Origin: an uncultured candidatus Porisulfidus sp.
GTDB taxonomy: Bacteria > Pseudomonadota > Gammaproteobacteria > Poriferisulfidales > Poriferisulfidaceae
Length of the DNA: 64,000 nt
Assembly: GCA_965214545.1 (NCBI GenBank)
Contig: OZ243950.1
Location: 708,813 to 772,812, forward strand
Reading direction: 5' to 3'
In this document: piece after piece, positions 1 through 64,000 of the stretch
Layout of the letters: the number at the start of each line of letters is the position of its first letter
How positions within the stretch are numbered: the stretch's first letter is position 1
Made by a program: the position numbers and the translations under genes
The notes under the pieces: generated by a model
The model's input: only the letters and a program-made list of their open reading frames with translations
What the model was told of the DNA's origin: nothing
The model's database searches: none

Positions 1-67
1 GGTCGGTGTCCGGGTTCAGCCCGGTCATCTCCAGGTCGATCCAGATCAGGTTGTTCTTCTTGGACAT
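1..67 (-). CDS. orn: oligoribonuclease Orn, N-terminal fragment (gene continues beyond window start)
   Basis: Reverse complement of 1..67 translates [22 protein letters not shown], the conserved Orn N-terminus (E. coli [23 protein letters not shown]). Confidence 0.6.
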   Translation of the reverse strand, partial: [22 protein letters not shown]

Positions 68-371
68 GAGGCTCTGGCCGGGGTTCGTTCTGCTCGCCAC
101 GCTCGCCGGGTTCGATCTCGGCGGCGCGCAGGCGTTCGACGCGGGCAGTGTACATCAAGAGCACTGCACCGCCTGCCACGCGCGCGTCACCGGCGGCGAC
201 GGCCACCTGCTGTACCGCGGGGCGGCGGGCCTCGTCGGGGACGCCGGGCAACTGCTCGCGCGCGTCGACCACTGCCGCGCCGGCGCCGGGCTCGACTGGA
301 CGGCGGACCAGGTCGCGGCGATGCGCGATTTCCTGGACGGGCGCTTCTACCGATTCGGAACCGGGGACTGA
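66..371 (+). CDS. putative small secreted c-type cytochrome-like protein (single CxxCH)
   Basis: In-frame ATG inside ORF 6..371. Hydrophobic N-terminus MRLWPGFVLLATLAGFDLGGAQA followed by HQEHCTACHA (a CxxCH motif). The start codon overlaps the divergent orn ATG (CATG), so the call is weak. Confidence 0.3.
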   Translation: MRLWPGFVLLATLAGFDLGGAQAFDAGSVHQEHCTACHARVTGGDGHLLYRGAAGLVGDAGQLLARVDHCRAGAGLDWTADQVAAMRDFLDGRFYRFGTGD

Positions 372-400
372 CCGGCCCCGTCCACCGCGAGGCCTGGGGC

Positions 401-2203
401 ATGGGCAAAGGACGCCGCCGACGCAACCGGCCGAACCCGGCCGCGGCGAAGGCGGCGGACCCGCCGCGCCCGGGGCGGCCCTGGGGGCTGGCGCTCGGAG
501 CCGGGGCCGTCGCCGCGCTGGCGACCCTGCACACCGCTTCGGTGTTCGACGAGTTCCGCCTGGTGGCCGGGCTGCACCGCTGGCTGATGACCTATGCCGA
601 GGGCTTCCACCGCCGCGGGCTGGTCGGCACCCTGTTCCAGGCGGTGGCCGGGGACGAATCCCGCGACACACAGGTCGCGTTGGCGTCCCAGGTTTCCACC
701 GCGGGCCTGTACCTGTGGCTGGCCGGGGCCCTCGCCCTGCTCGTGTTCGCCGCCGCACGCGTGCGCGACCGCGCCGTGATGGCGCTGACGTTGGCGTTCG
801 GCGCCTTCGCCTTCCTCAACCCGATGTGGACCACCCGCGCCCACGACAACGGCTACCTGGACTGGCTGGTCGGCCTCGCCGTCACCGGCGCGCTGGCCGC
901 CTTCGTCTTGCGCCGCCCGCTGGTGGCCGGGGCGCTCGCTGCGGTCGGCATCGTCGCCTACTGGGGCACACTGTTCGTCTGGCTGCCGTTGGGATTCCTG
1001 GGCACCTGCCTGCTCCTGCGCGACGCCGGCGGCCGCGAAAATGCGCAGGAAACTATCCCGGCACCAGGCTGCGCGATGGATCGCAGGCGCGCCATCGCCG
1101 CACTGGCCCTGCCGCCTGCGGCCGCCCTGCTGGCGGCGCTGTTCCACGACAACGAAGCCGCCATCGCCCAGCTGCAACGGATCGGCGGGCAGGCGAACAT
1201 CATCGAGGAGACCTTCTCGGGCATCTGGCCAGCCGTCCTGCAACAGGCCGAACGCGTGCAGACCAACGGGCGGGCCATGCTCGGCATCGCGACCGTGTTC
1301 CTGCTGCCGCCGGCCCTGTGCGCGGCATTCTGGACCTGCGCCCTGCGCCGGCTCGGACGCAGCCTGCTGCAGCCGGCCTGGCTCGACGCCGCGGCGGCGG
1401 TGCTCGCGACCCTCGCGCCCGTGTCGTTCCTGGTGGTGGCGTTCGACATGTCGCGCCTGATGGCGTGGACCTACTTCGCCTTCTTCGCGGTCATGGTGGT
1501 CTGGCTGGCCTTCGCCCGCCCCGTGCCCGAAGCCCGGCGGGGCGGTGCCTGGCCGTGGGCGGTCGCACCGGTCGCGTTGGCGGCTTTTTTCTGGACCAGC
1601 CCGACGATCTATGCGTGGGCAGACCTAAGCCACATGATCCCGTGCGAACGGTTCTGCTTCAAGGTGGGCACGCTGCAAGGCCGCCTCCTGGACGGCTTCC
1701 GGCGCCACGTCATCGCCTCGCCCATCCAGGAGTACAGTACGCCCGGCGGGATGTTGCGCGGGACGACCGGACACAACGAGAAGCATGCCGGTGACCGCGA
1801 CCTGCACCGGGTCGCCCGGGCCGGCCGCGACCAGTCCGGACGTTTGATGGACCTCAATGTCCTGCTCGGGAAAGCGGGCGAAGGGGTGACCCTGCAGGCC
1901 CCGGCGCAGACCAAGAACGCGATCATCGGGAGCGGGGCGCACCGGATCTCGATTGCGTACCGCGCCGGAGGCACGGACGCCGCAAATGCCTCGACCCACT
2001 TCCTGGTCTACGACCGCACATTCGGCACCCTCGAACCGATCCTGCGCGCGCGCCTGCCGGCCTCGGAAACCGAGTTCACCGCCATCGTCACGCCCCCGCC
2101 GGAACTGGCGGGCAACCCCTTCCGTTGGGTCATCCTCTACGACGGCACGGGCGTGTTCGACCTGCAACGGGTCTCTTTCGCCGAAGTGGCGTCGGAGGAC
2201 TGA
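401..2203 (+). CDS. hypothetical polytopic membrane protein with a C-terminal soluble domain
   Basis: 600-aa ORF. N-terminal ~400 aa are rich in hydrophobic helices; GAGG lies upstream of the ATG. The antisense ORFs that overlap it are Arg/Gly-rich and look like artefacts. Confidence 0.45.
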   Translation: MGKGRRRRNRPNPAAAKAADPPRPGRPWGLALGAGAVAALATLHTASVFDEFRLVAGLHRWLMTYAEGFHRRGLVGTLFQAVAGDESRDTQVALASQVSTAGLYLWLAGALALLVFAAARVRDRAVMALTLAFGAFAFLNPMWTTRAHDNGYLDWLVGLAVTGALAAFVLRRPLVAGALAAVGIVAYWGTLFVWLPLGFLGTCLLLRDAGGRENAQETIPAPGCAMDRRRAIAALALPPAAALLAALFHDNEAAIAQLQRIGGQANIIEETFSGIWPAVLQQAERVQTNGRAMLGIATVFLLPPALCAAFWTCALRRLGRSLLQPAWLDAAAAVLATLAPVSFLVVAFDMSRLMAWTYFAFFAVMVVWLAFARPVPEARRGGAWPWAVAPVALAAFFWTSPTIYAWADLSHMIPCERFCFKVGTLQGRLLDGFRRHVIASPIQEYSTPGGMLRGTTGHNEKHAGDRDLHRVARAGRDQSGRLMDLNVLLGKAGEGVTLQAPAQTKNAIIGSGAHRISIAYRAGGTDAANASTHFLVYDRTFGTLEPILRARLPASETEFTAIVTPPPELAGNPFRWVILYDGTGVFDLQRVSFAEVASED

Positions 2204-2630
2204 ATCCCGCCGGCCGGTCTTTTGGGGGCCATTCCTTGCTGAAAAATGCTTCGATAGCGAGCCTCTCGAAGGTTCGACCCATAAGCCCAAATGCTTCAGA
2301 TCGATCAGCTCGCCGCCGGCTCCACCCAATGCAGCTGGAACACCTGCGTCGGGGTGTCCACCCCGACGATCGTTTTATTGTTAGAATCCATTTCGTGAAT
2401 CCTCCAGCCTGGTTGTACGAGACCGCGTATTGTCCACCTTTGGCACTTTAGATGCCGTTCCGGACGTACTGGAGGATTCACCCTTCCGATACGCCCAAGC
2501 GAAAAGTCGGGCGGCTTTCATACCAATGGACGAAGAGCCAATTGTCAAGATTAAAAAAACGAGATGACATACGCCAAGTGGGAGAAAACAAGGGCGCGGT
2601 GTACGAGCGCAGGCGTTAATTTATACGCTA

Positions 2631-2648
2631 GGCGCATATATATGCGCC
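2631..2648. promoter_or_regulatory. perfect 18-bp palindrome GGCGCATATATATGCGCC flanked by TTATACG direct repeats, about 65 bp upstream of the 2714 gene
   Basis: Read directly in a lower-GC intergenic region. Candidate operator overlapping a promoter. Confidence 0.3.
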
Positions 2649-2713
2649 ACTTTATACGGCAGTCGCAAATAGCAAGACCGAAAATACAGGCATAACCGGA
2701 AGGGAGAGCGGGA

Positions 2714-3475
2714 ATGGCTGAACTGGAAATCCACGGCATCTTGGTCTGGGCGATCCTCGTGGTCTCGATCCCGACGTTCCTGTATTTGCTGTACCGTACC
2801 GCCCCGTTTGGCCGGCACTACTCCGGCAGCGGCTGGGGGCCGTCCTTCTCCAACCGGACCGGCTGGATCGTCATGGAACTGCCGGCCGTGATCGTCTTCC
2901 TGGCCGTGTACCTTCGCGGAGAATCCGCCTGGGAGGCCGTGCCGCTGGTGTTCCTCGTCCTATGGCAGGCGCACTACCTGCACCGGGCGCTGATCTTTCC
3001 GTTCCGGCTGCGCACGCAAGGCAAGCGGATGCCGATCGCGGTCGCCGCATCGGGGGTTTTCTTCAACGTGATCAACGCCTACATCAATGCCCGCGTCGTC
3101 TCGGAGTTCGGCGAATACGGCATCGAATGGCTGGGCGACCCCCGTTTCCTGGCCGGCCTCGCGGTATTCCTGTTCGGCATGGCCCTCAACCTCCATTCCG
3201 ACACGATCCTGCTGCGCCTGCGCAAGCCCGGCGAGACCGGCTACGCCATTCCCCGAGGCGGCGGATTCCGCTTTGTCTCCTGCCCGAACCATCTCGGGGA
3301 AATCCTGGAATGGGCCGGCTGGGCGCTGGCCACCGCGTCGCTGGCCGGCTTCGCCTTCTTCGTGTTCACCGCCGCCAACCTGGTGCCGCGGGCCGTCCAC
3401 CATCACCGCTGGAACCGACAGACCTTCGAAGATTATCCGGCCAGCCGGAAAGCCGTGATTCCGGGGGTTTTCTGA
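2714..3475 (+). CDS. steroid 5-alpha-reductase / DUF1295 family membrane protein (3-oxo-5-alpha-steroid 4-dehydrogenase-like)
   Basis: 253 aa with multiple TM segments. C-terminal part (GGFRFVSCPNHLGEILEWAGW) resembles the NADPH-dependent steroid reductase / ICMT-like domain. Confidence 0.65.
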   Translation: MAELEIHGILVWAILVVSIPTFLYLLYRTAPFGRHYSGSGWGPSFSNRTGWIVMELPAVIVFLAVYLRGESAWEAVPLVFLVLWQAHYLHRALIFPFRLRTQGKRMPIAVAASGVFFNVINAYINARVVSEFGEYGIEWLGDPRFLAGLAVFLFGMALNLHSDTILLRLRKPGETGYAIPRGGGFRFVSCPNHLGEILEWAGWALATASLAGFAFFVFTAANLVPRAVHHHRWNRQTFEDYPASRKAVIPGVF

Positions 3476-3553
3476 ATCGTACCCCAGCCAATCTACGCCT
3501 CTTGCAAAGTCTTTTGTCTGTGGCTACAATGAGGCTCTTCAAAGGAGGTTCAA

Positions 3554-3811
3554 ATGAGCACTGATGCCGTTGTACGCGCACGAATCGACAGCGACACCAA
3601 GGTACAGGCCACTGAAGCACTTCAGCTTATGGGGTTGTCGGTGTCTGACGCCATCCGTCTGCTGATGATCCGGATTGCGAACGAGAAGCGGCTTCCGTTT
3701 GCCGTCCAAGTGCCGAACGCCACCACCCTCGAAGCCATGAAGGAACTGGACGAGGGCAAGGGCAAGCGCTTCAGCAATGCCGAAGACTTTTTCAAAGACC
3801 TAGGCATCTAA
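3554..3811 (+). CDS. relB: type II antitoxin, RelB/DinJ family
   Basis: 85 aa; typical DinJ/RelB sequence. Strong SD AAAGGAGG upstream. Stop codon overlaps the start of the toxin gene. Confidence 0.85.
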   Translation: MSTDAVVRARIDSDTKVQATEALQLMGLSVSDAIRLLMIRIANEKRLPFAVQVPNATTLEAMKELDEGKGKRFSNAEDFFKDLGI

Positions 3812-3812
3812 T

Positions 3813-4082
3813 GTGCTGAATCTGGTCCAGTCCACGCAATTCAAGCGTGACGTCAAGCGCATGAAGAAGCGGGGCAAGGACATGTCCAAACTTCGTCGGC
3901 CGGTACTGACATTGATTCAGCAACTCCCACTGCCTGGTAGCCAACACGACCATCTGCTTCAAGGCGTCTGGAGAGGTTACCGCGAATTCCACATCGAGCC
4001 AGACTGGCTCGTGATCTATCGTGTCAAAGGCCGTGAACTACAAATGGCCCGCACCGGCTCCCACTCCGATCTCTTTGGGTAA
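3813..4082 (+). CDS. yafQ: type II toxin, YafQ/RelE family mRNA interferase (GTG start)
   Basis: Aligns with E. coli YafQ along its length: KDVKRMKKRGKDMSKL...HLLQGVWRGYREFHIEPDWLVIYR...RTGSHSDLFG. Confidence 0.85.
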   Translation: MLNLVQSTQFKRDVKRMKKRGKDMSKLRRPVLTLIQQLPLPGSQHDHLLQGVWRGYREFHIEPDWLVIYRVKGRELQMARTGSHSDLFG

Positions 4083-4151
4083 TCAGTTAGACAGAAAGGT
4101 TTTCGGTGCCCTCGCTCGTGCTTTGCTCTCCGCATCGGTGGCGGGTCTGCC

Positions 4152-6644
4152 CTAGTCCGCTTTCGCCTCACCCATCGGGCGCAGCGTCAGCAGCAGCGCC
4201 GGCAGCAACGCCAGCGAGGCGACCAGCGCGGTCAGCATGGCCAGACCGGTGAACAGGCCGAAGTAGAACGTCGGCACAAAATTCGACAGCATCAGGATCG
4301 AGAACCCGACCACGATGGTCAGCGAGGTGTAATACATCGCCCGCCCAATGCTGCCGTGGCAGCGCCATAGGGTCGCCCGGTAGTCCCGGTCCTCCGGGAA
4401 CTCCCGGCGAAAGCGGATGATGTAGTGGATGGTGTTGTCCACCGCGATGCCAACGCTGATCGCGGCGATGGTGATCGTCATCAGGTCCAGCGGAATGCCG
4501 AGCCAGCCCATGGTGCCGAGCACCAGCAGCGCCGGCAGCATGTTCGGCAGGATCGCGATCAGGGCCAGACGCAGCGAGCGGAACAGAATCAGGAACATGC
4601 CGAGGATGCTCAGGAACACGAAGCCGATGGTCTGGATCTGCGACGCGAACAGGCTCTGCAGGACATTGTTGTACAGCACCAGCAGGCCGCTCTGCCGGTA
4701 GCGGGACTCGGCGTAGCCCATCTCCTCGCCCAGGAAGCGATCAATCCGCTCGATCAGTTCGGCGCGGCGCAAATCCGGGTCGGAATCGATCACCCGCAAG
4801 GACACGCGCAACTGGTTTCCGTCCGCAGACAGGAAGGGGCGCAGCAGCACCGCCTGCATGTCCTCCGGCAGGCGCGACAGCCCTTCGCGCAGCAGGCTGA
4901 TCTTGAGGTCGTCTAGGGGCTCGCCCTCGTTGATGCTCTCGGCCATCCGCATCAGGGTATCCAGCGACAGCACCTTGCCGATCTCCGGTTGCGCCTCCAG
5001 CCAGTCGTGCACGCGGCGCAGTTCGCCCAGGCGCAGCGGGTTGAACCAGTAGCCGGGCGACGACTCCGCGCCCCCGCCTTCCAGGTCCCCGTAGAAATCC
5101 TCCTCGAATTCCTCTTCCTCCCCGGTCGCCACCTCCGGGTCCGCCTCCAGGATGATGTCGAGCGGCGTGGTGCCGCCGAGATGCCGGTCGATCTCCAGCA
5201 TGCCCTGGAAGATCTCGGTATCCTCGTCGAAATAGTCGATGAACCGGTTCTCCACGTCCAGGCGCGCCGCGCCGAACGCGCTGGCCACCGCCAGGGCCGC
5301 CGCGATGCCGAGGATCGGTTTGCGGTGCCGCTCGGTCAGGCGCGCGAACGCCAGGGTGACGCCGCGGGTGAAGTCCCGCTCCTCGCCCTGCGTGCGCGGC
5401 AGCAGGGCGACCACCGCCGGGAACAACAAGAAAATCACGCCGAAGGCCATCGCGATGCCGGCCGTCATCATGGTCCCGAAATCGATCACCGGCCGGATCC
5501 CGCTGATCAGCAGCGACACGAAGGCCACCATGGTCGTCAGGGCTGCGTACAGGATCGGGGTGAACATGAAGTGGACGGTGCGGGCGACCAGGTCCCGGGG
5601 GCGAGCGGCGGGTTCCTGGGCCTGGAGTTCCCGGAAACGCACCACCAGGTGAATCGTCATCGACATGCAGATGATCAACAGCAGCGACACGAAATTGGAG
5701 GAAATCACGGTCACCGGCCAGCGCGCCAGCGCCAGGGTGCCCATCATCAGCACCACCGAGGCCGCGCACGCGGCCAGCGGCAGCAGGATCCAGCGCAGGC
5801 GACGGAAGATCACCGTCAGCATCAGGATCAGGAACACGAACACGCTGAGGCCGAAGGTGCGCAGGTCGCTGTCGATGAAGTCGATCATGTCGGTCGCGAT
5901 CATGGCGACGCCGCCGAGGAAGATGCGCGCCTTTCCGCGGTGGCGGTCGAGCACCGCCCGAACCTCGGCGACGGTGTCGGCGCGCTGCGCCGCGACGGCG
6001 GCCGCGTGGTCGGCGTAGCGCCGGGTCACTTCGTCCAGGCGCCGCTGGCCCGCCTCGTCCAGGGTCCCCGTACGCCGAGCATCGCGCAGCTGGGTGCGGT
6101 CGCGCAGCAAGGCGTGGCCGACTGTGTCGGCCTTCAGGTAGGCCGCCAGCGCCGTGGTCTCCCCGTCCCGGCCCATCAGAAGGTCGCGGTAGAACGGGCT
6201 GGTCGTCAGTTCGCGCCGCGCCAACTCGCGGTCGGTCCCGGCATCGCGCAGGGTGCGGTTGGTCTCGCCGAGCTCGGTGAAGTCGACCGGCGGGGAATTC
6301 AGCAGCGGCACGTCCAGGATGGTGACCACGTCCTCGATCGCTGGGACCGCCAGCAACTCTTCGCGCAAGGCATCCAGATCGGCCAGCATCGCCGGGGCCA
6401 GCATCGGCGCGTGCGGGTTGTAGGTCACGAACAGGACATCCCGGGTCCCGTACTGCTCCAGCACCGTGCGATAGTAGCGCAGGTCCTCGTCGTTCTCCAG
6501 CAGCAGGGAGTCGGACGAGGCGTCCAGCCGGAAATTCCCGGCCTGCGTGACCATGGCCGCAACTACCGCGGCGATGAACACCAGCACCGCCCACGGGCGG
6601 TCCAACACCCAGTGGTCGTAGAAGGCGCGCAGCCGGTCAGTCAT
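4152..6644 (-). CDS. MMPL/RND-superfamily exporter (12 TM, two sterol-sensing-like bundles)
   Basis: 830 aa. Two hydrophobic 6-TM blocks are separated by large soluble loops, as in COG1033/MMPL or HpnN-like exporters. Confidence 0.8.
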   Translation of the reverse strand: MTDRLRAFYDHWVLDRPWAVLVFIAAVVAAMVTQAGNFRLDASSDSLLLENDEDLRYYRTVLEQYGTRDVLFVTYNPHAPMLAPAMLADLDALREELLAVPAIEDVVTILDVPLLNSPPVDFTELGETNRTLRDAGTDRELARRELTTSPFYRDLLMGRDGETTALAAYLKADTVGHALLRDRTQLRDARRTGTLDEAGQRRLDEVTRRYADHAAAVAAQRADTVAEVRAVLDRHRGKARIFLGGVAMIATDMIDFIDSDLRTFGLSVFVFLILMLTVIFRRLRWILLPLAACAASVVLMMGTLALARWPVTVISSNFVSLLLIICMSMTIHLVVRFRELQAQEPAARPRDLVARTVHFMFTPILYAALTTMVAFVSLLISGIRPVIDFGTMMTAGIAMAFGVIFLLFPAVVALLPRTQGEERDFTRGVTLAFARLTERHRKPILGIAAALAVASAFGAARLDVENRFIDYFDEDTEIFQGMLEIDRHLGGTTPLDIILEADPEVATGEEEEFEEDFYGDLEGGGAESSPGYWFNPLRLGELRRVHDWLEAQPEIGKVLSLDTLMRMAESINEGEPLDDLKISLLREGLSRLPEDMQAVLLRPFLSADGNQLRVSLRVIDSDPDLRRAELIERIDRFLGEEMGYAESRYRQSGLLVLYNNVLQSLFASQIQTIGFVFLSILGMFLILFRSLRLALIAILPNMLPALLVLGTMGWLGIPLDLMTITIAAISVGIAVDNTIHYIIRFRREFPEDRDYRATLWRCHGSIGRAMYYTSLTIVVGFSILMLSNFVPTFYFGLFTGLAMLTALVASLALLPALLLTLRPMGEAKAD

Positions 6645-6724
6645 GGATCATCAAAAAATGCGCCGCAGGCCACATCGGGGTTCCGGAGCAGAAATAGCGT
6701 CTCGATTCGACGCGCCTGCCTAGT

Positions 6725-6880
6725 CTAGCAAACCCCCTCCCGGCCCCGCTGTCCTGAACCTGCATCATGCCCCGGCTTTTCCAAGATTAAATGGGATCCC
6801 TTTGTCCTCTCATCAACAAAGCCTTCGGCTTTAGAGATTCGTGAAACGGCACGCCAGTCAAGCGGCGTAAGCCTGGTCAT
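6725..6880 (-). CDS. hicA: HicA-like toxin (mRNA interferase), internal start of ORF 6725..6979
   Basis: MTRLTPLDWRAVSRISKAEGFVDERTKGSHLILEKPGH matches the HicA pattern (...GF...KGSH.I...). Its ATG overlaps the 3' end of hicB. Confidence 0.5.
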   Translation of the reverse strand: MTRLTPLDWRAVSRISKAEGFVDERTKGSHLILEKPGHDAGSGQRGREGVC

Positions 6881-7181
6881 GAGCCACCAGAGAAATCGGA
6901 ATCTCAATGCTTTGCTCGTCCTCGGAATATTGGAGTTGAGGGCGGTTTGGTTCTGCGACCATTTCAAACCCTCTCTCACTCAACACCTTCTCCAAGGTTT
7001 GCCGCCTTATGCATGATTCCAAAAACATATTGACCGCTTCCCCAAGGTTTTCCATGGCTTCTTCTTCGGTATCTCCCTGACTGAAAACATCCAACGGCGG
7101 GCAAGATGAAACATAAGCATTTCCATCCTGTTCGATTTCAAACGGCATGCTCACCTTGAACTGGATACAATTCGGTTCCAT
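6858..7181 (-). CDS. hicB: HicB-family antitoxin
   Basis: MEPNCIQFKVSMPFEIEQDGNAYVSSCPPLDVFSQGDTEEEAMENLGEAV is typical of the HicB/UPF0150 fold. A strong AGGGAGGAG SD sits 4 nt upstream of this ATG. Confidence 0.75.
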   Translation of the reverse strand: MEPNCIQFKVSMPFEIEQDGNAYVSSCPPLDVFSQGDTEEEAMENLGEAVNMFLESCIRRQTLEKVLSERGFEMVAEPNRPQLQYSEDEQSIEIPISLVAHDQAYAA

Positions 7182-7423
7182 GCGCTCCTCCCTTAAAATG
7201 TTCTCTTTCCCCAACACCCTGTCGGGGACGTTCAATGCTAGCATATTCCCATACCCTTACACTCCCTTCAGCCACCCTTCAACCATAGAAATACCCAGAA
7301 CCGAGGCAAAAGGGTTGTGCGAGTCGGAGAGCACCATAGGCCGAAGCCTCGAAAAATCCGAAATGTCGGTAGGGGGTTGGGGAGGCTACTCCGGTCCCTC
7401 CTCTCTTTCCGGTCTGTCACGCT

Positions 7424-7447
7424 AGGATCCTAGCGCGTTTGTCAACC
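7424..7447. repeat. copy 1 of conserved 24-bp motif GGATCCTAGCGCGTTTGTCAACCT (within the 12-bp palindrome CTAGGATCCTAG)
   Basis: Near-identical copy at 13600..13623 (23/24 matches) and a related copy at 38664..38682. Each lies just upstream of an accessory gene on the minus strand. Confidence 0.5.
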
Positions 7448-7578
7448 TCCCGCCGCACCCCCCGCCCGGATTCCCGTAGAGTAAAATTAGTGCCCTGCGG
7501 ACGCGCTTTCCTCACCCTTGCGGCGAGAGCCACGGCCGCCGCCCGCCTCGCATCCTTGAACGCCACTCCGACCGCCCC

Positions 7579-8541
7579 ATGCTCCCGCACACCCTGATGA
7601 CTTACCTCATCGTCGTCGCCATCGGGTTCGCGGCTCTGGCCTGGAGCGCTGACCGGCTGGTCGAGGGCGCCTCCGCCCTGGCTCGGCAGTTCAACGTCTC
7701 GGCCTTCGCCATCGGCGTGGTCATCCTGGGATTCGGCACCAGCCTGCCGGAATTGCTAGTCTCCGCGACCGCCGCCGTGCGCGGCAGCGGCGGCATTGCG
7801 ATCGGCAACGCGTTCGGTTCGAACATCGCCAATATCGCGATGATCCTGGGCATCTCGGCCCTGATCCTGCCGCTCGCCGCAAAGCGGACCCTGCTGCAGC
7901 GCGACCTCCCCCTGATCCTGTTCGGCACCGCCGGCGTGTTCGTCGCCCTGTCGGACCTGGCGCTCGGGCGCACGGAAGGCATCCTCCTGATGCTCGCCCT
8001 GGTCGGCGTCATCGTCTGGATCGTGCACAGCGGGAAGGCCCCCGCCCCGATCCTCAGCGAACCCGCCGGACACACCCCCCTGGCCGCCGTGGCCCTGACC
8101 CTGATCGCGCTGGTCATCCTGCTCGGCAGCGCCTGGGCCTTGGTCTGGGCCTCCACCGGGATCGCCCGGATGCTGGAAGTGGACGAGCTGCTGATCGGCC
8201 TGACCCTGGTCGCCATCGGCACCTCGCTGCCAGAACTCGCCGCCTCGCTGGCCTCCCTGAAACGTGCCGAAGGCAGCGGGCTCATCCTCGGCAACGTGGT
8301 CGGCTCCAACCTGTTCAACACGCTGGGCGTGGTCGGGCTTCCTGCCGCGCTGAGCCCGTTTTCGGTGTCCCCGATACTCGGAACCGATGCCCTGATCATG
8401 CTGGGATTCACCGCCCTGCTCGGCGTCCTGCTGCTGCGCCCGGGCGGCTTCCGGCTGACCCGCCCCGGAGCAATCCTGCTGCTGTTGTGCTATATAGGGT
8501 ACCTAGGCTGGAACGCCGAGCGCATGATGGTGCCGACATGA
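7579..8541 (+). CDS. yrbG: Na+/Ca2+ exchanger family inner membrane protein
   Basis: 320 aa with two GTSLPEL alpha-repeat motifs. Sits immediately upstream of kdsD, as in E. coli. Confidence 0.85.
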   Translation: MLPHTLMTYLIVVAIGFAALAWSADRLVEGASALARQFNVSAFAIGVVILGFGTSLPELLVSATAAVRGSGGIAIGNAFGSNIANIAMILGISALILPLAAKRTLLQRDLPLILFGTAGVFVALSDLALGRTEGILLMLALVGVIVWIVHSGKAPAPILSEPAGHTPLAAVALTLIALVILLGSAWALVWASTGIARMLEVDELLIGLTLVAIGTSLPELAASLASLKRAEGSGLILGNVVGSNLFNTLGVVGLPAALSPFSVSPILGTDALIMLGFTALLGVLLLRPGGFRLTRPGAILLLLCYIGYLGWNAERMMVPT

Positions 8542-9518
8542 CCGACCCCGAACAGACTTCGGACATCTTAGAGATCGCCTGCGACGTGCTGCGCCAGGAA
8601 GCGGACGCAGTGCGCGCCCTGGCGGACCGCATCGGCGAAGATTTCGCCGAATGCTGCCGGGTGCTCAGCAAGTGCACCGGGCACATCATCGTCATCGGCA
8701 TGGGCAAGTCCGGCCACATCGGGCAGAAGATCGCCGCCACCTTCGCCAGCACCGGGAGCCCCTCGTTTTTCGTGCACCCGGCCGAGGCCAGCCACGGCGA
8801 CCTCGGCATGATCACCCGCAACGATGTCGTGTTGACCCTGTCCAACTCCGGCGAGACCGGGGAGTTGCTGAACCTGCTGCCGCTGGTGCGCCAGATCGGC
8901 GCCACCATCATTGCGCTGACTGGCCAGCCGGAGTCCACGCTGGCTCGCAAGGCCGACCTGCACCTGGAAATCCCAGTGGCGCGCGAAGCCTGCCCGCTCA
9001 ACCTCGCGCCCACGTCGAGCACCACCGCCACGCTCGCCATCGGCGACGCGCTCGCCGTCGCCTTGATGCACGTCCACGGCTTCAAGCCGGAGGATTTCGC
9101 CAGCACCCACCCGGGCGGCAGCCTGGGCCGGCAGCTGCTGACCACGGTCCGCGACGTGATGCGCGACGGCGAGAACATCCCGAAAGTCCCGCTCAGCACC
9201 CTGTTGCGGGACGCCCTGCCCGAGATTTCCGGGAAAGGGCTCGGCATGACAACCGTGCTGGATGAGCGCGGGCAGATCGTCGGGGTGTTCACCGATGGCG
9301 ACCTGCGCCGCTGCCTGGCTGACGAGGTGGATATCCACGTCACCGCGGTGGACCAGGTCATGACCCGGGAGTTCCAGGTCGCCGCGCCGGACGAGCTCGC
9401 GCGCGACGTGCTGCACCGGATGCGCGACCGCCGCTTCAACACCGCCCCGGTCATGCAGGACGAGCAACTGGTCGGCGTCCTCAGCATGCACGACCTGGTC
9501 GCGGCCGGACTGCGATGA
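8538..9518 (+). CDS. kdsD: arabinose-5-phosphate isomerase (SIS + tandem CBS)
   Basis: GKSGHIGQKIAATFASTGSPSFFVHPAEASHGDLGM SIS motif with C-terminal CBS domains. ATGA overlap with the yrbG stop. Confidence 0.9.
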   Translation: MTDPEQTSDILEIACDVLRQEADAVRALADRIGEDFAECCRVLSKCTGHIIVIGMGKSGHIGQKIAATFASTGSPSFFVHPAEASHGDLGMITRNDVVLTLSNSGETGELLNLLPLVRQIGATIIALTGQPESTLARKADLHLEIPVAREACPLNLAPTSSTTATLAIGDALAVALMHVHGFKPEDFASTHPGGSLGRQLLTTVRDVMRDGENIPKVPLSTLLRDALPEISGKGLGMTTVLDERGQIVGVFTDGDLRRCLADEVDIHVTAVDQVMTREFQVAAPDELARDVLHRMRDRRFNTAPVMQDEQLVGVLSMHDLVAAGLR

Positions 9519-18461: not shown

Positions 18462-18914
18462 ATGCAAGGCATCCTGGATTTGCTGCGCCCCGACCGCCTC
18501 CTGCTGCAGCAGCAAGTCAACAGCAAGAAACGCGCGCTCGAAATCTTGGGCACGATCCTGGCCGAAGGCCTGGAAACCGCCGGGCCCCGCACCCTGCTGG
18601 ACCTGCTCACCGCGCGCGAGCGCCTGGGCAGCACCGGACTCGGCGGCGGCGTCGCCATCCCGCATTGCCGGGTGCCCAACGAGACGCACAGCGCGGCGGC
18701 CATCCTGACCCTGACCCAGGGCGTGGACTTCAACGCGGTCGACGGCCAGCCGGTCGACGTGTTCGTGGCGCTGGCCGTGCCAAGCGAGGCCGAGGACACC
18801 CACCTGCAGTACCTGAAGGGGCTGGCCGAAATCCTGGATTCGCCCGAACACCTCGGAGCCTTACGCAACGCCCGCGAGGGCGCCCCGCTGCTGGCGGCCC
18901 TGGCCCGGCCCTGA
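18462..18914 (+). CDS. ptsN: PTS IIA-like nitrogen regulatory protein (EIIA-Ntr)
   Basis: Conserved GVAIPHCRV phospho-His region, 150 aa. Confidence 0.9.
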   Translation: MQGILDLLRPDRLLLQQQVNSKKRALEILGTILAEGLETAGPRTLLDLLTARERLGSTGLGGGVAIPHCRVPNETHSAAAILTLTQGVDFNAVDGQPVDVFVALAVPSEAEDTHLQYLKGLAEILDSPEHLGALRNAREGAPLLAALARP

Positions 18915-18917
18915 CCG

Positions 18918-19784
18918 ATGCAGCTCATCATCGTCAGCGGACTGTCGGGCTCGGGGAAGTCGGTCGCGCTGGACACTCTGGAGGACTTCGGCGCGCACTG
19001 CGTCGACAACATGCCGCCGACCCTCCTGCTGGAATACGTGGGCCTGCTGCGGCAGCCGGACTCGCACTACCCGAAACAGGCCGCCATCGGCATGGACGCC
19101 CGCGCACTGCCGAAAGACCTGGCCCGGCTCCCGTCCATCCTGGAGCAGCTCCGGGATCTGCCCTGCGACATCACCGTGATATTCCTCGACTCCGACGAAG
19201 ACACCCTGATCCGGCGCTTCAACGACACCCGCCGCCGCCACCCGCTGGCCGACCGCGTCCCGACCCTGCGCGAGGCGGTCCGGCAGGAGCGGGAGTGCCT
19301 CGCGGCCATCGCCAACCTGGCCGACCTGCGCCTGGACACCTCCCGCACCCACGTCCATGAACTGCGCACCCTGCTGCGCCAGCGCCTGAAACTCGACCGC
19401 GCCTCGCTGTCAGTCTTGCTACAATCTTTCGCCTACCGGAGCGGGGTGCCGAGCGATTCCGACTTTGTGTTCGACTCGCGCTGCCTGCCAAACCCGCACT
19501 GGGTGGATGAATTGCGCGCGCTCAACGGGACGGATTCCGCGGTTCGCGACTATCTCTCGAAGCAGCCACAGGCCACCGCCATGCTAGAAGACCTGAAACA
19601 GTTCCTGGATCGCTGGATTCCCTCGTTCGTCGAGGCGGGACGGCATTACCTGAACATCTCGGTCGGCTGCACCGGCGGACAGCACCGCTCGGTCTACCTG
19701 GTGGAGCAGCTCGCCGCCCTGCTCCCGGACAGCGCCACCCTGCAGATCACCGTGCTGCACCGGGACATGGGGGCCGCCTCGTGA
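18918..19784 (+). CDS. rapZ: RNase adaptor protein RapZ (YhbJ)
   Basis: Walker A GLSGSGKS with a C-terminal RapZ domain. Confidence 0.9.
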   Translation: MQLIIVSGLSGSGKSVALDTLEDFGAHCVDNMPPTLLLEYVGLLRQPDSHYPKQAAIGMDARALPKDLARLPSILEQLRDLPCDITVIFLDSDEDTLIRRFNDTRRRHPLADRVPTLREAVRQERECLAAIANLADLRLDTSRTHVHELRTLLRQRLKLDRASLSVLLQSFAYRSGVPSDSDFVFDSRCLPNPHWVDELRALNGTDSAVRDYLSKQPQATAMLEDLKQFLDRWIPSFVEAGRHYLNISVGCTGGQHRSVYLVEQLAALLPDSATLQITVLHRDMGAAS

Positions 19785-20182
19785 GCGTCGGCATGCTGAC
19801 CGTCACCCACCACCAGCTCGGCCAGCAGCTGGTGGACATCGCGGCGCGGATCTTCGCGCGCCCCCCCGAGAACCTGGGCTGCTACGGCATCATCGAGGAC
19901 TGCGACCTGGACGCCGCCTTCGCCGAACTCCAGGAACTCCGCGCCTCGCTGGACTGCACGGACGGCTTGCTGATCCTGTCCGACCTGTACGGCGCCACGC
20001 CGTACAACCTGGCAAAGCGGCTGATGCGCGAATACCCGGACACCACCCTGGTCTCCGGCATCAACCTGCCGATGGTCGTGAAACTGTTCAACCTGCAGCA
20101 GCGCAACCGGAGCCAGCTGGCCGAAAGCCTGGCCACCAACGGCCGCATCGGCATCATCATCGAAGCGGGAGAGTCCGAATGA
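19781..20182 (+). CDS. PTS EIIA component, mannose/fructose family
   Basis: 133 aa EIIA-Man fold (GLLILSDLYGATP). Commonly sits between rapZ and npr in proteobacteria. Confidence 0.7.
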   Translation: MSVGMLTVTHHQLGQQLVDIAARIFARPPENLGCYGIIEDCDLDAAFAELQELRASLDCTDGLLILSDLYGATPYNLAKRLMREYPDTTLVSGINLPMVVKLFNLQQRNRSQLAESLATNGRIGIIIEAGESE

Positions 20183-20460
20183 TTGAAAAAAACGCTACCG
20201 TCGTCAACAAGCTCGGGCTGCACGCGCGGGCCGCCGCCAAACTGGTCAGCGAGGCCAGCAAGTTCCAGGCGCAAATGGAAATCGAGAAGGAAGGCAAGCG
20301 GGCCAACGCCAAGAGCATCATGAGCATCATGATGCTGGCGGCCACCCACGGCACCCCGGTGCGGCTGTTCGCCAGCGGCCCGGACGAGGACGAGGCCATG
20401 CAGGCCCTCGTGACCCTGTTCGAAAGCGGATTTGGAGAAGGCGCTGAACCATGCCCATGA
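20179..20460 (+). CDS. ptsO: HPr-family phosphocarrier (NPr)
   Basis: GLHARAAAKLV active-site His region, 93 aa. Confidence 0.85.
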   Translation: MIEKNATVVNKLGLHARAAAKLVSEASKFQAQMEIEKEGKRANAKSIMSIMMLAATHGTPVRLFASGPDEDEAMQALVTLFESGFGEGAEPCP

Positions 20461-22190
20461 TCATCAACGGCATCGGGGTCTCCCGAGGCATCACCCAGGG
20501 CTGGGTCCACGTGCTCAAGCGCGGCGAGAGCCATATCTCGAGGCGCACCCTGGAGCCGGACCAGGTCGAACCTGAGATCGAGCGCCTGAACGAGGCGCTG
20601 GAGGAAGCCCGCAAGCAGTTGCGCGAGGTGCGCGATCTGGTGCCCGGCAAGATGCGCCAGGAAGTGAGCGGCTTCCTCGACGCCCACCTGCTGATGCTGG
20701 ACGACGCCATGCTGGTGGAGATGCCTGCGGACACCATCCGCGCCCAGAACTGCAACGCCGAGTGGGCCTTGGAAGACACCCTCGAGCAGCTGGTCTCCGT
20801 GTTCGACAGCATGGAAGATGCCTACCTGCGCACGCGCAAGAACGACGTGCAGCATGTCATCCGCAAGGTGCAGGAAAACCTCGGCGAGGTCGACGACGGC
20901 GCGGCCCAAGTCAAGGCCCGCGACCTGACCGGCCGCATCGTGGTCGCCGACGACCTCACGCCGGCCGACACCGTGCTGATCCAGCACCAGAACGTCGCCG
21001 CTTTCGTCACCCAGTTCGGCAGTTCCATGTCGCATACCGCGATCCTGGCCCGCAGCCTGCAAATCCCGGCGGTGGTCGGCCTGCACGATGCGGGCATGCT
21101 GCTGGAAGACGGCGAACTCGTGCTGGTCGACGGGCACGGCGGCACCATCCTGTGCGCCGAGAACGCGAACTGGCTGGTCGACCAGTACCGGGAGTACCAG
21201 CGCACGGAACAGGAGCGCGAAGAACAGTTGATGGCGCTGCGCGACAAGCCGACGATCACGCGCGACGCCCAGCCGATCTCCCTTAAATGCAACGTCGACC
21301 TGATCGAGGAGATCCCCCACGTCCACGAGGTCCAGGCCGAGGGCGTCGGGCTGTACCGCACCGAGTTCTTCTACCTCGACCGCCCCGACGGCGCCAGCAC
21401 CGACGAACAGTACGAGGTCTACCGGGAGCTGGTGACGGCGCTGGAAGGCAAGCCGCTGACCATCCGCACCCTGGACCTGGGCGCCGACAAGGAATTCGAC
21501 CCGGACTACGAGGGCGCGATCGCGCCGAACCCTGCCCTCGGCCTGCGCGCGATCCGCCGCTCGCTGCAGAACAAGCCCGTATTCATGGCGCAGCTGCGCG
21601 CGATCCTGCGCGCCTCCGCGCACGGGCCCGTCCACGTCATGCTGCCGATGCTCACCAACAGCTCCGAACTGTCGCAGAGCCTGGCCCTGATCCGCGACTG
21701 CATGAAGGCGCTGGACGCCGAAGGTGCCCCGTACGACCCGGACATCAAGATCGGCGGCATGATCGAGGTGCCGGCCGCAGCGCTATCCGCCAGCATCTTC
21801 GCCCAACACCTCGACTTCCTGTCGATCGGGACCAACGACCTGATCCAGTACACCCTGGCCATCGACCGGGTCGACGACCAGGTCCACTACCTGTTCGACC
21901 CACTGCACCCGGCCGTGCTGTTCCTGATCCACCACACGATCCAGGCCGGCCGCCAGGCTGGCAAACCGGTCGGCATGTGCGGCGAGATGGCCAGCAATCC
22001 GCGCCTGACCCGGCTGCTCGTGGGGCTCGGCCTGCGCGAATTCAGCACCCACCCCGGGTCCCTGCTCGAAATCAAGAAGATCATCAACCACACCTCGGCC
22101 GAGGCGCTGCAGAAGCAGTGCCTGGAGATCCTGAACTGCCCGCAGCCGGAAAAGATCCACGATATGGTCGAAGCCCTGGCGCAGACCTGA
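20451..22190 (+). CDS. ptsI: phosphoenolpyruvate-protein phosphotransferase (Enzyme I, no GAF domain)
   Basis: 579 aa; GSSMSHTAILARSLQIPAVVG His domain and PEP-utilizing C-terminal domain. Confidence 0.85.
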   Translation: MPMIINGIGVSRGITQGWVHVLKRGESHISRRTLEPDQVEPEIERLNEALEEARKQLREVRDLVPGKMRQEVSGFLDAHLLMLDDAMLVEMPADTIRAQNCNAEWALEDTLEQLVSVFDSMEDAYLRTRKNDVQHVIRKVQENLGEVDDGAAQVKARDLTGRIVVADDLTPADTVLIQHQNVAAFVTQFGSSMSHTAILARSLQIPAVVGLHDAGMLLEDGELVLVDGHGGTILCAENANWLVDQYREYQRTEQEREEQLMALRDKPTITRDAQPISLKCNVDLIEEIPHVHEVQAEGVGLYRTEFFYLDRPDGASTDEQYEVYRELVTALEGKPLTIRTLDLGADKEFDPDYEGAIAPNPALGLRAIRRSLQNKPVFMAQLRAILRASAHGPVHVMLPMLTNSSELSQSLALIRDCMKALDAEGAPYDPDIKIGGMIEVPAAALSASIFAQHLDFLSIGTNDLIQYTLAIDRVDDQVHYLFDPLHPAVLFLIHHTIQAGRQAGKPVGMCGEMASNPRLTRLLVGLGLREFSTHPGSLLEIKKIINHTSAEALQKQCLEILNCPQPEKIHDMVEALAQT

Positions 22191-22251
22191 ACCGGGCCCG
22201 CCGCCGGCTTCGGGACTTCGCCGAGGCCCTGGACCTCCATCCCCCCCGCCC

Positions 22252-23634
22252 ATGACCGCCGTCGCCCCCACCCCGCCCCCCGTACAGCCGCCCGTGCCGA
22301 CGCCGAGCGAGCAGGTCACGGCCCTGACCCAAGCCCTGAATACCGGCACCATGCAGACGGTCCGCAAGATGCTGCGGGCGCTGCACCCGGCCGAGGTGGC
22401 GCAACTGCTGGAGTCCCTGCCGCGCACCCCGCGCTTCATCGTCTGGGGCATGCTCGACCGCGAACACGACGGCGAAGTGCTGCTCGAAGTCGGCGACGAG
22501 GTCCGCGCCTCCCTGATCGGCGAAATGGACCGGGACGCCCTGGTCAGCGCGACCGAGGGCCTGGACATCGACGACCTGGCCGACCTGCTCGCCGACCTCC
22601 CGGAAGCGGTCAGCTCGCAGATCCTCAACGACATGGACCAGCAGTACCGCTCCCGGCTGGAGGCGGTGCTGACCTACGACGAGGACACCGCCGGCGGCTT
22701 GATGGACACCAGCGTGATCACGGTGCGCGCGGACGTCACCCTGGAGGTGGTGCTGCGCTACCTGCGCCGCCACGAGAGCATCCCGAGCCACACCGACGTG
22801 CTGATGGTGGTGGACCGCTTCGAGCACTACCGCGGCGTGCTGCCGATCACCGCCCTGCTGCTGCACGACCCGGACACCTTAGTCGGCGAGGTGATGGACC
22901 CCGATCAGCCGCCAATCCCGGCAGACATGCCGGACGGTGCGGTCGCCGCCATTTTCGAGGACCGCGACCTGGTGTCGACCGCCGTGGTCGACGAGCACAA
23001 CCTGCTGCTCGGGCGGATCACGGTGGACGACGTGGTCGACGTGATCCGCGAAGAAGGTGTGGAGACCCTGCACAGCTACGTCGGGCTGGGCGAAGACGAA
23101 GACCTGTTCGACTCGGTGCTGTCCGCCTCGCGGCGGCGCGCGGTCTGGCTCGGCGTCAACCTGGTCACGGCCTTCATTGCCGCCGCCGCCATCGGGCTGT
23201 TCCAGGACACCCTGGAGCGCGTGGTCGCGCTGGCCGTGCTGATGCCTATCGTCGCCAGCATGGGCGGCATCGCCGGCAGCCAGACCCTGGTCCTGGTCAT
23301 CCGGGGCATGGCCCTCGGCCAGGTCAGCGCACAGAACGTGCGGGCCCTGCTGTTCAAGGAACTCGGCGTCGGGCTGGTCAACAGCCTGGTCTGGTGCGGC
23401 GTGGTCGCGCTGGTGGCCGGGCTGTGGTTCGAGACCTGGATGATCGGCGCCGTCATTGCGCTTGCGCTGATCGCCAACCTGGTGTTCGCCGCCCTGGCCG
23501 GCGTCCTGCTGCCGCCGACCCTGCAGCGCCTGCGCATCGACCCGGCGCTGGCCGGCGGCGTGATCCTGACCACCGTGACCGACGTGGTCGGGTTCGTGGT
23601 GTTCCTCGCCCTGGGGACCGCGCTGCTGCTGTAG
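22252..23634 (+). CDS. mgtE: magnesium transporter MgtE
   Basis: N-terminal MgtE_N domain, tandem CBS domains, 5-TM C-terminal domain. Confidence 0.85.
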   Translation: MTAVAPTPPPVQPPVPTPSEQVTALTQALNTGTMQTVRKMLRALHPAEVAQLLESLPRTPRFIVWGMLDREHDGEVLLEVGDEVRASLIGEMDRDALVSATEGLDIDDLADLLADLPEAVSSQILNDMDQQYRSRLEAVLTYDEDTAGGLMDTSVITVRADVTLEVVLRYLRRHESIPSHTDVLMVVDRFEHYRGVLPITALLLHDPDTLVGEVMDPDQPPIPADMPDGAVAAIFEDRDLVSTAVVDEHNLLLGRITVDDVVDVIREEGVETLHSYVGLGEDEDLFDSVLSASRRRAVWLGVNLVTAFIAAAAIGLFQDTLERVVALAVLMPIVASMGGIAGSQTLVLVIRGMALGQVSAQNVRALLFKELGVGLVNSLVWCGVVALVAGLWFETWMIGAVIALALIANLVFAALAGVLLPPTLQRLRIDPALAGGVILTTVTDVVGFVVFLALGTALLL

Positions 23635-23643
23635 CCCGCCGCC

Positions 23644-24471
23644 TCAGTCCCGCGGCAGGGTCCGCTTGGCAGCCTCGTCGAGTTCCAGCAGCGTCTCCAG
23701 CAGCGGTTCCATATCGGCCAGGGGCCAGGCGTTCGGCCCGTCGCTGAGCGCTTCGTCGGGATCCGGGTGGGTCTCCATGAACAGGCCGGCCACGCCGACG
23801 CCCACCGCGGCCCGCGCCAGGGTCGGCACGAATTCCCGCTGCCCGCCCGAGGCGCCGCCGTCCGCGCCCGGCAGCTGCACCGAATGCGTCGCGTCGAACA
23901 CCACCGGGCAGCCGGTCTCGCGCAGCACCGTCAGCGCCCGCATGTCGGACACCAGGTTGTTGTAGCCGAAGCTCGCCCCGCGCTCGCAGACCAGCAGGCG
24001 CTCACCGCCGGCCGCGCGCGCCTTGGCCACCACCGGGCCCATCTCCCAGGGCGACAGAAACTGGCCCTTCTTGAGGTTGACCGGGCGCCCGGCCGCCGCC
24101 ACCCGGGCGATGTAGTTGGTCTGCCGGCATAAAAACGCCGGCGTCTGCAGCACGTCCGCCACCGCCGCCACCTCGTCCACCGGCGTGTCCTCGTGGACGT
24201 CCGTGAGCACCGGGATGCCACACTGCGTGCGCACCTGCTCCAGGATGCGCAGCCCCTCCTCCAGGCCCGGGCCGCGGAAACTGCCGCCGCTGGTGCGGTT
24301 GGCCTTGTCGAACGATGCCTTGAACACGTAGCGCATGCCGAGCCGCCGGGTCGTCTCGGACAGCTGCTCGGCCACCTGCATCACCAGGGCCTCGCTCTCA
24401 ATCACGCACGGCCCGGAAATCAGGAACAGCGGCTGGCGGACCCCCGCCTGGAAATCGCAGAAGGCGTCCAC
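23644..24471 (-). CDS. kdsA: 3-deoxy-8-phosphooctulonate synthase
   Basis: 275 aa DAHP-synthase-I-family KDO8P synthase ([12 protein letters not shown]...[11 protein letters not shown]). Confidence 0.9.
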
Positions 24472-24472
24472 G

Positions 24473-26086
24473 TCAGGGACGGGCGGCCTGGATCAGGCTG
24501 TTGAACAGCGGGTGGCCCCGGCGCGGCGTGGACGTGAACTCGGGATGGAACTGGCAGCCGACGAACCAGGGGTGGTCGGCCAGTTCCACCGCCTCCACCA
24601 GCCGGTCGTCGTGCGAGCGGCCCACCACCGCCATGCCGTTTTGGGTCAGCTGCTCCAGGTAGTTGTTGTTGATCTCGTAGCGGTGCCGGTGGCGCTCGTG
24701 GATCAGGTCCGACTGGTAGATCTGGTGCAGGCGGCTGCCCGGGTCCAGCTGGCAGGGCTGCTCGCCCAGGCGCATGGTGCCGCCGAGGTCGGAATGCGCG
24801 CTGCGCAGCTCCCGTTCGCCCTCCCGGTCCATCCACTCCGTGATCAGGGCCACCACCGGGTGCGGCGTGCCGCTGTCGAATTCGGTGCTGTGCGCGCCCT
24901 CCAACCCCAGGCAGTCGCGCGCGTACTCGATCACCGCGACCTGCATCCCGAGGCAGATGCCGAGATACGGGATCCGGTTCTCGCGCGCGTAGCGCGCCGC
25001 CATGATCTTGCCCTCGATGCCGCGCTCCCCGAAGCCGCCGGGCACCAGCACCACGTCGGCGCCTTCCAGCGGAGCCGTGCCCGCCTGCTCGATCTGCTCG
25101 GAGTCCACGTAGCGGATGTCGACCCGCACCTGGTTGTGCAGGCCCGCATGCCGCAGGGCCTCGTTCAGGGACTTGTACGATTCGGTCAGGTCCACGTACT
25201 TGCCCACCATGGCCACCACCACGCCGTCCTGCTGCGCCTCGCGGGCGGCCACCACCTCCCGCCACTGCGACAGGTCCGCCTCGGGGACGTCCAGGCCGAA
25301 CTGCGCGACCACGATATCATCGAGGTCCTGCTCGTGCAGGGCCATCGGAATGGCATGGATGTCGTCCTGGTTGACCACCTCGATGACGGAGGTCTCCGCG
25401 ACATTCGTGAACAGGGCGATCTTCCGGCGCTGGTCCTCCGGGATCGGCATGTCGGTCCGGCACAGCAGGATATCGGGCTGGATGCCGATCGAGCGCAATT
25501 CCTTGACCGAGTGCTGGGTCGGCTTGGTCTTGATCTCGCCGGAGACCTTGATGTACGGCACCAGGGTCAGGTGGAGGAAGGCCGCATGGGTCGGCCCCAG
25601 CTTCCCGCCCATCTGCCGGATCGCCTCGATGAACGGCAGCGACTCGATGTCGCCGACCGTGCCCCCGATCTCGACGATGCAAATGTCCGCATCGGCCGCC
25701 CCCACGCCCACGCAGTGCTTGATCTCGTCGGTGATGTGCGGGATGACCTGCACGGTGGCGCCCAGGTACTCGCCGCGGCGTTCGCGCGCGATCACCCGCT
25801 CGTAAATCTGCCCGGTCGTCCAGTTGCTGGCCTTGCTGGCCCGGAAATCGACGAAACGCTCGTAGTGCCCGAGGTCCAGGTCGGTCTCCGCACCGTCGGC
25901 GGTGACGAAGACCTCGCCGTGCTGGAACGGGCTCATCGTGCCGGGGTCGACGTTGATGTAGGGATCGAGCTTGATCATGGAGACGGCCAGCCCGCGCGCC
26001 TCCAGCAAGGCACCCAGGGAGGCGGCGGAAATCCCCTTTCCAAGGGAAGAAACAACCCCGCCCGTAATAAACACAAAGCGCGTCAC
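24473..26086 (-). CDS. pyrG: CTP synthase (GTG start; the upstream ORF extension is spurious)
   Basis: [20 protein letters not shown]-terminus with GAGG SD. C-terminal glutamine amidotransferase domain. Confidence 0.9.
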
Positions 26087-26256
26087 AACCGGAACCTCGA
26101 CGCTGTCAGGATAAAAATAAAGGTTACCACACCGGCCCCCCGGCGGATGCGCCGAAACGCCGGCAGGCCCCCCCGGCCAGAAATCCCGCCCGGGAGTATA
26201 CTGGCACCAGGCCCGCGTGACGGGCACCAGAATCGGTCCAAGAGGAGGGAAACATC

Positions 26257-26439
26257 ATGGCAATCAATGTGCATATCGTGGAGCGCGTCCTTCGGGTCAT
26301 CGCCGGGGTCGTGATTCTCTATGTCGGCCTGGAGATGTACGACGTGGCTTGGTGGGCATGGCTCGGGCTGGTCCCGCTGCTGACCGGCCTTATCGGCAAC
26401 TGCCCGGTCTACAAGATCTTCGGGATATCCAGCAAGTAG
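26257..26439 (+). CDS. DUF2892-family small inner membrane protein (YgaP C-terminal-like)
   Basis: 60 aa, two TM segments ending with the CPVYKIFGI motif typical of DUF2892. Confidence 0.5.
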   Translation: MAINVHIVERVLRVIAGVVILYVGLEMYDVAWWAWLGLVPLLTGLIGNCPVYKIFGISSK

Positions 26440-26453
26440 CCCGGCCCCGACGG

Positions 26454-27719
26454 CTACGGGCGGCACGCGAAATGGCCCCAGACCAGGCGCAGGTCCGCGT
26501 GCTGGTAGACCAGCGGGATCCGGCCGCGACGCCACGGCGGAACCCCTGCTTCCTGTAGCAGTTTCTTCAGGGAATGGCGGTGCGCCCGGCCGGCCGGCCG
26601 GCAGCGTTCCCCCCCGTTGCGCAGCCGCACCTCCAGGTCCGTCCCGACGTCCTCGCCCCATTGCGCCTGCAGCGACTCCCAGCGCAACTCCAGGTCCAGC
26701 TCCGGCAAGACCAGCGTCTGCCCCCGGCGCCAACGCCAGCATCGCCCCTCCGGCACAGCCGGGGGCCGGGGCTCCAGGTGCAGGTGACCGCGCCAGCGGT
26801 ACATCCGGTAGGCCTCGAAATGCTCCGCCGGCACCCGGTCGGCAGCGGCGGCGTGCACCGTGTCCAGCCAGCGCAACAGCCGGCGCTCGCCCGGGACCGG
26901 GAACCCCTGCCGGGCAATCCAGAAACGCACCAGGTTGGCCTGCCGCTCCGGCGAGAGCGAGGCCAGGGATTCCACCGCAATCGTGTCCGCGTCGCCGAGG
27001 TCCTGCCCGGCGCGTTCGTCCAGCAGATGCGCCGCATGCGCGTGATGCCGGGCCGCGCGGGCCAGCGTGCGCGACGCCGACGGCCAGCGCGCCTCCAGCA
27101 CCGGCCACAGCTCGTGGCGCAGGAAGTTGCGGTCGATCCCGGTGTCGCGGTTGCTCGGATCCTCCAGGTATGCCAGGCGGTGGGCGCGAACGTATTCCTC
27201 GATCTCCTGGCGCGACACGTCCAGCAGCGGACGCGCGAGCCTCCCGTCTCCCCAGTCCCGGCAGGCCGGCATGGCGGCGGTCCCCGCCACCCCGGCGCCG
27301 CGCAGCAACTGCAGCAGCAGGGTCTCCGCCTGGTCGTCCCGGTGATGCGCCAGCAGGATCGCCACCCCCGGCTGCGCATGCCGGCGCAAGGCCCGCATGC
27401 GGATCTCGCGGGCCTGCGCCTCCGGGCCCTGGCCGGGCGCCGGGTCCGACTCCCGCCGCATTCGCTCCAGCGGAATCCCCCAGCGGCGACAGACCGCCGC
27501 GCAATGCCGTTCGAAGTCGCGGGCCGCGGGCTGGAGCCCATGGTTGACGTGCACCGCCCGGACCGTGTCGCCGCGCGCCGCGGCAAACGCGCGCGTGGCA
27601 TGCAGCAGCGCGGTCGAGTCGCGGCCCCCGCTGTAGGCCACGACCCAGGTGCGGACCCCGGGGCAGGCGCCCGGCAGCGCCTCCAGGGCCCGTGCGACGG
27701 CCCGGGCGGAGGGGGTCAT
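26454..27719 (-). CDS. tilS: tRNA(Ile)-lysidine synthetase
   Basis: PP-loop SGGRDS at [16 protein letters not shown] overlaps the accA stop (ATGA). The longer ORF (to 28277) is a read-through artefact. Confidence 0.8.
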
Positions 27720-28672
27720 GCCTGGTACACCCCGACCTGCAGCAGCCGGTCTTCCCGGCGGTCGACCAGCACCACCGGGTCCAGCGCCCCGAGTTCCTCC
27801 AGGCGCGTCGCCAGCGCCTGCTTCAGGGTGGCGGACATCGTCTCCGGGTCGCGGTGCGCGCCGCCCAGCGGTTCCGCCACGACCTCGTCGATCAAGCCGA
27901 GTTGCTGAAGGCGCGTCGAGGTCAGGCCCATCGCTTCGGCGGCCTCCTGCGCCTTGTCGGCGCTCTTCCAGAGGATGGACGAACAGCCCTCCGGGGAAAT
28001 CACCGAATAAACGCTGTACTGGAGCATCATCAGGTGATCGCCCACGCCGATCGCCAGCGCGCCGCCGGACCCGCCCTCGCCAATCACGACATTGATGATC
28101 GGCACCCTCAGCTCGGCCATGACCTCCAGGTTGCGGGCAATCGCCTCGCTCTGCCCGCGCTCTTCGGCGCCGATGCCCGGGTAGGCGCCCGGCGTGTCGA
28201 TGAAGGTGAGGATCGGCATCCGGAAACGCTCCGCCATCTGCATCAGGCGGCGCGCCTTGCGGTAGCCTTCCGGGCACGGCATGCCGAAGTTGTGCTCCAG
28301 CTTCTCCTTGGTGTCCCGGCCCTTCTGGTGCCCGATCACCATCACCGGCGTGCCCTCCAGGCGCGCCATGCCGGCCAGGATGGCCGGGTCGTCCGCGTAC
28401 GCCTGGTCGCCGTGCAGTTCGTGGAATTCGCTGAACAGCTGCGGCAGGTAGTCGCGCGTGTAGGGGCGCTGCGGATGGCGGGCCAGCTGCGTGACCTGCC
28501 AGGCCGACAGGTTGGAGAAGATGTCCTCGATCAGGGCCCGCCGGCGGCCCTGCAGGCGCGTGATTTCGGTGTCGAGGTCCAGATCGCTCTCCGCCCCCAT
28601 GTGGCGGAGTTCCCGGATCTTCGCGTCCAGTTCGGCGATCGGCTGTTCGAAATCGAGAAAATCCGGGTTCAT
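27716..28672 (-). CDS. accA: acetyl-CoA carboxylase carboxyltransferase subunit alpha
   Basis: Full-length alignment to AccA ([23 protein letters not shown]). Confidence 0.9.
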
Positions 28673-28684
28673 GGCGGCAGCAGG

Positions 28685-31600
28685 CTAGGCGTCAACCGGC
28701 GAGTATAGGACATTTGTCGATTCCACGCCGGCGATGTCCTGCAGCGCCTGCAACGCCGCCTCGTCGGCGGAAACCTTCCAGTCCTCGTCCAGCACCCACC
28801 GGCTGGCGCCCTGGCGCCCGACGAACTCGATGCTCACCTCGCAGCCGCCCCGGTATTCGGCCAGCGCCTGCTTGATGGCGCGCACCGTGTCCGGGCCGCT
28901 GTCACCATTGAGGACGATACGCACCTGCTTCGCGCACTGCCGGCTCACCTGGTCCAGGGAATACAGCGATTCCGCTCGGATCCGGAGGGGCTCGCCGCGT
29001 TCCGCCTTCGGCTGCACCCGGGCTTCCCCCTGCACCATCACCAGGTCGCCCAGCTTGAACTCCTTGGCGCGCCCCGGGTCCCGGGTGACGACCTCCAGCC
29101 GTTCCTGATCGTCCTCGATGTCGAGAAAGGCCACCTCGCCGTTGCGCGGATAGGCGATTTTCATCAACACCCCGGCAAGGCACACCTTCCACGTCCGGCC
29201 GCGCCCGGCCTCGACCACCTTCTCGGCGTCCCGGCGCACCTTCGACAGCGGCTGTGCCCCCATCTGCTGCATGCGCGCGCGGTGCTGCAGGAACGGATGC
29301 CCGCTTAAATAAAGCCCCAACGCCTCGAACTCGTGCGCCAGCCGCTGTGACACCCCGTAGTCCGCTTCGCCCTGCGGCAACGCGCAGAACTCCGCGGCCG
29401 GCTCCTGCACGAACAGCGAATCCTGGCCCACGCTGCGGTCCATCTGGACCCGCTGGGCCTGAGTCTTGAGCCGGCCGGCCGCCTCCGCCATCGCCCGCCG
29501 GCTCGCGCCGAATCCGTCCAGCGCGCCCGCGTGGATCAGCGCGCGCAGGTCGCGCTCGCTGTAGTCGCGACTGTCCAGGCGATGGCACATGTCCTCCAGG
29601 CCGGCGAACGGGGCCTCCCCACGCTGCTCCACCAGGCGCGTCACCAGGCCCTGCCCGAGCCCCTTGATCGCACCCAGGCCATAACGGACCTCGCCTTGCG
29701 CCGGGACCGTGAAGTCGTAGCCGGACTCGTTCACGTCCGGCCCCTTCAGCAGCAAGCCGAGATCGCGCGCCTCCTTGCACAGCAGCGCCAGCTTGTCGGT
29801 GTCGTCGATCTGGCTGGACATCGCCGCCGCCATGAACGCATCCGGGTGGTGCGCCTTGAACCAGGCGCTCTGGTACGCCAGCAGCGCGTAGGCGACCGAA
29901 TGCGACTTGTTGAACCCGTAGGCCGCGAATTCCTTCATCAGGTCGAAGATCTTCTGCGCCACGTAGGGCGCCAGGCCATGCCGGGCGGCGCCCTGCTGGA
30001 AGCGCTCGGCGTGTTCCGCCATCTCCTCCGGCTTCTTCTTGCCCATGGCGCGGCGCAGCAGGTCGGTCTCGCCGAGCGAATAGCCGGCCAGTTCGCGGGC
30101 AATCTGCATCACCTGCTCCTGGTACAGGATCACGCCGAAGGTCGGTGCCAAAATCGGCTCCAGGTCCGGGTGCAGGTACCGGATCTGGCTCGGGTCGCGC
30201 TTGCACTGGATGTACTCGACGTCCATCTTCGAGTTGAGCGGCCCCGGGCGGTACAGCGCCACCAGCGCGACCAGGTCGTCGAAGCAGTCCGGTTTCATCC
30301 GGATCAGCAGGTCGCGCATCCCCGCCGACTCCAGCTGGAACACCTCCGTCGTCTGCGCCTGCTGCAGCAAGGCGTAGGTCTGCGCATCGTCCAGCGGCAG
30401 GGTGCCCAGGTCCAGCGGCGTCTCCAGCCGCGCATTGACCGTGCCCAGGCACTGGTGCAGCAGCGTCACCGTGCGCAGGCCGAGAAAATCGAACTTGGTC
30501 AGGCCGATCTCCTCGACATCCTTCATGTCGAACTGGGTGATCGCCACGTCGGGCTGGCGCGCTTCGAAGTACAGCGGCGTGAAGTCGGTCAGCGCCCCCG
30601 GCGCGATCACCACCCCGGCGGCATGCCGCGAGGCGTTGCGCGCCACCCCTTCCAGCTGCAGGGCCACCTCGTACAGATGCGCGCCCGTCGTGTCTTCCGG
30701 ATGGCTGACCAGTTCCCGGAACTCCGGGGATTCCCGGTAGGCCCGCTCCAAGGTGATGCCCAGCTCGTTCGGCACCGCGCGCGCGATGCGGTCGCAGTAG
30801 CTGTACGGGGCTCCGAGCACCCGCCCGACATCGCGGATCGCCGCCTTGGCCGCCATCGTGCCGTAGGTGATGATCTGCGCCACGCTGTCCTCCCCGTAGC
30901 GCTTGCGCACGTACTCGATCACCCGGTCGCGGTTCAGGTTGCAGAAATCGATGTCGAAGTCCGGCATGCTGACGCGGTCGGGATTCAGGAAACGCTCGAA
31001 CAGCAGCCCGTAGCGCAACGGATCGAGGCCGGTGATGCCTAAGGCGTACGCCACCAGCGATCCCGCACCGGAGCCGCGCCCGGGGCCGACCGGGATGTCG
31101 TTGTCGCGCGCCCACGCCACGAAATCCGCGACGATCACGAAGTAGCCGCTGAAGCCGGTCTGGTGAATCACCCCGAGCTCATGCGCCAGCCGCGCCTGAT
31201 AGTCGGACTCCGGCCCGACGAGCTGCCCGCTCGCCTCCAGCCGCTCCAGGCGCCGGGCCAGGCCCTCGCCCGCCAGGCGGTCCAGGTAGTCGTCCATCGG
31301 CTCTCCCCCGGGGGTCGGGAAGGCCGGCAGCAGCGTCCGCCCCAGGTCCAGCCGGCAGTTGCAGCGCATCGCGATCTGCGCGGTGTTCTCCAGCGCCTCC
31401 GGGTGACTCTCGAACGCTTCCCGCATCACGCTCTCCGGACGCAGGTGCTGTTCCTTGCTGTACTCGCGCGCCCGGTCCGGATCGTTGACGCGCTTCTGGC
31501 TGCGGATGCACACGCGAACCTCGTGCGCCTCGAAGTCGTCGCTGGACAGGAACCGCACGTCGTTGGTCGCGACCATCGGCAGGTCGTGCTCGCCCGCGCA

Positions 31601-32140
31601 CTCCAGCGCGAACTGCAGGAAGTCCTCCTCGTGCTCCCGGTCGGTCTTGGTGACCTCCAGGTAGAAGCGCCCGGGAAAGTGGCGCGTCCAGTACTCCAGC
31701 GCTGCGGCCGCGGCCCGGCGGTTCTCGGCCACCATGGCCTGCCCGAGATCCCCGGCGACGCCGCCGGACAGGACGATCAGCCCGTCGCCGTGCTCCGCCA
31801 GGTCCCGGCGCAGGATCTGCGCCTGCCCGTTGCGGTAGCGCTCGCTCAGCAACCGACAGAGGTTCCGGTAGCCGGTCCGGTCCTGGCACAACAGCACCGC
31901 CCGGGCGGACCGGTCGCGCATGACCGGCATTTCGAGGTCAATCTCCGCGCCCAGGATCGGCTTGATGCCGTACTCCAACGCCGCCTTGTAGAACTTGACC
32001 GCCGCGAACAGGTTGTTGCGGTCGGTCAGGGCGACCGCCGGCATGCCCAACTCCGCCGCCCGCTCCATCAGCGGGGCGATGCGCACCAGACCGTCGTCCA
32101 GCGAGTACTCGGTGTGCAGGTGCAAATGAACGAAGTTCAC
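28685..32140 (-). CDS. dnaE: DNA polymerase III subunit alpha (GTG start overlapping the rnhB stop)
   Basis: VNFVHLHLHTEYSLDDG PHP-domain N-terminus and polymerase core. The 1677-aa ORF in the track is dnaE plus an out-of-frame read-through of the upstream genes. Confidence 0.9.
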   Translation of the reverse strand: MNFVHLHLHTEYSLDDGLVRIAPLMERAAELGMPAVALTDRNNLFAAVKFYKAALEYGIKPILGAEIDLEMPVMRDRSARAVLLCQDRTGYRNLCRLLSERYRNGQAQILRRDLAEHGDGLIVLSGGVAGDLGQAMVAENRRAAAAALEYWTRHFPGRFYLEVTKTDREHEEDFLQFALECAGEHDLPMVATNDVRFLSSDDFEAHEVRVCIRSQKRVNDPDRAREYSKEQHLRPESVMREAFESHPEALENTAQIAMRCNCRLDLGRTLLPAFPTPGGEPMDDYLDRLAGEGLARRLERLEASGQLVGPESDYQARLAHELGVIHQTGFSGYFVIVADFVAWARDNDIPVGPGRGSGAGSLVAYALGITGLDPLRYGLLFERFLNPDRVSMPDFDIDFCNLNRDRVIEYVRKRYGEDSVAQIITYGTMAAKAAIRDVGRVLGAPYSYCDRIARAVPNELGITLERAYRESPEFRELVSHPEDTTGAHLYEVALQLEGVARNASRHAAGVVIAPGALTDFTPLYFEARQPDVAITQFDMKDVEEIGLTKFDFLGLRTVTLLHQCLGTVNARLETPLDLGTLPLDDAQTYALLQQAQTTEVFQLESAGMRDLLIRMKPDCFDDLVALVALYRPGPLNSKMDVEYIQCKRDPSQIRYLHPDLEPILAPTFGVILYQEQVMQIARELAGYSLGETDLLRRAMGKKKPEEMAEHAERFQQGAARHGLAPYVAQKIFDLMKEFAAYGFNKSHSVAYALLAYQSAWFKAHHPDAFMAAAMSSQIDDTDKLALLCKEARDLGLLLKGPDVNESGYDFTVPAQGEVRYGLGAIKGLGQGLVTRLVEQRGEAPFAGLEDMCHRLDSRDYSERDLRALIHAGALDGFGASRRAMAEAAGRLKTQAQRVQMDRSVGQDSLFVQEPAAEFCALPQGEADYGVSQRLAHEFEALGLYLSGHPFLQHRARMQQMGAQPLSKVRRDAEKVVEAGRGRTWKVCLAGVLMKIAYPRNGEVAFLDIEDDQERLEVVTRDPGRAKEFKLGDLVMVQGEARVQPKAERGEPLRIRAESLYSLDQVSRQCAKQVRIVLNGDSGPDTVRAIKQALAEYRGGCEVSIEFVGRQGASRWVLDEDWKVSADEAALQALQDIAGVESTNVLYSPVDA

Positions 32141-32751
32141 GCGGCCGGCTCCTCCAGCGCCGCGCGCACCGGGGCATAGCTGCGCCGATGCTGCTGCCCG
32201 GGCCCGTGTTCGGACAGGGCGCGCCGGTGTTCCGCCGAAGGGTAGCCCTTGTGCCGGGCGAACCGGTAGCACGGCTCCTGTACATCGCAGTAGCGCATCC
32301 AGGCGTCGCGCGCCTCCTTGGCCAACACCGAGGCCGCGCTGATGCTGGCCACCCGGGCGTCCCCGCCGACCACCGCCGTCGCCGGGCACGGCAATTCCGG
32401 GCAGTGCCGCCCGTCCACCAGCACGTGCGCGACCCCGCCCGGCAGCCGGGCCACCGCTTCCGCCATGGCGCACAGGCTCGCCTGCAGGATGTTGATGCGG
32501 TCGATCTCCGGCGCCGGCACGAAGGCCACCGCGTACGCCCGGGCCGCGGCCCGGATCTGCACCGCCACGCGCGCCCGCCGCGCCGGCGTCAACACCTTGG
32601 AATCGGCCAGGCCCTCGATGCGGCAACCCGCCGGCAGCACCACGGCGGCGGCGGCCACCGGGCCGGCCAGCGCGCCCCGCCCCGCCTCGTCCACCCCCGC
32701 GACCCGGCCGGGGTCCGGCAGGGACGGCAACAACTCCATCGGGACAGGCAT
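32137..32751 (-). CDS. rnhB: ribonuclease HII
   Basis: VAGVDEAGRGALAGPV ... SKVLTPARRA ... HKGYPS motifs. Confidence 0.85.
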   Translation of the reverse strand: MPVPMELLPSLPDPGRVAGVDEAGRGALAGPVAAAAVVLPAGCRIEGLADSKVLTPARRARVAVQIRAAARAYAVAFVPAPEIDRINILQASLCAMAEAVARLPGGVAHVLVDGRHCPELPCPATAVVGGDARVASISAASVLAKEARDAWMRYCDVQEPCYRFARHKGYPSAEHRRALSEHGPGQQHRRSYAPVRAALEEPAA

Positions 32752-32887
32752 CGGCAGGGTCGGGACGGGTCAGGCAGCAAAATAGGGTGAACCCCCGCAT
32801 TGTACCCAAGCCGGAATCCGCACCCCGAAAAGCCCCGCGGGCTATAATTTCGGAACCGCGCCGCACTGCCCGACCGCTTTTCCCTCC

Positions 32888-33835
32888 GTGACCCCCCCGC
32901 TTCGCACCGCCGTCATCGGGGTCGGCTACCTGGGGCGATTCCATGCGCAGAAGTACGCCGTCTTGGACGATTCCGAACTGGTCGGCGTGGCCGACACCGA
33001 TCCCGAACGCCTCGCCGCGGTCAGCGGCGAACTCGGGGTCCCCGGCTTCCCCGACTACCGGGACATCCTCGGCCGGGCAGATGCCGTCAGCATCGTCGTG
33101 CCGACCGCGAAACACTACGAGATCACCCGGGCCTGCCTGGAAGCCGACTGCCACGTGCTGGTCGAAAAACCCTTCACCTCCTCGGTCGAAGAGGCGACCC
33201 GGCTGATCGAACTCGCCCGCCAGAGACAGCGCCTCGTCCAGGTCGGCCTGCTGGAGCGGTTCAATTCGGCGTTCTGCGCCCTGATGCAGGGGCTGGAGAC
33301 CCCCCGCTTCATCGAAGTCCACCGCCTGGCGCCCTGGACCCCGCGCGGCGCCGAAATCGACGTGACCCTGGACCTGATGATCCACGACATCGACCTGGCC
33401 CTGACCGTGGTCGGCGAGGATCCCCACGACATCCGCGCCAGCGGCGCCGCCGTGATCGGCGACACCCTGGACATCGCCAACGCCCGGCTCGAATTCCCCG
33501 GCGGCTGCGTCGCCAATGTCACCGCCAGCCGCCTGAGCCGCCGCAGCGAGCGCCGGATGCGCGTCTTCCAGCACCATTCCTGCTACACCCTGGACCTGCA
33601 CAAGCGGGAACTGGACCGCTACCGCCTGCGTACAGGCGATGCGCCGCCCCCGGACCGCATCGAGCATGCGAACGAGGCCTTCCAGGACACCGATTCGCTG
33701 CGCGAGGAGATCCAGCACTTCATCCGCTGCGTCCGGCAGGGCACCGAACCCATGGTGCGCGGCGAGGACGGCCTGCGCGCCTTGCGCACCGCACTGGAAG
33801 TCGGTCAGCGCCTGCGCGAGACGACCCTCTCATGA
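32888..33835 (+). CDS. gnnA: Gfo/Idh/MocA-family UDP-GlcNAc 3-dehydrogenase (GnnA-like)
   Basis: Rossmann VIGVGYLGRFHAQ plus a Gfo/Idh/MocA C-terminal domain. Precedes a DegT aminotransferase and lpxB. Confidence 0.7.
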   Translation: MTPPLRTAVIGVGYLGRFHAQKYAVLDDSELVGVADTDPERLAAVSGELGVPGFPDYRDILGRADAVSIVVPTAKHYEITRACLEADCHVLVEKPFTSSVEEATRLIELARQRQRLVQVGLLERFNSAFCALMQGLETPRFIEVHRLAPWTPRGAEIDVTLDLMIHDIDLALTVVGEDPHDIRASGAAVIGDTLDIANARLEFPGGCVANVTASRLSRRSERRMRVFQHHSCYTLDLHKRELDRYRLRTGDAPPPDRIEHANEAFQDTDSLREEIQHFIRCVRQGTEPMVRGEDGLRALRTALEVGQRLRETTLS

Positions 33836-34929
33836 GCGCCCCCCTCCCCATCCTGGACCTGGCCGCGCAGTACGCGGCCCTGCAGGAGGAGATCGAGGCC
33901 GCCGCCGTGCGCGTGCTGCGCAGCGGCCGCTACGTGCTGGGCCCGGAAGTCGAGGCCCTGGAGGCGGAACTCGGCACGATGCTCGGCATCGACCACGTCG
34001 TCAGTTGCGCCTCCGGCACGGACGCGCTGAGCCTGTCCCTGCGCGCGCTCGGCATCGGGCCCGGCGACGACGTCCTGGTCCCGGCCTTCACCTTCGCCGC
34101 GCCGGCCGAGGCCGTCGCCCTGGCCGGGGCGCGCCCGGTGTTCGTGGACATCGACCCCGAGACCTTCCTGGTCGATCCCGACTCGTGCCGCAATGCCGTC
34201 ACGGACCGCACCCGCGCGGCCGTGGTGGTGCACCTGTACGGCCGGCCCGCCGACGTCTCTGCGATCCGTGCGGCGGTCGGGCCGGAGATCGCCATCGTCG
34301 AGGATTGCGCGCAAAGCTTCGGCGCCAGGACAGCAGGCCGGGCGACCGGCAGCTTCGGACAGGTCGCCTCCTTCAGTTTCTTTCCCAGCAAGAACCTCGG
34401 TGGATGCGGCGATGGCGGGGCGGTGGCGACCGGCGACGGCGAACTCGCCGCCCGGCTGCGCGCCTTGCGCAACCACGGCTCCCGCCGGTCCTACCACCAT
34501 GAAATGCTAGGCCTGAACAGCCGCCTCGACGAGATCCAGGCCGCGATCCTCCGCGTCAAACTGCCGCATGTCGCCGAGTGGAACGCGCAGCGCCGCCAAG
34601 TCGCCGGCCGCTATACCGAACGGCTCCAGGCACTGGACGGAATCCGCCCCCCGGCGGATGCACACGGCCACGTCTGGCACCAGTACACCCTGCTCAGCCC
34701 GCAGCGCGACGCCCTGCACCGGCAACTGGCCGAGGACGGCATCGAGAGCCGGGTCTACTACCCGATCCCCCTGCACCGGCAGGAGGCCTACGCGCCGTGG
34801 GCGGACGGGGTCTCGCTGCCGGCGGTCGAGCAGGTCTGCGCCCAGTGCCTGTCGCTGCCGATGTTCCCGGAACTCTCGCCCGCCCAGACCGAACAAGTCT
34901 GCGCCAGCCTCGCCCGTGCCGAACCCTGA
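33832..34929 (+). CDS. gnnB: DegT/DnrJ/EryC1-family PLP aminotransferase (GnnB-like UDP-3-keto-GlcNAc transaminase)
   Basis: 365 aa AAT-I fold with a conserved Lys region (FSFFPSKNLG). 4-nt overlap with gnnA. Confidence 0.75.
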   Translation: MSAPLPILDLAAQYAALQEEIEAAAVRVLRSGRYVLGPEVEALEAELGTMLGIDHVVSCASGTDALSLSLRALGIGPGDDVLVPAFTFAAPAEAVALAGARPVFVDIDPETFLVDPDSCRNAVTDRTRAAVVVHLYGRPADVSAIRAAVGPEIAIVEDCAQSFGARTAGRATGSFGQVASFSFFPSKNLGGCGDGGAVATGDGELAARLRALRNHGSRRSYHHEMLGLNSRLDEIQAAILRVKLPHVAEWNAQRRQVAGRYTERLQALDGIRPPADAHGHVWHQYTLLSPQRDALHRQLAEDGIESRVYYPIPLHRQEAYAPWADGVSLPAVEQVCAQCLSLPMFPELSPAQTEQVCASLARAEP

Positions 34930-34945
34930 ACCGGCCGCGCACCTG

Positions 34946-36070
34946 ATGCTGGTCTCCGGGGAGGCCTCCGGCGACCGCTACGCGGCAGAACTGGTCGAGG
35001 AACTTCGGGGGCGGCATCCTGCGTGGACCTGGTCCGGCATGGGCGGCGCAGCCTCGCGCGGGGCCGGCATCGAGCTGCAGGTCGACTCCACCGGGCTGGC
35101 CGTCGTCGGGCTGGTGGAGGTGCTGCGCCATTACCGGGAGATTCGCCGGGCACTGGGGGCCCTCAAGGCGCAGGTCCGGGCCCGCAGGCCCCGGCTGCTG
35201 GTGCTGATCGACTACCCGGAATTCAACCTGCGGCTCGCCCGGTTCGCGCATCGGCACGGCGTGCCGGTGCTGTTCTACATCAGCCCGCAAATCTGGGCCT
35301 GGCGGGCCTGGCGGGTGCACGCGATCCGGCGCCACGTCGACCACATGGCGGTGGTCTTCCCGTTTGAGCGGGATTTCTACGAGAAACACCGCGTCCCCGT
35401 CACCTATGTCGGGCACCCCCTGTGCGGACAGACACGCCCGACGCAGCCGCCCGAGGCCGTCCGCGCACGCTGGGGACTGGATCCCGAGCGCCCGGTGGTG
35501 GGCCTTTTTCCCGGCTCCCGGCGCAGCGAAATCGCCCACCTGATGCCGGTCTGCGCCGGGGCGGTGCGGGAACTGCGAGACCATCCCGCCCGACCGCAAT
35601 TCGCACTGGTGGTGCCGCCCGGGCTGAAACCCAACGACTACGCCCCGTGGCTGGGCGAACTGCCCGAAGTCCAATGCCTGCAGGAGCCGGTCTACGATGC
35701 CATGCAGGTGTGCGACATGGCGGCGGCGGCCTCCGGCACGGTCACGTTGCAGCTGGCCCTGATGCGCGTCCCGTTCTGCATGATCTATCGCCTGGCACCC
35801 CTGAGCTACTTATTGGCCCGCCTGCTGGTGCGCATCGACCGGTACTGCCTCGCGAACATCGTGGCAGGCGAAGACCTGGTTACCGAGTTGATCCAGGCCG
35901 ATGCGACGCCGCAACGGATTGCGGCCGCCCTCACGCCCTGGCTGGACGATCCGGCGAAACTTGATCCGGTGCGCGCGCGGCTGCAGAAAGTCGAGGAGCG
36001 GCTGGGGCCGGCAGCCGGCATGCGCCCACTTGCCGACTGCGCGGAACAGGTGATGTCGGCGTCCGGGTGA
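34946..36070 (+). CDS. lpxB: lipid-A-disaccharide synthase
   Basis: MLVSGEASGDRYAAELVEELR N-terminus and full-length LpxB similarity. An alternative GTG start lies about 27 nt upstream. Confidence 0.8.
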   Translation: MLVSGEASGDRYAAELVEELRGRHPAWTWSGMGGAASRGAGIELQVDSTGLAVVGLVEVLRHYREIRRALGALKAQVRARRPRLLVLIDYPEFNLRLARFAHRHGVPVLFYISPQIWAWRAWRVHAIRRHVDHMAVVFPFERDFYEKHRVPVTYVGHPLCGQTRPTQPPEAVRARWGLDPERPVVGLFPGSRRSEIAHLMPVCAGAVRELRDHPARPQFALVVPPGLKPNDYAPWLGELPEVQCLQEPVYDAMQVCDMAAAASGTVTLQLALMRVPFCMIYRLAPLSYLLARLLVRIDRYCLANIVAGEDLVTELIQADATPQRIAAALTPWLDDPAKLDPVRARLQKVEERLGPAAGMRPLADCAEQVMSASG

Positions 36071-36132
36071 TTCCGGGCGCAAGCGCCAGACAAAAACCCG
36101 GGAAAGCCCCGGCTTGCTGTCAGGTCTTCCGA

Positions 36133-36492
36133 CTAAGCCGGTGACTTGTCATCCGGATCGGCGGGGACGATCAGTTCCACCGAAGGATGGTCCGGAAACT
36201 TCGCGATCAGGCTCAGCCGTCCGCCCAAGGCTTCGACTTGCCGCCTGAGCGTCGAGACCAATAAGTCCTGGCGCGTCTCGATGCGCGAGATATTCTCCTG
36301 GGTAATTCCAAGGATCTCGGCAAGCTGCACCTGGGTCTGTTGCCGGAGCTTTCGCAGTTCCTGCAACGACATGATTTCGGCGATCAGTCCGTCCGTGCGT
36401 AATTCATCGCGGGAAGGCTGGCCGCTGGACGGCTTGACTGGCATCGTGCGGGGCTCCGGCAGCGGACGCTTTGGCTTGTCTTTGGTATTCAT
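36133..36492 (-). CDS. XRE-family helix-turn-helix protein (controller/antitoxin-like)
   Basis: LRKLRQQTQVQLAEILGITQENISRIE is a classic Cro/C1 HTH. Overlaps the preceding small ORF by ATGA. Confidence 0.7.
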   Translation of the reverse strand: MNTKDKPKRPLPEPRTMPVKPSSGQPSRDELRTDGLIAEIMSLQELRKLRQQTQVQLAEILGITQENISRIETRQDLLVSTLRRQVEALGGRLSLIAKFPDHPSVELIVPADPDDKSPA

Positions 36493-36794
36493 GGTGTTCT
36501 CCTTGCGCGAAACTCGCGAATGTTGGAATAGGTGGACTGGCGCTCTTGGTTAGTTCGCTTGTAGCCACGCCAGGTGAAGTCCGGGTAGTGATTCTGCTTT
36601 TCCGGCTCGACCAATTGCAGCCCCACGCTGCCGGCATAAGACGCAACCGCTTGCCTGGCCACAATTTCAAACAGAGTACTGATAACCTTGGTGTCGGAAC
36701 CCAAAGGATACACACGCGCCCGGCGATCCACGACCCCGCACAAGGAATAGCCGTTCTGGATTTCCGCAAGCGCATTCAGGATAAACTGCTTCAT
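36489..36794 (-). CDS. hypothetical 101-aa protein co-operonic with the Dam-like MTase and the XRE HTH (possible toxin or nuclease remnant)
   Basis: 4-nt overlaps on both sides. No family recognised from the sequence. Confidence 0.4.
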   Translation of the reverse strand: MKQFILNALAEIQNGYSLCGVVDRRARVYPLGSDTKVISTLFEIVARQAVASYAGSVGLQLVEPEKQNHYPDFTWRGYKRTNQERQSTYSNIREFRARRTP

Positions 36795-37621
36795 CCCACA
36801 ACCAATGCCTCCGTCATGCTGTTCCGCAAGTCCTCTGTTGATCCTAAATGGTAAAAGTGCGGGAAGGTTCGAACCTCATAATCGGAAAATTCTTCATGTA
36901 ATCGGTTGTTCTTCCGATATTTGTTCTCAGACCACATTGAATAGAGAAATGGACATGGCAAAGCCTTCAAACTACGCTCCAGTTGTGTTGCGTCTGTGTC
37001 GGTCCAAGAATTGAAATAATCCGTGAATCGCCCGGCGTATGGCGGGTCGCAATAGACGAAATCACCTTCGCCAGCTTTGCCCAGAATGTCGGTCCAATCT
37101 GCACAGACAAACGTCCACGCCTTTCCTTCCATACACTCTGCGGCCCGCTGCACTTGGTTGCAAATCTTCGTGATGTAGGCAGGGCGGTAGCGTTCCGGCT
37201 TTCGGCAGAATGGGGTATTGAAGCGCCCCTTCTTGTTGAAGCGCACCAAGCCGTTGAAGCACGCTCGATTCAGGAATAGAAAGTCATGCGGATCGCCACT
37301 GTCGTTGAAGCGTTCCCGGACTCGGTAGAAGTGATCCTGCCCGTCCCGCAGAAGGCGTGCGCCTTCTCGCTCCAGGAACGCTCGCACTGTCGCGCTGGTG
37401 AGGGTCCCGGCCTGTATCGCCGCATAGAAGCGCACCAAGTGCGGGTTTGCATCGCCTAGCAGTGCGCGTTCAGGCTTGATGTTGAAGGGGACGACGGCAG
37501 ACCCCAAGAAAGGCTCTATCCAGCGACCAGAGCCATCCCAATCGACACTATCCCGGATGAACGGAATCGCTTTCGTCTTGATCCCTTGTATCTTGAGCGG
37601 CGGGACTTGAACCGCGCTCAT
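36791..37621 (-). CDS. DNA N6-adenine methyltransferase, Dam/D12 class
   Basis: DPPY catalytic motif (FVYCDPPYAGRF) with an upstream AdoMet-binding region. 276 aa. Confidence 0.8.
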   Translation of the reverse strand: MSAVQVPPLKIQGIKTKAIPFIRDSVDWDGSGRWIEPFLGSAVVPFNIKPERALLGDANPHLVRFYAAIQAGTLTSATVRAFLEREGARLLRDGQDHFYRVRERFNDSGDPHDFLFLNRACFNGLVRFNKKGRFNTPFCRKPERYRPAYITKICNQVQRAAECMEGKAWTFVCADWTDILGKAGEGDFVYCDPPYAGRFTDYFNSWTDTDATQLERSLKALPCPFLYSMWSENKYRKNNRLHEEFSDYEVRTFPHFYHLGSTEDLRNSMTEALVVG

Positions 37622-37804
37622 CTCCTTGCCCCCGAATCCAGCCCGTTATCTACAATCAGCTCAGCATACTTGGGCCTCTTGCGCGCCATGCCAGCGACCA
37701 CGACGGACACCCTCTCGCATCGCCTGACCCCGGCCATCAAGACTCCAGGTTCCAGTCCGACAAGCGAATCAAGTGCAACGCCCCTTCCCATGTGGATAAT
37801 GTAA

Positions 37805-37851
37805 TCTACTGATTCTATACTGTCAAGGGCATGATTGGCGGTGCGGCATGT
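37805..37851. repeat. left copy of an imperfect 47-bp direct repeat (CTACTGATTCTATACTGTCAAGGGCATGATTGGCGGTGCGGCATGTC)
   Basis: About 85% identical to 38690..38737. The two copies bracket an 840-bp low-GC segment. Confidence 0.6.
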
Positions 37852-38033
37852 CTGCTTCCTCTCTCAGATCCCGCCGGTTGCCGGAATCGTTGCAGTTACT
37901 AATTGCAACCAGGCTGAACAAGCAACTACCGCCCTTTTTCTTTGTGCCTATGGGCAAGATGTGTGAGAGTTACTGTGGTAGAGTCTGGGGGGTCATAACC
38001 AATCTTGCAGAATCGCGGCCCAGACTGGGCAAA

Positions 38034-38348
38034 CTATCCAAAAACTGCTGCCAGTACTGCAAGCATAACCGCAATCACAACACCAATCAACCATCTTTGC
38101 ATACTTGCTTCCCTAGCCGAAATCAGAGTTTTCACGCTTTCTAAATCTGCTTTTGTCGGCAAATAATCAAGTCTGGTTTTTACTTCCCCCATTTGAATTT
38201 CAAGATGGCGCAAACGATTTCCAGTCCCATCGTCGTCGCCCCCTCCCCTGTTATCAGGTGACTCTGATGGTTCATCAGTAGTAACTGCTTTTAGATGACT
38301 TTCAGCCACGGCTATATTAGGAGCTAGTCTGCTTCGAGCCATTCCCAC
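38034..38348 (-). CDS. small phage-like membrane protein (coiled coil + C-terminal TM; XhlA/holin-associated-like architecture)
   Basis: 104 aa; C-terminal WLIGVVIAVMLAVLAAVFG helix. Low GC. Confidence 0.35.
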   Translation of the reverse strand: MGMARSRLAPNIAVAESHLKAVTTDEPSESPDNRGGGDDDGTGNRLRHLEIQMGEVKTRLDYLPTKADLESVKTLISAREASMQRWLIGVVIAVMLAVLAAVFG

Positions 38349-38596
38349 AGGGATTTTTGTGTGTGGCCTGAAAATGCCGAGTTCATTTTGAACACAGCGC
38401 CAGAGGATTGCCCAACGCGACTGTCACCTTTGATACCGACTGCTGTTGCAATTTCGCTGGTTACGGCAGAGGGTTCTTCTGTGCGAATCAGATAAAAGGT
38501 GTCAGTATATTTATATCGGTCTTTGTATGCGTCAAACAGTCGCTTCTCGACCTCTTCGTTCGGCTCCCACAGAACGACAGCAAACAGTTTTTTCAT
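38324..38596 (-). CDS. hypothetical protein (low-GC, accessory)
   Basis: 90-aa ORF inside the repeat-flanked low-GC segment. Confidence 0.3.
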   Translation of the reverse strand: MKKLFAVVLWEPNEEVEKRLFDAYKDRYKYTDTFYLIRTEEPSAVTSEIATAVGIKGDSRVGQSSGAVFKMNSAFSGHTQKSLWEWLEAD

Positions 38597-38663
38597 GGCG
38601 AGGTATCCGAGTCGGATGATGCATTATAGCAGGGCTTGACTTTCTCCCTGCTTTCCTGAGAGC

Positions 38664-38682
38664 ACGCGGTTTGTCAACCTTT
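38664..38682. repeat. copy 3 (variant) of the junction motif: CGCGGTTTGTCAACCTTTT
   Basis: Matches GCGCGTTTGTCAACCTTT with one indel. Located between the lpxA stop and the accessory segment. Confidence 0.4.
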
Positions 38683-38689
38683 TACAGAA

Positions 38690-38737
38690 TCCACACAACC
38701 TACTGGTTCTATAGCGGTAAGGAGCATGATTGGCAGT
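38690..38737. repeat. right copy of the 47-bp direct repeat
   Basis: CTACTGGTTCTATAGCGGTAAGGAGCATGATTGGCAGTGCGGCATGCC. Confidence 0.6.
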
Positions 38738-38759
38738 GCGGCATGCCCCGCCAATCGAG

Positions 38760-39590
38760 TCAGTCCGAACTTTTCTCGCGGATGATGCCGCGGCGGCTCT
38801 CCGCGATGAACACTCGCATCTGTTCCACTTCCGGATGCTCCCCAGCCAGTTGCCGGATCTCGTCCTCCGACGGCCCGCCCGATACGCGGACCAGCAATTT
38901 GTAGGCCCGCGACAAGGCCTCCATCGTCTCCTCGGGGAAGCCGGCCCGGCGCAATCCTTCACGGTTCAGCCCGTAAGGCCGGGCCAGGTTGCCCGACGCC
39001 AGCACGAACGGCGGCAGATCCTTGTTCAAGGCGGAGCCCATACCGCTGAACGCATGGCGCCCGATGCGACAGAACTGGTGCACCAGGGTGAAGCCGCCCA
39101 AGCTCGCGTGGTCCCCGACCTCGACATGGCCGGCCAGCGTCGCGCCGTTGGCGAAGGTCGCGTCGTTCCCGATTATGCAGTCGTGCGCAATGTGCACGTA
39201 CGCCATGATCCAGTTCCGGCTGCCGACCCGGGTGCAGTTCTCGCCCTGGGCCGTGCCGCAATTGAGGGTCGCGAATTCGCGGATGGTGTTGCCGTCGCCG
39301 ATCACCAGTTCGCTGTCCTCGCCGGCGTACTTCTTGTCCTGCGGGACCTCGCCGACCGAGGCGAACTGGAAGATCCGGTTCTCCCGGCCCACGGTGGTGC
39401 GCCCGGTCACCACGGCGTGCGGGCCCACCCAGGTGTCGGCGCCGATCCGCACGTGCGGGCCGATGACCGCATACGGGCCGATGTCCGCCGTCGGGTCGAT
39501 CTGCGCCCCGGCGTCCACCACGGCCGTCGGATGAATGCTCAAGTCTCGAAGCCCGGTTACGCCTCTGCAGGCAGTTCCTTGAACATGCAC
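38760..39590 (-). CDS. lpxA: UDP-N-acetylglucosamine O-acyltransferase
   Basis: Left-handed beta-helix hexapeptide repeats; aligns with E. coli LpxA. The true start may be the TTG near 39530 (SIHPTAVVD). Confidence 0.9.
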   Translation of the reverse strand: MHVQGTACRGVTGLRDLSIHPTAVVDAGAQIDPTADIGPYAVIGPHVRIGADTWVGPHAVVTGRTTVGRENRIFQFASVGEVPQDKKYAGEDSELVIGDGNTIREFATLNCGTAQGENCTRVGSRNWIMAYVHIAHDCIIGNDATFANGATLAGHVEVGDHASLGGFTLVHQFCRIGRHAFSGMGSALNKDLPPFVLASGNLARPYGLNREGLRRAGFPEETMEALSRAYKLLVRVSGGPSEDEIRQLAGEHPEVEQMRVFIAESRRGIIREKSSD

Positions 39591-40015
39591 ATGATCCCGG
39601 CGCTGGCCACGATCTCGCCGGCGACCGAGGCGGTCGCGTCGAACGAGGCGCAGTTGCGGCGAATCCGCCGCAGTTTCACGGCAACCTCCAGCTGGTCGCC
39701 GGGTACGACCGGTTTCTTGAAGCGGGCCTTGTCGACCCCGACGAACATGTACAGGTTGTCGTCCTCCGGGCAGTATTCCGGCGTTTTGAATACCAACAGG
39801 CCCGAAGCCTGGGCCATCACCTCCAGGACCAGGACCCCCGGGAAAATCGGGATCCCGGGGAAATGCCCCTGGAAGAACGGCTCGTCCACCGTGATGTTCT
39901 TGATCGCCCGGATCGATACCCCGGGATCGATCTCCAGGACCCGGTCCACCAGCAGGAATGGATGACGGTGCGGCAGCAAACGCTGGATCTCCTGGATGTC
40001 AAACCCTTCGCTCAC
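39557..40015 (-). CDS. fabZ: 3-hydroxyacyl-ACP dehydratase (GTG start overlapping the lpxD stop)
   Basis: LPHRHPFLLVDRV...GHFPGIPIFPGVL hot-dog fold motifs. Confidence 0.9.
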   Translation of the reverse strand: MSEGFDIQEIQRLLPHRHPFLLVDRVLEIDPGVSIRAIKNITVDEPFFQGHFPGIPIFPGVLVLEVMAQASGLLVFKTPEYCPEDDNLYMFVGVDKARFKKPVVPGDQLEVAVKLRRIRRNCASFDATASVAGEIVASAGIMCMFKELPAEA

Positions 40016-41031
40016 GACTTCTCTCCTTGCTTCAGGGCCCGCACGATCCGGTCGAGCTGCTTGAAGCGGGCGACGTTGCGCAACCAGTCCGCATTCTCCT
40101 GGATGGACGTGCCGGAACTGTAGGCACCGGCGCGGGTCAGGGTCTGGTTCGCCTTGGACATGCCGGTAATGATAACCCCATCGGCCAACTCCACGTGGCC
40201 CTGCACCCCGGCCGCCCCCCCGATCTGGCAGTAACGGCCGATCCGGGCGCTGCCCGCGATGCCGGCATTGCCGGCGATGGCGCAGTGGTCGCCGACCTGA
40301 ACGTTGTGCGCGATTTGCACCTGGTTGTCGATCTTGACGCCGCAGCCGATCACGGTGTCGTCCAACATGCCGCGGTCGATGGTGCTGTTGGCCCCGATCT
40401 CGCAGTCGTCCCCGATCCGCACGCCGCCGCGGTGCACCAGCTTGACCCATTGCCGGTCCTGCCGGGCATAACCAAAACCGTCGGATCCGATCACCACCCC
40501 GGGCCAGACCTGCACCCGGTCACCGAGCCGGACCCGCCCGTGCAGGGTGACGCGGGCATGCAGGACGCATCCGTCGCCCAAGGTCACGCCCTCGCCGATC
40601 ACGCAGTGCGGGCCGAGCACGCTGCCCGCGCCGATGCGTGCCTCCGCGCCCACCACGCAGCCGAAACCCACCTGCACCGGCGCCGCCAGCTGCGCGCGGT
40701 CGTCGACCAGGGCGCCGGGGTGGACGGCGTGCACCACCTCGGGGATCGGGTACAGGGCCTGCAACACGCGCGCCATGCCCAGGTAGGGATCCTTGCAGGA
40801 CAGCGCCGGGGCCGGGCAATCGGTCCGGTCCGGTTCGCGCAGCAGCACCACGCTCGCTTGAGTCTGTTGCAGTTCGGCCCGGTGACGGGCGTGACTGTAG
40901 AAAGAAATAGAGCCGGGCCCGGCGGCGCCCAGGGAGGACGCGTGATCGATCAGGAGGTCCGGAACCGGCGACGGGTCGGAAATCCGCGCGTCGGCGATTT
41001 CCGCGATCTGACCCAGGGTCAGTGACACCAC
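40012..41031 (-). CDS. lpxD: UDP-3-O-acylglucosamine N-acyltransferase
   Basis: 339 aa, hexapeptide repeats, conserved position between skp and fabZ. Confidence 0.9.
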   Translation of the reverse strand: MVSLTLGQIAEIADARISDPSPVPDLLIDHASSLGAAGPGSISFYSHARHRAELQQTQASVVLLREPDRTDCPAPALSCKDPYLGMARVLQALYPIPEVVHAVHPGALVDDRAQLAAPVQVGFGCVVGAEARIGAGSVLGPHCVIGEGVTLGDGCVLHARVTLHGRVRLGDRVQVWPGVVIGSDGFGYARQDRQWVKLVHRGGVRIGDDCEIGANSTIDRGMLDDTVIGCGVKIDNQVQIAHNVQVGDHCAIAGNAGIAGSARIGRYCQIGGAAGVQGHVELADGVIITGMSKANQTLTRAGAYSSGTSIQENADWLRNVARFKQLDRIVRALKQGEKS

Positions 41032-41038
41032 AATTCGG

Positions 41039-41581
41039 TTACGGATTATTCATCTTCTTGAGCACCCGCTCCGTGATGTCGATGCGCTTGCTGGCATACA
41101 GGGTCACGGCCTGGGTGAGAATCAGGTCGAATCCCTCCTCGCTCGCGATCTCGGCGACCACCGTGTTGACCTCTTCCTGCAACTTGCCGAGTTCCTCGTT
41201 GCGGCGGATCGCCAGGTCCTCGCGCACTTCGTCGCGCTTGCGCTCGAAGTCGCGGCGCCGGCGCTGCACTTCGCGCTCCTGCTCAAGCCGCTGTTCCTCG
41301 GACATCACGTCGCTCTCGTTGGTCAGCGCCTGGGCCAGGTCGGAGACTTCCTTATGGAGTTTTTCGAGTTCGTCGTTGCGGGGCGCGAATTCGTTCTGGA
41401 GTTTCTGCCGGGCCGCCACCGCCTGCGGAGAATCCTCCAGCAAGCGCCCGACGTCCACGAAGCCGACTTTGGCGTTTTGCGCGGGGGCGGCCCCACTCAT
41501 GGCAAGCAGTGCCACAGCGACCGCGTGCGACCAGAAAAGGGATGGTTTCTTCATCAGTTGAATGCTCCTGTTGGCGCTCAT
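41039..41581 (-). CDS. skp: periplasmic chaperone Skp (OmpH)
   Basis: Signal peptide followed by a charged coiled-coil body. Alternative start at 41552. Confidence 0.8.
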   Translation of the reverse strand: MSANRSIQLMKKPSLFWSHAVAVALLAMSGAAPAQNAKVGFVDVGRLLEDSPQAVAARQKLQNEFAPRNDELEKLHKEVSDLAQALTNESDVMSEEQRLEQEREVQRRRRDFERKRDEVREDLAIRRNEELGKLQEEVNTVVAEIASEEGFDLILTQAVTLYASKRIDITERVLKKMNNP

Positions 41582-41594
41582 TTTACACGGTCGC

Positions 41595-43949
41595 CTACAG
41601 CGACCCCAGATTGAACTGGTAGGACTCGGTCTTGTCGGTTTCGTGGTCGTTGATCGGCAGCGACAGGCTCATCGAGACCCCCCCGAGCGGCGACAGCCAG
41701 GAGATGCCCACGCCGAACGACGCGCGCAGCTCCTGGAGGTCGAAATCCTCCGCCTCGCTGAACACGTAGCCCGAATCCCAGAACAGGGCGCCGCGCAGGT
41801 TGGCCTCGTCGATGAACGGGATCGGGAACGACAATTCGGCCGAATAATTCAGCTTCAGGTTGCCCCCGTACGGCTCGTCGAACTCGTCGCGCGGGGCCAA
41901 GGTGTTGACCTCGTATCCGCGCACGCTCTTCGGGCCGCCGATCACGAACTTCTGCGAGAACGGCAGGTCGTCGGTGTCGCCGTAGCCGTCCCCGTAGGCG
42001 GCCTCGCCCTTCAGCGCGAAGGTCAGGTCCTCGGTCACCTTCAGGTACTCCTCCTGGACGTAGGACAGGACGTAGTACTCCAGGCCGCTGGCGGGCACCG
42101 TGGCGCGCGCCGATATCTGGCGCAAGGAACCCTCGCGCGTGAACAGGCTGCGGTCGCGAGTGTCGTAGGCGAAGGAACCGATCAGCGACAGGTTGTAGTA
42201 GGTGGCGTCGCAATAGACCGGGTTGCCGCCGGTACTCGGGCTGTACGAGACCTCGATCTCGCCGACGAACAGGCAATCGCCATCGTGATCCGAGAGGAAC
42301 TGCCGCACCAGGAACGACGAGCCGGTGCCCGCGTCGAAGTTGATCCTCTGGAAGCGGGTGGCGAACGTGAACGTGCTGTCGTCGGCGATCGGGATGCCGT
42401 AGCTGAGGTAGGCCGCGAAGTCGCGCGACTCGTACTGGGTCTGCTGGTCGGCGCCCGCCGTGTCCACCTTGCGCGTGCTGAAGCCAAAACTGCGGCTGAC
42501 GCCGTTGATGGTGTAGTACGGGTTGTAGAAGTCGAAGGAGTACCGGGTCGAGGTCTCGCTGTTGTCGAAGTGGATGCCGACCCGGTTGCCGGTGCCGAAG
42601 AAGTTCTCCTGCTCCACGCCGGCCGCCAGCGACAGGCCGCTGCCGCTGCTGAAGCCCGCCCCGGCGGTGAAGTTGCCGGCCAGCCGCTCGGTGACGGTGA
42701 TGGTGAGGTCGACCTGGTCGTTGGTGCCCGGGACCCGGGTCTGCGTGATCTCGACGGTGTCGACGTACGGCAGCCGTTGCAGGCGCCGGCGCGAACGCTC
42801 CAGCTTCGGGGACGACAGCCAGGCCCCCTCCATCTGCCGCAGCTCCCGGCGCAGCACCTCGTCCTGGGTCGTGTAGTTGCCCACGATGTCGATCCGGCGC
42901 ACGTACACCCGCTGGCCCGGATCGATGAAGAAATTGATCGACACCTCGCCCGCTTCCTCATCGAGGTCGGTGACCGGGTTGACCTTGGCGAAGGAATGCC
43001 CTTCCTCGCCGAGCCGGGACTTCAGGCGGCTGCTCGAGGCCTGCGCCCGCGAACTGGAGAAGTACTCGCCCGCCTGGATGGTCAGCAGCGCGCTCAGCTC
43101 CTCTTGCGGCACGATGAAGATGCCGGACAGGGACACCTCGCGCACCACGAAACGGCGTCCCTCGTTGATGTGGACCGTGACATAGATGCCCTCGCGGTCC
43201 GGGCTCAGCGAGATCTGCGCCGAATCCACCCGGAACTTCAAAAACCCGCGGTTCAGGTAGAACGAGCGCAGGCGCTCCAGGTCGCCCGACAACTGCAACT
43301 TCGAGTACTTGCCGGTATTGCCCATGATGTCGTACCAGGCCGGCTCTGAGGATTCGAACAGCTCCAGCAGCCGGTCCTCGGTATACGACACGTTGCCGAC
43401 CACGTGGACCTGCCGGATCGTCGCCGGCTCGCCCTCCACCACGTTGATGTGGATCGCCACCCGGTTCTCGCCCAGGTCGCGGACGTCGACCGCGACTTCC
43501 ACGTTGTAGAAGCCGATTGCATGGTACTGCTGCAGGATCTCGTTGTTGAGCCGGTCCAGCAGCGGCTGGTTGAAGATCCGGCCGGTCGCGATGCCGGCGT
43601 CCTCCAGCACCTCCTCCAGGGTGTCGTCCTTGATCACCTCCAGGCCCTCGAAGGCGATTTCGGTGATGGCCGGGCGCTCCACCACGCGCACCACCAGCAC
43701 GTTGCCGCGGCGCGACACCTCGACGTCGCTGAACAACTGCGACTGGAACAGCGCCCGCACCAGCTCGCTGGTTCGGGCCACGTCGAAATCCTCGCCCACC
43801 TCCACCGGGAGATAGGTGAACACGGTGGCCGCCTCCAGGCGCTGCAGGCCCTGCAGTTCGATGTCTTCCACCACGAACGCGAACCCGCGCGGGGCCACCA
43901 GCATCAGGGCCAGACACAGGAAGATTGGACCGGATTTTGAACGACGCAT
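41595..43949 (-). CDS. bamA: outer membrane protein assembly factor BamA
   Basis: POTRA repeats plus a C-terminal Omp85 barrel ending ...YQFNLGSL. Signal peptide MRRSKSGPIFLCLALMLVAPRGFA. Confidence 0.9.
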   Translation of the reverse strand: MRRSKSGPIFLCLALMLVAPRGFAFVVEDIELQGLQRLEAATVFTYLPVEVGEDFDVARTSELVRALFQSQLFSDVEVSRRGNVLVVRVVERPAITEIAFEGLEVIKDDTLEEVLEDAGIATGRIFNQPLLDRLNNEILQQYHAIGFYNVEVAVDVRDLGENRVAIHINVVEGEPATIRQVHVVGNVSYTEDRLLELFESSEPAWYDIMGNTGKYSKLQLSGDLERLRSFYLNRGFLKFRVDSAQISLSPDREGIYVTVHINEGRRFVVREVSLSGIFIVPQEELSALLTIQAGEYFSSSRAQASSSRLKSRLGEEGHSFAKVNPVTDLDEEAGEVSINFFIDPGQRVYVRRIDIVGNYTTQDEVLRRELRQMEGAWLSSPKLERSRRRLQRLPYVDTVEITQTRVPGTNDQVDLTITVTERLAGNFTAGAGFSSGSGLSLAAGVEQENFFGTGNRVGIHFDNSETSTRYSFDFYNPYYTINGVSRSFGFSTRKVDTAGADQQTQYESRDFAAYLSYGIPIADDSTFTFATRFQRINFDAGTGSSFLVRQFLSDHDGDCLFVGEIEVSYSPSTGGNPVYCDATYYNLSLIGSFAYDTRDRSLFTREGSLRQISARATVPASGLEYYVLSYVQEEYLKVTEDLTFALKGEAAYGDGYGDTDDLPFSQKFVIGGPKSVRGYEVNTLAPRDEFDEPYGGNLKLNYSAELSFPIPFIDEANLRGALFWDSGYVFSEAEDFDLQELRASFGVGISWLSPLGGVSMSLSLPINDHETDKTESYQFNLGSL

Positions 43950-43953
43950 CGGC

Positions 43954-45312
43954 TTATCCGAGAATTCGGGCAAAGTCATTGTAAAGGGCAAGCCCCATCA
44001 GCCCCACCAGCATGGCCACGCCCAGGCGCTGGCCGACCGCCTCGACCGCCGGCGGCACCGGCCGCCCGGTCAGCGCTTCGACCAGACAGTACACCAGGTG
44101 CCCGCCGTCCAGGATCGGGATCGGAAGCAGGTTGAGGATCCCCAGGCTGACGCTCAGCAGGGCCAGCATCGACACGAAGGCCGCGAACCCGATCATCAGC
44201 GACGTGCCGGCGAATTCGGCGATGCCGACCGGCCCGCTGATGTTCTTGACCGACGCGCCGCCGACCAGCAGCTGCCCGATCAGGCGGACGGTCAGGACGC
44301 TGAAGTCCCAGGTCCGCTCGGCACCCAGCACCAGGCTCTCCCCGACCGGATAGCGCACCACGACGCCCAGGCGTTCCGCCAGCTCCGGGTCCCGCGCCGG
44401 CGTCACCCCGATCCGGCCGATCGACGTGCCGGACTGGTCCCGGGCCTCGATGCGGACCGCCTGTTGCCGGCGCTGCCCGTCCCGCTCGAACTCGACCGCC
44501 ACGGACTGGCCCGGCCGTGCGCGGATCAACGCCGACATCCCCTCCCAGGTCGCCACCGGCTCCGCGCCGAGGCGCAGGATGCGATCGCCGCTGCGCAGGC
44601 CCCCCGCCGCCGCCGGCGAGCCTTCCAGGACGGTGCCGATCACGGGCCGGGAGGTCGAACGCAACGGGTGCATGCCGAGCGCACCGAACACGTCCTCGTT
44701 CTTCAGCAACCCCGGCCCCACGTCGATGACCGGGTACGCCACGCCGCCGTCCCCGCGGCGCACCTCCAGGGCGATGACGCCATCGCCAAGCCCCGAATCC
44801 AGCAGCGGCACGATGAAGGCCTGCCAGGTGCGGATCGGCTGGTCGCCGACGGACAGGATTTCATCGCCGGTCTGCAGGCCCGCGGCCGCGGCAGGCGAAC
44901 CCGCCGCCACGTGGCCGACCAGCGGGCGCCGCCCGCTCTCACCGGTCATGAACACCAGGGAATACAGCAGGAAGGCCAGCAACAGGTTGAACGCCGGGCC
45001 GGCGGCAATGATCGCGGCCCGTTGGACCAGCGGCTTCCCAGTGAACTCGGCGCCGTGCTCGTCTTCCGCAATGGCCGTGCCCTCGCGCTTGTCCAGCATC
45101 TTCACGTAGCCGCCGAGCGGCAGGACCGAGACCACCCATTCGGTCCCGGTGCGCGGCGAGACGTGGCAGTACAGGGGGCGGCCGAAACCGACCGAGAAGC
45201 GGAGCACTTTCACGCCGCAGCGGCGCGCCACCCAGTAGTGCCCGAATTCGTGGAAGGTCACGAGTATCGCGATGGCCGCCAGGAACGCCGCCAGGCTGAT
45301 CAACACACTCAC
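43954..45312 (-). CDS. rseP: RIP zinc metalloprotease RseP
   Basis: HEFGHYWVAR HExxH motif, two PDZ domains, C-terminal LDGG motif. Confidence 0.9.
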   Translation of the reverse strand: MSVLISLAAFLAAIAILVTFHEFGHYWVARRCGVKVLRFSVGFGRPLYCHVSPRTGTEWVVSVLPLGGYVKMLDKREGTAIAEDEHGAEFTGKPLVQRAAIIAAGPAFNLLLAFLLYSLVFMTGESGRRPLVGHVAAGSPAAAAGLQTGDEILSVGDQPIRTWQAFIVPLLDSGLGDGVIALEVRRGDGGVAYPVIDVGPGLLKNEDVFGALGMHPLRSTSRPVIGTVLEGSPAAAGGLRSGDRILRLGAEPVATWEGMSALIRARPGQSVAVEFERDGQRRQQAVRIEARDQSGTSIGRIGVTPARDPELAERLGVVVRYPVGESLVLGAERTWDFSVLTVRLIGQLLVGGASVKNISGPVGIAEFAGTSLMIGFAAFVSMLALLSVSLGILNLLPIPILDGGHLVYCLVEALTGRPVPPAVEAVGQRLGVAMLVGLMGLALYNDFARILG

Positions 45313-46475
45313 AGCGCTTCCATCGCCTGCCGGGCCTGCGCCCGCGCCTCGTGATCCGTGCCGATGATGTCGTCGATCCCGCCCGGCTCACCGGACGGGA
45401 CCGCTTCCAGTACCCGCCCCACCAGCGCCGCGATCTGCGGGAACCGGATGCGCCCGCCCAAGAACCCGTCGACCGCGATCTCGTTGGCCGCATTCAGCAC
45501 GGTCGGCGCCAGGCCGCCCGCCTGCATCGCTTGGCGCGCCAGGTCCAGGCAGGGATAGCGCCCGGGCGGCGGCGGATACCAGTTCAACGGGGCGCACTGC
45601 GCCAGGTCCAGGGGGGCCACCCCGGAAGGCAGGCGCCGGGGCCCGAACAGGGCGTAGCTGATGGCCACGCGCATGTCGGCCGGCCCCAGGTGGGCCAGCG
45701 TAGAACCGTCGCGCAGGGTCAGCAGGGCATGGACGATCGATTCCGGATGGATCACCGCGTCGACCCGGTCGGCATCGAGGCCGAACAGCCAGCGCGCCTC
45801 CATCAACTCCAGCCCCTTGTTCATCATGGTCGCGGAATCCACCGAGATCTTCCGCCCCATCTTCCAATTCGGATGCGCGCATGCCTGGTCCGGGGTGACC
45901 GTCTCCAACTGCTCCAGCGGGGTCTCGCGGAACGGCCCGCCGGACGCGGTCAGGGTCGCCCGTTCGATGGCCCCGGGGTCGGTCTGCGCCAGGCACTGGA
46001 ACAATGCGTTGTGTTCGCTGTCGACCGGGACCAGTTCGCAATTGTGGCGGCGCACTTCCTCCATGAACAGCCCGCCCCCCGCCACCAGCGCTTCCTTGTT
46101 CGCCAGCAGCACCCGGCGCCCGGACCGGACCGCGGCCAGCGTCGGCACCAGCCCCGCCAGCCCGACGATCCCGGCCATCACGCAATCGGCCTCCTCCGAG
46201 CCCGCCAGGTCGCGCAGCTCGTCTTCTCCCTGCAACACTTCGGTGTCCAGCGGCTCCGCGCGCAAGGCGTCCCGCAGGCTTTGCGCGGCTGCGGCATCGG
46301 CCAAGGCAGCATAGCGCGGGCGATGCCGGCGGCATTGTTCGAGGAGCGTCGCATGGTCCGTGTTCGCGGCCAGCGCGAACACCTCGACCTGGTCCGGATG
46401 ACGGGCCGCGAGGTCCAGCGTGTTGATGCCGATCGTGCCGGATGAGCCCAGCACCGTCAGCCGCATCGCAGTCAT
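45309..46475 (-). CDS. dxr: 1-deoxy-D-xylulose 5-phosphate reductoisomerase
   Basis: LTVLGSSGTIGINTLD NADPH motif; full-length Dxr. Confidence 0.9.
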   Translation of the reverse strand: MTAMRLTVLGSSGTIGINTLDLAARHPDQVEVFALAANTDHATLLEQCRRHRPRYAALADAAAAQSLRDALRAEPLDTEVLQGEDELRDLAGSEEADCVMAGIVGLAGLVPTLAAVRSGRRVLLANKEALVAGGGLFMEEVRRHNCELVPVDSEHNALFQCLAQTDPGAIERATLTASGGPFRETPLEQLETVTPDQACAHPNWKMGRKISVDSATMMNKGLELMEARWLFGLDADRVDAVIHPESIVHALLTLRDGSTLAHLGPADMRVAISYALFGPRRLPSGVAPLDLAQCAPLNWYPPPPGRYPCLDLARQAMQAGGLAPTVLNAANEIAVDGFLGGRIRFPQIAALVGRVLEAVPSGEPGGIDDIIGTDHEARAQARQAMEAL

Positions 46476-47278
46476 CTCAGCAGTACCCCCTGCAAGGCCT
46501 GGACGCCCAGGGCGTACACCGGCGCGGCGGCCAGCAAGCCGTCGACCCGGTCCAGCACCCCCCCGTGCCCCGGCAGGAGGCGGCCGCTGTCCTTGACCCC
46601 CGCCCGGCGCTTGAGCTGGCTCGCGGCCAGGTCGCCGACCACGCTGAAGCAGGCCACCAGCACGGCCAGGCAGGCAAAATAGAACCAGGCCGCCAGGGGA
46701 AGCTCAAGGGCCCACGCCATCAGAATGCCCGCCACGGCCGTCGCCAGCAGGGCGCCCACCAGCCCGGCCCGGGTCTTGCCCGGGGAGATCTCCGGGGCCA
46801 GGGGCGTCCGGCCGTAGCGCCGCCCCACGAAATAAGCGGCCGTGTCCGCCACGGCCACCAGCACGAGAAATCCCCATACGAACGGTCCCAAAAAAGCTAC
46901 CAAGACCCACCCCGCCACCGGGATGGCCACCCACCCCAGCATACCAAAAAACGGCGTCTCGACAATGCGCGGGAGCGGCGCGCCCGCGATGCGCAGCAAC
47001 GCGAGGCTCCACAGCCCGAATGCCAACCACACCGCATTTTCGAGGGCGGGCGACATCAGGACCCACGCCAGCATCGCGCAGCCCGCAAGATAAGCGAGCC
47101 GCCCCCCGCGACCCCATCCCAGCAGCCCGGCCCATTCCCAGGCCGCCACCGTGCACGCCGCGGCGACGAACAGCATCCACGGCGCCGGGCCCACGCCGGC
47201 CTCGTTCAGGGCCAGCGCCCCCGCCACCGCCCCCAGCAGGACGGCGGCCGTGCCGACGCGCCGGGCGAGCTCGTTCAT
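46472..47278 (-). CDS. cdsA: phosphatidate cytidylyltransferase
   Basis: Polytopic protein with the C-terminal CDS signature (SQLKRRAGVKDSGRLLPGHGGVLDRVD). Start chosen at the ATG that overlaps the uppS stop. Confidence 0.85.
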   Translation of the reverse strand: MNELARRVGTAAVLLGAVAGALALNEAGVGPAPWMLFVAAACTVAAWEWAGLLGWGRGGRLAYLAGCAMLAWVLMSPALENAVWLAFGLWSLALLRIAGAPLPRIVETPFFGMLGWVAIPVAGWVLVAFLGPFVWGFLVLVAVADTAAYFVGRRYGRTPLAPEISPGKTRAGLVGALLATAVAGILMAWALELPLAAWFYFACLAVLVACFSVVGDLAASQLKRRAGVKDSGRLLPGHGGVLDRVDGLLAAAPVYALGVQALQGVLLR

Positions 47279-47985
47279 CCGGCACTGCCCCCGAAACGCC
47301 GGTCCCGTTCGGCAAACCACTCCAGCGCGCGGTCAAATGCCGCCTCGTCGAAATCCGGCCACAGGCAGTCGGTGAAATACAGTTCCGTGTAGGCCAGCTG
47401 CCACAGCAGGAAGTTGCTCAGCCGGAACTCGCCGCCGGTGCGGATCAGCAGGTCCGGGTCCGGTGCGTCCCCGGTGCCGAGCGCCTGCGACACCGCCGCC
47501 TCGTCGAGGCGGCCGGGCGGCACCGCCTGACAGCGCCGGAAGGCGGCCAGCAGGTCCTCGCGGCCGCTGTAATGCAAGGCCACGTACAGGTCCAGGCTCG
47601 GCTGCGGCGGGGCCTGCGCCTCAATCTGCCGGATCTTCGCCCGGGTGCGGGCAGGCAGTCGGTCCAGTTCCCCGATGAAATGCAGGCGGACCCCCTGCTG
47701 CATGAGTTCCTCGGCCTGCCCGTCCAGCGTTTCGACCAGCAGCCGCATCAGCAGGTCCACCTGCGGCTTCGGCCGGCTGCGGTTCTCGCGGCTGAACGCA
47801 AACAGGGTCAGGGTCGGGATCCCGCGCCGGGCGGCATGCTCGACCAGGGCGCGGGTGGCACGGATGCCGGCGCGATAGCCGTCCTCGTGGCGGCTTCCAC
47901 GCTGGCGCGCCCAGCGGCGGTTGCCGTCCAGGATCAGTGCGACATGGGCCGGGAGCTCGGACCGCGGCAAGGTGAATTCGCGCAC
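47275..47985 (-). CDS. uppS: undecaprenyl diphosphate synthase
   Basis: HVALILDGNRRWA and RTGGEFRLSNFLLWQ motifs. Confidence 0.85.
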   Translation of the reverse strand: MREFTLPRSELPAHVALILDGNRRWARQRGSRHEDGYRAGIRATRALVEHAARRGIPTLTLFAFSRENRSRPKPQVDLLMRLLVETLDGQAEELMQQGVRLHFIGELDRLPARTRAKIRQIEAQAPPQPSLDLYVALHYSGREDLLAAFRRCQAVPPGRLDEAAVSQALGTGDAPDPDLLIRTGGEFRLSNFLLWQLAYTELYFTDCLWPDFDEAAFDRALEWFAERDRRFGGSAG

Positions 47986-48001
47986 CGCTCTGCGGAAATC
48001 C

Positions 48002-48559
48002 TCAGATCTCCAGCAAGGCCTTTTCCTTGTCCGACGCCATCTGCTCCGCTTCGCGGATCGACTCGTCGGTCAGCCCCTGCACCGCCTCCTGGTCGCGGCG
48101 TTCCTCGTCCTCGCTGATCTCCTTCTCCTTCAGCAGGTCCTTGAGCATGTGGTTGGCGTCGCGCCGGACGTTGCGGATCGAGACGCGGGCCTCCTCCAGG
48201 GTCTCCCGGACCTGGCGCACCTGGACCCGGCGGCGCTCCTCGGTGAGCGGCGGCATCGGCAGCCGAATCACCTGCCCGGCGCTGTTCGGCGTAATGCCGA
48301 GGTCGGAGTTCAGCAAGGCCTTCTCGACCGCCTCCAGCATGTTCTTCTCCCACACCTGCACCACCAGCGTGCGCCCTTCCTCGACCGTCACGCTGCCGAC
48401 CTGGGCGATCGGCACCTCGGCCCCGTAGTAGTCCACCTTCACCGCGTCGAGCAGGCTCGGATGCGCGCGGCCGGTGCGGATGCGGGTCAGGGCCTCGCCC
48501 AGGACGCCGAGGCTTTTCTGCATGCGCGCGCGGGCATCAGCCAGGATCTCCTCACGCAT
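48002..48559 (-). CDS. frr: ribosome recycling factor
   Basis: 185 aa, full-length Frr similarity. Confidence 0.9.
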
Positions 48560-49280
48560 GGGCGCCCTCCGCGTGCACCAGGGTGCCGACCGGCTCGCCG
48601 GCCAGCAGGCGCATCAAGGCGCCGTCCTCGAACATGTCAAACACCCGGATCGGGATCCGGTTGTCCCGGCACAACACCAGCGCGGTCGAATCCATCACGC
48701 CCAGCTTGCGGTGCAGGGCCTCGTCGTAGTCGATGACGTCGAAGCGTTGCGCGTCGGTGTGGGTCAGGGGGTCGCTGGAATAGACCCCGTCCACCTTGGT
48801 CGCCTTGAGCAGGATGTCGGCGCCGATTTCCACCGCGCGCAAGCTGGCCGCGGAATCGGTCGTGAAAAACGGGTTGCCGGTCCCGGTGGCGAACACGACC
48901 AGGCGGTTCTTCTCGAGATGGCGCACGGCGCGGCGCCGGATATAACCCTCGCACACCTGCGGCACCGGGATGGCGGACATCACCCGGCACGGGACCCGGT
49001 TCTGCTCCACCGATTCCTGCAGAGCCAGCGCGTTGATCAGGGTGGCCAGCATGCCCATGTGGTCTCCGGTGACGCGGTCGATGCCGGCCGCCTCCAGGCC
49101 TTCGCCGCGCACGATGTTGCCGCCGCCGACCACCACCGCGATCTGCACATCCTGCGCCTGCGCCTGGGCCAGGACCTGGGCCAGCCGGCGGACGGTTTCC
49201 GGATCGATCCCGTGGCGCTGAGGGCCCATCAACGCCTCGCCGCTCAGCTTCAGCAGGATGCGGCGGTATGCGGCGGGCAT
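48552..49280 (-). CDS. pyrH: UMP kinase
   Basis: [10 protein letters not shown]...VVVGGGN motifs. Confidence 0.9.
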
Positions 49281-49293
49281 GGCGGCGTCGGGG

Positions 49294-50169
49294 TCAGTGT
49301 TTTTCGGCCTGGGCGCGAACTTCCTCGGCGAAGTTTTCCTGCTTCTTCTCGATCCCCTCGCCGACCTCCAGGCGCACGAACGCCCGCACCGAAGCCTTCT
49401 TCGACTGCAGCAGCTTGCCGACCGTCAGCTCCGGGTCCTTGACGAACGGCTGGCCCAGCAGCGTGATCTCGGACAGGTACTTGCGCAGGCGCCCGGCAAT
49501 CATCTTCTCGATGATCTCCGGCGGTTTGCCGGACTCCTGCGCCTGCGCGGTCAGCACCTCGCGTTCTTTCTGCAAGAGCTCCGCCGGGACTTCGTCCTCG
49601 CTCACGCACACCGGGCGGGACGCCGCGACATGCATCGCCAGGTCGCGGCCCAGTTCGGGCTCGCCGTCGAACGCCACCAGCACGCCGATGCGCCGCCCGT
49701 GCAGGTAGCAGGCGATCGAGGCGCCGTCGGCATCCAGGGCCTGCACGCGGCGGGCCTGGATGTTCTCGCCCAGGCGGGCCACCAGTTCCCGGCGCGCCTC
49801 ATCGAGCGTGCCGCCGTCGGCCGGCTGGTTCATCAGGGCCTCGACGTCGCCGGCGCCCGACGACAGGGCCGTCTCGGCGCAGGTCTGGGCGAACGCCAGG
49901 AAGCCCTCGTCCTTGGCGACGAAATCGGTCTCGCTGTTCAGTTCCAGCAGCAGTGCGCGGGCGCCGTCCGCCGATTTTGCCAGGGCCAGCGAGCCCTCCG
50001 CCGCGGTGCGCGCGGATTTCTTGTCCGCCTTCATTTGCCCGGACGTGCGCAGGTGCTGGACGGCAGCGTCGATCTCGCCCCCGCACTCGCTGAGCGCGCG
50101 CTTGCATTCCATCATGCCCACCCCGGTCCGGGTGCGCAGTTCCTTGACGAGTTGTGCGGTAATCTCCAT
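49294..50169 (-). CDS. tsf: elongation factor Ts
   Basis: N-terminal UBA-like [16 protein letters not shown] and dimerisation core. Confidence 0.9.
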
Positions 50170-50193
50170 GAATGACTCCTCGGTTCCGTCCGC

Positions 50194-51258
50194 TTACTTG
50201 GCCGCCGGTTCAGGTTCAGGCTCAGGTTCAGGTTCGGGCTCGGGTTCGGGCGCGGGCTCAGGCTCGGCGGCCTGTTCGGGCTCGGACGCCTCGTCCGCGT
50301 GATCCGCGCCATCCGCGGCCGCCGGAGGTTCGGCCGGGGCCTCGGCACCGGGGTCTGTCGCATCGCCAAGGGCTTCGGCCGGGGCATCGCCGTCAGCCGG
50401 TCCGTCGGAATTGTCTGAATCCTGCGCTGCTGCAGGTTCCGCCGGCGCCTCGCCTACGGCCTCCCCGGGCGGCTCGTCCGCCTTCGACTCGACGCGCAAC
50501 TTGGCGCGGCGCCCCTTGCGCTTCACGGACGGCTCCCGGGAGGCGGACGCGTCGACCACGACCCCTTGTTCCTCCGCCTGCTTTTTCCCTTCCTGGATCG
50601 CCTGGCTGATCACGTCCATGTACAGCCGGATCGAGCGGATCGCGTCGTCGTTGCCCGGGATGATCCGGCCGATGCCTTCGATCGAGCTGTTGCTGTCGAC
50701 CACCGCCACCACCGGGATGTCCAGGCGGCGGGCCTCCCGCACCGCGATGTTCTCGTAGCGGACATCGATCACGAACAGGGCATCCGGCAGGCGCTCCATG
50801 GCCTCGATGCCGCCCAGGCTGCGTTCCAGCTTGATCTTCTCCCGGGTCAGGCGCAACGCCTCCTTCTTGCTGATCCGCGCCATCAGGTTCTCGCCCTCCA
50901 TGCGCTTGAGGTCCTGCAGGCGCTTGATCGAGTTGCGCACGGTGTGGAAGTTGGTCAGCGTGCCGCCCAGCCAGCGCTGCGAGACGTACGGCATCCCGCA
51001 CTCCTCGGCCTTGGCCCGGACGATGTCCTGTGCCGCCCGCTTGGTGCCGACGATCAGGATCGTCTTGCCCTCGGCGGCCCATTGGCGCACTTGGTCGGCA
51101 GCCTCGTCCAGCATGCGCTGGGTGATTTCGAGGTTGATGATGTGGATTTTGTTGCGCTCGCCGAAGATGTACGGCGCCATGCTGGGATTCCAGTACCGGG
51201 TCTGATGTCCGAAGTGGACACCGGCTTCCAGCATTTCACGCAAGGTGGCACACGGCAT
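50194..51258 (-). CDS. rpsB: 30S ribosomal protein S2 with a ~110-aa acidic low-complexity C-terminal extension ending in (PE)n
   Basis: S2 core over aa 1-245. C-terminus ...[29 protein letters not shown] is encoded by a GGTTCA/GGCTCG-like hexanucleotide tandem array around 50205..50270. Confidence 0.9.
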
Positions 51259-51622
51259 TGCGGCCCTCCTGATGGCGGCTCCGGGCTGTCAGGCCCCGAA
51301 GCCTTGCGGGTTGTCAACTTGCCCGGACCTCTCGCGGCAACCCCGGGGGGCACCCACCGCGCGGTTCAGTCCGGACGCGAATTTTGCAGGCAAGCCTGCG
51401 AGCGCGCATTATACATGGACGGCCCGGTGGGTTGGCGTCAGTTGAGCGTGCGAAGGGGTCGGAAAGCGCGCCCAGAATCAACCGAGACGATGGCCATCAC
51501 CGCAATAAGACCGGTACGCAGGCCCACCCGCCGCCAGCGGGGAGGCTGCGCCCGACGCGCCCTCCCCCTGGCGATGGCGGTTCGTCGCGGCGGCCAAGCC
51601 GCCGCGACGCATCCCTTACTCC

Positions 51623-53695
51623 TTAATCTGCGTAGTAAAGGCCTACGGCTGCGCCGTGGGTGTCATCGGGATCGTCAAACCTTACGCCAAAGCTTACGCT
51701 AAAGCTGCCATAAAAGCCGTCAGGTGCTTCACCACTTGTGTCCCCATACGCCGTCGCATCCCAACTGCCGGCGGGCTGAGAACCAACATAAATAACACCG
51801 GGCGAGACCACTCCTTGATTTATGCGCGCTTCGAGCAGCCTGAGACTCCAGCCGGCGTCCACGTGACCACTGCCCTGGCCGGCCACGGCCCTGAAATTGT
51901 CAATTTTGCCCTCCAGGCCCGGCAACACAAAGTCCGAAAAGTCCTGCGGGTTAAACCAACCGAATGTCGCCACCAGCTTCACGTCCGCCTCGAAATGGCC
52001 GGACGCGTATACCGGATCGTCTCCTGTACCTGTGTTGCGTGCAGACAGGCCGCGCGCCTTGCCGGTGTAGGTGGCGTTGGTGGGAGCGGGAAAGTAGAAG
52101 CCTAGGGAGTTCACTGGTACTTGTGGTGGCCCGACCACGCCGACGCGGCGTTGGAGTGTAAGGTCATCATCGACACCCGTCAGCCACATGCCGTAATCGA
52201 CATAGCTGGCCACCTCGTAGGTCCCGTCGCCGTCGGAATCCTCATAGCGGGCCTCTGTGGAGTCGTATCCAATACTGGCCTGCCTGCTGCTCTTCACGGC
52301 AGGAGTGAAATACCAGCCCACGTCAAAAAGATCGTCTCCTGTTAGTCCACAGAAACCTGGGGTATCGCAGTAGAGCGTCCCTTCAATGCCATTCAACTGG
52401 CCATTGACGGTGTCTCGGACGGATAAACTGCCTAGTTGCGACCCATCCGCTGGGACGAAGTCAGACGTTTTCAATCCAGTCAAAACGATCGCAGGATGAT
52501 CTGCTGGAAGGTGGATAGGCGTCGAGCCATCTGCCTTGAAAAGGGAACGACGCTGGAGATTCCAGGCATCGTTGCCGTTGGCGATGTCCTCGAACGTCAT
52601 CGTTTCTGCCGGTCTGGGGGCACGGGCGAAGACATAGTCCATGGTGTCGAGGTCGGTAAGGGCGTCGGTAACAGCCCATTTTTCTCGGACTGGGGGCTTG
52701 GCGCTGTGGAGGTAGAGCGGGACGCTAGCAAGCAAAGCGAACACCTGCTTCGCCTTTTCGCTTTCGGTGTCCTCATCCACTGCGGTCTGCCAGTCATCGA
52801 GGCTGTCTTTGAGAAGCGTCCAGATTTCATCAATATCGTCTCGATACCCCTCGGCCTCATCAGCCTCATTTCTCTTTGTGACAAGTTCTGATTCCGCTTC
52901 AAAGGCCTGATTTTGAAGATCAATGACTTCCTCACGTTTCACAGAAAGCTCCTTATCTTTCTCAGTGGCCTCCATCCGCTTGGACTCGACCAGCGCCTTC
53001 ATCTCCGCATAGGTGTAGTCCCTACCCATATAAGTGCGGGTCCCCGTCCTTTCTTCATTTTCCCAGACTACGATCACGTCCTCAATATCTATCACTTCCA
53101 GTTCGAGATCCTCAATTTTGCCCTCAATCTCTATCGCTTCCTGTTCGGCCTCCGAAACCTGCCCCTTGAGCTTCTCTACCTCTCCATCCTTCCCACCGAG
53201 GCGATCGACCTCTTTCTCTAAATTTTCGTACGCATATTGAGCAACCTGGAGATAGCCCTCGATTTCATCGATATCTTCTTTAATCCCCTCGAGATTGTCG
53301 AGGGCGTTTTTTGCGATGCCCCCGGACACGCCCATGGCGCTGCTGATGATTGTTGTTGGCGAAGCCGTAATAAACTCGCCAATGGAGGCACCTTTGCTGG
53401 AGTCGCCGACCTTGTCATTTACCATGCCCTCGGTCGTTCCCGCATCATCCTTGGCCTGTGCCGCGTCGGTCAACCCATAGGTGCTGGGATCAACGCCGTT
53501 GACCGGGTCGGGACCGGGAGTGGTAGTACCACCGCCACCAGTGCCCGTGCCGCCGCCACCGGTGCCAGTGCCACCGCCAGTGCCGCTGCTAGTGCCGGTG
53601 TTGCTGGCGACCGTCCCGCCGCCGCCGCCGCCGCCACCACAGGCGGAGAGCGCCAAAGTCAACAAGATCAACGCAGAATATTTTGAGAGTCTCAT
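51623..53695 (-). CDS. large surface/periplasmic lipoprotein: lipobox LSAC + poly-Gly/Thr linker, acidic coiled-coil region, C-terminal beta-barrel-like domain reminiscent of TbpB/fHbp-type surface lipoprotein handle domains
   Basis: MRLSKYSALILLTLALSAC-GGGGGGGG...; strong GGAGG SD 9 nt upstream of this ATG. C-terminal FYGSFSVSFGVRFDD...GAAVGLYYAD resembles the FYG...AAVVFGA signature of TbpB-like barrels. Confidence 0.7.
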   Translation of the reverse strand: MRLSKYSALILLTLALSACGGGGGGGGTVASNTGTSSGTGGGTGTGGGGTGTGGGGTTTPGPDPVNGVDPSTYGLTDAAQAKDDAGTTEGMVNDKVGDSSKGASIGEFITASPTTIISSAMGVSGGIAKNALDNLEGIKEDIDEIEGYLQVAQYAYENLEKEVDRLGGKDGEVEKLKGQVSEAEQEAIEIEGKIEDLELEVIDIEDVIVVWENEERTGTRTYMGRDYTYAEMKALVESKRMEATEKDKELSVKREEVIDLQNQAFEAESELVTKRNEADEAEGYRDDIDEIWTLLKDSLDDWQTAVDEDTESEKAKQVFALLASVPLYLHSAKPPVREKWAVTDALTDLDTMDYVFARAPRPAETMTFEDIANGNDAWNLQRRSLFKADGSTPIHLPADHPAIVLTGLKTSDFVPADGSQLGSLSVRDTVNGQLNGIEGTLYCDTPGFCGLTGDDLFDVGWYFTPAVKSSRQASIGYDSTEARYEDSDGDGTYEVASYVDYGMWLTGVDDDLTLQRRVGVVGPPQVPVNSLGFYFPAPTNATYTGKARGLSARNTGTGDDPVYASGHFEADVKLVATFGWFNPQDFSDFVLPGLEGKIDNFRAVAGQGSGHVDAGWSLRLLEARINQGVVSPGVIYVGSQPAGSWDATAYGDTSGEAPDGFYGSFSVSFGVRFDDPDDTHGAAVGLYYAD

Positions 53696-53952
53696 GGAAT
53701 TTACCTCCTCAGGATTCGAGATGTCAGGAACAGGCCGGAGCCGCGCAGTGCCGCCTAGACAGCCGAAGAGGTCCCTCGGCAGCCCGCCGGGCACAAGACC
53801 GCAAGGCCGACCCGATACCGGATCGCCCGCGCACGGTCGCCCATGGCTGGAAAACAGAAAAAGCCGGAATGCTTCCGGCTCGGCTAAAGAGTAAGAAAAA
53901 ATCAGGCTGCGTAACGCAACCTGCGGCCTGTAGCGGCCCTAGTTCAGTTTCA

Positions 53953-53966
53953 GGGGGGGGGGGGGG
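53953..53966. repeat. homopolymeric G14 tract in the 530-bp region between the NarL-type regulator gene and the lipoprotein gene (about 258 bp upstream of the lipoprotein ATG)
   Basis: Counted directly in the sequence. Confidence 0.9.
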
Positions 53967-54225
53967 CTATGGTTCGGCCAGCGCTCAAAAGCGCGGTCCA
54001 CAGGCGCACCATACGCGGCGACGAACGGAAGTTCGTCCCGGAATTCGTTGATTTTGAAATCACGTTCATGGTGCCCGCTTTCGGTCGGCTTATTCTAACC
54101 CAATATCTGGGCCTACGCGCAAGCCCAAAACACAAGCCCAAAATATTTGCTCGTGACCGTCACGCATGTCTCTGGCGGTCATTCCGCGCGCAACACGAAA
54201 AACTCTTGATCAACCATTTCGATCC

Positions 54226-54915
54226 CTACTCTGGCTCGTTGTTCTCCCGACCCGACGCCGCGGTCCGACTCCCCCAGCCATGCTCGACCGCGAGCACCGC
54301 CGCCGCAACCCGGGACGTCACCGCCAGTTTTCGCAGGATCGCCTTGACGTGAACCTTGACCGTGCCCTCGGAAATGCCCAGATTGTTTCCGATTCCGCGA
54401 TTGCTCAAGCCTTCTGCCAGCAGGGCCAGGATCTCTCGCTCGCGAGGGGTGAGGACATCGAACGGGCTGTCGTCGCTCTCGGGAGGTTCCGGCTCCCGGC
54501 CCTGTACCACCCGGGCCAGGGCCGGCGCCAGGCTCGGCGCCACCACGGCCTCGCCCGCCTCGATCGAACGCAACGCCATCACCAAGGCATCCGGCTCCAT
54601 GTCCTTCAGCAAATACCCGCTGGCCCCGGAGCGCAGCGCTTCAATCAAATCCTGCTCTTCGTCGCTCGTGGTCAGCATCACCACCGGCGGGCCATTCTCA
54701 TCTTCCCGCAATTTTCGCAGGATCGCGAGCCCATCGGTCTGCGGCAGGCGCAAATCCAGTAACACGATGTCCGGGCGGCGCCGGGCGATCGCCGCATAAC
54801 CGGATTCGGCATCGCCCACCGAATCCAGCACTTCCAGCCCATGCCGCTCCAGCAAGCCCTGCAGGCCCTCCCGGAACAAGGTGTGGTCATCAATGACCGT
54901 GACCGTCAGCGTCAT
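54226..54915 (-). CDS. two-component response regulator, NarL/FixJ family (REC + LuxR-type HTH)
   Basis: Phospho-acceptor region DIVLLDLRLPQTDG and C-terminal LTPREREILALLAEGLSNRGIGNNLGISEGTVKVH. Confidence 0.85.
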   Translation of the reverse strand: MTLTVTVIDDHTLFREGLQGLLERHGLEVLDSVGDAESGYAAIARRRPDIVLLDLRLPQTDGLAILRKLREDENGPPVVMLTTSDEEQDLIEALRSGASGYLLKDMEPDALVMALRSIEAGEAVVAPSLAPALARVVQGREPEPPESDDSPFDVLTPREREILALLAEGLSNRGIGNNLGISEGTVKVHVKAILRKLAVTSRVAAAVLAVEHGWGSRTAASGRENNEPE

Positions 54916-55835
54916 GCCGCCTGGGCCCTCTCCGGCCTGGCCTTGAATTCCAGCGAGACCCGCACGCCCTCGTCCGGCTCGCTCTCCACCCGCACGCGCC
55001 CGCCCAGGCGCAGGGCCCGGTCCTGCAACAGGCTCAATCCGATGTGGCTGCCGGCCCCTTCCCGCGGAGGGCTCGAAAAACCCACCCCGTCATCTTCCAC
55101 CAAGATCCGGCAATTCCCGCTCTCGGCCTCGCCTGAAACGAGGACGCGCACCGTGCTGGCCTGCGCATGCTTGCGCGCATTGGCCAAGGCTTCCTGCACG
55201 ATGCGCACGACCTGCAACTCGTGCTCGGCCAGCAGCTTCAGGCCTTCCCACTGGATCTGCAGCAACACTCGGACATCCGGGCAGTCCCGCCGAAAGCGTT
55301 CCACGGTCCGCTCGATGGCCGGCAGCAAGCCCGCTTCGCTGATCGGCACGCGGAAATGCGCGATCAGTTCCCGCAGCTCGATATTGGCTTCTTCCAGGCT
55401 CGCCTCGATCCGTTCGAGTTCCTCCCAGGTCTGCTCCTCGTCCCCCCGGTGCAGGGTCTCGTCCAGCACCCGCACCTGCATCTTGATCCCGGCCAAGGTC
55501 TGCGCCAGGGAATCATGCAGTTCCCCAGACAAGCGGGTGCGCTCCTTCATGGCCGTGTTGTCGCTGAATTCCTGCAACTGCTCTTCCGTGTCGCGCGACA
55601 GGGTCTGAACCATCTCGGCGAATACGTTCAGGTCGGTCGCGAGTTCCGCAAAATCACCCTTCGGCGGCACCGGCACCCGCGCCGACAGATCACCCCCGCG
55701 CATGCGGTACACCCATTGCCGGATGGCTTCGTAGGGAACCAGCCGGTTCCGGTACAGCCACATCCCGAACACGGCGGCCCCTCCCAGAAGCAGCCCGGAC
55801 ACAATATATCCCAGTGCGTCCCATCCCGGCATCAC
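54912..55835 (-). CDS. sensor histidine kinase, HisKA_3 (NarX/UhpB-type), single N-terminal TM and no periplasmic sensor domain
   Basis: H-box ELHDSLAQTL and an HATPase_c domain (ILVEDDGVGF...GSHIGLSLL). Confidence 0.85.
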   Translation of the reverse strand: MMPGWDALGYIVSGLLLGGAAVFGMWLYRNRLVPYEAIRQWVYRMRGGDLSARVPVPPKGDFAELATDLNVFAEMVQTLSRDTEEQLQEFSDNTAMKERTRLSGELHDSLAQTLAGIKMQVRVLDETLHRGDEEQTWEELERIEASLEEANIELRELIAHFRVPISEAGLLPAIERTVERFRRDCPDVRVLLQIQWEGLKLLAEHELQVVRIVQEALANARKHAQASTVRVLVSGEAESGNCRILVEDDGVGFSSPPREGAGSHIGLSLLQDRALRLGGRVRVESEPDEGVRVSLEFKARPERAQAA

Positions 55836-56200
55836 GCTTTCGGCGGCACATACGCAGGATCGTTCGGGTTGAGAAAAATAAACTGCTTGTTGCCCGGCTC
55901 CAGTTCCACGAAATCCACGGTCATCCCCCGCGCCAGGGCCAGGCTGTCGGCCCCGACCACCACGGGAAGCTTTCGCAGGCTGAATCTCTGGTCTCCCTCG
56001 TGACTCTCCGCGTCGAACCCCATCGCATACTGGAGACTGCCGTCTTCGAGCTTGCGCACCGCGAAACGCAAGGCCACGCCTTCCTCGCCTTCCGGCAGCT
56101 GTGCGCGGACCTGGTCCGCCGCCGGTTGGGTCAAAGTCAAGAAATCGGCCACGGTATCACCGCCCTTCTTCAGAGAGACCCGGAACGCCGTCCGGGCCAT
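55832..56200 (-). CDS. HesB/IscA-fold protein lacking all three cluster-ligating cysteines, co-operonic with the two-component system
   Basis: Aligns with IscA (LRFAVRKLEDGSLQYAMGFD ~ [21 protein letters not shown]; ends ...FIFLNPNDP versus ...FKFTNPNVKDECGCG). Contains no Cys. Its stop overlaps the HK start. Confidence 0.55.
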   Translation of the reverse strand: MARTAFRVSLKKGGDTVADFLTLTQPAADQVRAQLPEGEEGVALRFAVRKLEDGSLQYAMGFDAESHEGDQRFSLRKLPVVVGADSLALARGMTVDFVELEPGNKQFIFLNPNDPAYVPPKA

Positions 56201-56517
56201 CGATACCGGGTGTAGATTTTTCTTTCGCGCTCATTGGCTTTCCTAATGCTGACGATCGATAGGATCCATCCCTTGGAGTCCAGGCTGGAATCACCTTTCT
56301 CCCATCAAGAAACCCGGAAGCGCCAGCGATTTCATGTTACCACTAAACCTCGCTGATCTTCGTCCTGTTGGGTTCGGCGTACCGTCTGGATTTTCGGCCC
56401 TGCTCCCCGCCTGAACTCTGAATTCTTTGAAGGACTCCAAACCCATGCGTGGATCACATTTTTCGCCTCCCACATTGTTCGGAATAGTGCAGGAATGCGA
56501 ACAAATCTATATTTATT

Positions 56518-56541
56518 TACATTTTTTGCTACAAAAATGTA
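56518..56541. promoter_or_regulatory. AT-rich imperfect palindrome TACATTTTTTGCTACAAAAATGTA about 300 bp upstream of mtoX
   Basis: Read directly. Lies inside an otherwise GC-rich genome, in the 640-bp intergenic region. Confidence 0.3.
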
Positions 56542-56841
56542 CAACGTGTTTTGCATTTTTCCCGTTTAACCCTGGTGCGAGACGAAACACACCGTCCATT
56601 CAACGAGAGAGGAAGCACAAGCCTTAAGGGGGTAGCCCCATCTGCCCAGACCCGGCAACGCCTCGCCAATGCCATCGGCCACCGGGCCGGCACCCGGAGG
56701 AACAGACCGGCTTGGCCCCAAACTTGACGCACGACAGGATTCGTCCATAATTGGAGTCGGCGATTGAGGCGCCCGCCGGTTTATGCGGCGGCGTGGTCCT
56801 GGTGGCCTGCGAATCTAACTATAAACTCCATGAGGAAACTT

Positions 56842-58185
56842 ATGAGAAAAACAACTTTTTGCACGGGGCTGGCAATGGCAGCTGCGATGGCGTGGACCGT
56901 TCCAGCGCTTGCAGATGAAACCTGCATGTCGCCGTACATTGCCAAGATCCAAGGCCAGGAAGACTATGTCTATGTCTGGACCCTGGGCGTTGAAGGCATG
57001 GGAGACGAGCAGGACAAGCTGGTTACCATCGACACCAACCCCGAATCCAAAACCTTCGGCCAAGTGGTCAGCGTCCTGTCCGTCGGCGGGCGCAACGAGG
57101 CCCACCATTCCGGACTGAGCGACGACCGCCACTACCTGTGGGCCGGCGGGCTGGACTCGAACAAGATCTTCGTGTTCGACATCCACTCCAACCCGCGGCA
57201 GCCAAAACTGCACAAGGTCATCACCGACTTCGTCGAGAAAAGCGGCGGAATGGTCGGCCCGCACACGTTCTACGCCCTGCCCGGGCGGGTCATGATTTCG
57301 GCGCTGTCCAACAACGCCGATCACGGCGGACGCACCGGACTGGCTGAATACAACAACGACGGCGAGTTCGTGGCCAGCTACTGGATGCCGACCGACGAAG
57401 ACCTGCGTGGCGCGGTCAAGACCGGCCAGCACGCCGACGGCTACGGCTACGACCTTCGGGTCAAGGCCGAAAGCAACGTAATGCTGACCTCCTCCTTCAC
57501 CGGTTGGTCCAACTACATGATGGACTTCGGCCAGATGCTGCAGGACAGCACCGCCATGCAACGCTTCGGCAACACCATGGTGGTGTGGGACATGCATGCC
57601 CGCACGCCGTTGAAGGTGCTGGACGTGCCGGGTGCGCCGCTGGAGATCCGCTGCGCCTGGGACCCGGACCACCGCTACTGCTTCACCACGACGGCCCTGA
57701 CCTCCCAGCTCTGGCTGCTGTACGAGGATGAAGCCGGCGAATGGCACGGCAAGGCCGTCGCCGACGTCGGGGTGCCTTCCGAGATCCCGCTGCCGGTGGA
57801 TATTTCCATCACGGCCGACGACAACGGGCTGTGGATCAACACCTTCATGGACGGCAAGACCCGTTTCTTCGACATCTCCGACCCGCATGCACCCAAGCAG
57901 GTCTTCGAGGAAGTGATCGGAAGCCAGGTCAACATGGTCTCCCAGAGTTGGGACGGCGATCGCGTGTACTTCTCCAGCTCCCTGCTGAACAACTGGGACA
58001 AGACCGGTGAAGCCGACGAACAGTACGTCAAGCTCTACCACTGGGATGGCGAAGAACTCGCGCATCAGTGGACGGTTGATTTCTATGCCGAGCAGTTGGG
58101 CCGGTCGCACCAGATGCGTTTCGGTGCCTATGCCCTGTACGGGAAGCGCCCGGATGCTGACGCCAAGGTCGCGATGGCCGAATAA
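56842..58185 (+). CDS. mtoX: SBP56-family selenium-binding protein / methanethiol oxidase
   Basis: Shares RQPKLHKVI and the overall SBP56 beta-propeller sequence. Signal peptide MRKTTFCTGLAMAAAMAWTVPALA. GAGGAAA SD before this ATG. Confidence 0.85.
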   Translation: MRKTTFCTGLAMAAAMAWTVPALADETCMSPYIAKIQGQEDYVYVWTLGVEGMGDEQDKLVTIDTNPESKTFGQVVSVLSVGGRNEAHHSGLSDDRHYLWAGGLDSNKIFVFDIHSNPRQPKLHKVITDFVEKSGGMVGPHTFYALPGRVMISALSNNADHGGRTGLAEYNNDGEFVASYWMPTDEDLRGAVKTGQHADGYGYDLRVKAESNVMLTSSFTGWSNYMMDFGQMLQDSTAMQRFGNTMVVWDMHARTPLKVLDVPGAPLEIRCAWDPDHRYCFTTTALTSQLWLLYEDEAGEWHGKAVADVGVPSEIPLPVDISITADDNGLWINTFMDGKTRFFDISDPHAPKQVFEEVIGSQVNMVSQSWDGDRVYFSSSLLNNWDKTGEADEQYVKLYHWDGEELAHQWTVDFYAEQLGRSHQMRFGAYALYGKRPDADAKVAMAE

Positions 58186-58220
58186 TCGGTCGCGGCCTTC
58201 GGGCCAAACGAAAATGGAAA

Positions 58221-58250
58221 GCCGCCCTGCCCGTCAGGGCGGTTTTCTCT
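58221..58250 (+). terminator. rho-independent terminator/attenuator between mtoX and sco1
   Basis: GCCGCCCTG-CCCGT-CAGGGCGG stem-loop followed by TTTTCTCTT. Confidence 0.5.
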
Positions 58251-58291
58251 TAAAACCCGCCTGCATCGACCATACCAGTAAAATACCTTCC

Positions 58292-58981
58292 ATGAAACAT
58301 TTAAACTGCATCCGTACTCTAGGGCTGTCTGCCCTGATTCTGGTCTCGGGCGGATTCGAGGCCGTCGCGCAAGACGACATCCTCGCGCCCGGATGGCGGA
58401 ACCTGAGTTACGAGCCCCCCGCGGTGGGCAGCTACCGGTTGCCTCCCATCACCCATGCCTCCGATGGGGCCGTGCTCCTGGAAGACGGCCGGGAGTCGCA
58501 GCTGTTCGACCTGATGGGCGACCGCTTCGTGCTGTTCAGCTTCATCTACACCCGATGCAGCGACATCAACGGCTGCCCGCTCGCCAACGCGGTCTTCCAC
58601 AAGCTCCAGGCGAAACTGCAAGCGCGCCCGGACATCGCCGAGGCCACGCGACTGTTATCCATGTCGTTCGACCCGGAACGCGACACCCCCGAGGTCATGC
58701 GGGAGTTCGGGAAAGGGCTCGGCGGCGACGGCGTGGACTGGCAGTTCCTCACTGCGCGGGATCGCGAGGCCCTGCAACCCATTCTGGATGACTACGGGCA
58801 ATACACCATGCGCGAATACGATGAAAGCGGCGAATACACCGGGGATTTCGCCCATATGCTGCGGGTGTTCCTGGTCGACCGCGAACTGCGCATCCGCAAC
58901 ATCTACAGCGTCGCGTTCCTGCATGCCGACATCCTGATCAACGACCTGGAGACTCTCCTCCTGGAGTCTCCTTCCAGCTGA
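58292..58981 (+). CDS. SCO1/SenC-family copper chaperone (thioredoxin fold, CxxxC)
   Basis: FVLFSFIYTRCSDINGCP motif. N-terminal signal/anchor MKHLNCIRTLGLSALILVSG. Confidence 0.8.
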   Translation: MKHLNCIRTLGLSALILVSGGFEAVAQDDILAPGWRNLSYEPPAVGSYRLPPITHASDGAVLLEDGRESQLFDLMGDRFVLFSFIYTRCSDINGCPLANAVFHKLQAKLQARPDIAEATRLLSMSFDPERDTPEVMREFGKGLGGDGVDWQFLTARDREALQPILDDYGQYTMREYDESGEYTGDFAHMLRVFLVDRELRIRNIYSVAFLHADILINDLETLLLESPSS

Positions 58982-58989
58982 CCCCCGCC

Positions 58990-60354
58990 ATGCGCCCCTC
59001 GGCACGGATGCGCCCTCGCACCCTTGTCGCGGCCTTTGCCGCGGCTGGTTTTTGCGCCCTCGCCCTCGCCGAGACCAGCGGCGAGCTGGACGCCCCGGAA
59101 GAATTCGACGCCGGCCACACGCAGGGGCCGGGAGACGTCAAGGACGGCTACGAAAGCAAGGATTACGAGACCCGCTCGCGCAGCCTGCTGAAGCGGCGGG
59201 GCATCAAGAAGGACCTGATCCGTTTTGCCCAGAACCCGCCGTTGGGCCTGCCGCCGATCCCGATCCCGGCTGAAAACCCGCTGACCCGCGCCAAGATCGA
59301 CCTCGGCCGGAAACTGTTCTTCGATCGTCGCCTGTCGATCAACGACACCTTCGCCTGCGCAACCTGCCACATCCCGGAGCAGGGCTTCACCAACAACGAG
59401 ATGCGCACCGCGGTCGGCGTGGAAGGCCGCTCGGTGCTGCGCAACTCTCCCACGCTCTACAACGTCGCCTACCTGACGCGGCTGTTCCTGGACGGGCGTG
59501 AAATCAGCCTGGAAAACCAGGTCTGGCAGCCGATCACCGCACACAACGAAATGGCGGCGCCCTCGATCGGCTGGATCATCAACAAGATCGGCCGCATGCG
59601 CGACTACGACGGCTTGTTCGAGAAGGCCTTCGACGGCACCGGCCCGACCATACTCACGATCGGCTGGGCACTGGCCAGCTACCAGCGCACCCTGCTGGCG
59701 GCCGACTCGCCGTTCGACCGGTGGTATTTCGGCAACCAGACCGACGCGGTCGACGAATCCGTCAAGCGCGGCTTCGGGGTGTTCTCAGGGAAAGCCCAGT
59801 GCATCGTGTGCCACACCATGCAGAAGGAGTCCGCCCTGTTCACCGACCAGAAATTCCACAATACGGGCCTGGGCTACATGATCTCGTTCAGCAAGGGCGC
59901 CAAGGACGCGCCCAAGACCACCCGCGTCCAGCTCGCCCCCGGCGTGTTCGTGGACGTCTCGAACGAGAAGATCAAGGCCGTCTCGCAACAGAAACTGCCG
60001 AACGATCTCGGCTTGTACCGGGTCACCGAAAACCCGAACGACCGCTGGCGGTTCCGGACCCAGAGCCTGCGCAACGTGGAACTGACCGCCCCCTACATGC
60101 ACAACGGCACGTTCGACACCCTGCGCGAAGTCATCGACTTCTACGACCAGGGCGGCATCCCGAACGAGTTGCTGTCTCCCTTCATCGCTCCGCTCAACCT
60201 CAGCGAACAAGACAAGCAGGACCTGGAAGCCTTCCTGCTCTCCCTGACCGGCCGCACCGTCCCGGAGATCGTGGCCGATGCCTTCGCCGCGCCGATCGGC
60301 GACCTGAGCCTGGAAGACCCCAACTGGGCGCACGAAGAAACGCTGGGATACTGA
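58990..60354 (+). CDS. di-haem cytochrome c peroxidase / MauG-family protein
   Basis: Two CxxCH motifs (CATCH, CIVCH) with CCP/MauG-like spacing. Signal peptide present. Confidence 0.8.
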   Translation: MRPSARMRPRTLVAAFAAAGFCALALAETSGELDAPEEFDAGHTQGPGDVKDGYESKDYETRSRSLLKRRGIKKDLIRFAQNPPLGLPPIPIPAENPLTRAKIDLGRKLFFDRRLSINDTFACATCHIPEQGFTNNEMRTAVGVEGRSVLRNSPTLYNVAYLTRLFLDGREISLENQVWQPITAHNEMAAPSIGWIINKIGRMRDYDGLFEKAFDGTGPTILTIGWALASYQRTLLAADSPFDRWYFGNQTDAVDESVKRGFGVFSGKAQCIVCHTMQKESALFTDQKFHNTGLGYMISFSKGAKDAPKTTRVQLAPGVFVDVSNEKIKAVSQQKLPNDLGLYRVTENPNDRWRFRTQSLRNVELTAPYMHNGTFDTLREVIDFYDQGGIPNELLSPFIAPLNLSEQDKQDLEAFLLSLTGRTVPEIVADAFAAPIGDLSLEDPNWAHEETLGY

Positions 60355-60355
60355 C

Positions 60356-60859
60356 ATGAAGCCCCGCATCGCCCTGCTGCTCTGCGGCATGCTCGTCGTC
60401 GGCGCGACCGCGTGCAGTGACGAACCGGGATTGATGGAGGACGCCTCCGGCAAGCCGGCTCCGGATTTCACGCTTCCGGATCGGGACGGCCAGCCCTGGT
60501 CACTGGCCCAGGCCCGCGGCCAGGTCCTGCTGATCAACTTTTGGGCCACCTGGTGCGAACCCTGCCGGCGCGAGATGCCTGCGCTGAACCGGCTCCATGA
60601 GGCCATGGCCGGCACGGGGTTCCAGGTCATCGGCATCCATGTCGGCCCGAGCCAGGAGATCGGACAGTTCCTCGAAGAGACGCCCGTCAGCTTTCCGATC
60701 CTGATCGACGCGGATCTGGCCCTGGCGGACTGGAACGTTCCGATGCTGCCCGCAACTTTTCTGATCGATGCGCAAGGGCAGGCCCGTTACTGGGCGATCG
60801 GCGAGCGGGAATGGGATTCGCCGGGGGCCGTGGAGTTCTTCACCGCGGCCCTGGACTGA
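60356..60859 (+). CDS. TlpA/ResA-like thiol:disulfide oxidoreductase lipoprotein
   Basis: Lipobox GATAC followed by a thioredoxin WCEPC motif (LINFWATWCEPCRREMP). Confidence 0.75.
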   Translation: MKPRIALLLCGMLVVGATACSDEPGLMEDASGKPAPDFTLPDRDGQPWSLAQARGQVLLINFWATWCEPCRREMPALNRLHEAMAGTGFQVIGIHVGPSQEIGQFLEETPVSFPILIDADLALADWNVPMLPATFLIDAQGQARYWAIGEREWDSPGAVEFFTAALD

Positions 60860-60893
60860 GCCGCGACGCGGCCTGAACATCCTCGCGACGGGA

Positions 60894-61721
60894 TCAGTCG
60901 CCCGCTTCGGCCAGCAGGGCTTGCGTCAAGTCCAGGGCCTGCCGGTTCTGCCACACGTCGTGGACCCGGAAGATGCGCGCGCCCGCACAGAGCCCCCAAC
61001 CCGTCGTCACCACGGTCGCCGGTACCCTCTGGCCCGGATCGGAAGCCCCGGAGATCTCGCCCATGAACCGCTTGCGCGACGTCCCGAGCAGCACCGGGTA
61101 ACCCAGTTCGACGATCGTCTTCAACTGCGCGATCAGTTGCAGGTTGTCCGTCGTGCGCTTGCCGAACCCAATGCCCGGGTCGACGATGATCTGCCCGGGT
61201 TTCGCGCCCGCCTGCTGTGCTGCCTCGGCCCGTTCCTCCAGGAATCCACGGACTTCCCCGACGGCATCGGCGTACCGGGGGTCGTCCTGCATCGTCTTGG
61301 GCGTCCCCTGCATGTGCATCAGGCAGTACGGCACGCCCCGCTCGGCCACCAGCGCGAACATGTCCGGATCGTCGCGCCCCGCGGAAATATCGTTGACCAT
61401 GCCCGCACCCGCATCCAGTGCCGCGCAAGCCACGTCACTCAAGGTGGTATCCACGCTGACCACCACGTCCTCCGGGACCGCCTGGCCGACTTGTTCCACG
61501 ACATCCAGGATGCGCCGCTTCTGTTCGGCCGCATCCACCCGGTCCGAGCCCGGCCGGGTCGACTCGCCGCCGATATCGATCAGCGTCGCCCCTTCGTCCA
61601 CCATTTCCAGCGCCCGGGCCAGGGCCCGGTCGGTGGAGGGATAGGCTCCGCCGTCGGAGAAACTGTCCGGTGTGACATTGAGAATCCCCATGATTCGGGG
61701 AATCTGGAAAAAGTTATCCAT
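60894..61721 (-). CDS. folP: dihydropteroate synthase
   Basis: MGILNVTPDSFSDGG...IDIGGESTRPG motifs. Confidence 0.9.
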   Translation of the reverse strand: MDNFFQIPRIMGILNVTPDSFSDGGAYPSTDRALARALEMVDEGATLIDIGGESTRPGSDRVDAAEQKRRILDVVEQVGQAVPEDVVVSVDTTLSDVACAALDAGAGMVNDISAGRDDPDMFALVAERGVPYCLMHMQGTPKTMQDDPRYADAVGEVRGFLEERAEAAQQAGAKPGQIIVDPGIGFGKRTTDNLQLIAQLKTIVELGYPVLLGTSRKRFMGEISGASDPGQRVPATVVTTGWGLCAGARIFRVHDVWQNRQALDLTQALLAEAGD

Positions 61722-61762
61722 CAGTCGATATAGACGGACGAGGGCAACCGGTCACGACATGC

Positions 61763-62029
61763 TCATTTCGCCAAGACCCTCAACACCTCGCGGTCATCGT
61801 CCATGACTTTATCCGCGTGCGCCATTTGGCGTTCAAACTCGGGATCGTACGGAGTCAGCCGATAGCTGCCATCCGGTGCCTGGGTCATATACAGGGTGTC
61901 GCCCTTCTTAATTCCGGGATGCGCCATCGCCTCTTTGGGCAAGATGATGCCGGCAGAAGAACCCACCGTTACTTTAAGAGACAGCATGATATTCCGTGAG
62001 GGGCCCAACAATAAAATCAGCCTATTCAC
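61763..62029 (-). CDS. AbrB/MazE/SpoVT-family swapped-hairpin DNA-binding protein (antitoxin-like, no cognate toxin adjacent)
   Basis: LSLKVTVGSSAGIILPKEAMAHPGIKKGDTLYMTQAPDGSYRLTP matches the MazE/AbrB looped-hinge-helix pattern. The functional start is probably MLSLK... at 61987. Confidence 0.55.
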   Translation of the reverse strand: MNRLILLLGPSRNIMLSLKVTVGSSAGIILPKEAMAHPGIKKGDTLYMTQAPDGSYRLTPYDPEFERQMAHADKVMDDDREVLRVLAK

Positions 62030-62073
62030 TAATTATTATAGAGAAAGCCATGCGGCCCCTTCCCGGCCGGAAG

Positions 62074-62149
62074 TGGTGGGCCATCAGGGACTCGAACCCC
62101 GAACCTGCTGATTAAGAGTCAGTTGCTCTACCAATTGAGCTAATGGCCC
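62074..62149 (-). tRNA. tRNA-Lys (anticodon CUU)
   Basis: Reverse complement GGGCCATTAGCTCAATTGGTAGAGCAACTGACTCTTAATCAGCAGGTTCGGGGTTCGAGTCCCTGATGGCCCACCA. Cloverleaf folds; anticodon loop CTCTTAA. Confidence 0.85.
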
Positions 62150-62158
62150 ATCCTCGGA

Positions 62159-62235
62159 TGGGGTGAGCGACGGGATTTGAACCCGCGACCTCAGGAGCCA
62201 CAATCCTGTGCTCTACCGACTGAGCTACGCTCACC
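62159..62235 (-). tRNA. tRNA-His (anticodon GUG, with G-1)
   Basis: Reverse complement GGTGAGCGTAGCTCAGTCGGTAGAGCACAGGATTGTGGCTCCTGAGGTCGCGGGTTCAAATCCCGTCGCTCACCCCA. Confidence 0.9.
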
Positions 62236-62246
62236 GACGACCGACT

Positions 62247-62322
62247 GGCGCGCCCGGCAGGACTCGAACCTGCGACCCTCGGTTTAGAAGACCGATGCTC
62301 TAATCCACTGAGCTACGGGCGC
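62247..62322 (-). tRNA. tRNA-Arg (anticodon UCU)
   Basis: Reverse complement GCGCCCGTAGCTCAGTGGATTAGAGCATCGGTCTTCTAAACCGAGGGTCGCAGGTTCGAGTCCTGCCGGGCGCGCCA. Confidence 0.9.
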
Positions 62323-62358
62323 CATCATCCTTGAGTCGAGGCTCCGGACGCTGTCTGC

Positions 62359-62435
<77 letters not shown>

Positions 62436-62491
62436 CCGTGCGAAGTTTATCAGATGACCGGCCCGGGACGCCGGGACCGTGCGCTTTGGGC

Positions 62492-63850
62492 TTACGCCTT
62501 CCTGAAGCGCCAGCCGTACATCACCCGCCCGTAAAAGTTGAAATACTTCCGCGCTTCGGGGTCTTCGAACGGATAGTCCGCCCCGAGTTGCCGCGCCGCC
62601 GCAAGGCCCGTCACGAAACAGGTCTCCTGGCTGTTGATCAGGGTGTGGGCACCGCAGTGCCAGGTCCGCCGCTTGCCCTGGACGAAACGGAACATCGGAA
62701 CCAGCACGGTAACGTGGCGCACGTCGTGCACGATGTGCTGGAACCACCACTTCTTGATGATTTTGCCCTCGTCGATGCGGCTGATCGGGTTGTAGGTCAC
62801 CAGGCACGGCTTGTCCGAGCGCTTCACCCACGGTTGCTGGTTGTGCATGATGTAGGTGATTTCGTAGTTGTCGGGCCGGACGCCGTATTGCTCGATGTGG
62901 TTGCTGCGGGTGTCGAGCTCCTTGACCTCGGTGTCCGGAAGAACCGAGGCGTCCGAATGGATCACCGTGTGGTTGTGCAGTTCGCTCTCGTAGCGGATCG
63001 AAGAGAGCAGCCATCGCTCAAGGAGGGTCGGCTGGTCCAGCATCATCAGCGTTTGGTTCGCGTTGCACGCGAAAATCACTTCGTCAAATGTCTCTCTCTG
63101 TCCGTTTTCGTCTTCGACGACGACATCGGAGGCGCCCCGATACACTTTCCGGACCGGCCGGCCGAGATAGATCTTGTCCTGAAAGTCAGCCGACAGCTCC
63201 CGGTAGATCCGCTGGGTGCCCTGGTCCCAGGTGTACATCGGCGTCGCCCGCTCGATATCGAAGAACTCCAGGTACCGGGCAAACAAGGCCGCCGGCATGT
63301 CGAACACGTTCGTGGCCATCAGGAAATTGACGAACAGGGGCTTCAGGACCTTGTACCGGAAATCCCCGGACAAGCCACCCAGGTTGAGCACCGTGCCCAT
63401 GCTGACGTAGTTGAACGGGTTGAGGGCATTGAGCAGCTTGGACCGGGACCGGCTGAGCCACCCGAACCATTTGAGACGTTTCAGGATCCTCTGGAATTTC
63501 TCGATTTCCGGTTGCAACTGCCTCCGGATGTCGGAATCGAAATCATGCGCGTAGACACCGCCGTGGTACTTCACGCTGTAACTGAACCGGGTGTCCACCA
63601 ACTCGATCCCGTACTGCTGCAGGACCAGGAGGATATGGTGGTAGACCGTGGGGATGCACGCGGTGACGGAAATATCGAACGGGATCGAGGTCCCGTCGTC
63701 CTGCGGCATCTCGACCGTCACGGCATTGCCGCCGAGCCGGTCCTGCGCCTCGAACAACCGGAAATCGAACCGCTCGGGGTCTCGGTTCAACGCCCAGGCC
63801 GCGCCCAGCCCGGACACCCCCCCACCGATGATCGCAATTTTTTTCGGCAT
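62492..63850 (-). CDS. FAD/NAD(P)-binding amine-oxidase-like oxidoreductase (COG2907-type)
   Basis: N-terminal IAIIGGGVSGLGAAWAL dinucleotide-binding motif, 452 aa. This family is typically found next to cfa-type lipid-modification genes. Confidence 0.75.
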   Translation of the reverse strand: MPKKIAIIGGGVSGLGAAWALNRDPERFDFRLFEAQDRLGGNAVTVEMPQDDGTSIPFDISVTACIPTVYHHILLVLQQYGIELVDTRFSYSVKYHGGVYAHDFDSDIRRQLQPEIEKFQRILKRLKWFGWLSRSRSKLLNALNPFNYVSMGTVLNLGGLSGDFRYKVLKPLFVNFLMATNVFDMPAALFARYLEFFDIERATPMYTWDQGTQRIYRELSADFQDKIYLGRPVRKVYRGASDVVVEDENGQRETFDEVIFACNANQTLMMLDQPTLLERWLLSSIRYESELHNHTVIHSDASVLPDTEVKELDTRSNHIEQYGVRPDNYEITYIMHNQQPWVKRSDKPCLVTYNPISRIDEGKIIKKWWFQHIVHDVRHVTVLVPMFRFVQGKRRTWHCGAHTLINSQETCFVTGLAAARQLGADYPFEDPEARKYFNFYGRVMYGWRFRKA

Positions 63851-64000
63851 GCCGCTCCCACTTCGCGCGTGGCGACTCCTGCCGCCGTCCGCGATGTCCT
63901 CCCGTGACGTTCGATGCCAAGCCCGGCATCTGTTACGGGCAAATTATACGCAATGGGCCGGGAGCCGGTTTTCTGGACAGGTTTTCTGGACAGGAGGGAA

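What the first reader, a model, noticed from the sequence alone, without database searches (positions are those of the whole stretch)
36133..38700. Low-GC islet between lpxB and lpxA carrying a Dam-like methyltransferase three-gene cassette
About 2.6 kb of clearly lower GC content separates two genes that are adjacent in most bacteria. It encodes, with 4-nt overlaps, a D12-class N6-adenine MTase (DPPY), a 101-aa protein of no recognisable family, and an XRE HTH protein, followed by two small phage-like genes. The cassette could be an R-M system with a controller protein and a degraded or novel small nuclease. It could also be an orphan MTase linked to a HigB/HigA-like toxin-antitoxin pair. Either reading makes it an anti-phage or addiction module inserted into the lipid A locus.
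Basis: partly seen in the sequence, partly recalled or inferred. Interest (0 to 1): 0.55.

Follow-up and report, generated by a model that had tools for sequence, protein, structure and literature searches.

The report
Decayed EcoRV-type restriction-modification relic
The low-GC stretch between lpxB and lpxA holds the remains of an EcoRV-type restriction-modification system: the DNA methylase gene is intact but the nuclease gene has lost its catalytic core, which is an ordinary stage in the decay of such systems.

Summary
The low-GC islet is real (GC 0.46-0.60 against 0.65-0.73 in the flanks), but it is a mosaic, not one cassette.

- **The 101-aa "unknown" ORF** is an EcoRV-family endonuclease (PDB EcoRV, E 2.8e-23). 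A 426-bp in-frame deletion has removed catalytic D90/K92 and the DNA-recognition loop.
- **The methyltransferase** is intact. It is 48% identical to M.EcoRV and 87% to methylases that still have an intact nuclease partner.
- **The XRE HTH gene** is neither a controller protein nor an antitoxin of this cassette. It sits in the same lpxA/lpxB gap in sister genomes (about 90% DNA identity) that have no methylase. It is absent from every related M-R locus examined.
- **Origin.** The closest M-R units lie inside a 2.9-kb IS1595-family transposon (tnp-M-R-ORF3, 29-bp terminal inverted repeats). The window keeps only an internal 1.3-kb piece: 26 transposase codons, M, the deleted R, and 28 ORF3 codons fused in frame to the resident HTH gene.
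- **Decay pattern.** Among close relatives R is broken in five different ways in five of eight distinct loci, while M is intact in all of them.
- **The two small upstream genes** are a separate two-gene cassette of unknown function.

Verdict: an orphaned, probably GATATC-specific methylase plus a dead nuclease. This is a new member of a known kind and of low interest.

The parts
36098..36112 (-). Terminator-like GC hairpin followed by a T-run, just downstream of the HTH ORF and facing the lpxB stop. Likely the end of the M-deltaR-HTH transcript.
   Evidence: CCGGGGCTTTCCCGG GTTTTTGTCT. Consensus scan only; function is inferred.
36133..36400 (-). Resident part of the XRE HTH gene (codons ~31-119, including the whole HTH domain). 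It is orthologous to the 115-117-aa HTH gene in the lpxA/lpxB gap of sister genomes.
   Evidence: blastn at 80-85% identity to L083-L086, starting exactly at 36400. Proteins 75-79% identical. Synteny. dN/dS 0.25-0.32, against 0.23 among the relatives.
36401..36492 (-). 5' part of 'ORF3', the small gene that follows R in the transposon. It is fused in frame to the resident HTH gene, and its ATG overlaps the deltaR stop (ATGA).
   Evidence: DNA homology to L090 5494-5551 reaches window 36443. tblastn with the L090 61-aa ORF3 matches 36492-36400 (45% identity, E 0.001). The native HTH N-terminus (VDRKTSKTLEEVLNQL...) is absent.
36489..36794 (-). deltaR: an EcoRV-family endonuclease gene with a 426-bp (142-codon) in-frame internal deletion. 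Residues 1-76 (up to the PDFT motif) are joined to the last ~25 residues. The junction is at about 36571-36573, with a 2-nt CT microhomology.
   Evidence: phmmer against PDB EcoRV, E 2.8e-23, aligning query 4-82 to EcoRV 5-83 and query 68-96 to EcoRV 209-236. PF09233 positions 6-70 of 244. Alignment to the full-length relatives P0031 and P0028. blastn and pairwise alignment to L090.
36791..37621 (-). Intact alpha-class (D12) N6-adenine DNA methyltransferase of the M.EcoRV type, now without a working nuclease partner.
   Evidence: PF02086 and TIGR00571. PADLOC MTase_II PDLC03264, 2.5e-120. 48% identity over the full length to M.EcoRV of pLG13. Motifs EPFLGSAVV and DPPY match those of methylases that have an intact R partner. 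dN/dS 0.15 against L090.
37624..37701 (-). Last 26 codons of an IS1595-family transposase gene. This is the only remnant of the transposase that precedes M in related elements.
   Evidence: tblastn with the L090 57-aa transposase C-terminal ORF: 65% identity, E 1.4e-6. DNA alignment of 37705-37618 to L090 3777-3864. The L091 upstream ORF carries Zn_ribbon_IS1595 and DDE_Tnp_IS1595.
37697..37850 (-). Resident leader with a sigma-70-like promoter (TTGACA-17-TACATT, 37826 to 37798). In sister genomes this promoter drives small membrane-protein genes and the HTH gene; here it faces M.
   Evidence: Alignment A1 and pairwise alignment to L083 9445-9596 and L084 9140-9260. Promoter scan scores 10 of 12.
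37796..37850 (.). Left copy of an imperfect ~55-nt direct repeat. The 29-nt core is at 37822-37850.
   Evidence: Family D1, 25 of 29 identical. Extension with one indel seen in alignment A1.
38034..38348 (-). 104-aa protein with a coiled coil and a C-terminal transmembrane helix. Second gene of a separate two-gene cassette of unknown function.
   Evidence: phrog_6324 9.6e-7 and DUF2730 0.009, below the curated cutoff. A homologous 94-aa partner follows the 93-aa gene in L173.
38324..38596 (-). 90-aa protein with no family hit. First gene of the two-gene cassette. This segment has the lowest GC in the islet (0.478 for 37851-38716).
   Evidence: No hit in Pfam, NCBIfam, PHROGs or PADLOC. Only 5 homologs, 69-75% identical. 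The pair is conserved in a different context in L173. GC.
38690..38745 (.). Right copy of the ~55-nt direct repeat. It abuts the lpxA stop and overlaps a hairpin downstream of lpxA.
   Evidence: (D1, I17).

Best explanation
The core of the islet (about 36401-37701) is an immobilised internal fragment of an IS1595-family transposon whose cargo was an EcoRV-type Type II restriction-modification system. The gene order in the transposon is tnp-M-R-ORF3.

The fragment replaced the resident small membrane-protein gene(s) and the first ~26 codons of a resident XRE HTH gene in a variable gap between the convergent lpxA and lpxB genes.

**What remains**
- The last 26 codons of the transposase gene.
- An intact methyltransferase gene.
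- A nuclease gene with a 426-bp in-frame deletion. The deletion removes catalytic D90/K92 and the DNA-recognition loop.
- 28 codons of ORF3, fused in frame to the resident HTH gene.

**How it works now (inferred)**
- A resident promoter at 37826-37798 transcribes M, deltaR and the chimeric HTH gene as one unit, ending at the hairpin at 36112-36098.
- M methylates adenine in its target site, most likely GATATC.
- Nothing cuts DNA, so the locus gives neither restriction nor post-segregational killing.
- The methylase is an orphan that is either drifting towards loss or is kept because it protects the genome from related EcoRV-type systems circulating in the community.

The two small genes at 38034-38596 are an unrelated two-gene cassette bracketed by a ~55-nt imperfect direct repeat.
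For: **Shown by tool results**
- deltaR aligns to EcoRV residues 5-83 and 209-236 and to the full-length relatives P0031 and P0028. The missing 426 bp is mapped against L090, with a CT microhomology at the junction.
- D74, D90 and K92 are the EcoRV catalytic residues (PMC4081073).
- M is 48% identical to M.EcoRV, with conserved motifs, and scores 2.5e-120 against the R-M-type MTase_II model.
- Sister genomes L083-L087 are about 90% identical in lpxA and lpxB. They carry [small TM genes]-[HTH] in the gap and no methylase. Homology with the window breaks at 38750 and resumes at 36400, inside the HTH gene.
- The leader at 37697-37850 is resident sequence.
- L090 has 29-bp inverted repeats enclosing tnp-M-R-ORF3. 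The same repeats are present in L091 and L093. The transposase domains are confirmed.
- Transposase remnants lie upstream of M in four contexts: the window, the L090 lineage, L082 and L174.
- Census of close relatives: R is broken by deletion, nonsense codons, frameshifts or a 2.4-kb insertion in 5 of 8 distinct loci, while M is intact in all.
- M-R has a lower GC than each of its hosts.
- Promoter and terminator consensus matches.
Against: - No expression or methylation data exist. GATATC specificity is inferred from homology only, and GATATC is not depleted in the window (9 sites against 6.3 expected).
- dN/dS of the retained deltaR codons (0.19) is not higher than that of M (0.155). The deletion is therefore either recent or the remnant is still constrained; the counts are too small to tell.
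- Inverted repeats were demonstrated in only one lineage (L090/L091/L093). None was found in L082 or in the window, and no target-site duplication was seen in L090.
- The window's own genome could not be retrieved from the contig collections. An assembly error at the deletion cannot be formally excluded.
Confidence: 0.85

Rival explanations
1. A working R-M system: M, plus a novel miniature nuclease (the 101-aa protein), plus an HTH controller protein.
For: The three genes are co-directional and overlap by 4 nt. EcoRV itself has an HTH gene next to R in pLG13.
Against: The 101-aa protein is EcoRV residues 1-76 joined to about 216-243. It lacks D90/K92 and the recognition loop. The HTH gene is resident in sister genomes without M-R and is absent from all related M-R loci. 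Its first 28 codons derive from ORF3 through a fusion.
Confidence: 0.02
2. An orphan methylase next to a HigB/HigA-like or RelE/ParE-like toxin-antitoxin pair (101-aa toxin, HTH antitoxin).
For: The sizes and the 4-nt overlap resemble TA pairs. The HTH protein has weak sub-threshold similarity to XRE-type antitoxin models (HTH_37 2.4e-4; Y4mF/HipB-type 4.7e-4).
Against: The 'toxin' is unambiguously EcoRV-family. The adjacency of the two genes was created by a recent recombination: in sister genomes the gene upstream of the HTH gene is a small membrane-protein gene.
Confidence: 0.02
3. The deltaR mini-protein is a selected product rather than junk. It might be a dominant-negative subunit that poisons incoming EcoRV-type nucleases, or it might be kept open only to preserve translational coupling from M through to the chimeric HTH gene.
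For: - Both rearrangements are in frame (the R deletion and the ORF3::HTH fusion), and both ATGA overlaps are kept.
- The retained codons show dN/dS 0.19, similar to M.
- A second, independent in-frame deletion variant exists (P0021: residues 1-63 joined to 225-239).
- Related R-M transposons circulate in related metagenomes.
Against: - Two in-frame events have roughly a 1-in-9 chance expectation.
- Most other lesions in relatives are frameshifts, stops or insertions.
- The low dN/dS is equally explained by a recent deletion, given only 16.5 non-synonymous and 21.5 synonymous differences.
- There is no functional data.
Confidence: 0.07
4. An assembly artefact: a metagenomic chimera or a collapsed region created the islet or the deletion.
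For: The window appears to come from a metagenome-assembled genome; the identical proteins are recorded on a single 1.85-Mb contig. The exact proteins could not be traced to a contig record.
Against: A chimera would need two junctions 1.3 kb apart, each falling inside conserved resident sequence, with both flanks collinear with sister genomes. Independent R lesions in many other assemblies show that such decay is real.
Confidence: 0.03

Closest known systems
EcoRV restriction-modification system (E. coli plasmid pLG13, NC_005019.1)
   Same: Same methylase family: 48% identity over the full length, with the same motif order and the DPPY motif. Same nuclease family: about 45% identity for intact relatives. 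The recognition-loop sequence GSGNT(T/A)N(I/V)GS is conserved in intact relatives.
   Different: - In pLG13, M is divergent from a C(HTH)-R operon. In this family M and R are co-directional, overlap by 4 nt, have no C gene, and are followed by a 61-aa ORF3.
- The window's R lacks 142 internal codons, including D90/K92.
IS-linked or transposon-borne R-M systems (Furuta et al. 2010, PMC2853133; Takahashi et al. 2011, PMC3031569)
   Same: R-M genes are linked to a transposase. The R-M unit entered by substitution for resident DNA, so that closely related genomes differ at the site (abstracts).
   Different: In the closest relatives M-R-ORF3 lies inside the 29-bp terminal inverted repeats of a single IS1595-family element as passenger genes. 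The window keeps neither inverted repeat nor a usable transposase, so it is not mobile.
Orphan DNA methyltransferases derived from decayed R-M systems (for example the discussion in PMC6471742 and PMC12707154; otherwise general knowledge)
   Same: M is intact next to a recognisable R pseudogene. The same pattern recurs in relatives: R is broken in 5 of 8 distinct loci and M is intact in all.
   Different: This is not a conserved, lineage-wide orphan such as Dam or CcrM. It is absent from the sister genomes at this locus, and it scores far better against an R-M-type model than against orphan-methylase models.
C-protein (controller) regulated Type II R-M systems
   Same: A small HTH gene lies next to an R gene and overlaps it by 4 nt.
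   Different: The HTH gene lies downstream of R, is native to the host locus, and became joined to the cassette through a gene fusion. It does not travel with the M-R unit.

Membership tests
D12/Dam-class (alpha) N6-adenine DNA methyltransferase | Significant match to the family profiles, above the curated cut-offs | tested here: met
   PF02086: 123.6 bits against a cutoff of 22. TIGR00571: 174.4 bits against a cutoff of 114.85.
D12/Dam-class (alpha) N6-adenine DNA methyltransferase | Catalytic motif IV (DPPY), located C-terminal to the AdoMet-binding motif I | tested here: met
   VYCDPPYAGRF lies after EPFLGSAVV. Both motifs are the same as in relatives that keep an intact R (L090, L092, L095). 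Motif I reads G-S-A instead of G-x-G, but this is family-wide in this group.
D12/Dam-class (alpha) N6-adenine DNA methyltransferase | Methylation activity and target site (GATATC expected) | not testable with these tools
   Inferred only, from 48% identity to M.EcoRV and the conserved recognition loop of the cognate nucleases.
EcoRV-family PD-(D/E)XK restriction endonuclease | Sequence homology to EcoRV | tested here: met
   PF09233 1.3e-10; PDB EcoRV 2.8e-23; PADLOC REase_II 8.5e-22.
EcoRV-family PD-(D/E)XK restriction endonuclease | Complete catalytic triad D74, D90, K92 | tested here: not met
   The PD motif (D74 equivalent) is present in HYPDFT. The segment carrying D90/K92 (IALDVKTTY in relatives) is deleted. 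The residues are as given in PMC4081073.
EcoRV-family PD-(D/E)XK restriction endonuclease | DNA-recognition loop (GSGNTTNIGS in EcoRV) | tested here: not met
   It lies inside the 142-codon deletion. It is present in P0031, P0028 and P0027.
Functional Type II R-M system | Cognate methylase together with an active endonuclease | tested here: not met
   M is intact and R is internally deleted.
C-protein controlled R-M system | The HTH controller gene co-occurs with the R-M genes across related systems | tested here: not met
   No HTH gene is present next to M-R in L081, L082, L090-L093, L095 or L174. The HTH gene is present without M-R in L083-L087.
HigB/HigA or RelE/ParE-type toxin-antitoxin pair | The upstream small ORF belongs to a toxin family | tested here: not met
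   The only hits are to the EcoRV family. No toxin model was hit in Pfam, NCBIfam or PADLOC.
IS1595-family transposon (as a mobile unit) | DDE transposase gene and terminal inverted repeats | tested here: not met
   The window has only 26 C-terminal transposase codons and no copy of the inverted repeat (up to 7 mismatches allowed). Both features are present in L090, L091 and L093.
Integrase-mediated genomic island or prophage remnant | Integrase, a tRNA or other att site, phage structural or lysis genes | tested here: not met
   There is no integrase or tRNA near the islet; the tRNAs lie at 62074-62435. No phage hallmark hits. The only candidate feature is a ~55-nt imperfect direct repeat around the two-gene cassette, whose meaning is unresolved.

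The most novel reading that the evidence does not exclude
The in-frame deltaR mini-protein (the N-terminal 76 residues plus the C-terminal 25 residues of an EcoRV-type enzyme) may be a selected product. It sits between an intact methylase and a chimeric XRE regulator and is translationally coupled to both. It could, for example, act as a dominant-negative subunit or decoy that, together with the orphan methylase, immunises the host against the IS1595-borne EcoRV-type R-M transposons circulating in the same communities. A second, independent in-frame variant (P0021) would then be convergent evolution rather than chance.
Probability: 0.05. Interest if true: 0.55.

Novelty: new member of a known kind. 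Interest (0 to 1): 0.22.

Why it matters
On its own it matters little. It is a textbook snapshot of how a restriction-modification system dies: the nuclease is lost first, the methylase persists, and the mobile vehicle is eroded. It does correct an annotation trap, because the 101-aa and 119-aa ORFs would otherwise be called a hypothetical protein and a regulator or antitoxin.

Two side products are mildly useful. One is a compact IS1595-family transposon that carries a complete EcoRV-type R-M system as cargo. The other is a set of closely related loci in which the nuclease gene has been inactivated independently in at least five ways while the methylase stays intact. That set could serve as a small natural data set on the R-M life cycle.

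Tried and rejected
- **Tracing the source genome.** The exact MTase and the identical 101-aa protein (P0001) are not in the contig look-up. The genome-contig scan with lpxA found nothing closer than 66% identity, so the source genome is not in that collection. Sister genomes were reached instead through homologs of the HTH protein.
- **Viral origin of the two small genes.** Viral-contig scans with them gave no relative and one 25-residue match.
- **Structured RNA.** An Rfam scan of 35800-39000 gave no hit at E up to 0.1.
- **GATATC avoidance.** Tested as a footprint of past restriction: 9 sites observed against 6.3 +/- 2.5 expected, so there is no signal. The window is too short and too GC-rich for this test to have power.
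- **dN/dS to date the deletion.** Synonymous sites are saturated for the 76-78% identity pairs. For the L090 pair, M (0.155) and deltaR (0.19) cannot be told apart.
- **Transposon ends.** I looked for the transposon inverted repeats in the window, L081, L082, L092 and L095, and for an 8-bp target duplication in L090. None was found.
- **Fragments as a family of short proteins.** I considered whether the many short EcoRV-like homologs (57-176 aa) form a genuine family of short proteins. This was rejected: their ends differ, several have out-of-frame tails, the DNA shows frameshifts, stops or insertions, and their 90% clusters contain full-length members.
- **Structure prediction of the 101-aa ORF.** Not run, because the sequence match to the crystallised enzyme already answers the question of its fold.
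- **IS1595 literature.** A literature search for IS1595 passenger R-M genes gave nothing specific.
Full report
**1. What is in the sequence**

- The region from about 36100 to 38750 has GC 0.46-0.60, against 0.65-0.73 in the flanks and 0.654 for the whole window.
- On the left is lpxB on the + strand (PF02684, stop at 36070). It is preceded by a DegT aminotransferase gene and a GFO/IDH/MocA oxidoreductase gene.
- On the right is lpxA on the - strand (stop at 38760), followed by fabZ, lpxD, skp and bamA. The two lipid A genes are therefore convergent here.
- All islet ORFs lie on the - strand:

| Coordinates | Product |
|---|---|
| 38324-38596 | 90 aa |
| 38034-38348 | 104 aa |
| 37618-37791 | 57-aa ORF |
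| 36791-37621 | 276-aa methyltransferase |
| 36489-36794 | 101 aa |
| 36133-36492 | 119-aa XRE HTH protein |

- The last three overlap by ATGA.

**2. The 101-aa ORF is a gutted EcoRV-type nuclease**

- It matches Pfam Endonuc-EcoRV (1.3e-10, profile positions 6-70 of 244), PADLOC REase_II (8.5e-22) and the crystallised EcoRV enzyme (E 2.8e-23).
- HMMER aligns it in two pieces. Residues 4-82 align to EcoRV 5-83, and residues 68-96 align to EcoRV 209-236.
- Alignment with the full-length relatives P0031 (243 aa) and P0028 (233 aa) shows that residues 1-76, ending in HYPDFT, are joined directly to the C-terminal WRGYKRTNQERQ...FRARRTP.
- Against the closest DNA relative (L090, 87% identical) exactly 426 bp (142 codons) are missing. 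The junction has a 2-nt CT microhomology at about 36571-36573.
- The deleted part carries the equivalents of D90 and K92, which together with D74 form the EcoRV catalytic site (PMC4081073).
- It also carries the GSGNT(T/A)N(I/V)GS recognition loop seen in intact relatives. That this loop reads the bases in EcoRV is from my own knowledge of the EcoRV structures.
- The protein cannot be a nuclease.

**3. The methyltransferase is intact and of the R-M type**

- It is 48% identical over its full length to M.EcoRV of plasmid pLG13 and 79-87% identical to the methylases of related M-R pairs.
- Its EPFLGSAVV and DPPY motifs are the same as in relatives that still have an intact R partner.
- It scores 2.5e-120 against an R-M-type methylase model, far better than against the orphan-methylase models.
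- dN/dS against L090 is 0.155.
- The target site is inferred to be GATATC. GATATC is not depleted in the window (9 sites against 6.3 expected), but that test has little power.

**4. The HTH gene belongs to the host locus, not to the cassette**

- Its homologs (75-79% identical over the C-terminal 88 residues) sit in sister genomes whose lpxA and lpxB are about 90% identical in DNA to the window. These are L083-L087, from roughly 1.8-Mb uncultured Gammaproteobacteria.
- Those genomes have the same synteny: bamA-skp-lpxD-fabZ-lpxA, then one or two small membrane-protein genes (97 and 83 aa), then the HTH gene, facing lpxB-degT-gfo.
- None of them has a methylase there. One has an extra PhdYeFM antitoxin gene and another an rve transposase gene, so the gap is a variable hotspot.
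- Conversely, none of the related M-R loci has an HTH gene downstream of R.
- DNA homology between the window and the sister genomes stops at 38750 and resumes at 36400, which is inside the HTH ORF at about codon 31.
- The first 28 codons of the window's HTH ORF are instead homologous to a 61-aa 'ORF3'. In L090, L091 and L093 this ORF overlaps the R stop codon in the same ATGA fashion.
- The 119-aa ORF is therefore an in-frame ORF3::HTH chimera that lacks the native N-terminal helix but keeps the whole HTH domain. Its dN/dS (0.25-0.32) is close to the value among the sister genomes (0.23), so it may still function.

**5. Where the M-R unit came from**

- In L090 a 29-bp inverted repeat (2802-2830 and 5695-5723; 24 of 29 positions match) encloses four genes: a frameshifted IS1595-family transposase gene (Zn_ribbon_IS1595 and DDE_Tnp_IS1595), M, R and ORF3. 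The whole unit is 2.9 kb. The same repeats are found in L091 and L093.
- Transposase remnants precede M in three further contexts. These are L082 (63% aa identity), L174, and the window itself. In the window, 37624-37701 encodes the last 26 transposase codons (65% identity, E 1.4e-6).
- Immediately upstream, 37697-37850 is again resident sequence. It is homologous to the region downstream of lpxA in the sister genomes and contains a TTGACA-17-TACATT promoter.
- The acquired piece therefore spans about 37701 down to about 36401 (1.3 kb). It replaced at least 0.48 kb of resident DNA, namely the small membrane-protein gene(s) and the HTH 5' end.
- It has neither inverted repeat nor a usable transposase, so it cannot move.
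- Its GC (0.54) is below that of the host. The same is true of the M-R unit in two other hosts (0.51 against 0.56 and 0.61).

**6. The nuclease is lost again and again**

- In the close group (M at least 79% identical, M and R overlapping) M is intact in all nine loci.
- R is intact or nearly so in L090, L095/L096 and L092.
- R is broken in five loci, each in a different way:
  - the window: in-frame deletion;
  - L091: two stop codons;
  - L093/L094: a 2.4-kb insertion at codon 47;
  - L081: a frameshift and a stop;
  - L082: several frameshifts.
- L090, L091 and L093 are the same locus in strains that are 97-99% identical. R was therefore lost twice within one lineage.
- This explains why all 27 database homologs of the 101-aa ORF are fragments of 57-176 aa, even though their 90% clusters include full-length members.
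- A second in-frame deletion variant exists: P0021, in which residues 1-63 are joined to 225-239.
- More distant EcoRV-family proteins are mostly full length.

**7. The two upstream genes**

- The 90-aa and 104-aa genes (GC 0.478) have no counterpart in the sister genomes at this site.
- They are bracketed by an imperfect ~55-nt direct repeat (core at 37822-37850 and 38717-38745) that duplicates the resident promoter region.
- The pair recurs, 70-75% identical, in another roughly 1.76-Mb genome (L173). There it lies in a neighbourhood containing helicase, methylase and RelA/SpoT-like genes.
- Their function is unknown, and the 'phage-like' label is not supported.

**8. Interpretation and verdict**

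- The locus is an orphaned EcoRV-type methylase with a dead nuclease, left by an eroded IS1595 R-M transposon in a variable gap between lpxA and lpxB.
- Inference: M, deltaR and the chimeric HTH gene are probably co-transcribed from the resident promoter to the hairpin at 36098-36112.
- It is not an active defence or addiction module, not a C-protein system and not a toxin-antitoxin pair.
- Linkage of R-M genes to transposases, insertion by substitution, and methylases that outlive their nucleases are all documented (PMC2853133, PMC3031569, PMC6471742). This is therefore a new member of a known kind.
- One less ordinary reading cannot be excluded. The in-frame mini-R might be retained for a function, because both rearrangements are in frame and its dN/dS is not raised. 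I rate this at about 5%.

Noticed in passing
window 32888-36070 (+) versus 38760-43991 (-); also L083-L087: A GFO/IDH/MocA oxidoreductase gene and a DegT aminotransferase gene sit directly upstream of lpxB. The gene types resemble gnnA/gnnB. The three-gene block is inverted relative to bamA-skp-lpxD-fabZ-lpxA, so lpxA and lpxB are convergent. The arrangement is conserved in the sister genomes and hints at a GlcN3N-type lipid A.
   Followed up: partly
L090 2802-5723 (also L091 2223-6947 and L093 880-6248): A 2.9-kb IS1595-family element whose 29-bp terminal inverted repeats enclose the transposase gene plus a complete EcoRV-type M-R pair and a conserved 61-aa ORF3 with no family hit. It is a compact transposon with an R-M system as cargo. 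No target-site duplication was seen.
   Followed up: partly
window 37851-38716; L173 8001-8570: A conserved two-gene cassette: a ~90-aa soluble protein with only five known homologs, plus a ~100-aa coiled-coil protein with a C-terminal TM helix. In the window it is bracketed by a ~55-nt imperfect direct repeat. In L173 it lies among defence-like genes. Its function and its means of moving are unknown.
   Followed up: partly
L084-L087 9289-9904; L083 9614-9907: Sister genomes carry one or two tandemly duplicated genes for small proteins (97 and 83 aa) with an N-terminal TM helix and a coiled coil. They lie between lpxA and the HTH gene and have no Pfam hit. In the window these are the genes that the M-R fragment displaced.
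   Followed up: no
L083 10437-10679; L085 10452-11726: The same lpxA/lpxB gap has picked up a PhdYeFM antitoxin gene in one sister genome and an rve-family transposase gene in another. The site is a recurrent landing place for small mobile genes.
   Followed up: no
P0024 (91 aa) and P0021 (80 aa; L175 and L176): Other decay products of the same M-R family. P0024 is an M N-terminus fused to an R fragment. P0021 is a second independent in-frame internal deletion of R, seen in two different metagenome samples.
   Followed up: partly
L084 13716-14079, L086 13937-14149, L087 13734-14063; window 32137-32751: The RNase HII gene (rnhB) between the gfo gene and dnaE is called as a fragment or is missing in several sister assemblies, whereas it is an intact 204-aa ORF in the window. 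This could be gene decay or assembly and gene-calling noise in those MAGs.
   Followed up: no
L174 3559-6423: A further copy of the family in a 4.1-Mb genome: an IS1595 transposase fragment, a shortened M (256 aa) and a 71-aa R fragment, abutted by an IS605 OrfB/TnpB gene. In this copy both M and R appear to be decaying.
   Followed up: no

What the first reader, a model, noticed from the sequence alone, without database searches (positions are those of the whole stretch)
51623..54226. Poly-Gly lipoprotein with TbpB-like C-terminal barrel, preceded by a G14 tract and a dedicated two-component system
The 690-aa product starts with a lipobox (LSAC) followed directly by Gly8 and Gly/Thr repeats. 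That is the flexible tether characteristic of Slam-dependent surface lipoproteins. A long acidic coiled-coil region follows, and the C-terminus carries FYG...GAAVGLYYAD motifs resembling the 8-strand handle barrel of TbpB/fHbp. A 14-nt poly-G run sits in the 530-bp upstream region, and a NarL-type RR/HK pair is immediately upstream in the same orientation. Together these suggest a phase- and signal-regulated surface antigen or receptor.
Basis: partly seen in the sequence, partly recalled or inferred. Interest (0 to 1): 0.6.

Follow-up and report, generated by a model that had tools for sequence, protein, structure and literature searches.

The report
Sponge-symbiont surface lipoprotein with poly-C leader
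This gene encodes a member of a previously unannotated family of Slam-type surface lipoproteins from sponge-associated bacteria. It travels with its own conserved upstream RNA leader containing a slippage-prone run of 14 C, while the neighbouring two-component system is only a chance neighbour.

Summary
The CDS is 53695→51623 (690 aa). It has lipobox LSAC, then Gly8, a Gly/Thr linker, an acidic helical region and a β-rich C-terminus. The G14 run (53953-53966) is C14 on the sense strand, 258-271 nt upstream of the ATG.

AlphaFold2 gives an exactly 8-stranded C-terminal barrel behind a β "handle". The six best PDB matches are all Neisseria Slam-dependent lipoproteins (NHBA, fHbp, HpuA), though scores are modest. 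No Pfam or NCBIfam model detects the domain. Homologues (1241 cluster representatives) nearly all carry the lipobox-polyGly signal. In five independent loci a Slam (PF04575) gene lies downstream on the same strand; none lies in this window.

The NarL-type system is not dedicated. In three related genomes the same operon is followed by porin genes, and similarity stops at the regulator's stop codon.

The C tract is not in a recognisable promoter. It sits in a 408-bp leader shared (89%) with one other locus, where it is C15. There it is single-stranded, just 5' of two conserved intrinsic terminators. Long G/C runs recur at the 5' ends of family genes, including two frameshifted alleles. Phase variation is plausible but unproven.

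The parts
51623..53695 (-). Lipoprotein CDS, 690 aa plus stop. GC3 is 0.63 against 0.8-0.9 in neighbouring housekeeping genes.
   Evidence: the product is identical to database protein P0001
53639..53695 (-). Signal peptide with lipobox L-S-A-C (Cys19)
   Evidence: Read directly from the sequence. A lipobox followed by at least 2 Gly is present in 35 of 39 close homologues.
53498..53638 (-). Gly8 plus Gly/Thr-rich disordered tether (aa 20-66). The Gly8 is encoded by GGT(GGC)6GGG, a trinucleotide repeat and not a homopolymer.
   Evidence: pLDDT below 50 for residues 1-66
52721..53488 (-). Acidic helical stalk (aa 70-325): long antiparallel helices with a small polar β-hairpin at the tip
   Evidence: AF2 helices 129-168, 170-213 and 229-305; pI 4.15; weak Foldseek matches to ClyA-family helical toxins
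52091..52648 (-). β-rich 'handle' domain (aa 350-535) containing the most conserved family motifs (VFARA, GTLYC, WYFTP, DYGMWL)
51626..52090 (-). C-terminal 8-stranded β-barrel (aa 536-690), with strands at 539-555, 562-581, 593-603, 618-624, 629-637, 640-650, 660-670 and 679-689
   Evidence: AF2 pLDDT is about 90. The top Foldseek PDB hits are NHBA 6cuj, fHbp 5nqy/5nqz and HpuA 9mr0.
53704..53710 (-). Shine-Dalgarno GAGGAGG, 8 nt before the ATG
53696..54103 (-). Conserved 5' leader cassette, 89% identical to the region upstream of paralogue P0002 in locus L001. Similarity starts abruptly at about 54103.
54092..54097 (-). -10-like hexamer TAGAAT at the 5' edge of the conserved cassette. This is the candidate promoter for the leader. 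There is no good -35; TTGCGC lies 19 nt upstream.
   Evidence: Read. It was not reported by the consensus scan, so it is an inference.
53953..53966 (-). C14 homopolymer on the sense strand (G14 on +). The homologous cassette in L001 has C15. It is predicted to be single-stranded in the leader RNA.
53893..53923 (-). Intrinsic terminator 1: CAGGTTGCG-TTA-CGCAGCCTG followed by a T-run. It is conserved in L001 with pair-preserving substitutions.
53851..53881 (-). Intrinsic terminator 2: GAGCCGGAA-GCA-TTCCGGCTT followed by TTTCTGTTTT. It is conserved in L001.
53950..54069 (-). Possible 39-codon leader ORF ending ...APPPP-TGA, whose last codons are the C tract. Tract length sets where the ORF stops. 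The peptide is not conserved, so coding is doubtful.
51583..51609 (-). GC-rich hairpin 14 nt after the stop codon, with no U-tail; partly conserved in L001
54226..55835 (-). NarL-family response regulator (54226-54915) and HAMP/HisKA_3 kinase (54912-55835). They are adjacent but not part of the cassette.

Best explanation
**What it is.** The gene encodes an outer-membrane surface lipoprotein of the Slam / type-11-secretion cargo kind. From N- to C-terminus it has:
- a lipobox Cys for lipid anchoring;
- a long Gly/Thr tether;
- an acidic helical stalk;
- a β handle;
- a C-terminal 8-stranded barrel, the domain that defines Slam cargo.

It belongs to a large family invisible to Pfam. That family is found mainly in sponge-associated Gamma- and Alphaproteobacteria, and also in a Synechococcus spongiarum-like cyanobacterium.

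**How it got here.** In this genome the gene is a lineage-specific insertion or rearrangement. It lies between a conserved Fe-S-like/HK/RR operon and the rpsB operon, and it arrived together with its own 408-bp 5' leader.

**How it is probably expressed (inferred).**
- The leader appears to be transcribed from a promoter at its 5' edge.
- It folds into several conserved hairpins.
- It presents a single-stranded C14 run immediately before two tandem intrinsic terminators. Expression of the lipoprotein therefore probably depends on reading through these attenuators.
- The C run is a slippage-prone element whose length (14 here, 15 in the sister copy) is likely to modulate that read-through, giving heritable but reversible variation in surface display.

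**Shown:** the protein anatomy, the fold resemblance, the family-Slam linkage in other loci, conservation of the leader, the terminators, the tract length difference, and the non-conservation of the two-component neighbour.

**Inferred:** surface export in this organism, the position of the promoter, and any effect of tract length.
For: **Protein**
- Lipobox, Gly8 and Gly/Thr tether are read directly from the sequence.
- AF2 with 39 homologues gave pLDDT 79. The C-terminal 346 aa alone gave pLDDT 84. Both show 8 barrel strands after a β handle.
- With the C-terminal model, the six best Foldseek PDB hits are all Neisseria Slam substrates: NHBA 6cuj, fHbp 5nqy/5nqz and HpuA 9mr0_C (E 3e-4 to 1e-3). 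The next hit is at E 0.04. TbpB 9clm_B appears in the full-length search.

**Family**
- There are 39 close homologues.
- A profile search found 1241 cluster representatives at E<=1e-3.
- A lipobox is present in 35 of 39 close and 64 of 80 distant relatives.

**Slam linkage**
- A PF04575 gene follows the family gene on the same strand 172-178 bp downstream in L013 and L014. It follows within about 0.9-7 kb in L008, L009 and L012.
- Slam homologues share short contigs with family members.
- This meets the adjacency criterion used by Hooda et al. 2017 (PMC5449769).

**Mobility and foreign origin**
- GC3 is 0.63 against 0.8-0.9 for neighbouring genes.
- Paralogue P0027 sits inside a conjugative element.
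- The synteny break lies exactly at the regulator's stop codon.

**Leader**
- It is 89% identical to L001 over 470 nt, whereas the two proteins are 42% identical.
- Both terminators are conserved.
- Of 66 predicted pairs none is broken by the 11 substitutions that fall in stems. The C tract is unpaired.

**Tract**
- C14 here, C15 in L001.
- Seven of the 11 G/C runs of at least 9 nt, in 327 kb of fetched DNA, lie within -300..+110 of family gene starts (binomial P about 5e-11).
- In L011 (G12) and L003 (G9) the run encodes the poly-Gly and leaves the signal peptide out of frame. In L010 (G11) it is in frame.
Against: **Against Slam-type export**
- No Slam gene is in the 64-kb window, nor within 10 kb of the gammaproteobacterial copies (window, L001, L003, L011). 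I could not search the rest of the 1.85-Mb genome.
- None of the 120 best Slam homologues listed lies on this genome's contig.
- Fold matches are weak in absolute terms: TM 0.2-0.5 with high rmsd.
- There is no sequence-level link to TbpB or fHbp families. Pfam and NCBIfam give nothing even at E<=10. A PDB profile search gave nothing. hhalign against fHbp aligned only 12 columns.

**Against tract-based regulation**
- No consensus promoter was found for the leader or between terminator 2 and the ATG.
- The tract length difference rests on two assemblies. Homopolymer length errors in long-read metagenome assemblies cannot be excluded.
- The overall leader fold is not better than shuffled sequence (z = -1.6).
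- The structure counts come from only two sequences, which were also used to predict the structure.
- The enrichment statistic includes non-independent locus pairs. It also includes runs that could be by-products of Gly (GGG) or Pro (CCC) codons.
Confidence: 0.6

Rival explanations
1. The upstream element is an independent small RNA gene of about 190-240 nt, ending at terminator 1 or 2. Its single-stranded C14 run is a seed that pairs with G-rich targets in trans. The lipoprotein gene would then have a separate, non-consensus promoter in the 155 nt after terminator 2.
For: - The layout is typical of an sRNA: conserved hairpins, an unpaired C run plus 13 nt, then Rho-independent terminators.
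- In L001 there is no co-directional upstream gene that these terminators could serve.
- G9-G12 runs exist in the mRNAs of other family members.
Against: - The element is found only fused to the lipoprotein gene, in two of two copies.
- No promoter-like site lies between terminator 2 and the ATG.
- There is no Rfam match.
- No target was identified.
- The window's own poly-Gly segment is (GGC)6, which pairs poorly with C14.
Confidence: 0.2
2. The C tract has no regulatory role. It is a neutral, hypermutable or partly artefactual homopolymer in a non-coding spacer, and the lipoprotein is expressed constitutively or under conventional control.
For: - The tract is not in a promoter spacer or in the CDS.
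- Its orientation differs between loci: C on the sense strand in the window and L001, G in L008.
- Homopolymer lengths in metagenome assemblies are error-prone (general knowledge).
Against: - The tract sits at the same position in two independently assembled loci, inside a conserved leader.
- It is an extreme outlier in the window's run-length distribution.
- Both long runs in the window lie in 5' regions of surface-protein genes.
- Such runs are strongly enriched at family 5' ends.
Confidence: 0.3
3. One reading: the adjacent NarL-type two-component system directly controls the lipoprotein gene. The homopolymer would set the spacing of the activator site, as with BvgA and the Bordetella fim C-stretch.
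For: - The regulator gene ends 530 bp upstream on the same strand, and no strong terminator was found directly after it.
- BvgA is a NarL-family regulator, and fim promoters carry a C-stretch (PMC9708447, PMC1891110).
Against: - The operon is conserved with other neighbours in three related genomes, and homology stops at the regulator's stop codon.
- The sister cassette in L001 has no such system.
- No -10 element follows the tract. Instead, two terminators follow it.
Confidence: 0.1
4. The protein is an ordinary periplasm-facing outer-membrane lipoprotein whose β-barrel only resembles Slam cargo. In this gammaproteobacterial lineage it is not exported to the surface.
For: - No Slam gene lies near any gammaproteobacterial copy.
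- There is no sequence homology to known cargo barrels.
- Family members also occur in a cyanobacterium-like contig without Slam.
Against: - Slam lies immediately downstream in several homologous loci.
- The architecture matches described cargo: tether, handle and C-terminal 8-stranded barrel.
- A long flexible tether and a stalk make little sense in the periplasm (inference).
Confidence: 0.15

Closest known systems
Neisseria Slam-dependent surface lipoproteins (HpuA, fHbp, NHBA, TbpB)
   Same: - N-terminal lipobox followed by a flexible Gly-rich tether.
- A β handle followed by a C-terminal 8-stranded barrel.
- These proteins are the best structural matches.
- Family members lie next to Slam genes.
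   Different: - No detectable sequence homology.
- An extra 250-residue acidic helical stalk.
- No TonB-dependent receptor partner. Where a partner gene recurs, it is a Porin_4-type porin.
- No Slam gene at this locus.
Predicted type-11-secretion cargo architectures (Grossman et al. 2025, PMC12282271)
   Same: - A variable N-terminal part, sometimes with disordered and long α-helical regions, precedes a handle/pedestal and a C-terminal 8-stranded barrel.
   Different: - Those cargoes were found through TbpBBD / lipoprotein C homology. This family fails those models.
- That study found that marine Rhodobacteraceae (cluster 3) Slam genes only rarely co-occur with recognisable barrels. The alphaproteobacterial Slam genes found here were not assigned to those clusters.
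Poly-G phase variation of hpuA/hmbR in Neisseria (PMC3786947)
   Same: - A homopolymeric G run inside the ORF of a Slam-type lipoprotein switches the reading frame.
- The same arrangement is seen in family members L003, L010 and L011, where the run encodes the poly-Gly tether.
   Different: - In the window gene the poly-Gly is encoded by (GGC)6.
- The homopolymer lies 258 nt upstream in a leader, so any switch cannot be a simple frameshift of the lipoprotein ORF.
Bordetella fim2/fim3 promoter C-stretch with BvgA (PMC1891110, PMC9708447)
   Same: - A run of about 14 C upstream of a surface-structure gene, close to a NarL-family regulator gene.
   Different: - In Bordetella the C-stretch lies inside the promoter, between the activator site and the -10 (my own knowledge).
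- Here no -10 follows the tract. Terminators follow it instead, and the regulator is not a conserved partner.
Variable lipoprotein gene families with conserved 5' expression regions (for example Mycoplasma Vlp/Vsa; my own knowledge)
   Same: - The leader plus signal-peptide region is near-identical between copies (89-100%), while the mature proteins have diverged to 42%.
- Several groups of homologues share identical signal peptides but have different bodies.
   Different: - These are Gram-negative, Slam-type proteins.
- Only two copies of this particular cassette are known.
- No recombination system was identified.

Membership tests
Slam-dependent surface lipoprotein / T11SS cargo | N-terminal signal peptide with lipobox Cys | tested here: met
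   LSAC with Cys19, followed by Gly8. The lipobox is conserved in 35 of 39 homologues.
Slam-dependent surface lipoprotein / T11SS cargo | C-terminal eight-stranded β-barrel | tested here: met
   AF2 gives 8 strands across residues 539-689 at pLDDT about 90. The top PDB fold hits are NHBA, fHbp and HpuA barrels, at E 3e-4 to 1e-3 and modest TM. This rests on a prediction, not a solved structure.
Slam-dependent surface lipoprotein / T11SS cargo | Gene adjacent to a Slam (TPR + DUF560/PF04575) gene | tested here: not met
   No PF04575 hit among the window's large ORFs, and no tblastn hit in six frames. The feature is met for homologues in L008, L009, L012, L013 and L014.
Slam-dependent surface lipoprotein / T11SS cargo | A Slam gene somewhere in the same genome | not testable with these tools
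   Only 64 kb of the 1.85-Mb contig is available. None of the 120 listed Slam homologues is on that contig, but 215 further hits were not listed.
Slam-dependent surface lipoprotein / T11SS cargo | Slam-dependent exposure on the cell surface | not testable with these tools
   This needs a translocation assay or surface labelling.
TbpB_B_D / lipoprotein C / GNA1870 sequence families | Significant match to the family profile | tested here: not met
   - Pfam and NCBIfam gave no hit, even at E<=10, on the barrel or on handle plus barrel.
- None of 80 distant relatives has such a domain.
- A PDB profile search gave 0 hits.
TbpB-type bipartite receptor | Bilobed protein paired with a TonB-dependent transporter gene | tested here: not met
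   The protein has a single handle-plus-barrel lobe. No TonB-dependent receptor appears in any fetched locus. The recurrent neighbours are Porin_4-type porins.
Simple-sequence-repeat contingency (phase-variable) locus | Long homopolymer in the promoter, the 5' region or the ORF of a surface-protein gene | tested here: met
   C14 lies 258-271 nt upstream, inside the conserved leader.
Simple-sequence-repeat contingency (phase-variable) locus | Tract length varies between or within populations | tested here: inconclusive
   C14 here against C15 in L001. Related members have G9, G11 and G12 with different frames. No read-level data are available, and assembly error cannot be excluded.
Simple-sequence-repeat contingency (phase-variable) locus | Tract positioned where its length changes expression (promoter spacer, or the ORF frame) | tested here: inconclusive
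   The tract is not in a sigma-70 spacer and not in the lipoprotein ORF. It does set the stop position of a doubtful 39-codon leader ORF, and it lies 30 nt before two terminators.
Target gene of the adjacent NarL-type two-component system | Conserved linkage of regulator and target | tested here: not met
   Three related genomes have Porin_O_P genes after the regulator. Homology ends at the regulator's stop codon. L001 lacks the system.
ClyA-family α-pore-forming toxins (for the helical domain) | Helical bundle with a hydrophobic β-tongue or head | tested here: not met
   Foldseek gave E about 3e-3 and TM 0.45-0.49 to AhlB and SmhB. However, the tip hairpin is polar (ERTGTRTYMGRDYTY) and varies among homologues. 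The resemblance is probably a generic long helical hairpin.

The most novel reading that the evidence does not exclude
The conserved leader is a new kind of phase-variable riboregulator. It is a structured 5' RNA in which a slippage-prone, single-stranded poly-C run lies immediately before tandem intrinsic terminators. The run would set attenuation of a Slam-type surface lipoprotein gene by one of three routes.

- **Leader-ORF frame.** With C13 or C16, a leader ORF reads across both terminators and ends 28 nt before the lipoprotein ATG. With C14 or C15 it stops before the terminators.
- **Rho loading.** The length of the poly-C run could change loading of Rho.
- **Antiterminator pairing.** The run could change pairing with an antiterminator.

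Taken with the intragenic G runs of other family members and the C20 run in the leader of the collagen-like adhesin gene, this would mean that sponge symbionts run a Neisseria-like 'phasome' of surface antigens.
Probability: 0.2. Interest if true: 0.8.

Novelty: new variant of a known kind. Interest (0 to 1): 0.6.

Why it matters
**Secretion biology.** Slam / type-11 secretion has been studied almost only in animal pathogens, and its cargo is recognised through TbpB-like sequence models. This family is invisible to those models. It nevertheless has the cargo architecture and sits next to Slam genes in alphaproteobacterial and other sponge-associated genomes. It is therefore a candidate for part of the cargo that model-based surveys cannot see. 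Whether those Slam genes belong to the 'marine cluster 3' of Grossman et al. was not tested.

**Sponge symbiosis.** A horizontally mobile, multi-copy surface lipoprotein with slippage-prone runs at its 5' end would be evidence that symbionts vary their surface stochastically. That bears on how they persist in a host that feeds by phagocytosing bacteria.

**Regulation.** The poly-C leader followed by tandem terminators matches no known RNA family and is directly testable.

Tried and rejected
**Sequence searches of the lipoprotein that gave nothing specific**
- Pfam, NCBIfam and PDB sequence searches gave only coiled-coil noise such as SMC, Rad50 and influenza HA2. I rejected these as compositional.
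- A PDB profile search with the C-terminal alignment gave 0 hits.
- hhalign against fHbp was not significant.
- Pfam on 80 distant relatives gave no shared domain (a first attempt exceeded the residue limit).

**Searches of the leader**
- Rfam gave nothing at gathering thresholds or at permissive thresholds on the leader.
- The whole-leader fold is not better than shuffled sequence.
- A JGI metagenome scan for the leader DNA was empty, and so was one for protein relatives.
- I examined sigma-54, sigma-32 and Bordetella-like promoter readings around the tract by eye. None fitted.

**Look-ups and libraries that failed**
- The exact-protein look-up for the window gene found no record.

**Hypotheses tested and not supported**
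- The leader ORF is probably not a conserved peptide. Substitutions against L001 are mostly non-synonymous in both candidate frames.
- The helical domain is probably not a ClyA-type toxin, because its tip is polar.

**Low-value look-up**
- The last context look-up returned a 2-kb contig with no neighbours.

Full report
**1. What is in the sequence**

The gene lies on the minus strand. Its ATG is at 53695-53693, behind a GAGGAGG Shine-Dalgarno (53704-53710), and its stop is at 51625-51623. The product is 690 aa.

- The product begins MRLSKYSALILLTLALSAC, followed by exactly eight Gly.
- Residues 20-66 are 51% Gly and 23% Thr.
- Residues 70-325 are strongly acidic (pI 4.15).
- The protein ends ...GAAVGLYYAD.

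The homopolymer is G14 on the + strand at 53953-53966. On the sense strand this is C14, 258-271 nt upstream of the ATG. In the window, G/C runs stop at length 8 apart from this run and a G20 at 17000-17019, so it is not a chance feature.

Upstream on the same strand are three genes:
- a REC+GerE (NarL-family) regulator, 54226-54915;
- a HAMP/HisKA_3/HATPase_c kinase, 54912-55835;
- a small Fe-S_biosyn-like gene, 55832-56200.

Downstream is the rpsB-tsf-pyrH-frr-uppS-cdsA cluster.

**2. The protein**

No Pfam or NCBIfam model matches anything except coiled-coil noise. PDB sequence and profile searches find nothing specific.

AlphaFold2 with 39 homologues (mean pLDDT 79) predicts the following layout:
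- a disordered tether, residues 1-66;
- long antiparallel helices, residues 75-323, with a small polar hairpin at the tip;
- a β-rich region, residues 350-535;
- eight long strands, residues 539-689.

A second model of the last 346 residues (pLDDT 84) gives the same picture.

In Foldseek against the PDB, the six best matches of the C-terminal model are all Neisseria Slam-dependent lipoproteins: NHBA 6cuj, fHbp 5nqy/5nqz and HpuA 9mr0_C (E 3e-4 to 1e-3). The next hit is at E 0.04. TbpB 9clm_B appears in the full-length search.

Absolute similarity is modest (TM 0.2-0.5). The fold resemblance is therefore supported, but sequence-family membership is not.

The helical domain matches ClyA-family toxins weakly. 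Its tip is polar and variable, so I read it as a stalk and not a pore-former.

**3. The family and its genomic company**

There are 39 close homologues. A profile of the C-terminal 346 residues finds 1241 cluster representatives at E<=1e-3 and 160 at E<=1e-30. None of the 80 scanned has a Pfam domain over this region. A lipobox, usually followed by Gly runs, is present in 35 of 39 close and 64 of 80 distant relatives.

Named sources point to sponge association, which is an inference from the names:
- Arenicellales;
- Candidatus Poriferihabitaceae;
- Paracoccaceae, Rhodobacter and other alphaproteobacterial MAGs;
- Candidatus Synechococcus spongiarum.

JGI metagenomes contain no relatives by the patterns tried.

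The decisive context is Slam.
- A PF04575 (SlipAM, with TPR_Slam) gene follows the family gene on the same strand after 178 bp in L013 and after 172 bp in L014.
- It follows within about 0.9-7 kb in L008, L009 and L012.
- This is the adjacency rule used to define Slam-dependent lipoproteins (PMC5449769).
- The domain order matches predicted T11SS cargo (PMC12282271).

A Porin_4-type porin gene lies directly upstream of family members in at least six independent loci. No TonB-dependent receptor was seen.

One paralogue sits in a conjugative element. The window gene has atypically low GC3, 0.63 against 0.8-0.9. Neither the window nor the other gammaproteobacterial loci carry Slam within reach. 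The rest of the genome could not be searched.

**4. The upstream region is a conserved cassette, not a promoter spacer**

The locus of paralogue P0002 (L001) has entirely different neighbours: a Na/Ala symporter, and phoB/phoR/pst. Even so, about 470 nt upstream of and into the gene are 89% identical to the window, while the proteins are only 42% identical. Similarity starts abruptly at window position about 54103, at ...TATTGGGTTAGAATAAGCC. This contains a good -10-like TAGAAT (54092-54097) but no well-spaced -35.

Inside the cassette, the C run is C14 here and C15 in L001. It is followed after 30 nt by two intrinsic terminators, at 53923-53893 and 53881-53851. Both are conserved in L001, with pair-preserving changes.

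A consensus fold of the two leaders has 66 pairs.
- None is broken by the 11 substitutions that fall in stems: nine are one-sided and there is one double compensatory change.
- The C run plus 13 nt is left unpaired, just 5' of the terminators.
- The evidence is limited. There are only two sequences, the structure was predicted from them, and the global fold energy is unremarkable.

No Rfam family matches. No promoter-like site lies between terminator 2 and the ATG, apart from one overlapping the ribosome-binding site.

In L001 no co-directional gene precedes the terminators. They must therefore belong to a transcript that starts inside the cassette, and that transcript contains the C run. This is an inference.

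**5. What tract length could do**

A 39-codon ORF (ATG 54069) ends ...APPPP-TGA, with the C run as its last codons. The outcome depends on tract length in the same way in both loci:

| Tract length | Where the leader ORF stops |
|---|---|
| C11, C14, C17 | Immediately after the tract |
| C12, C15, C18 | Four codons later |
| C13, C16 | At a TGA 28 nt before the lipoprotein ATG, after reading across both terminators |

The peptide is poorly conserved; most substitutions are non-synonymous. Coding is therefore doubtful, and I treat this only as a testable possibility. Alternatives are an effect on Rho loading (poly-C is the classical Rho ligand, from general knowledge) or a trans-acting sRNA seed.

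**6. Homopolymers recur at the 5' ends of this family**

In 327 kb of window plus fetched loci there are 11 G/C runs of at least 9 nt. Seven lie within -300..+110 of family gene starts (binomial P about 5e-11). This number is weakened by two homologous locus pairs, and by runs that encode Gly or Pro.

- **Upstream runs:** the window (C14), L001 (C15), and the unrelated alphaproteobacterial locus L008 (G15, 278-292 nt upstream).
- **Intragenic runs:** in three members the run encodes the poly-Gly directly after the lipobox Cys.
  - In L010, G11 keeps the frame.
  - In L011 (G12) and L003 (G9), the signal peptide runs into a stop (…SACGGGGWKQ*) and the mature protein is in another frame.

This intragenic arrangement is the hpuA/hmbR mechanism of Neisseria (PMC3786947). 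It could also reflect homopolymer consensus errors.

The window gene itself encodes Gly8 as GGT(GGC)6GGG, so it cannot frameshift there.

The window's other long run becomes C20 on the sense strand. It lies between a strong sigma-70-like promoter (TTGAAA-18-TACAAT, read by eye) and the GTG start of a collagen-repeat YadA-anchor adhesin gene. In L011, a C14 run on the + strand (G14 on the gene's sense strand) sits 12 nt inside an autotransporter gene.

**7. The two-component system is a bystander**

Kinase orthologues of 75-85% identity in three related genomes show a conserved block:
- a divergent SBP56-SCO1-MauG-AhpC unit;
- the Fe-S-like/HK/RR operon;
- one or two Porin_O_P genes after the operon.

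There is no lipoprotein in this block. Nucleotide similarity between the window and these genomes ends at 54230, the regulator's stop codon. The lipoprotein cassette and the rpsB operon were therefore juxtaposed to the regulator by a lineage-specific rearrangement. Read-through from the regulator into the leader cannot be excluded, but 'dedicated' is not supported.

**8. Verdict**

The protein works like, and very probably is, a Slam/T11SS-type surface lipoprotein of a new sequence family.
- Membership features met: lipobox, handle, 8-stranded barrel.
- Adjacency to Slam: met only for homologues, not here.
- Sequence-profile membership: not met.
- Surface export: untested.

The G/C run is real, differs between the two copies, and belongs to a conserved structured leader with tandem attenuators. 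That it mediates phase variation is plausible (I put it at roughly 40%) but unproven, and its mechanism is open.

I rate this a new variant of a known kind, with interest 0.6. The most novel reading, a poly-C-controlled attenuator forming part of a 'phasome' in sponge symbionts, has a probability of about 0.2.

Noticed in passing
window 17000-17019 (with 15810-17103): A second extreme homopolymer, G20, which is C20 on the sense strand. It lies between a sigma-70-like promoter (TTGAAA-18-TACAAT, about 17103-17074) and the GTG start (16963) of a collagen-repeat, YadA-anchor trimeric autotransporter adhesin gene. This looks like another candidate contingency locus.
   Followed up: partly
L011 9633-9760 and L003 8737-8860: In these family members a G12 or G9 run encodes the poly-Gly after the lipobox Cys. 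It leaves the signal peptide out of frame (…SACGGGGWKQ*), so these are either phase-OFF alleles or homopolymer assembly errors. In L010 (9656-9760) a G11 run is in frame.
   Followed up: partly
L012 8652-9869; L018 5836-7140; L013 2274-3899; also L006, L007, L009, L014: A Porin_4-type porin gene lies directly upstream, on the same strand, of family members in at least six independent loci. Some copies are split or fragmentary. This suggests a porin-lipoprotein-Slam module instead of the TonB-receptor pairing of TbpB.
   Followed up: partly
L011 1-21830: Paralogue P0027 sits inside an integrative conjugative element (integrase, TraG, TraC, TraU). The same element carries an autotransporter gene (760-3828, minus strand) with a 14-nt homopolymer (C14 on the + strand, G14 on the gene's sense strand) 12 nt inside its 5' end (3804-3817).
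   Followed up: no
L010 (gene 9656-12214): A family member lies on a 2.98-Mb, high-coverage contig whose neighbours look cyanobacterial (sll0997_C, DUF3288, AbrB-like). A homologue is annotated in Candidatus Synechococcus spongiarum. This suggests cross-phylum transfer into a lineage not known to have Slam. The next gene is a 490-aa all-TPR protein.
   Followed up: no
window 54226-60354; L015-L017: The Fe-S_biosyn-like/HK/RR operon is conserved back-to-back with an SBP56 (methanethiol-oxidase-like)-SCO1-MauG-AhpC cluster in four genomes. That cluster is a more likely regulon for this two-component system. The kinase has no periplasmic sensor domain.
   Followed up: partly
window 50194-51258: The rpsB product is 354 aa. 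It has a long acidic, Pro/Glu-repeat C-terminal extension (…[23 protein letters not shown]), which is unusual for ribosomal protein S2.
   Followed up: no
window 62077-62435: Four tandem tRNA genes lie on the minus strand.
   Followed up: no
window 36000-39000, 2000-4000 and 12000-14000: These are low-GC islands (52-60% against about 68%). One holds an AAA-ATPase_like/PDDEXK_9 gene (11908-13473). They may be further horizontally acquired segments.
   Followed up: no
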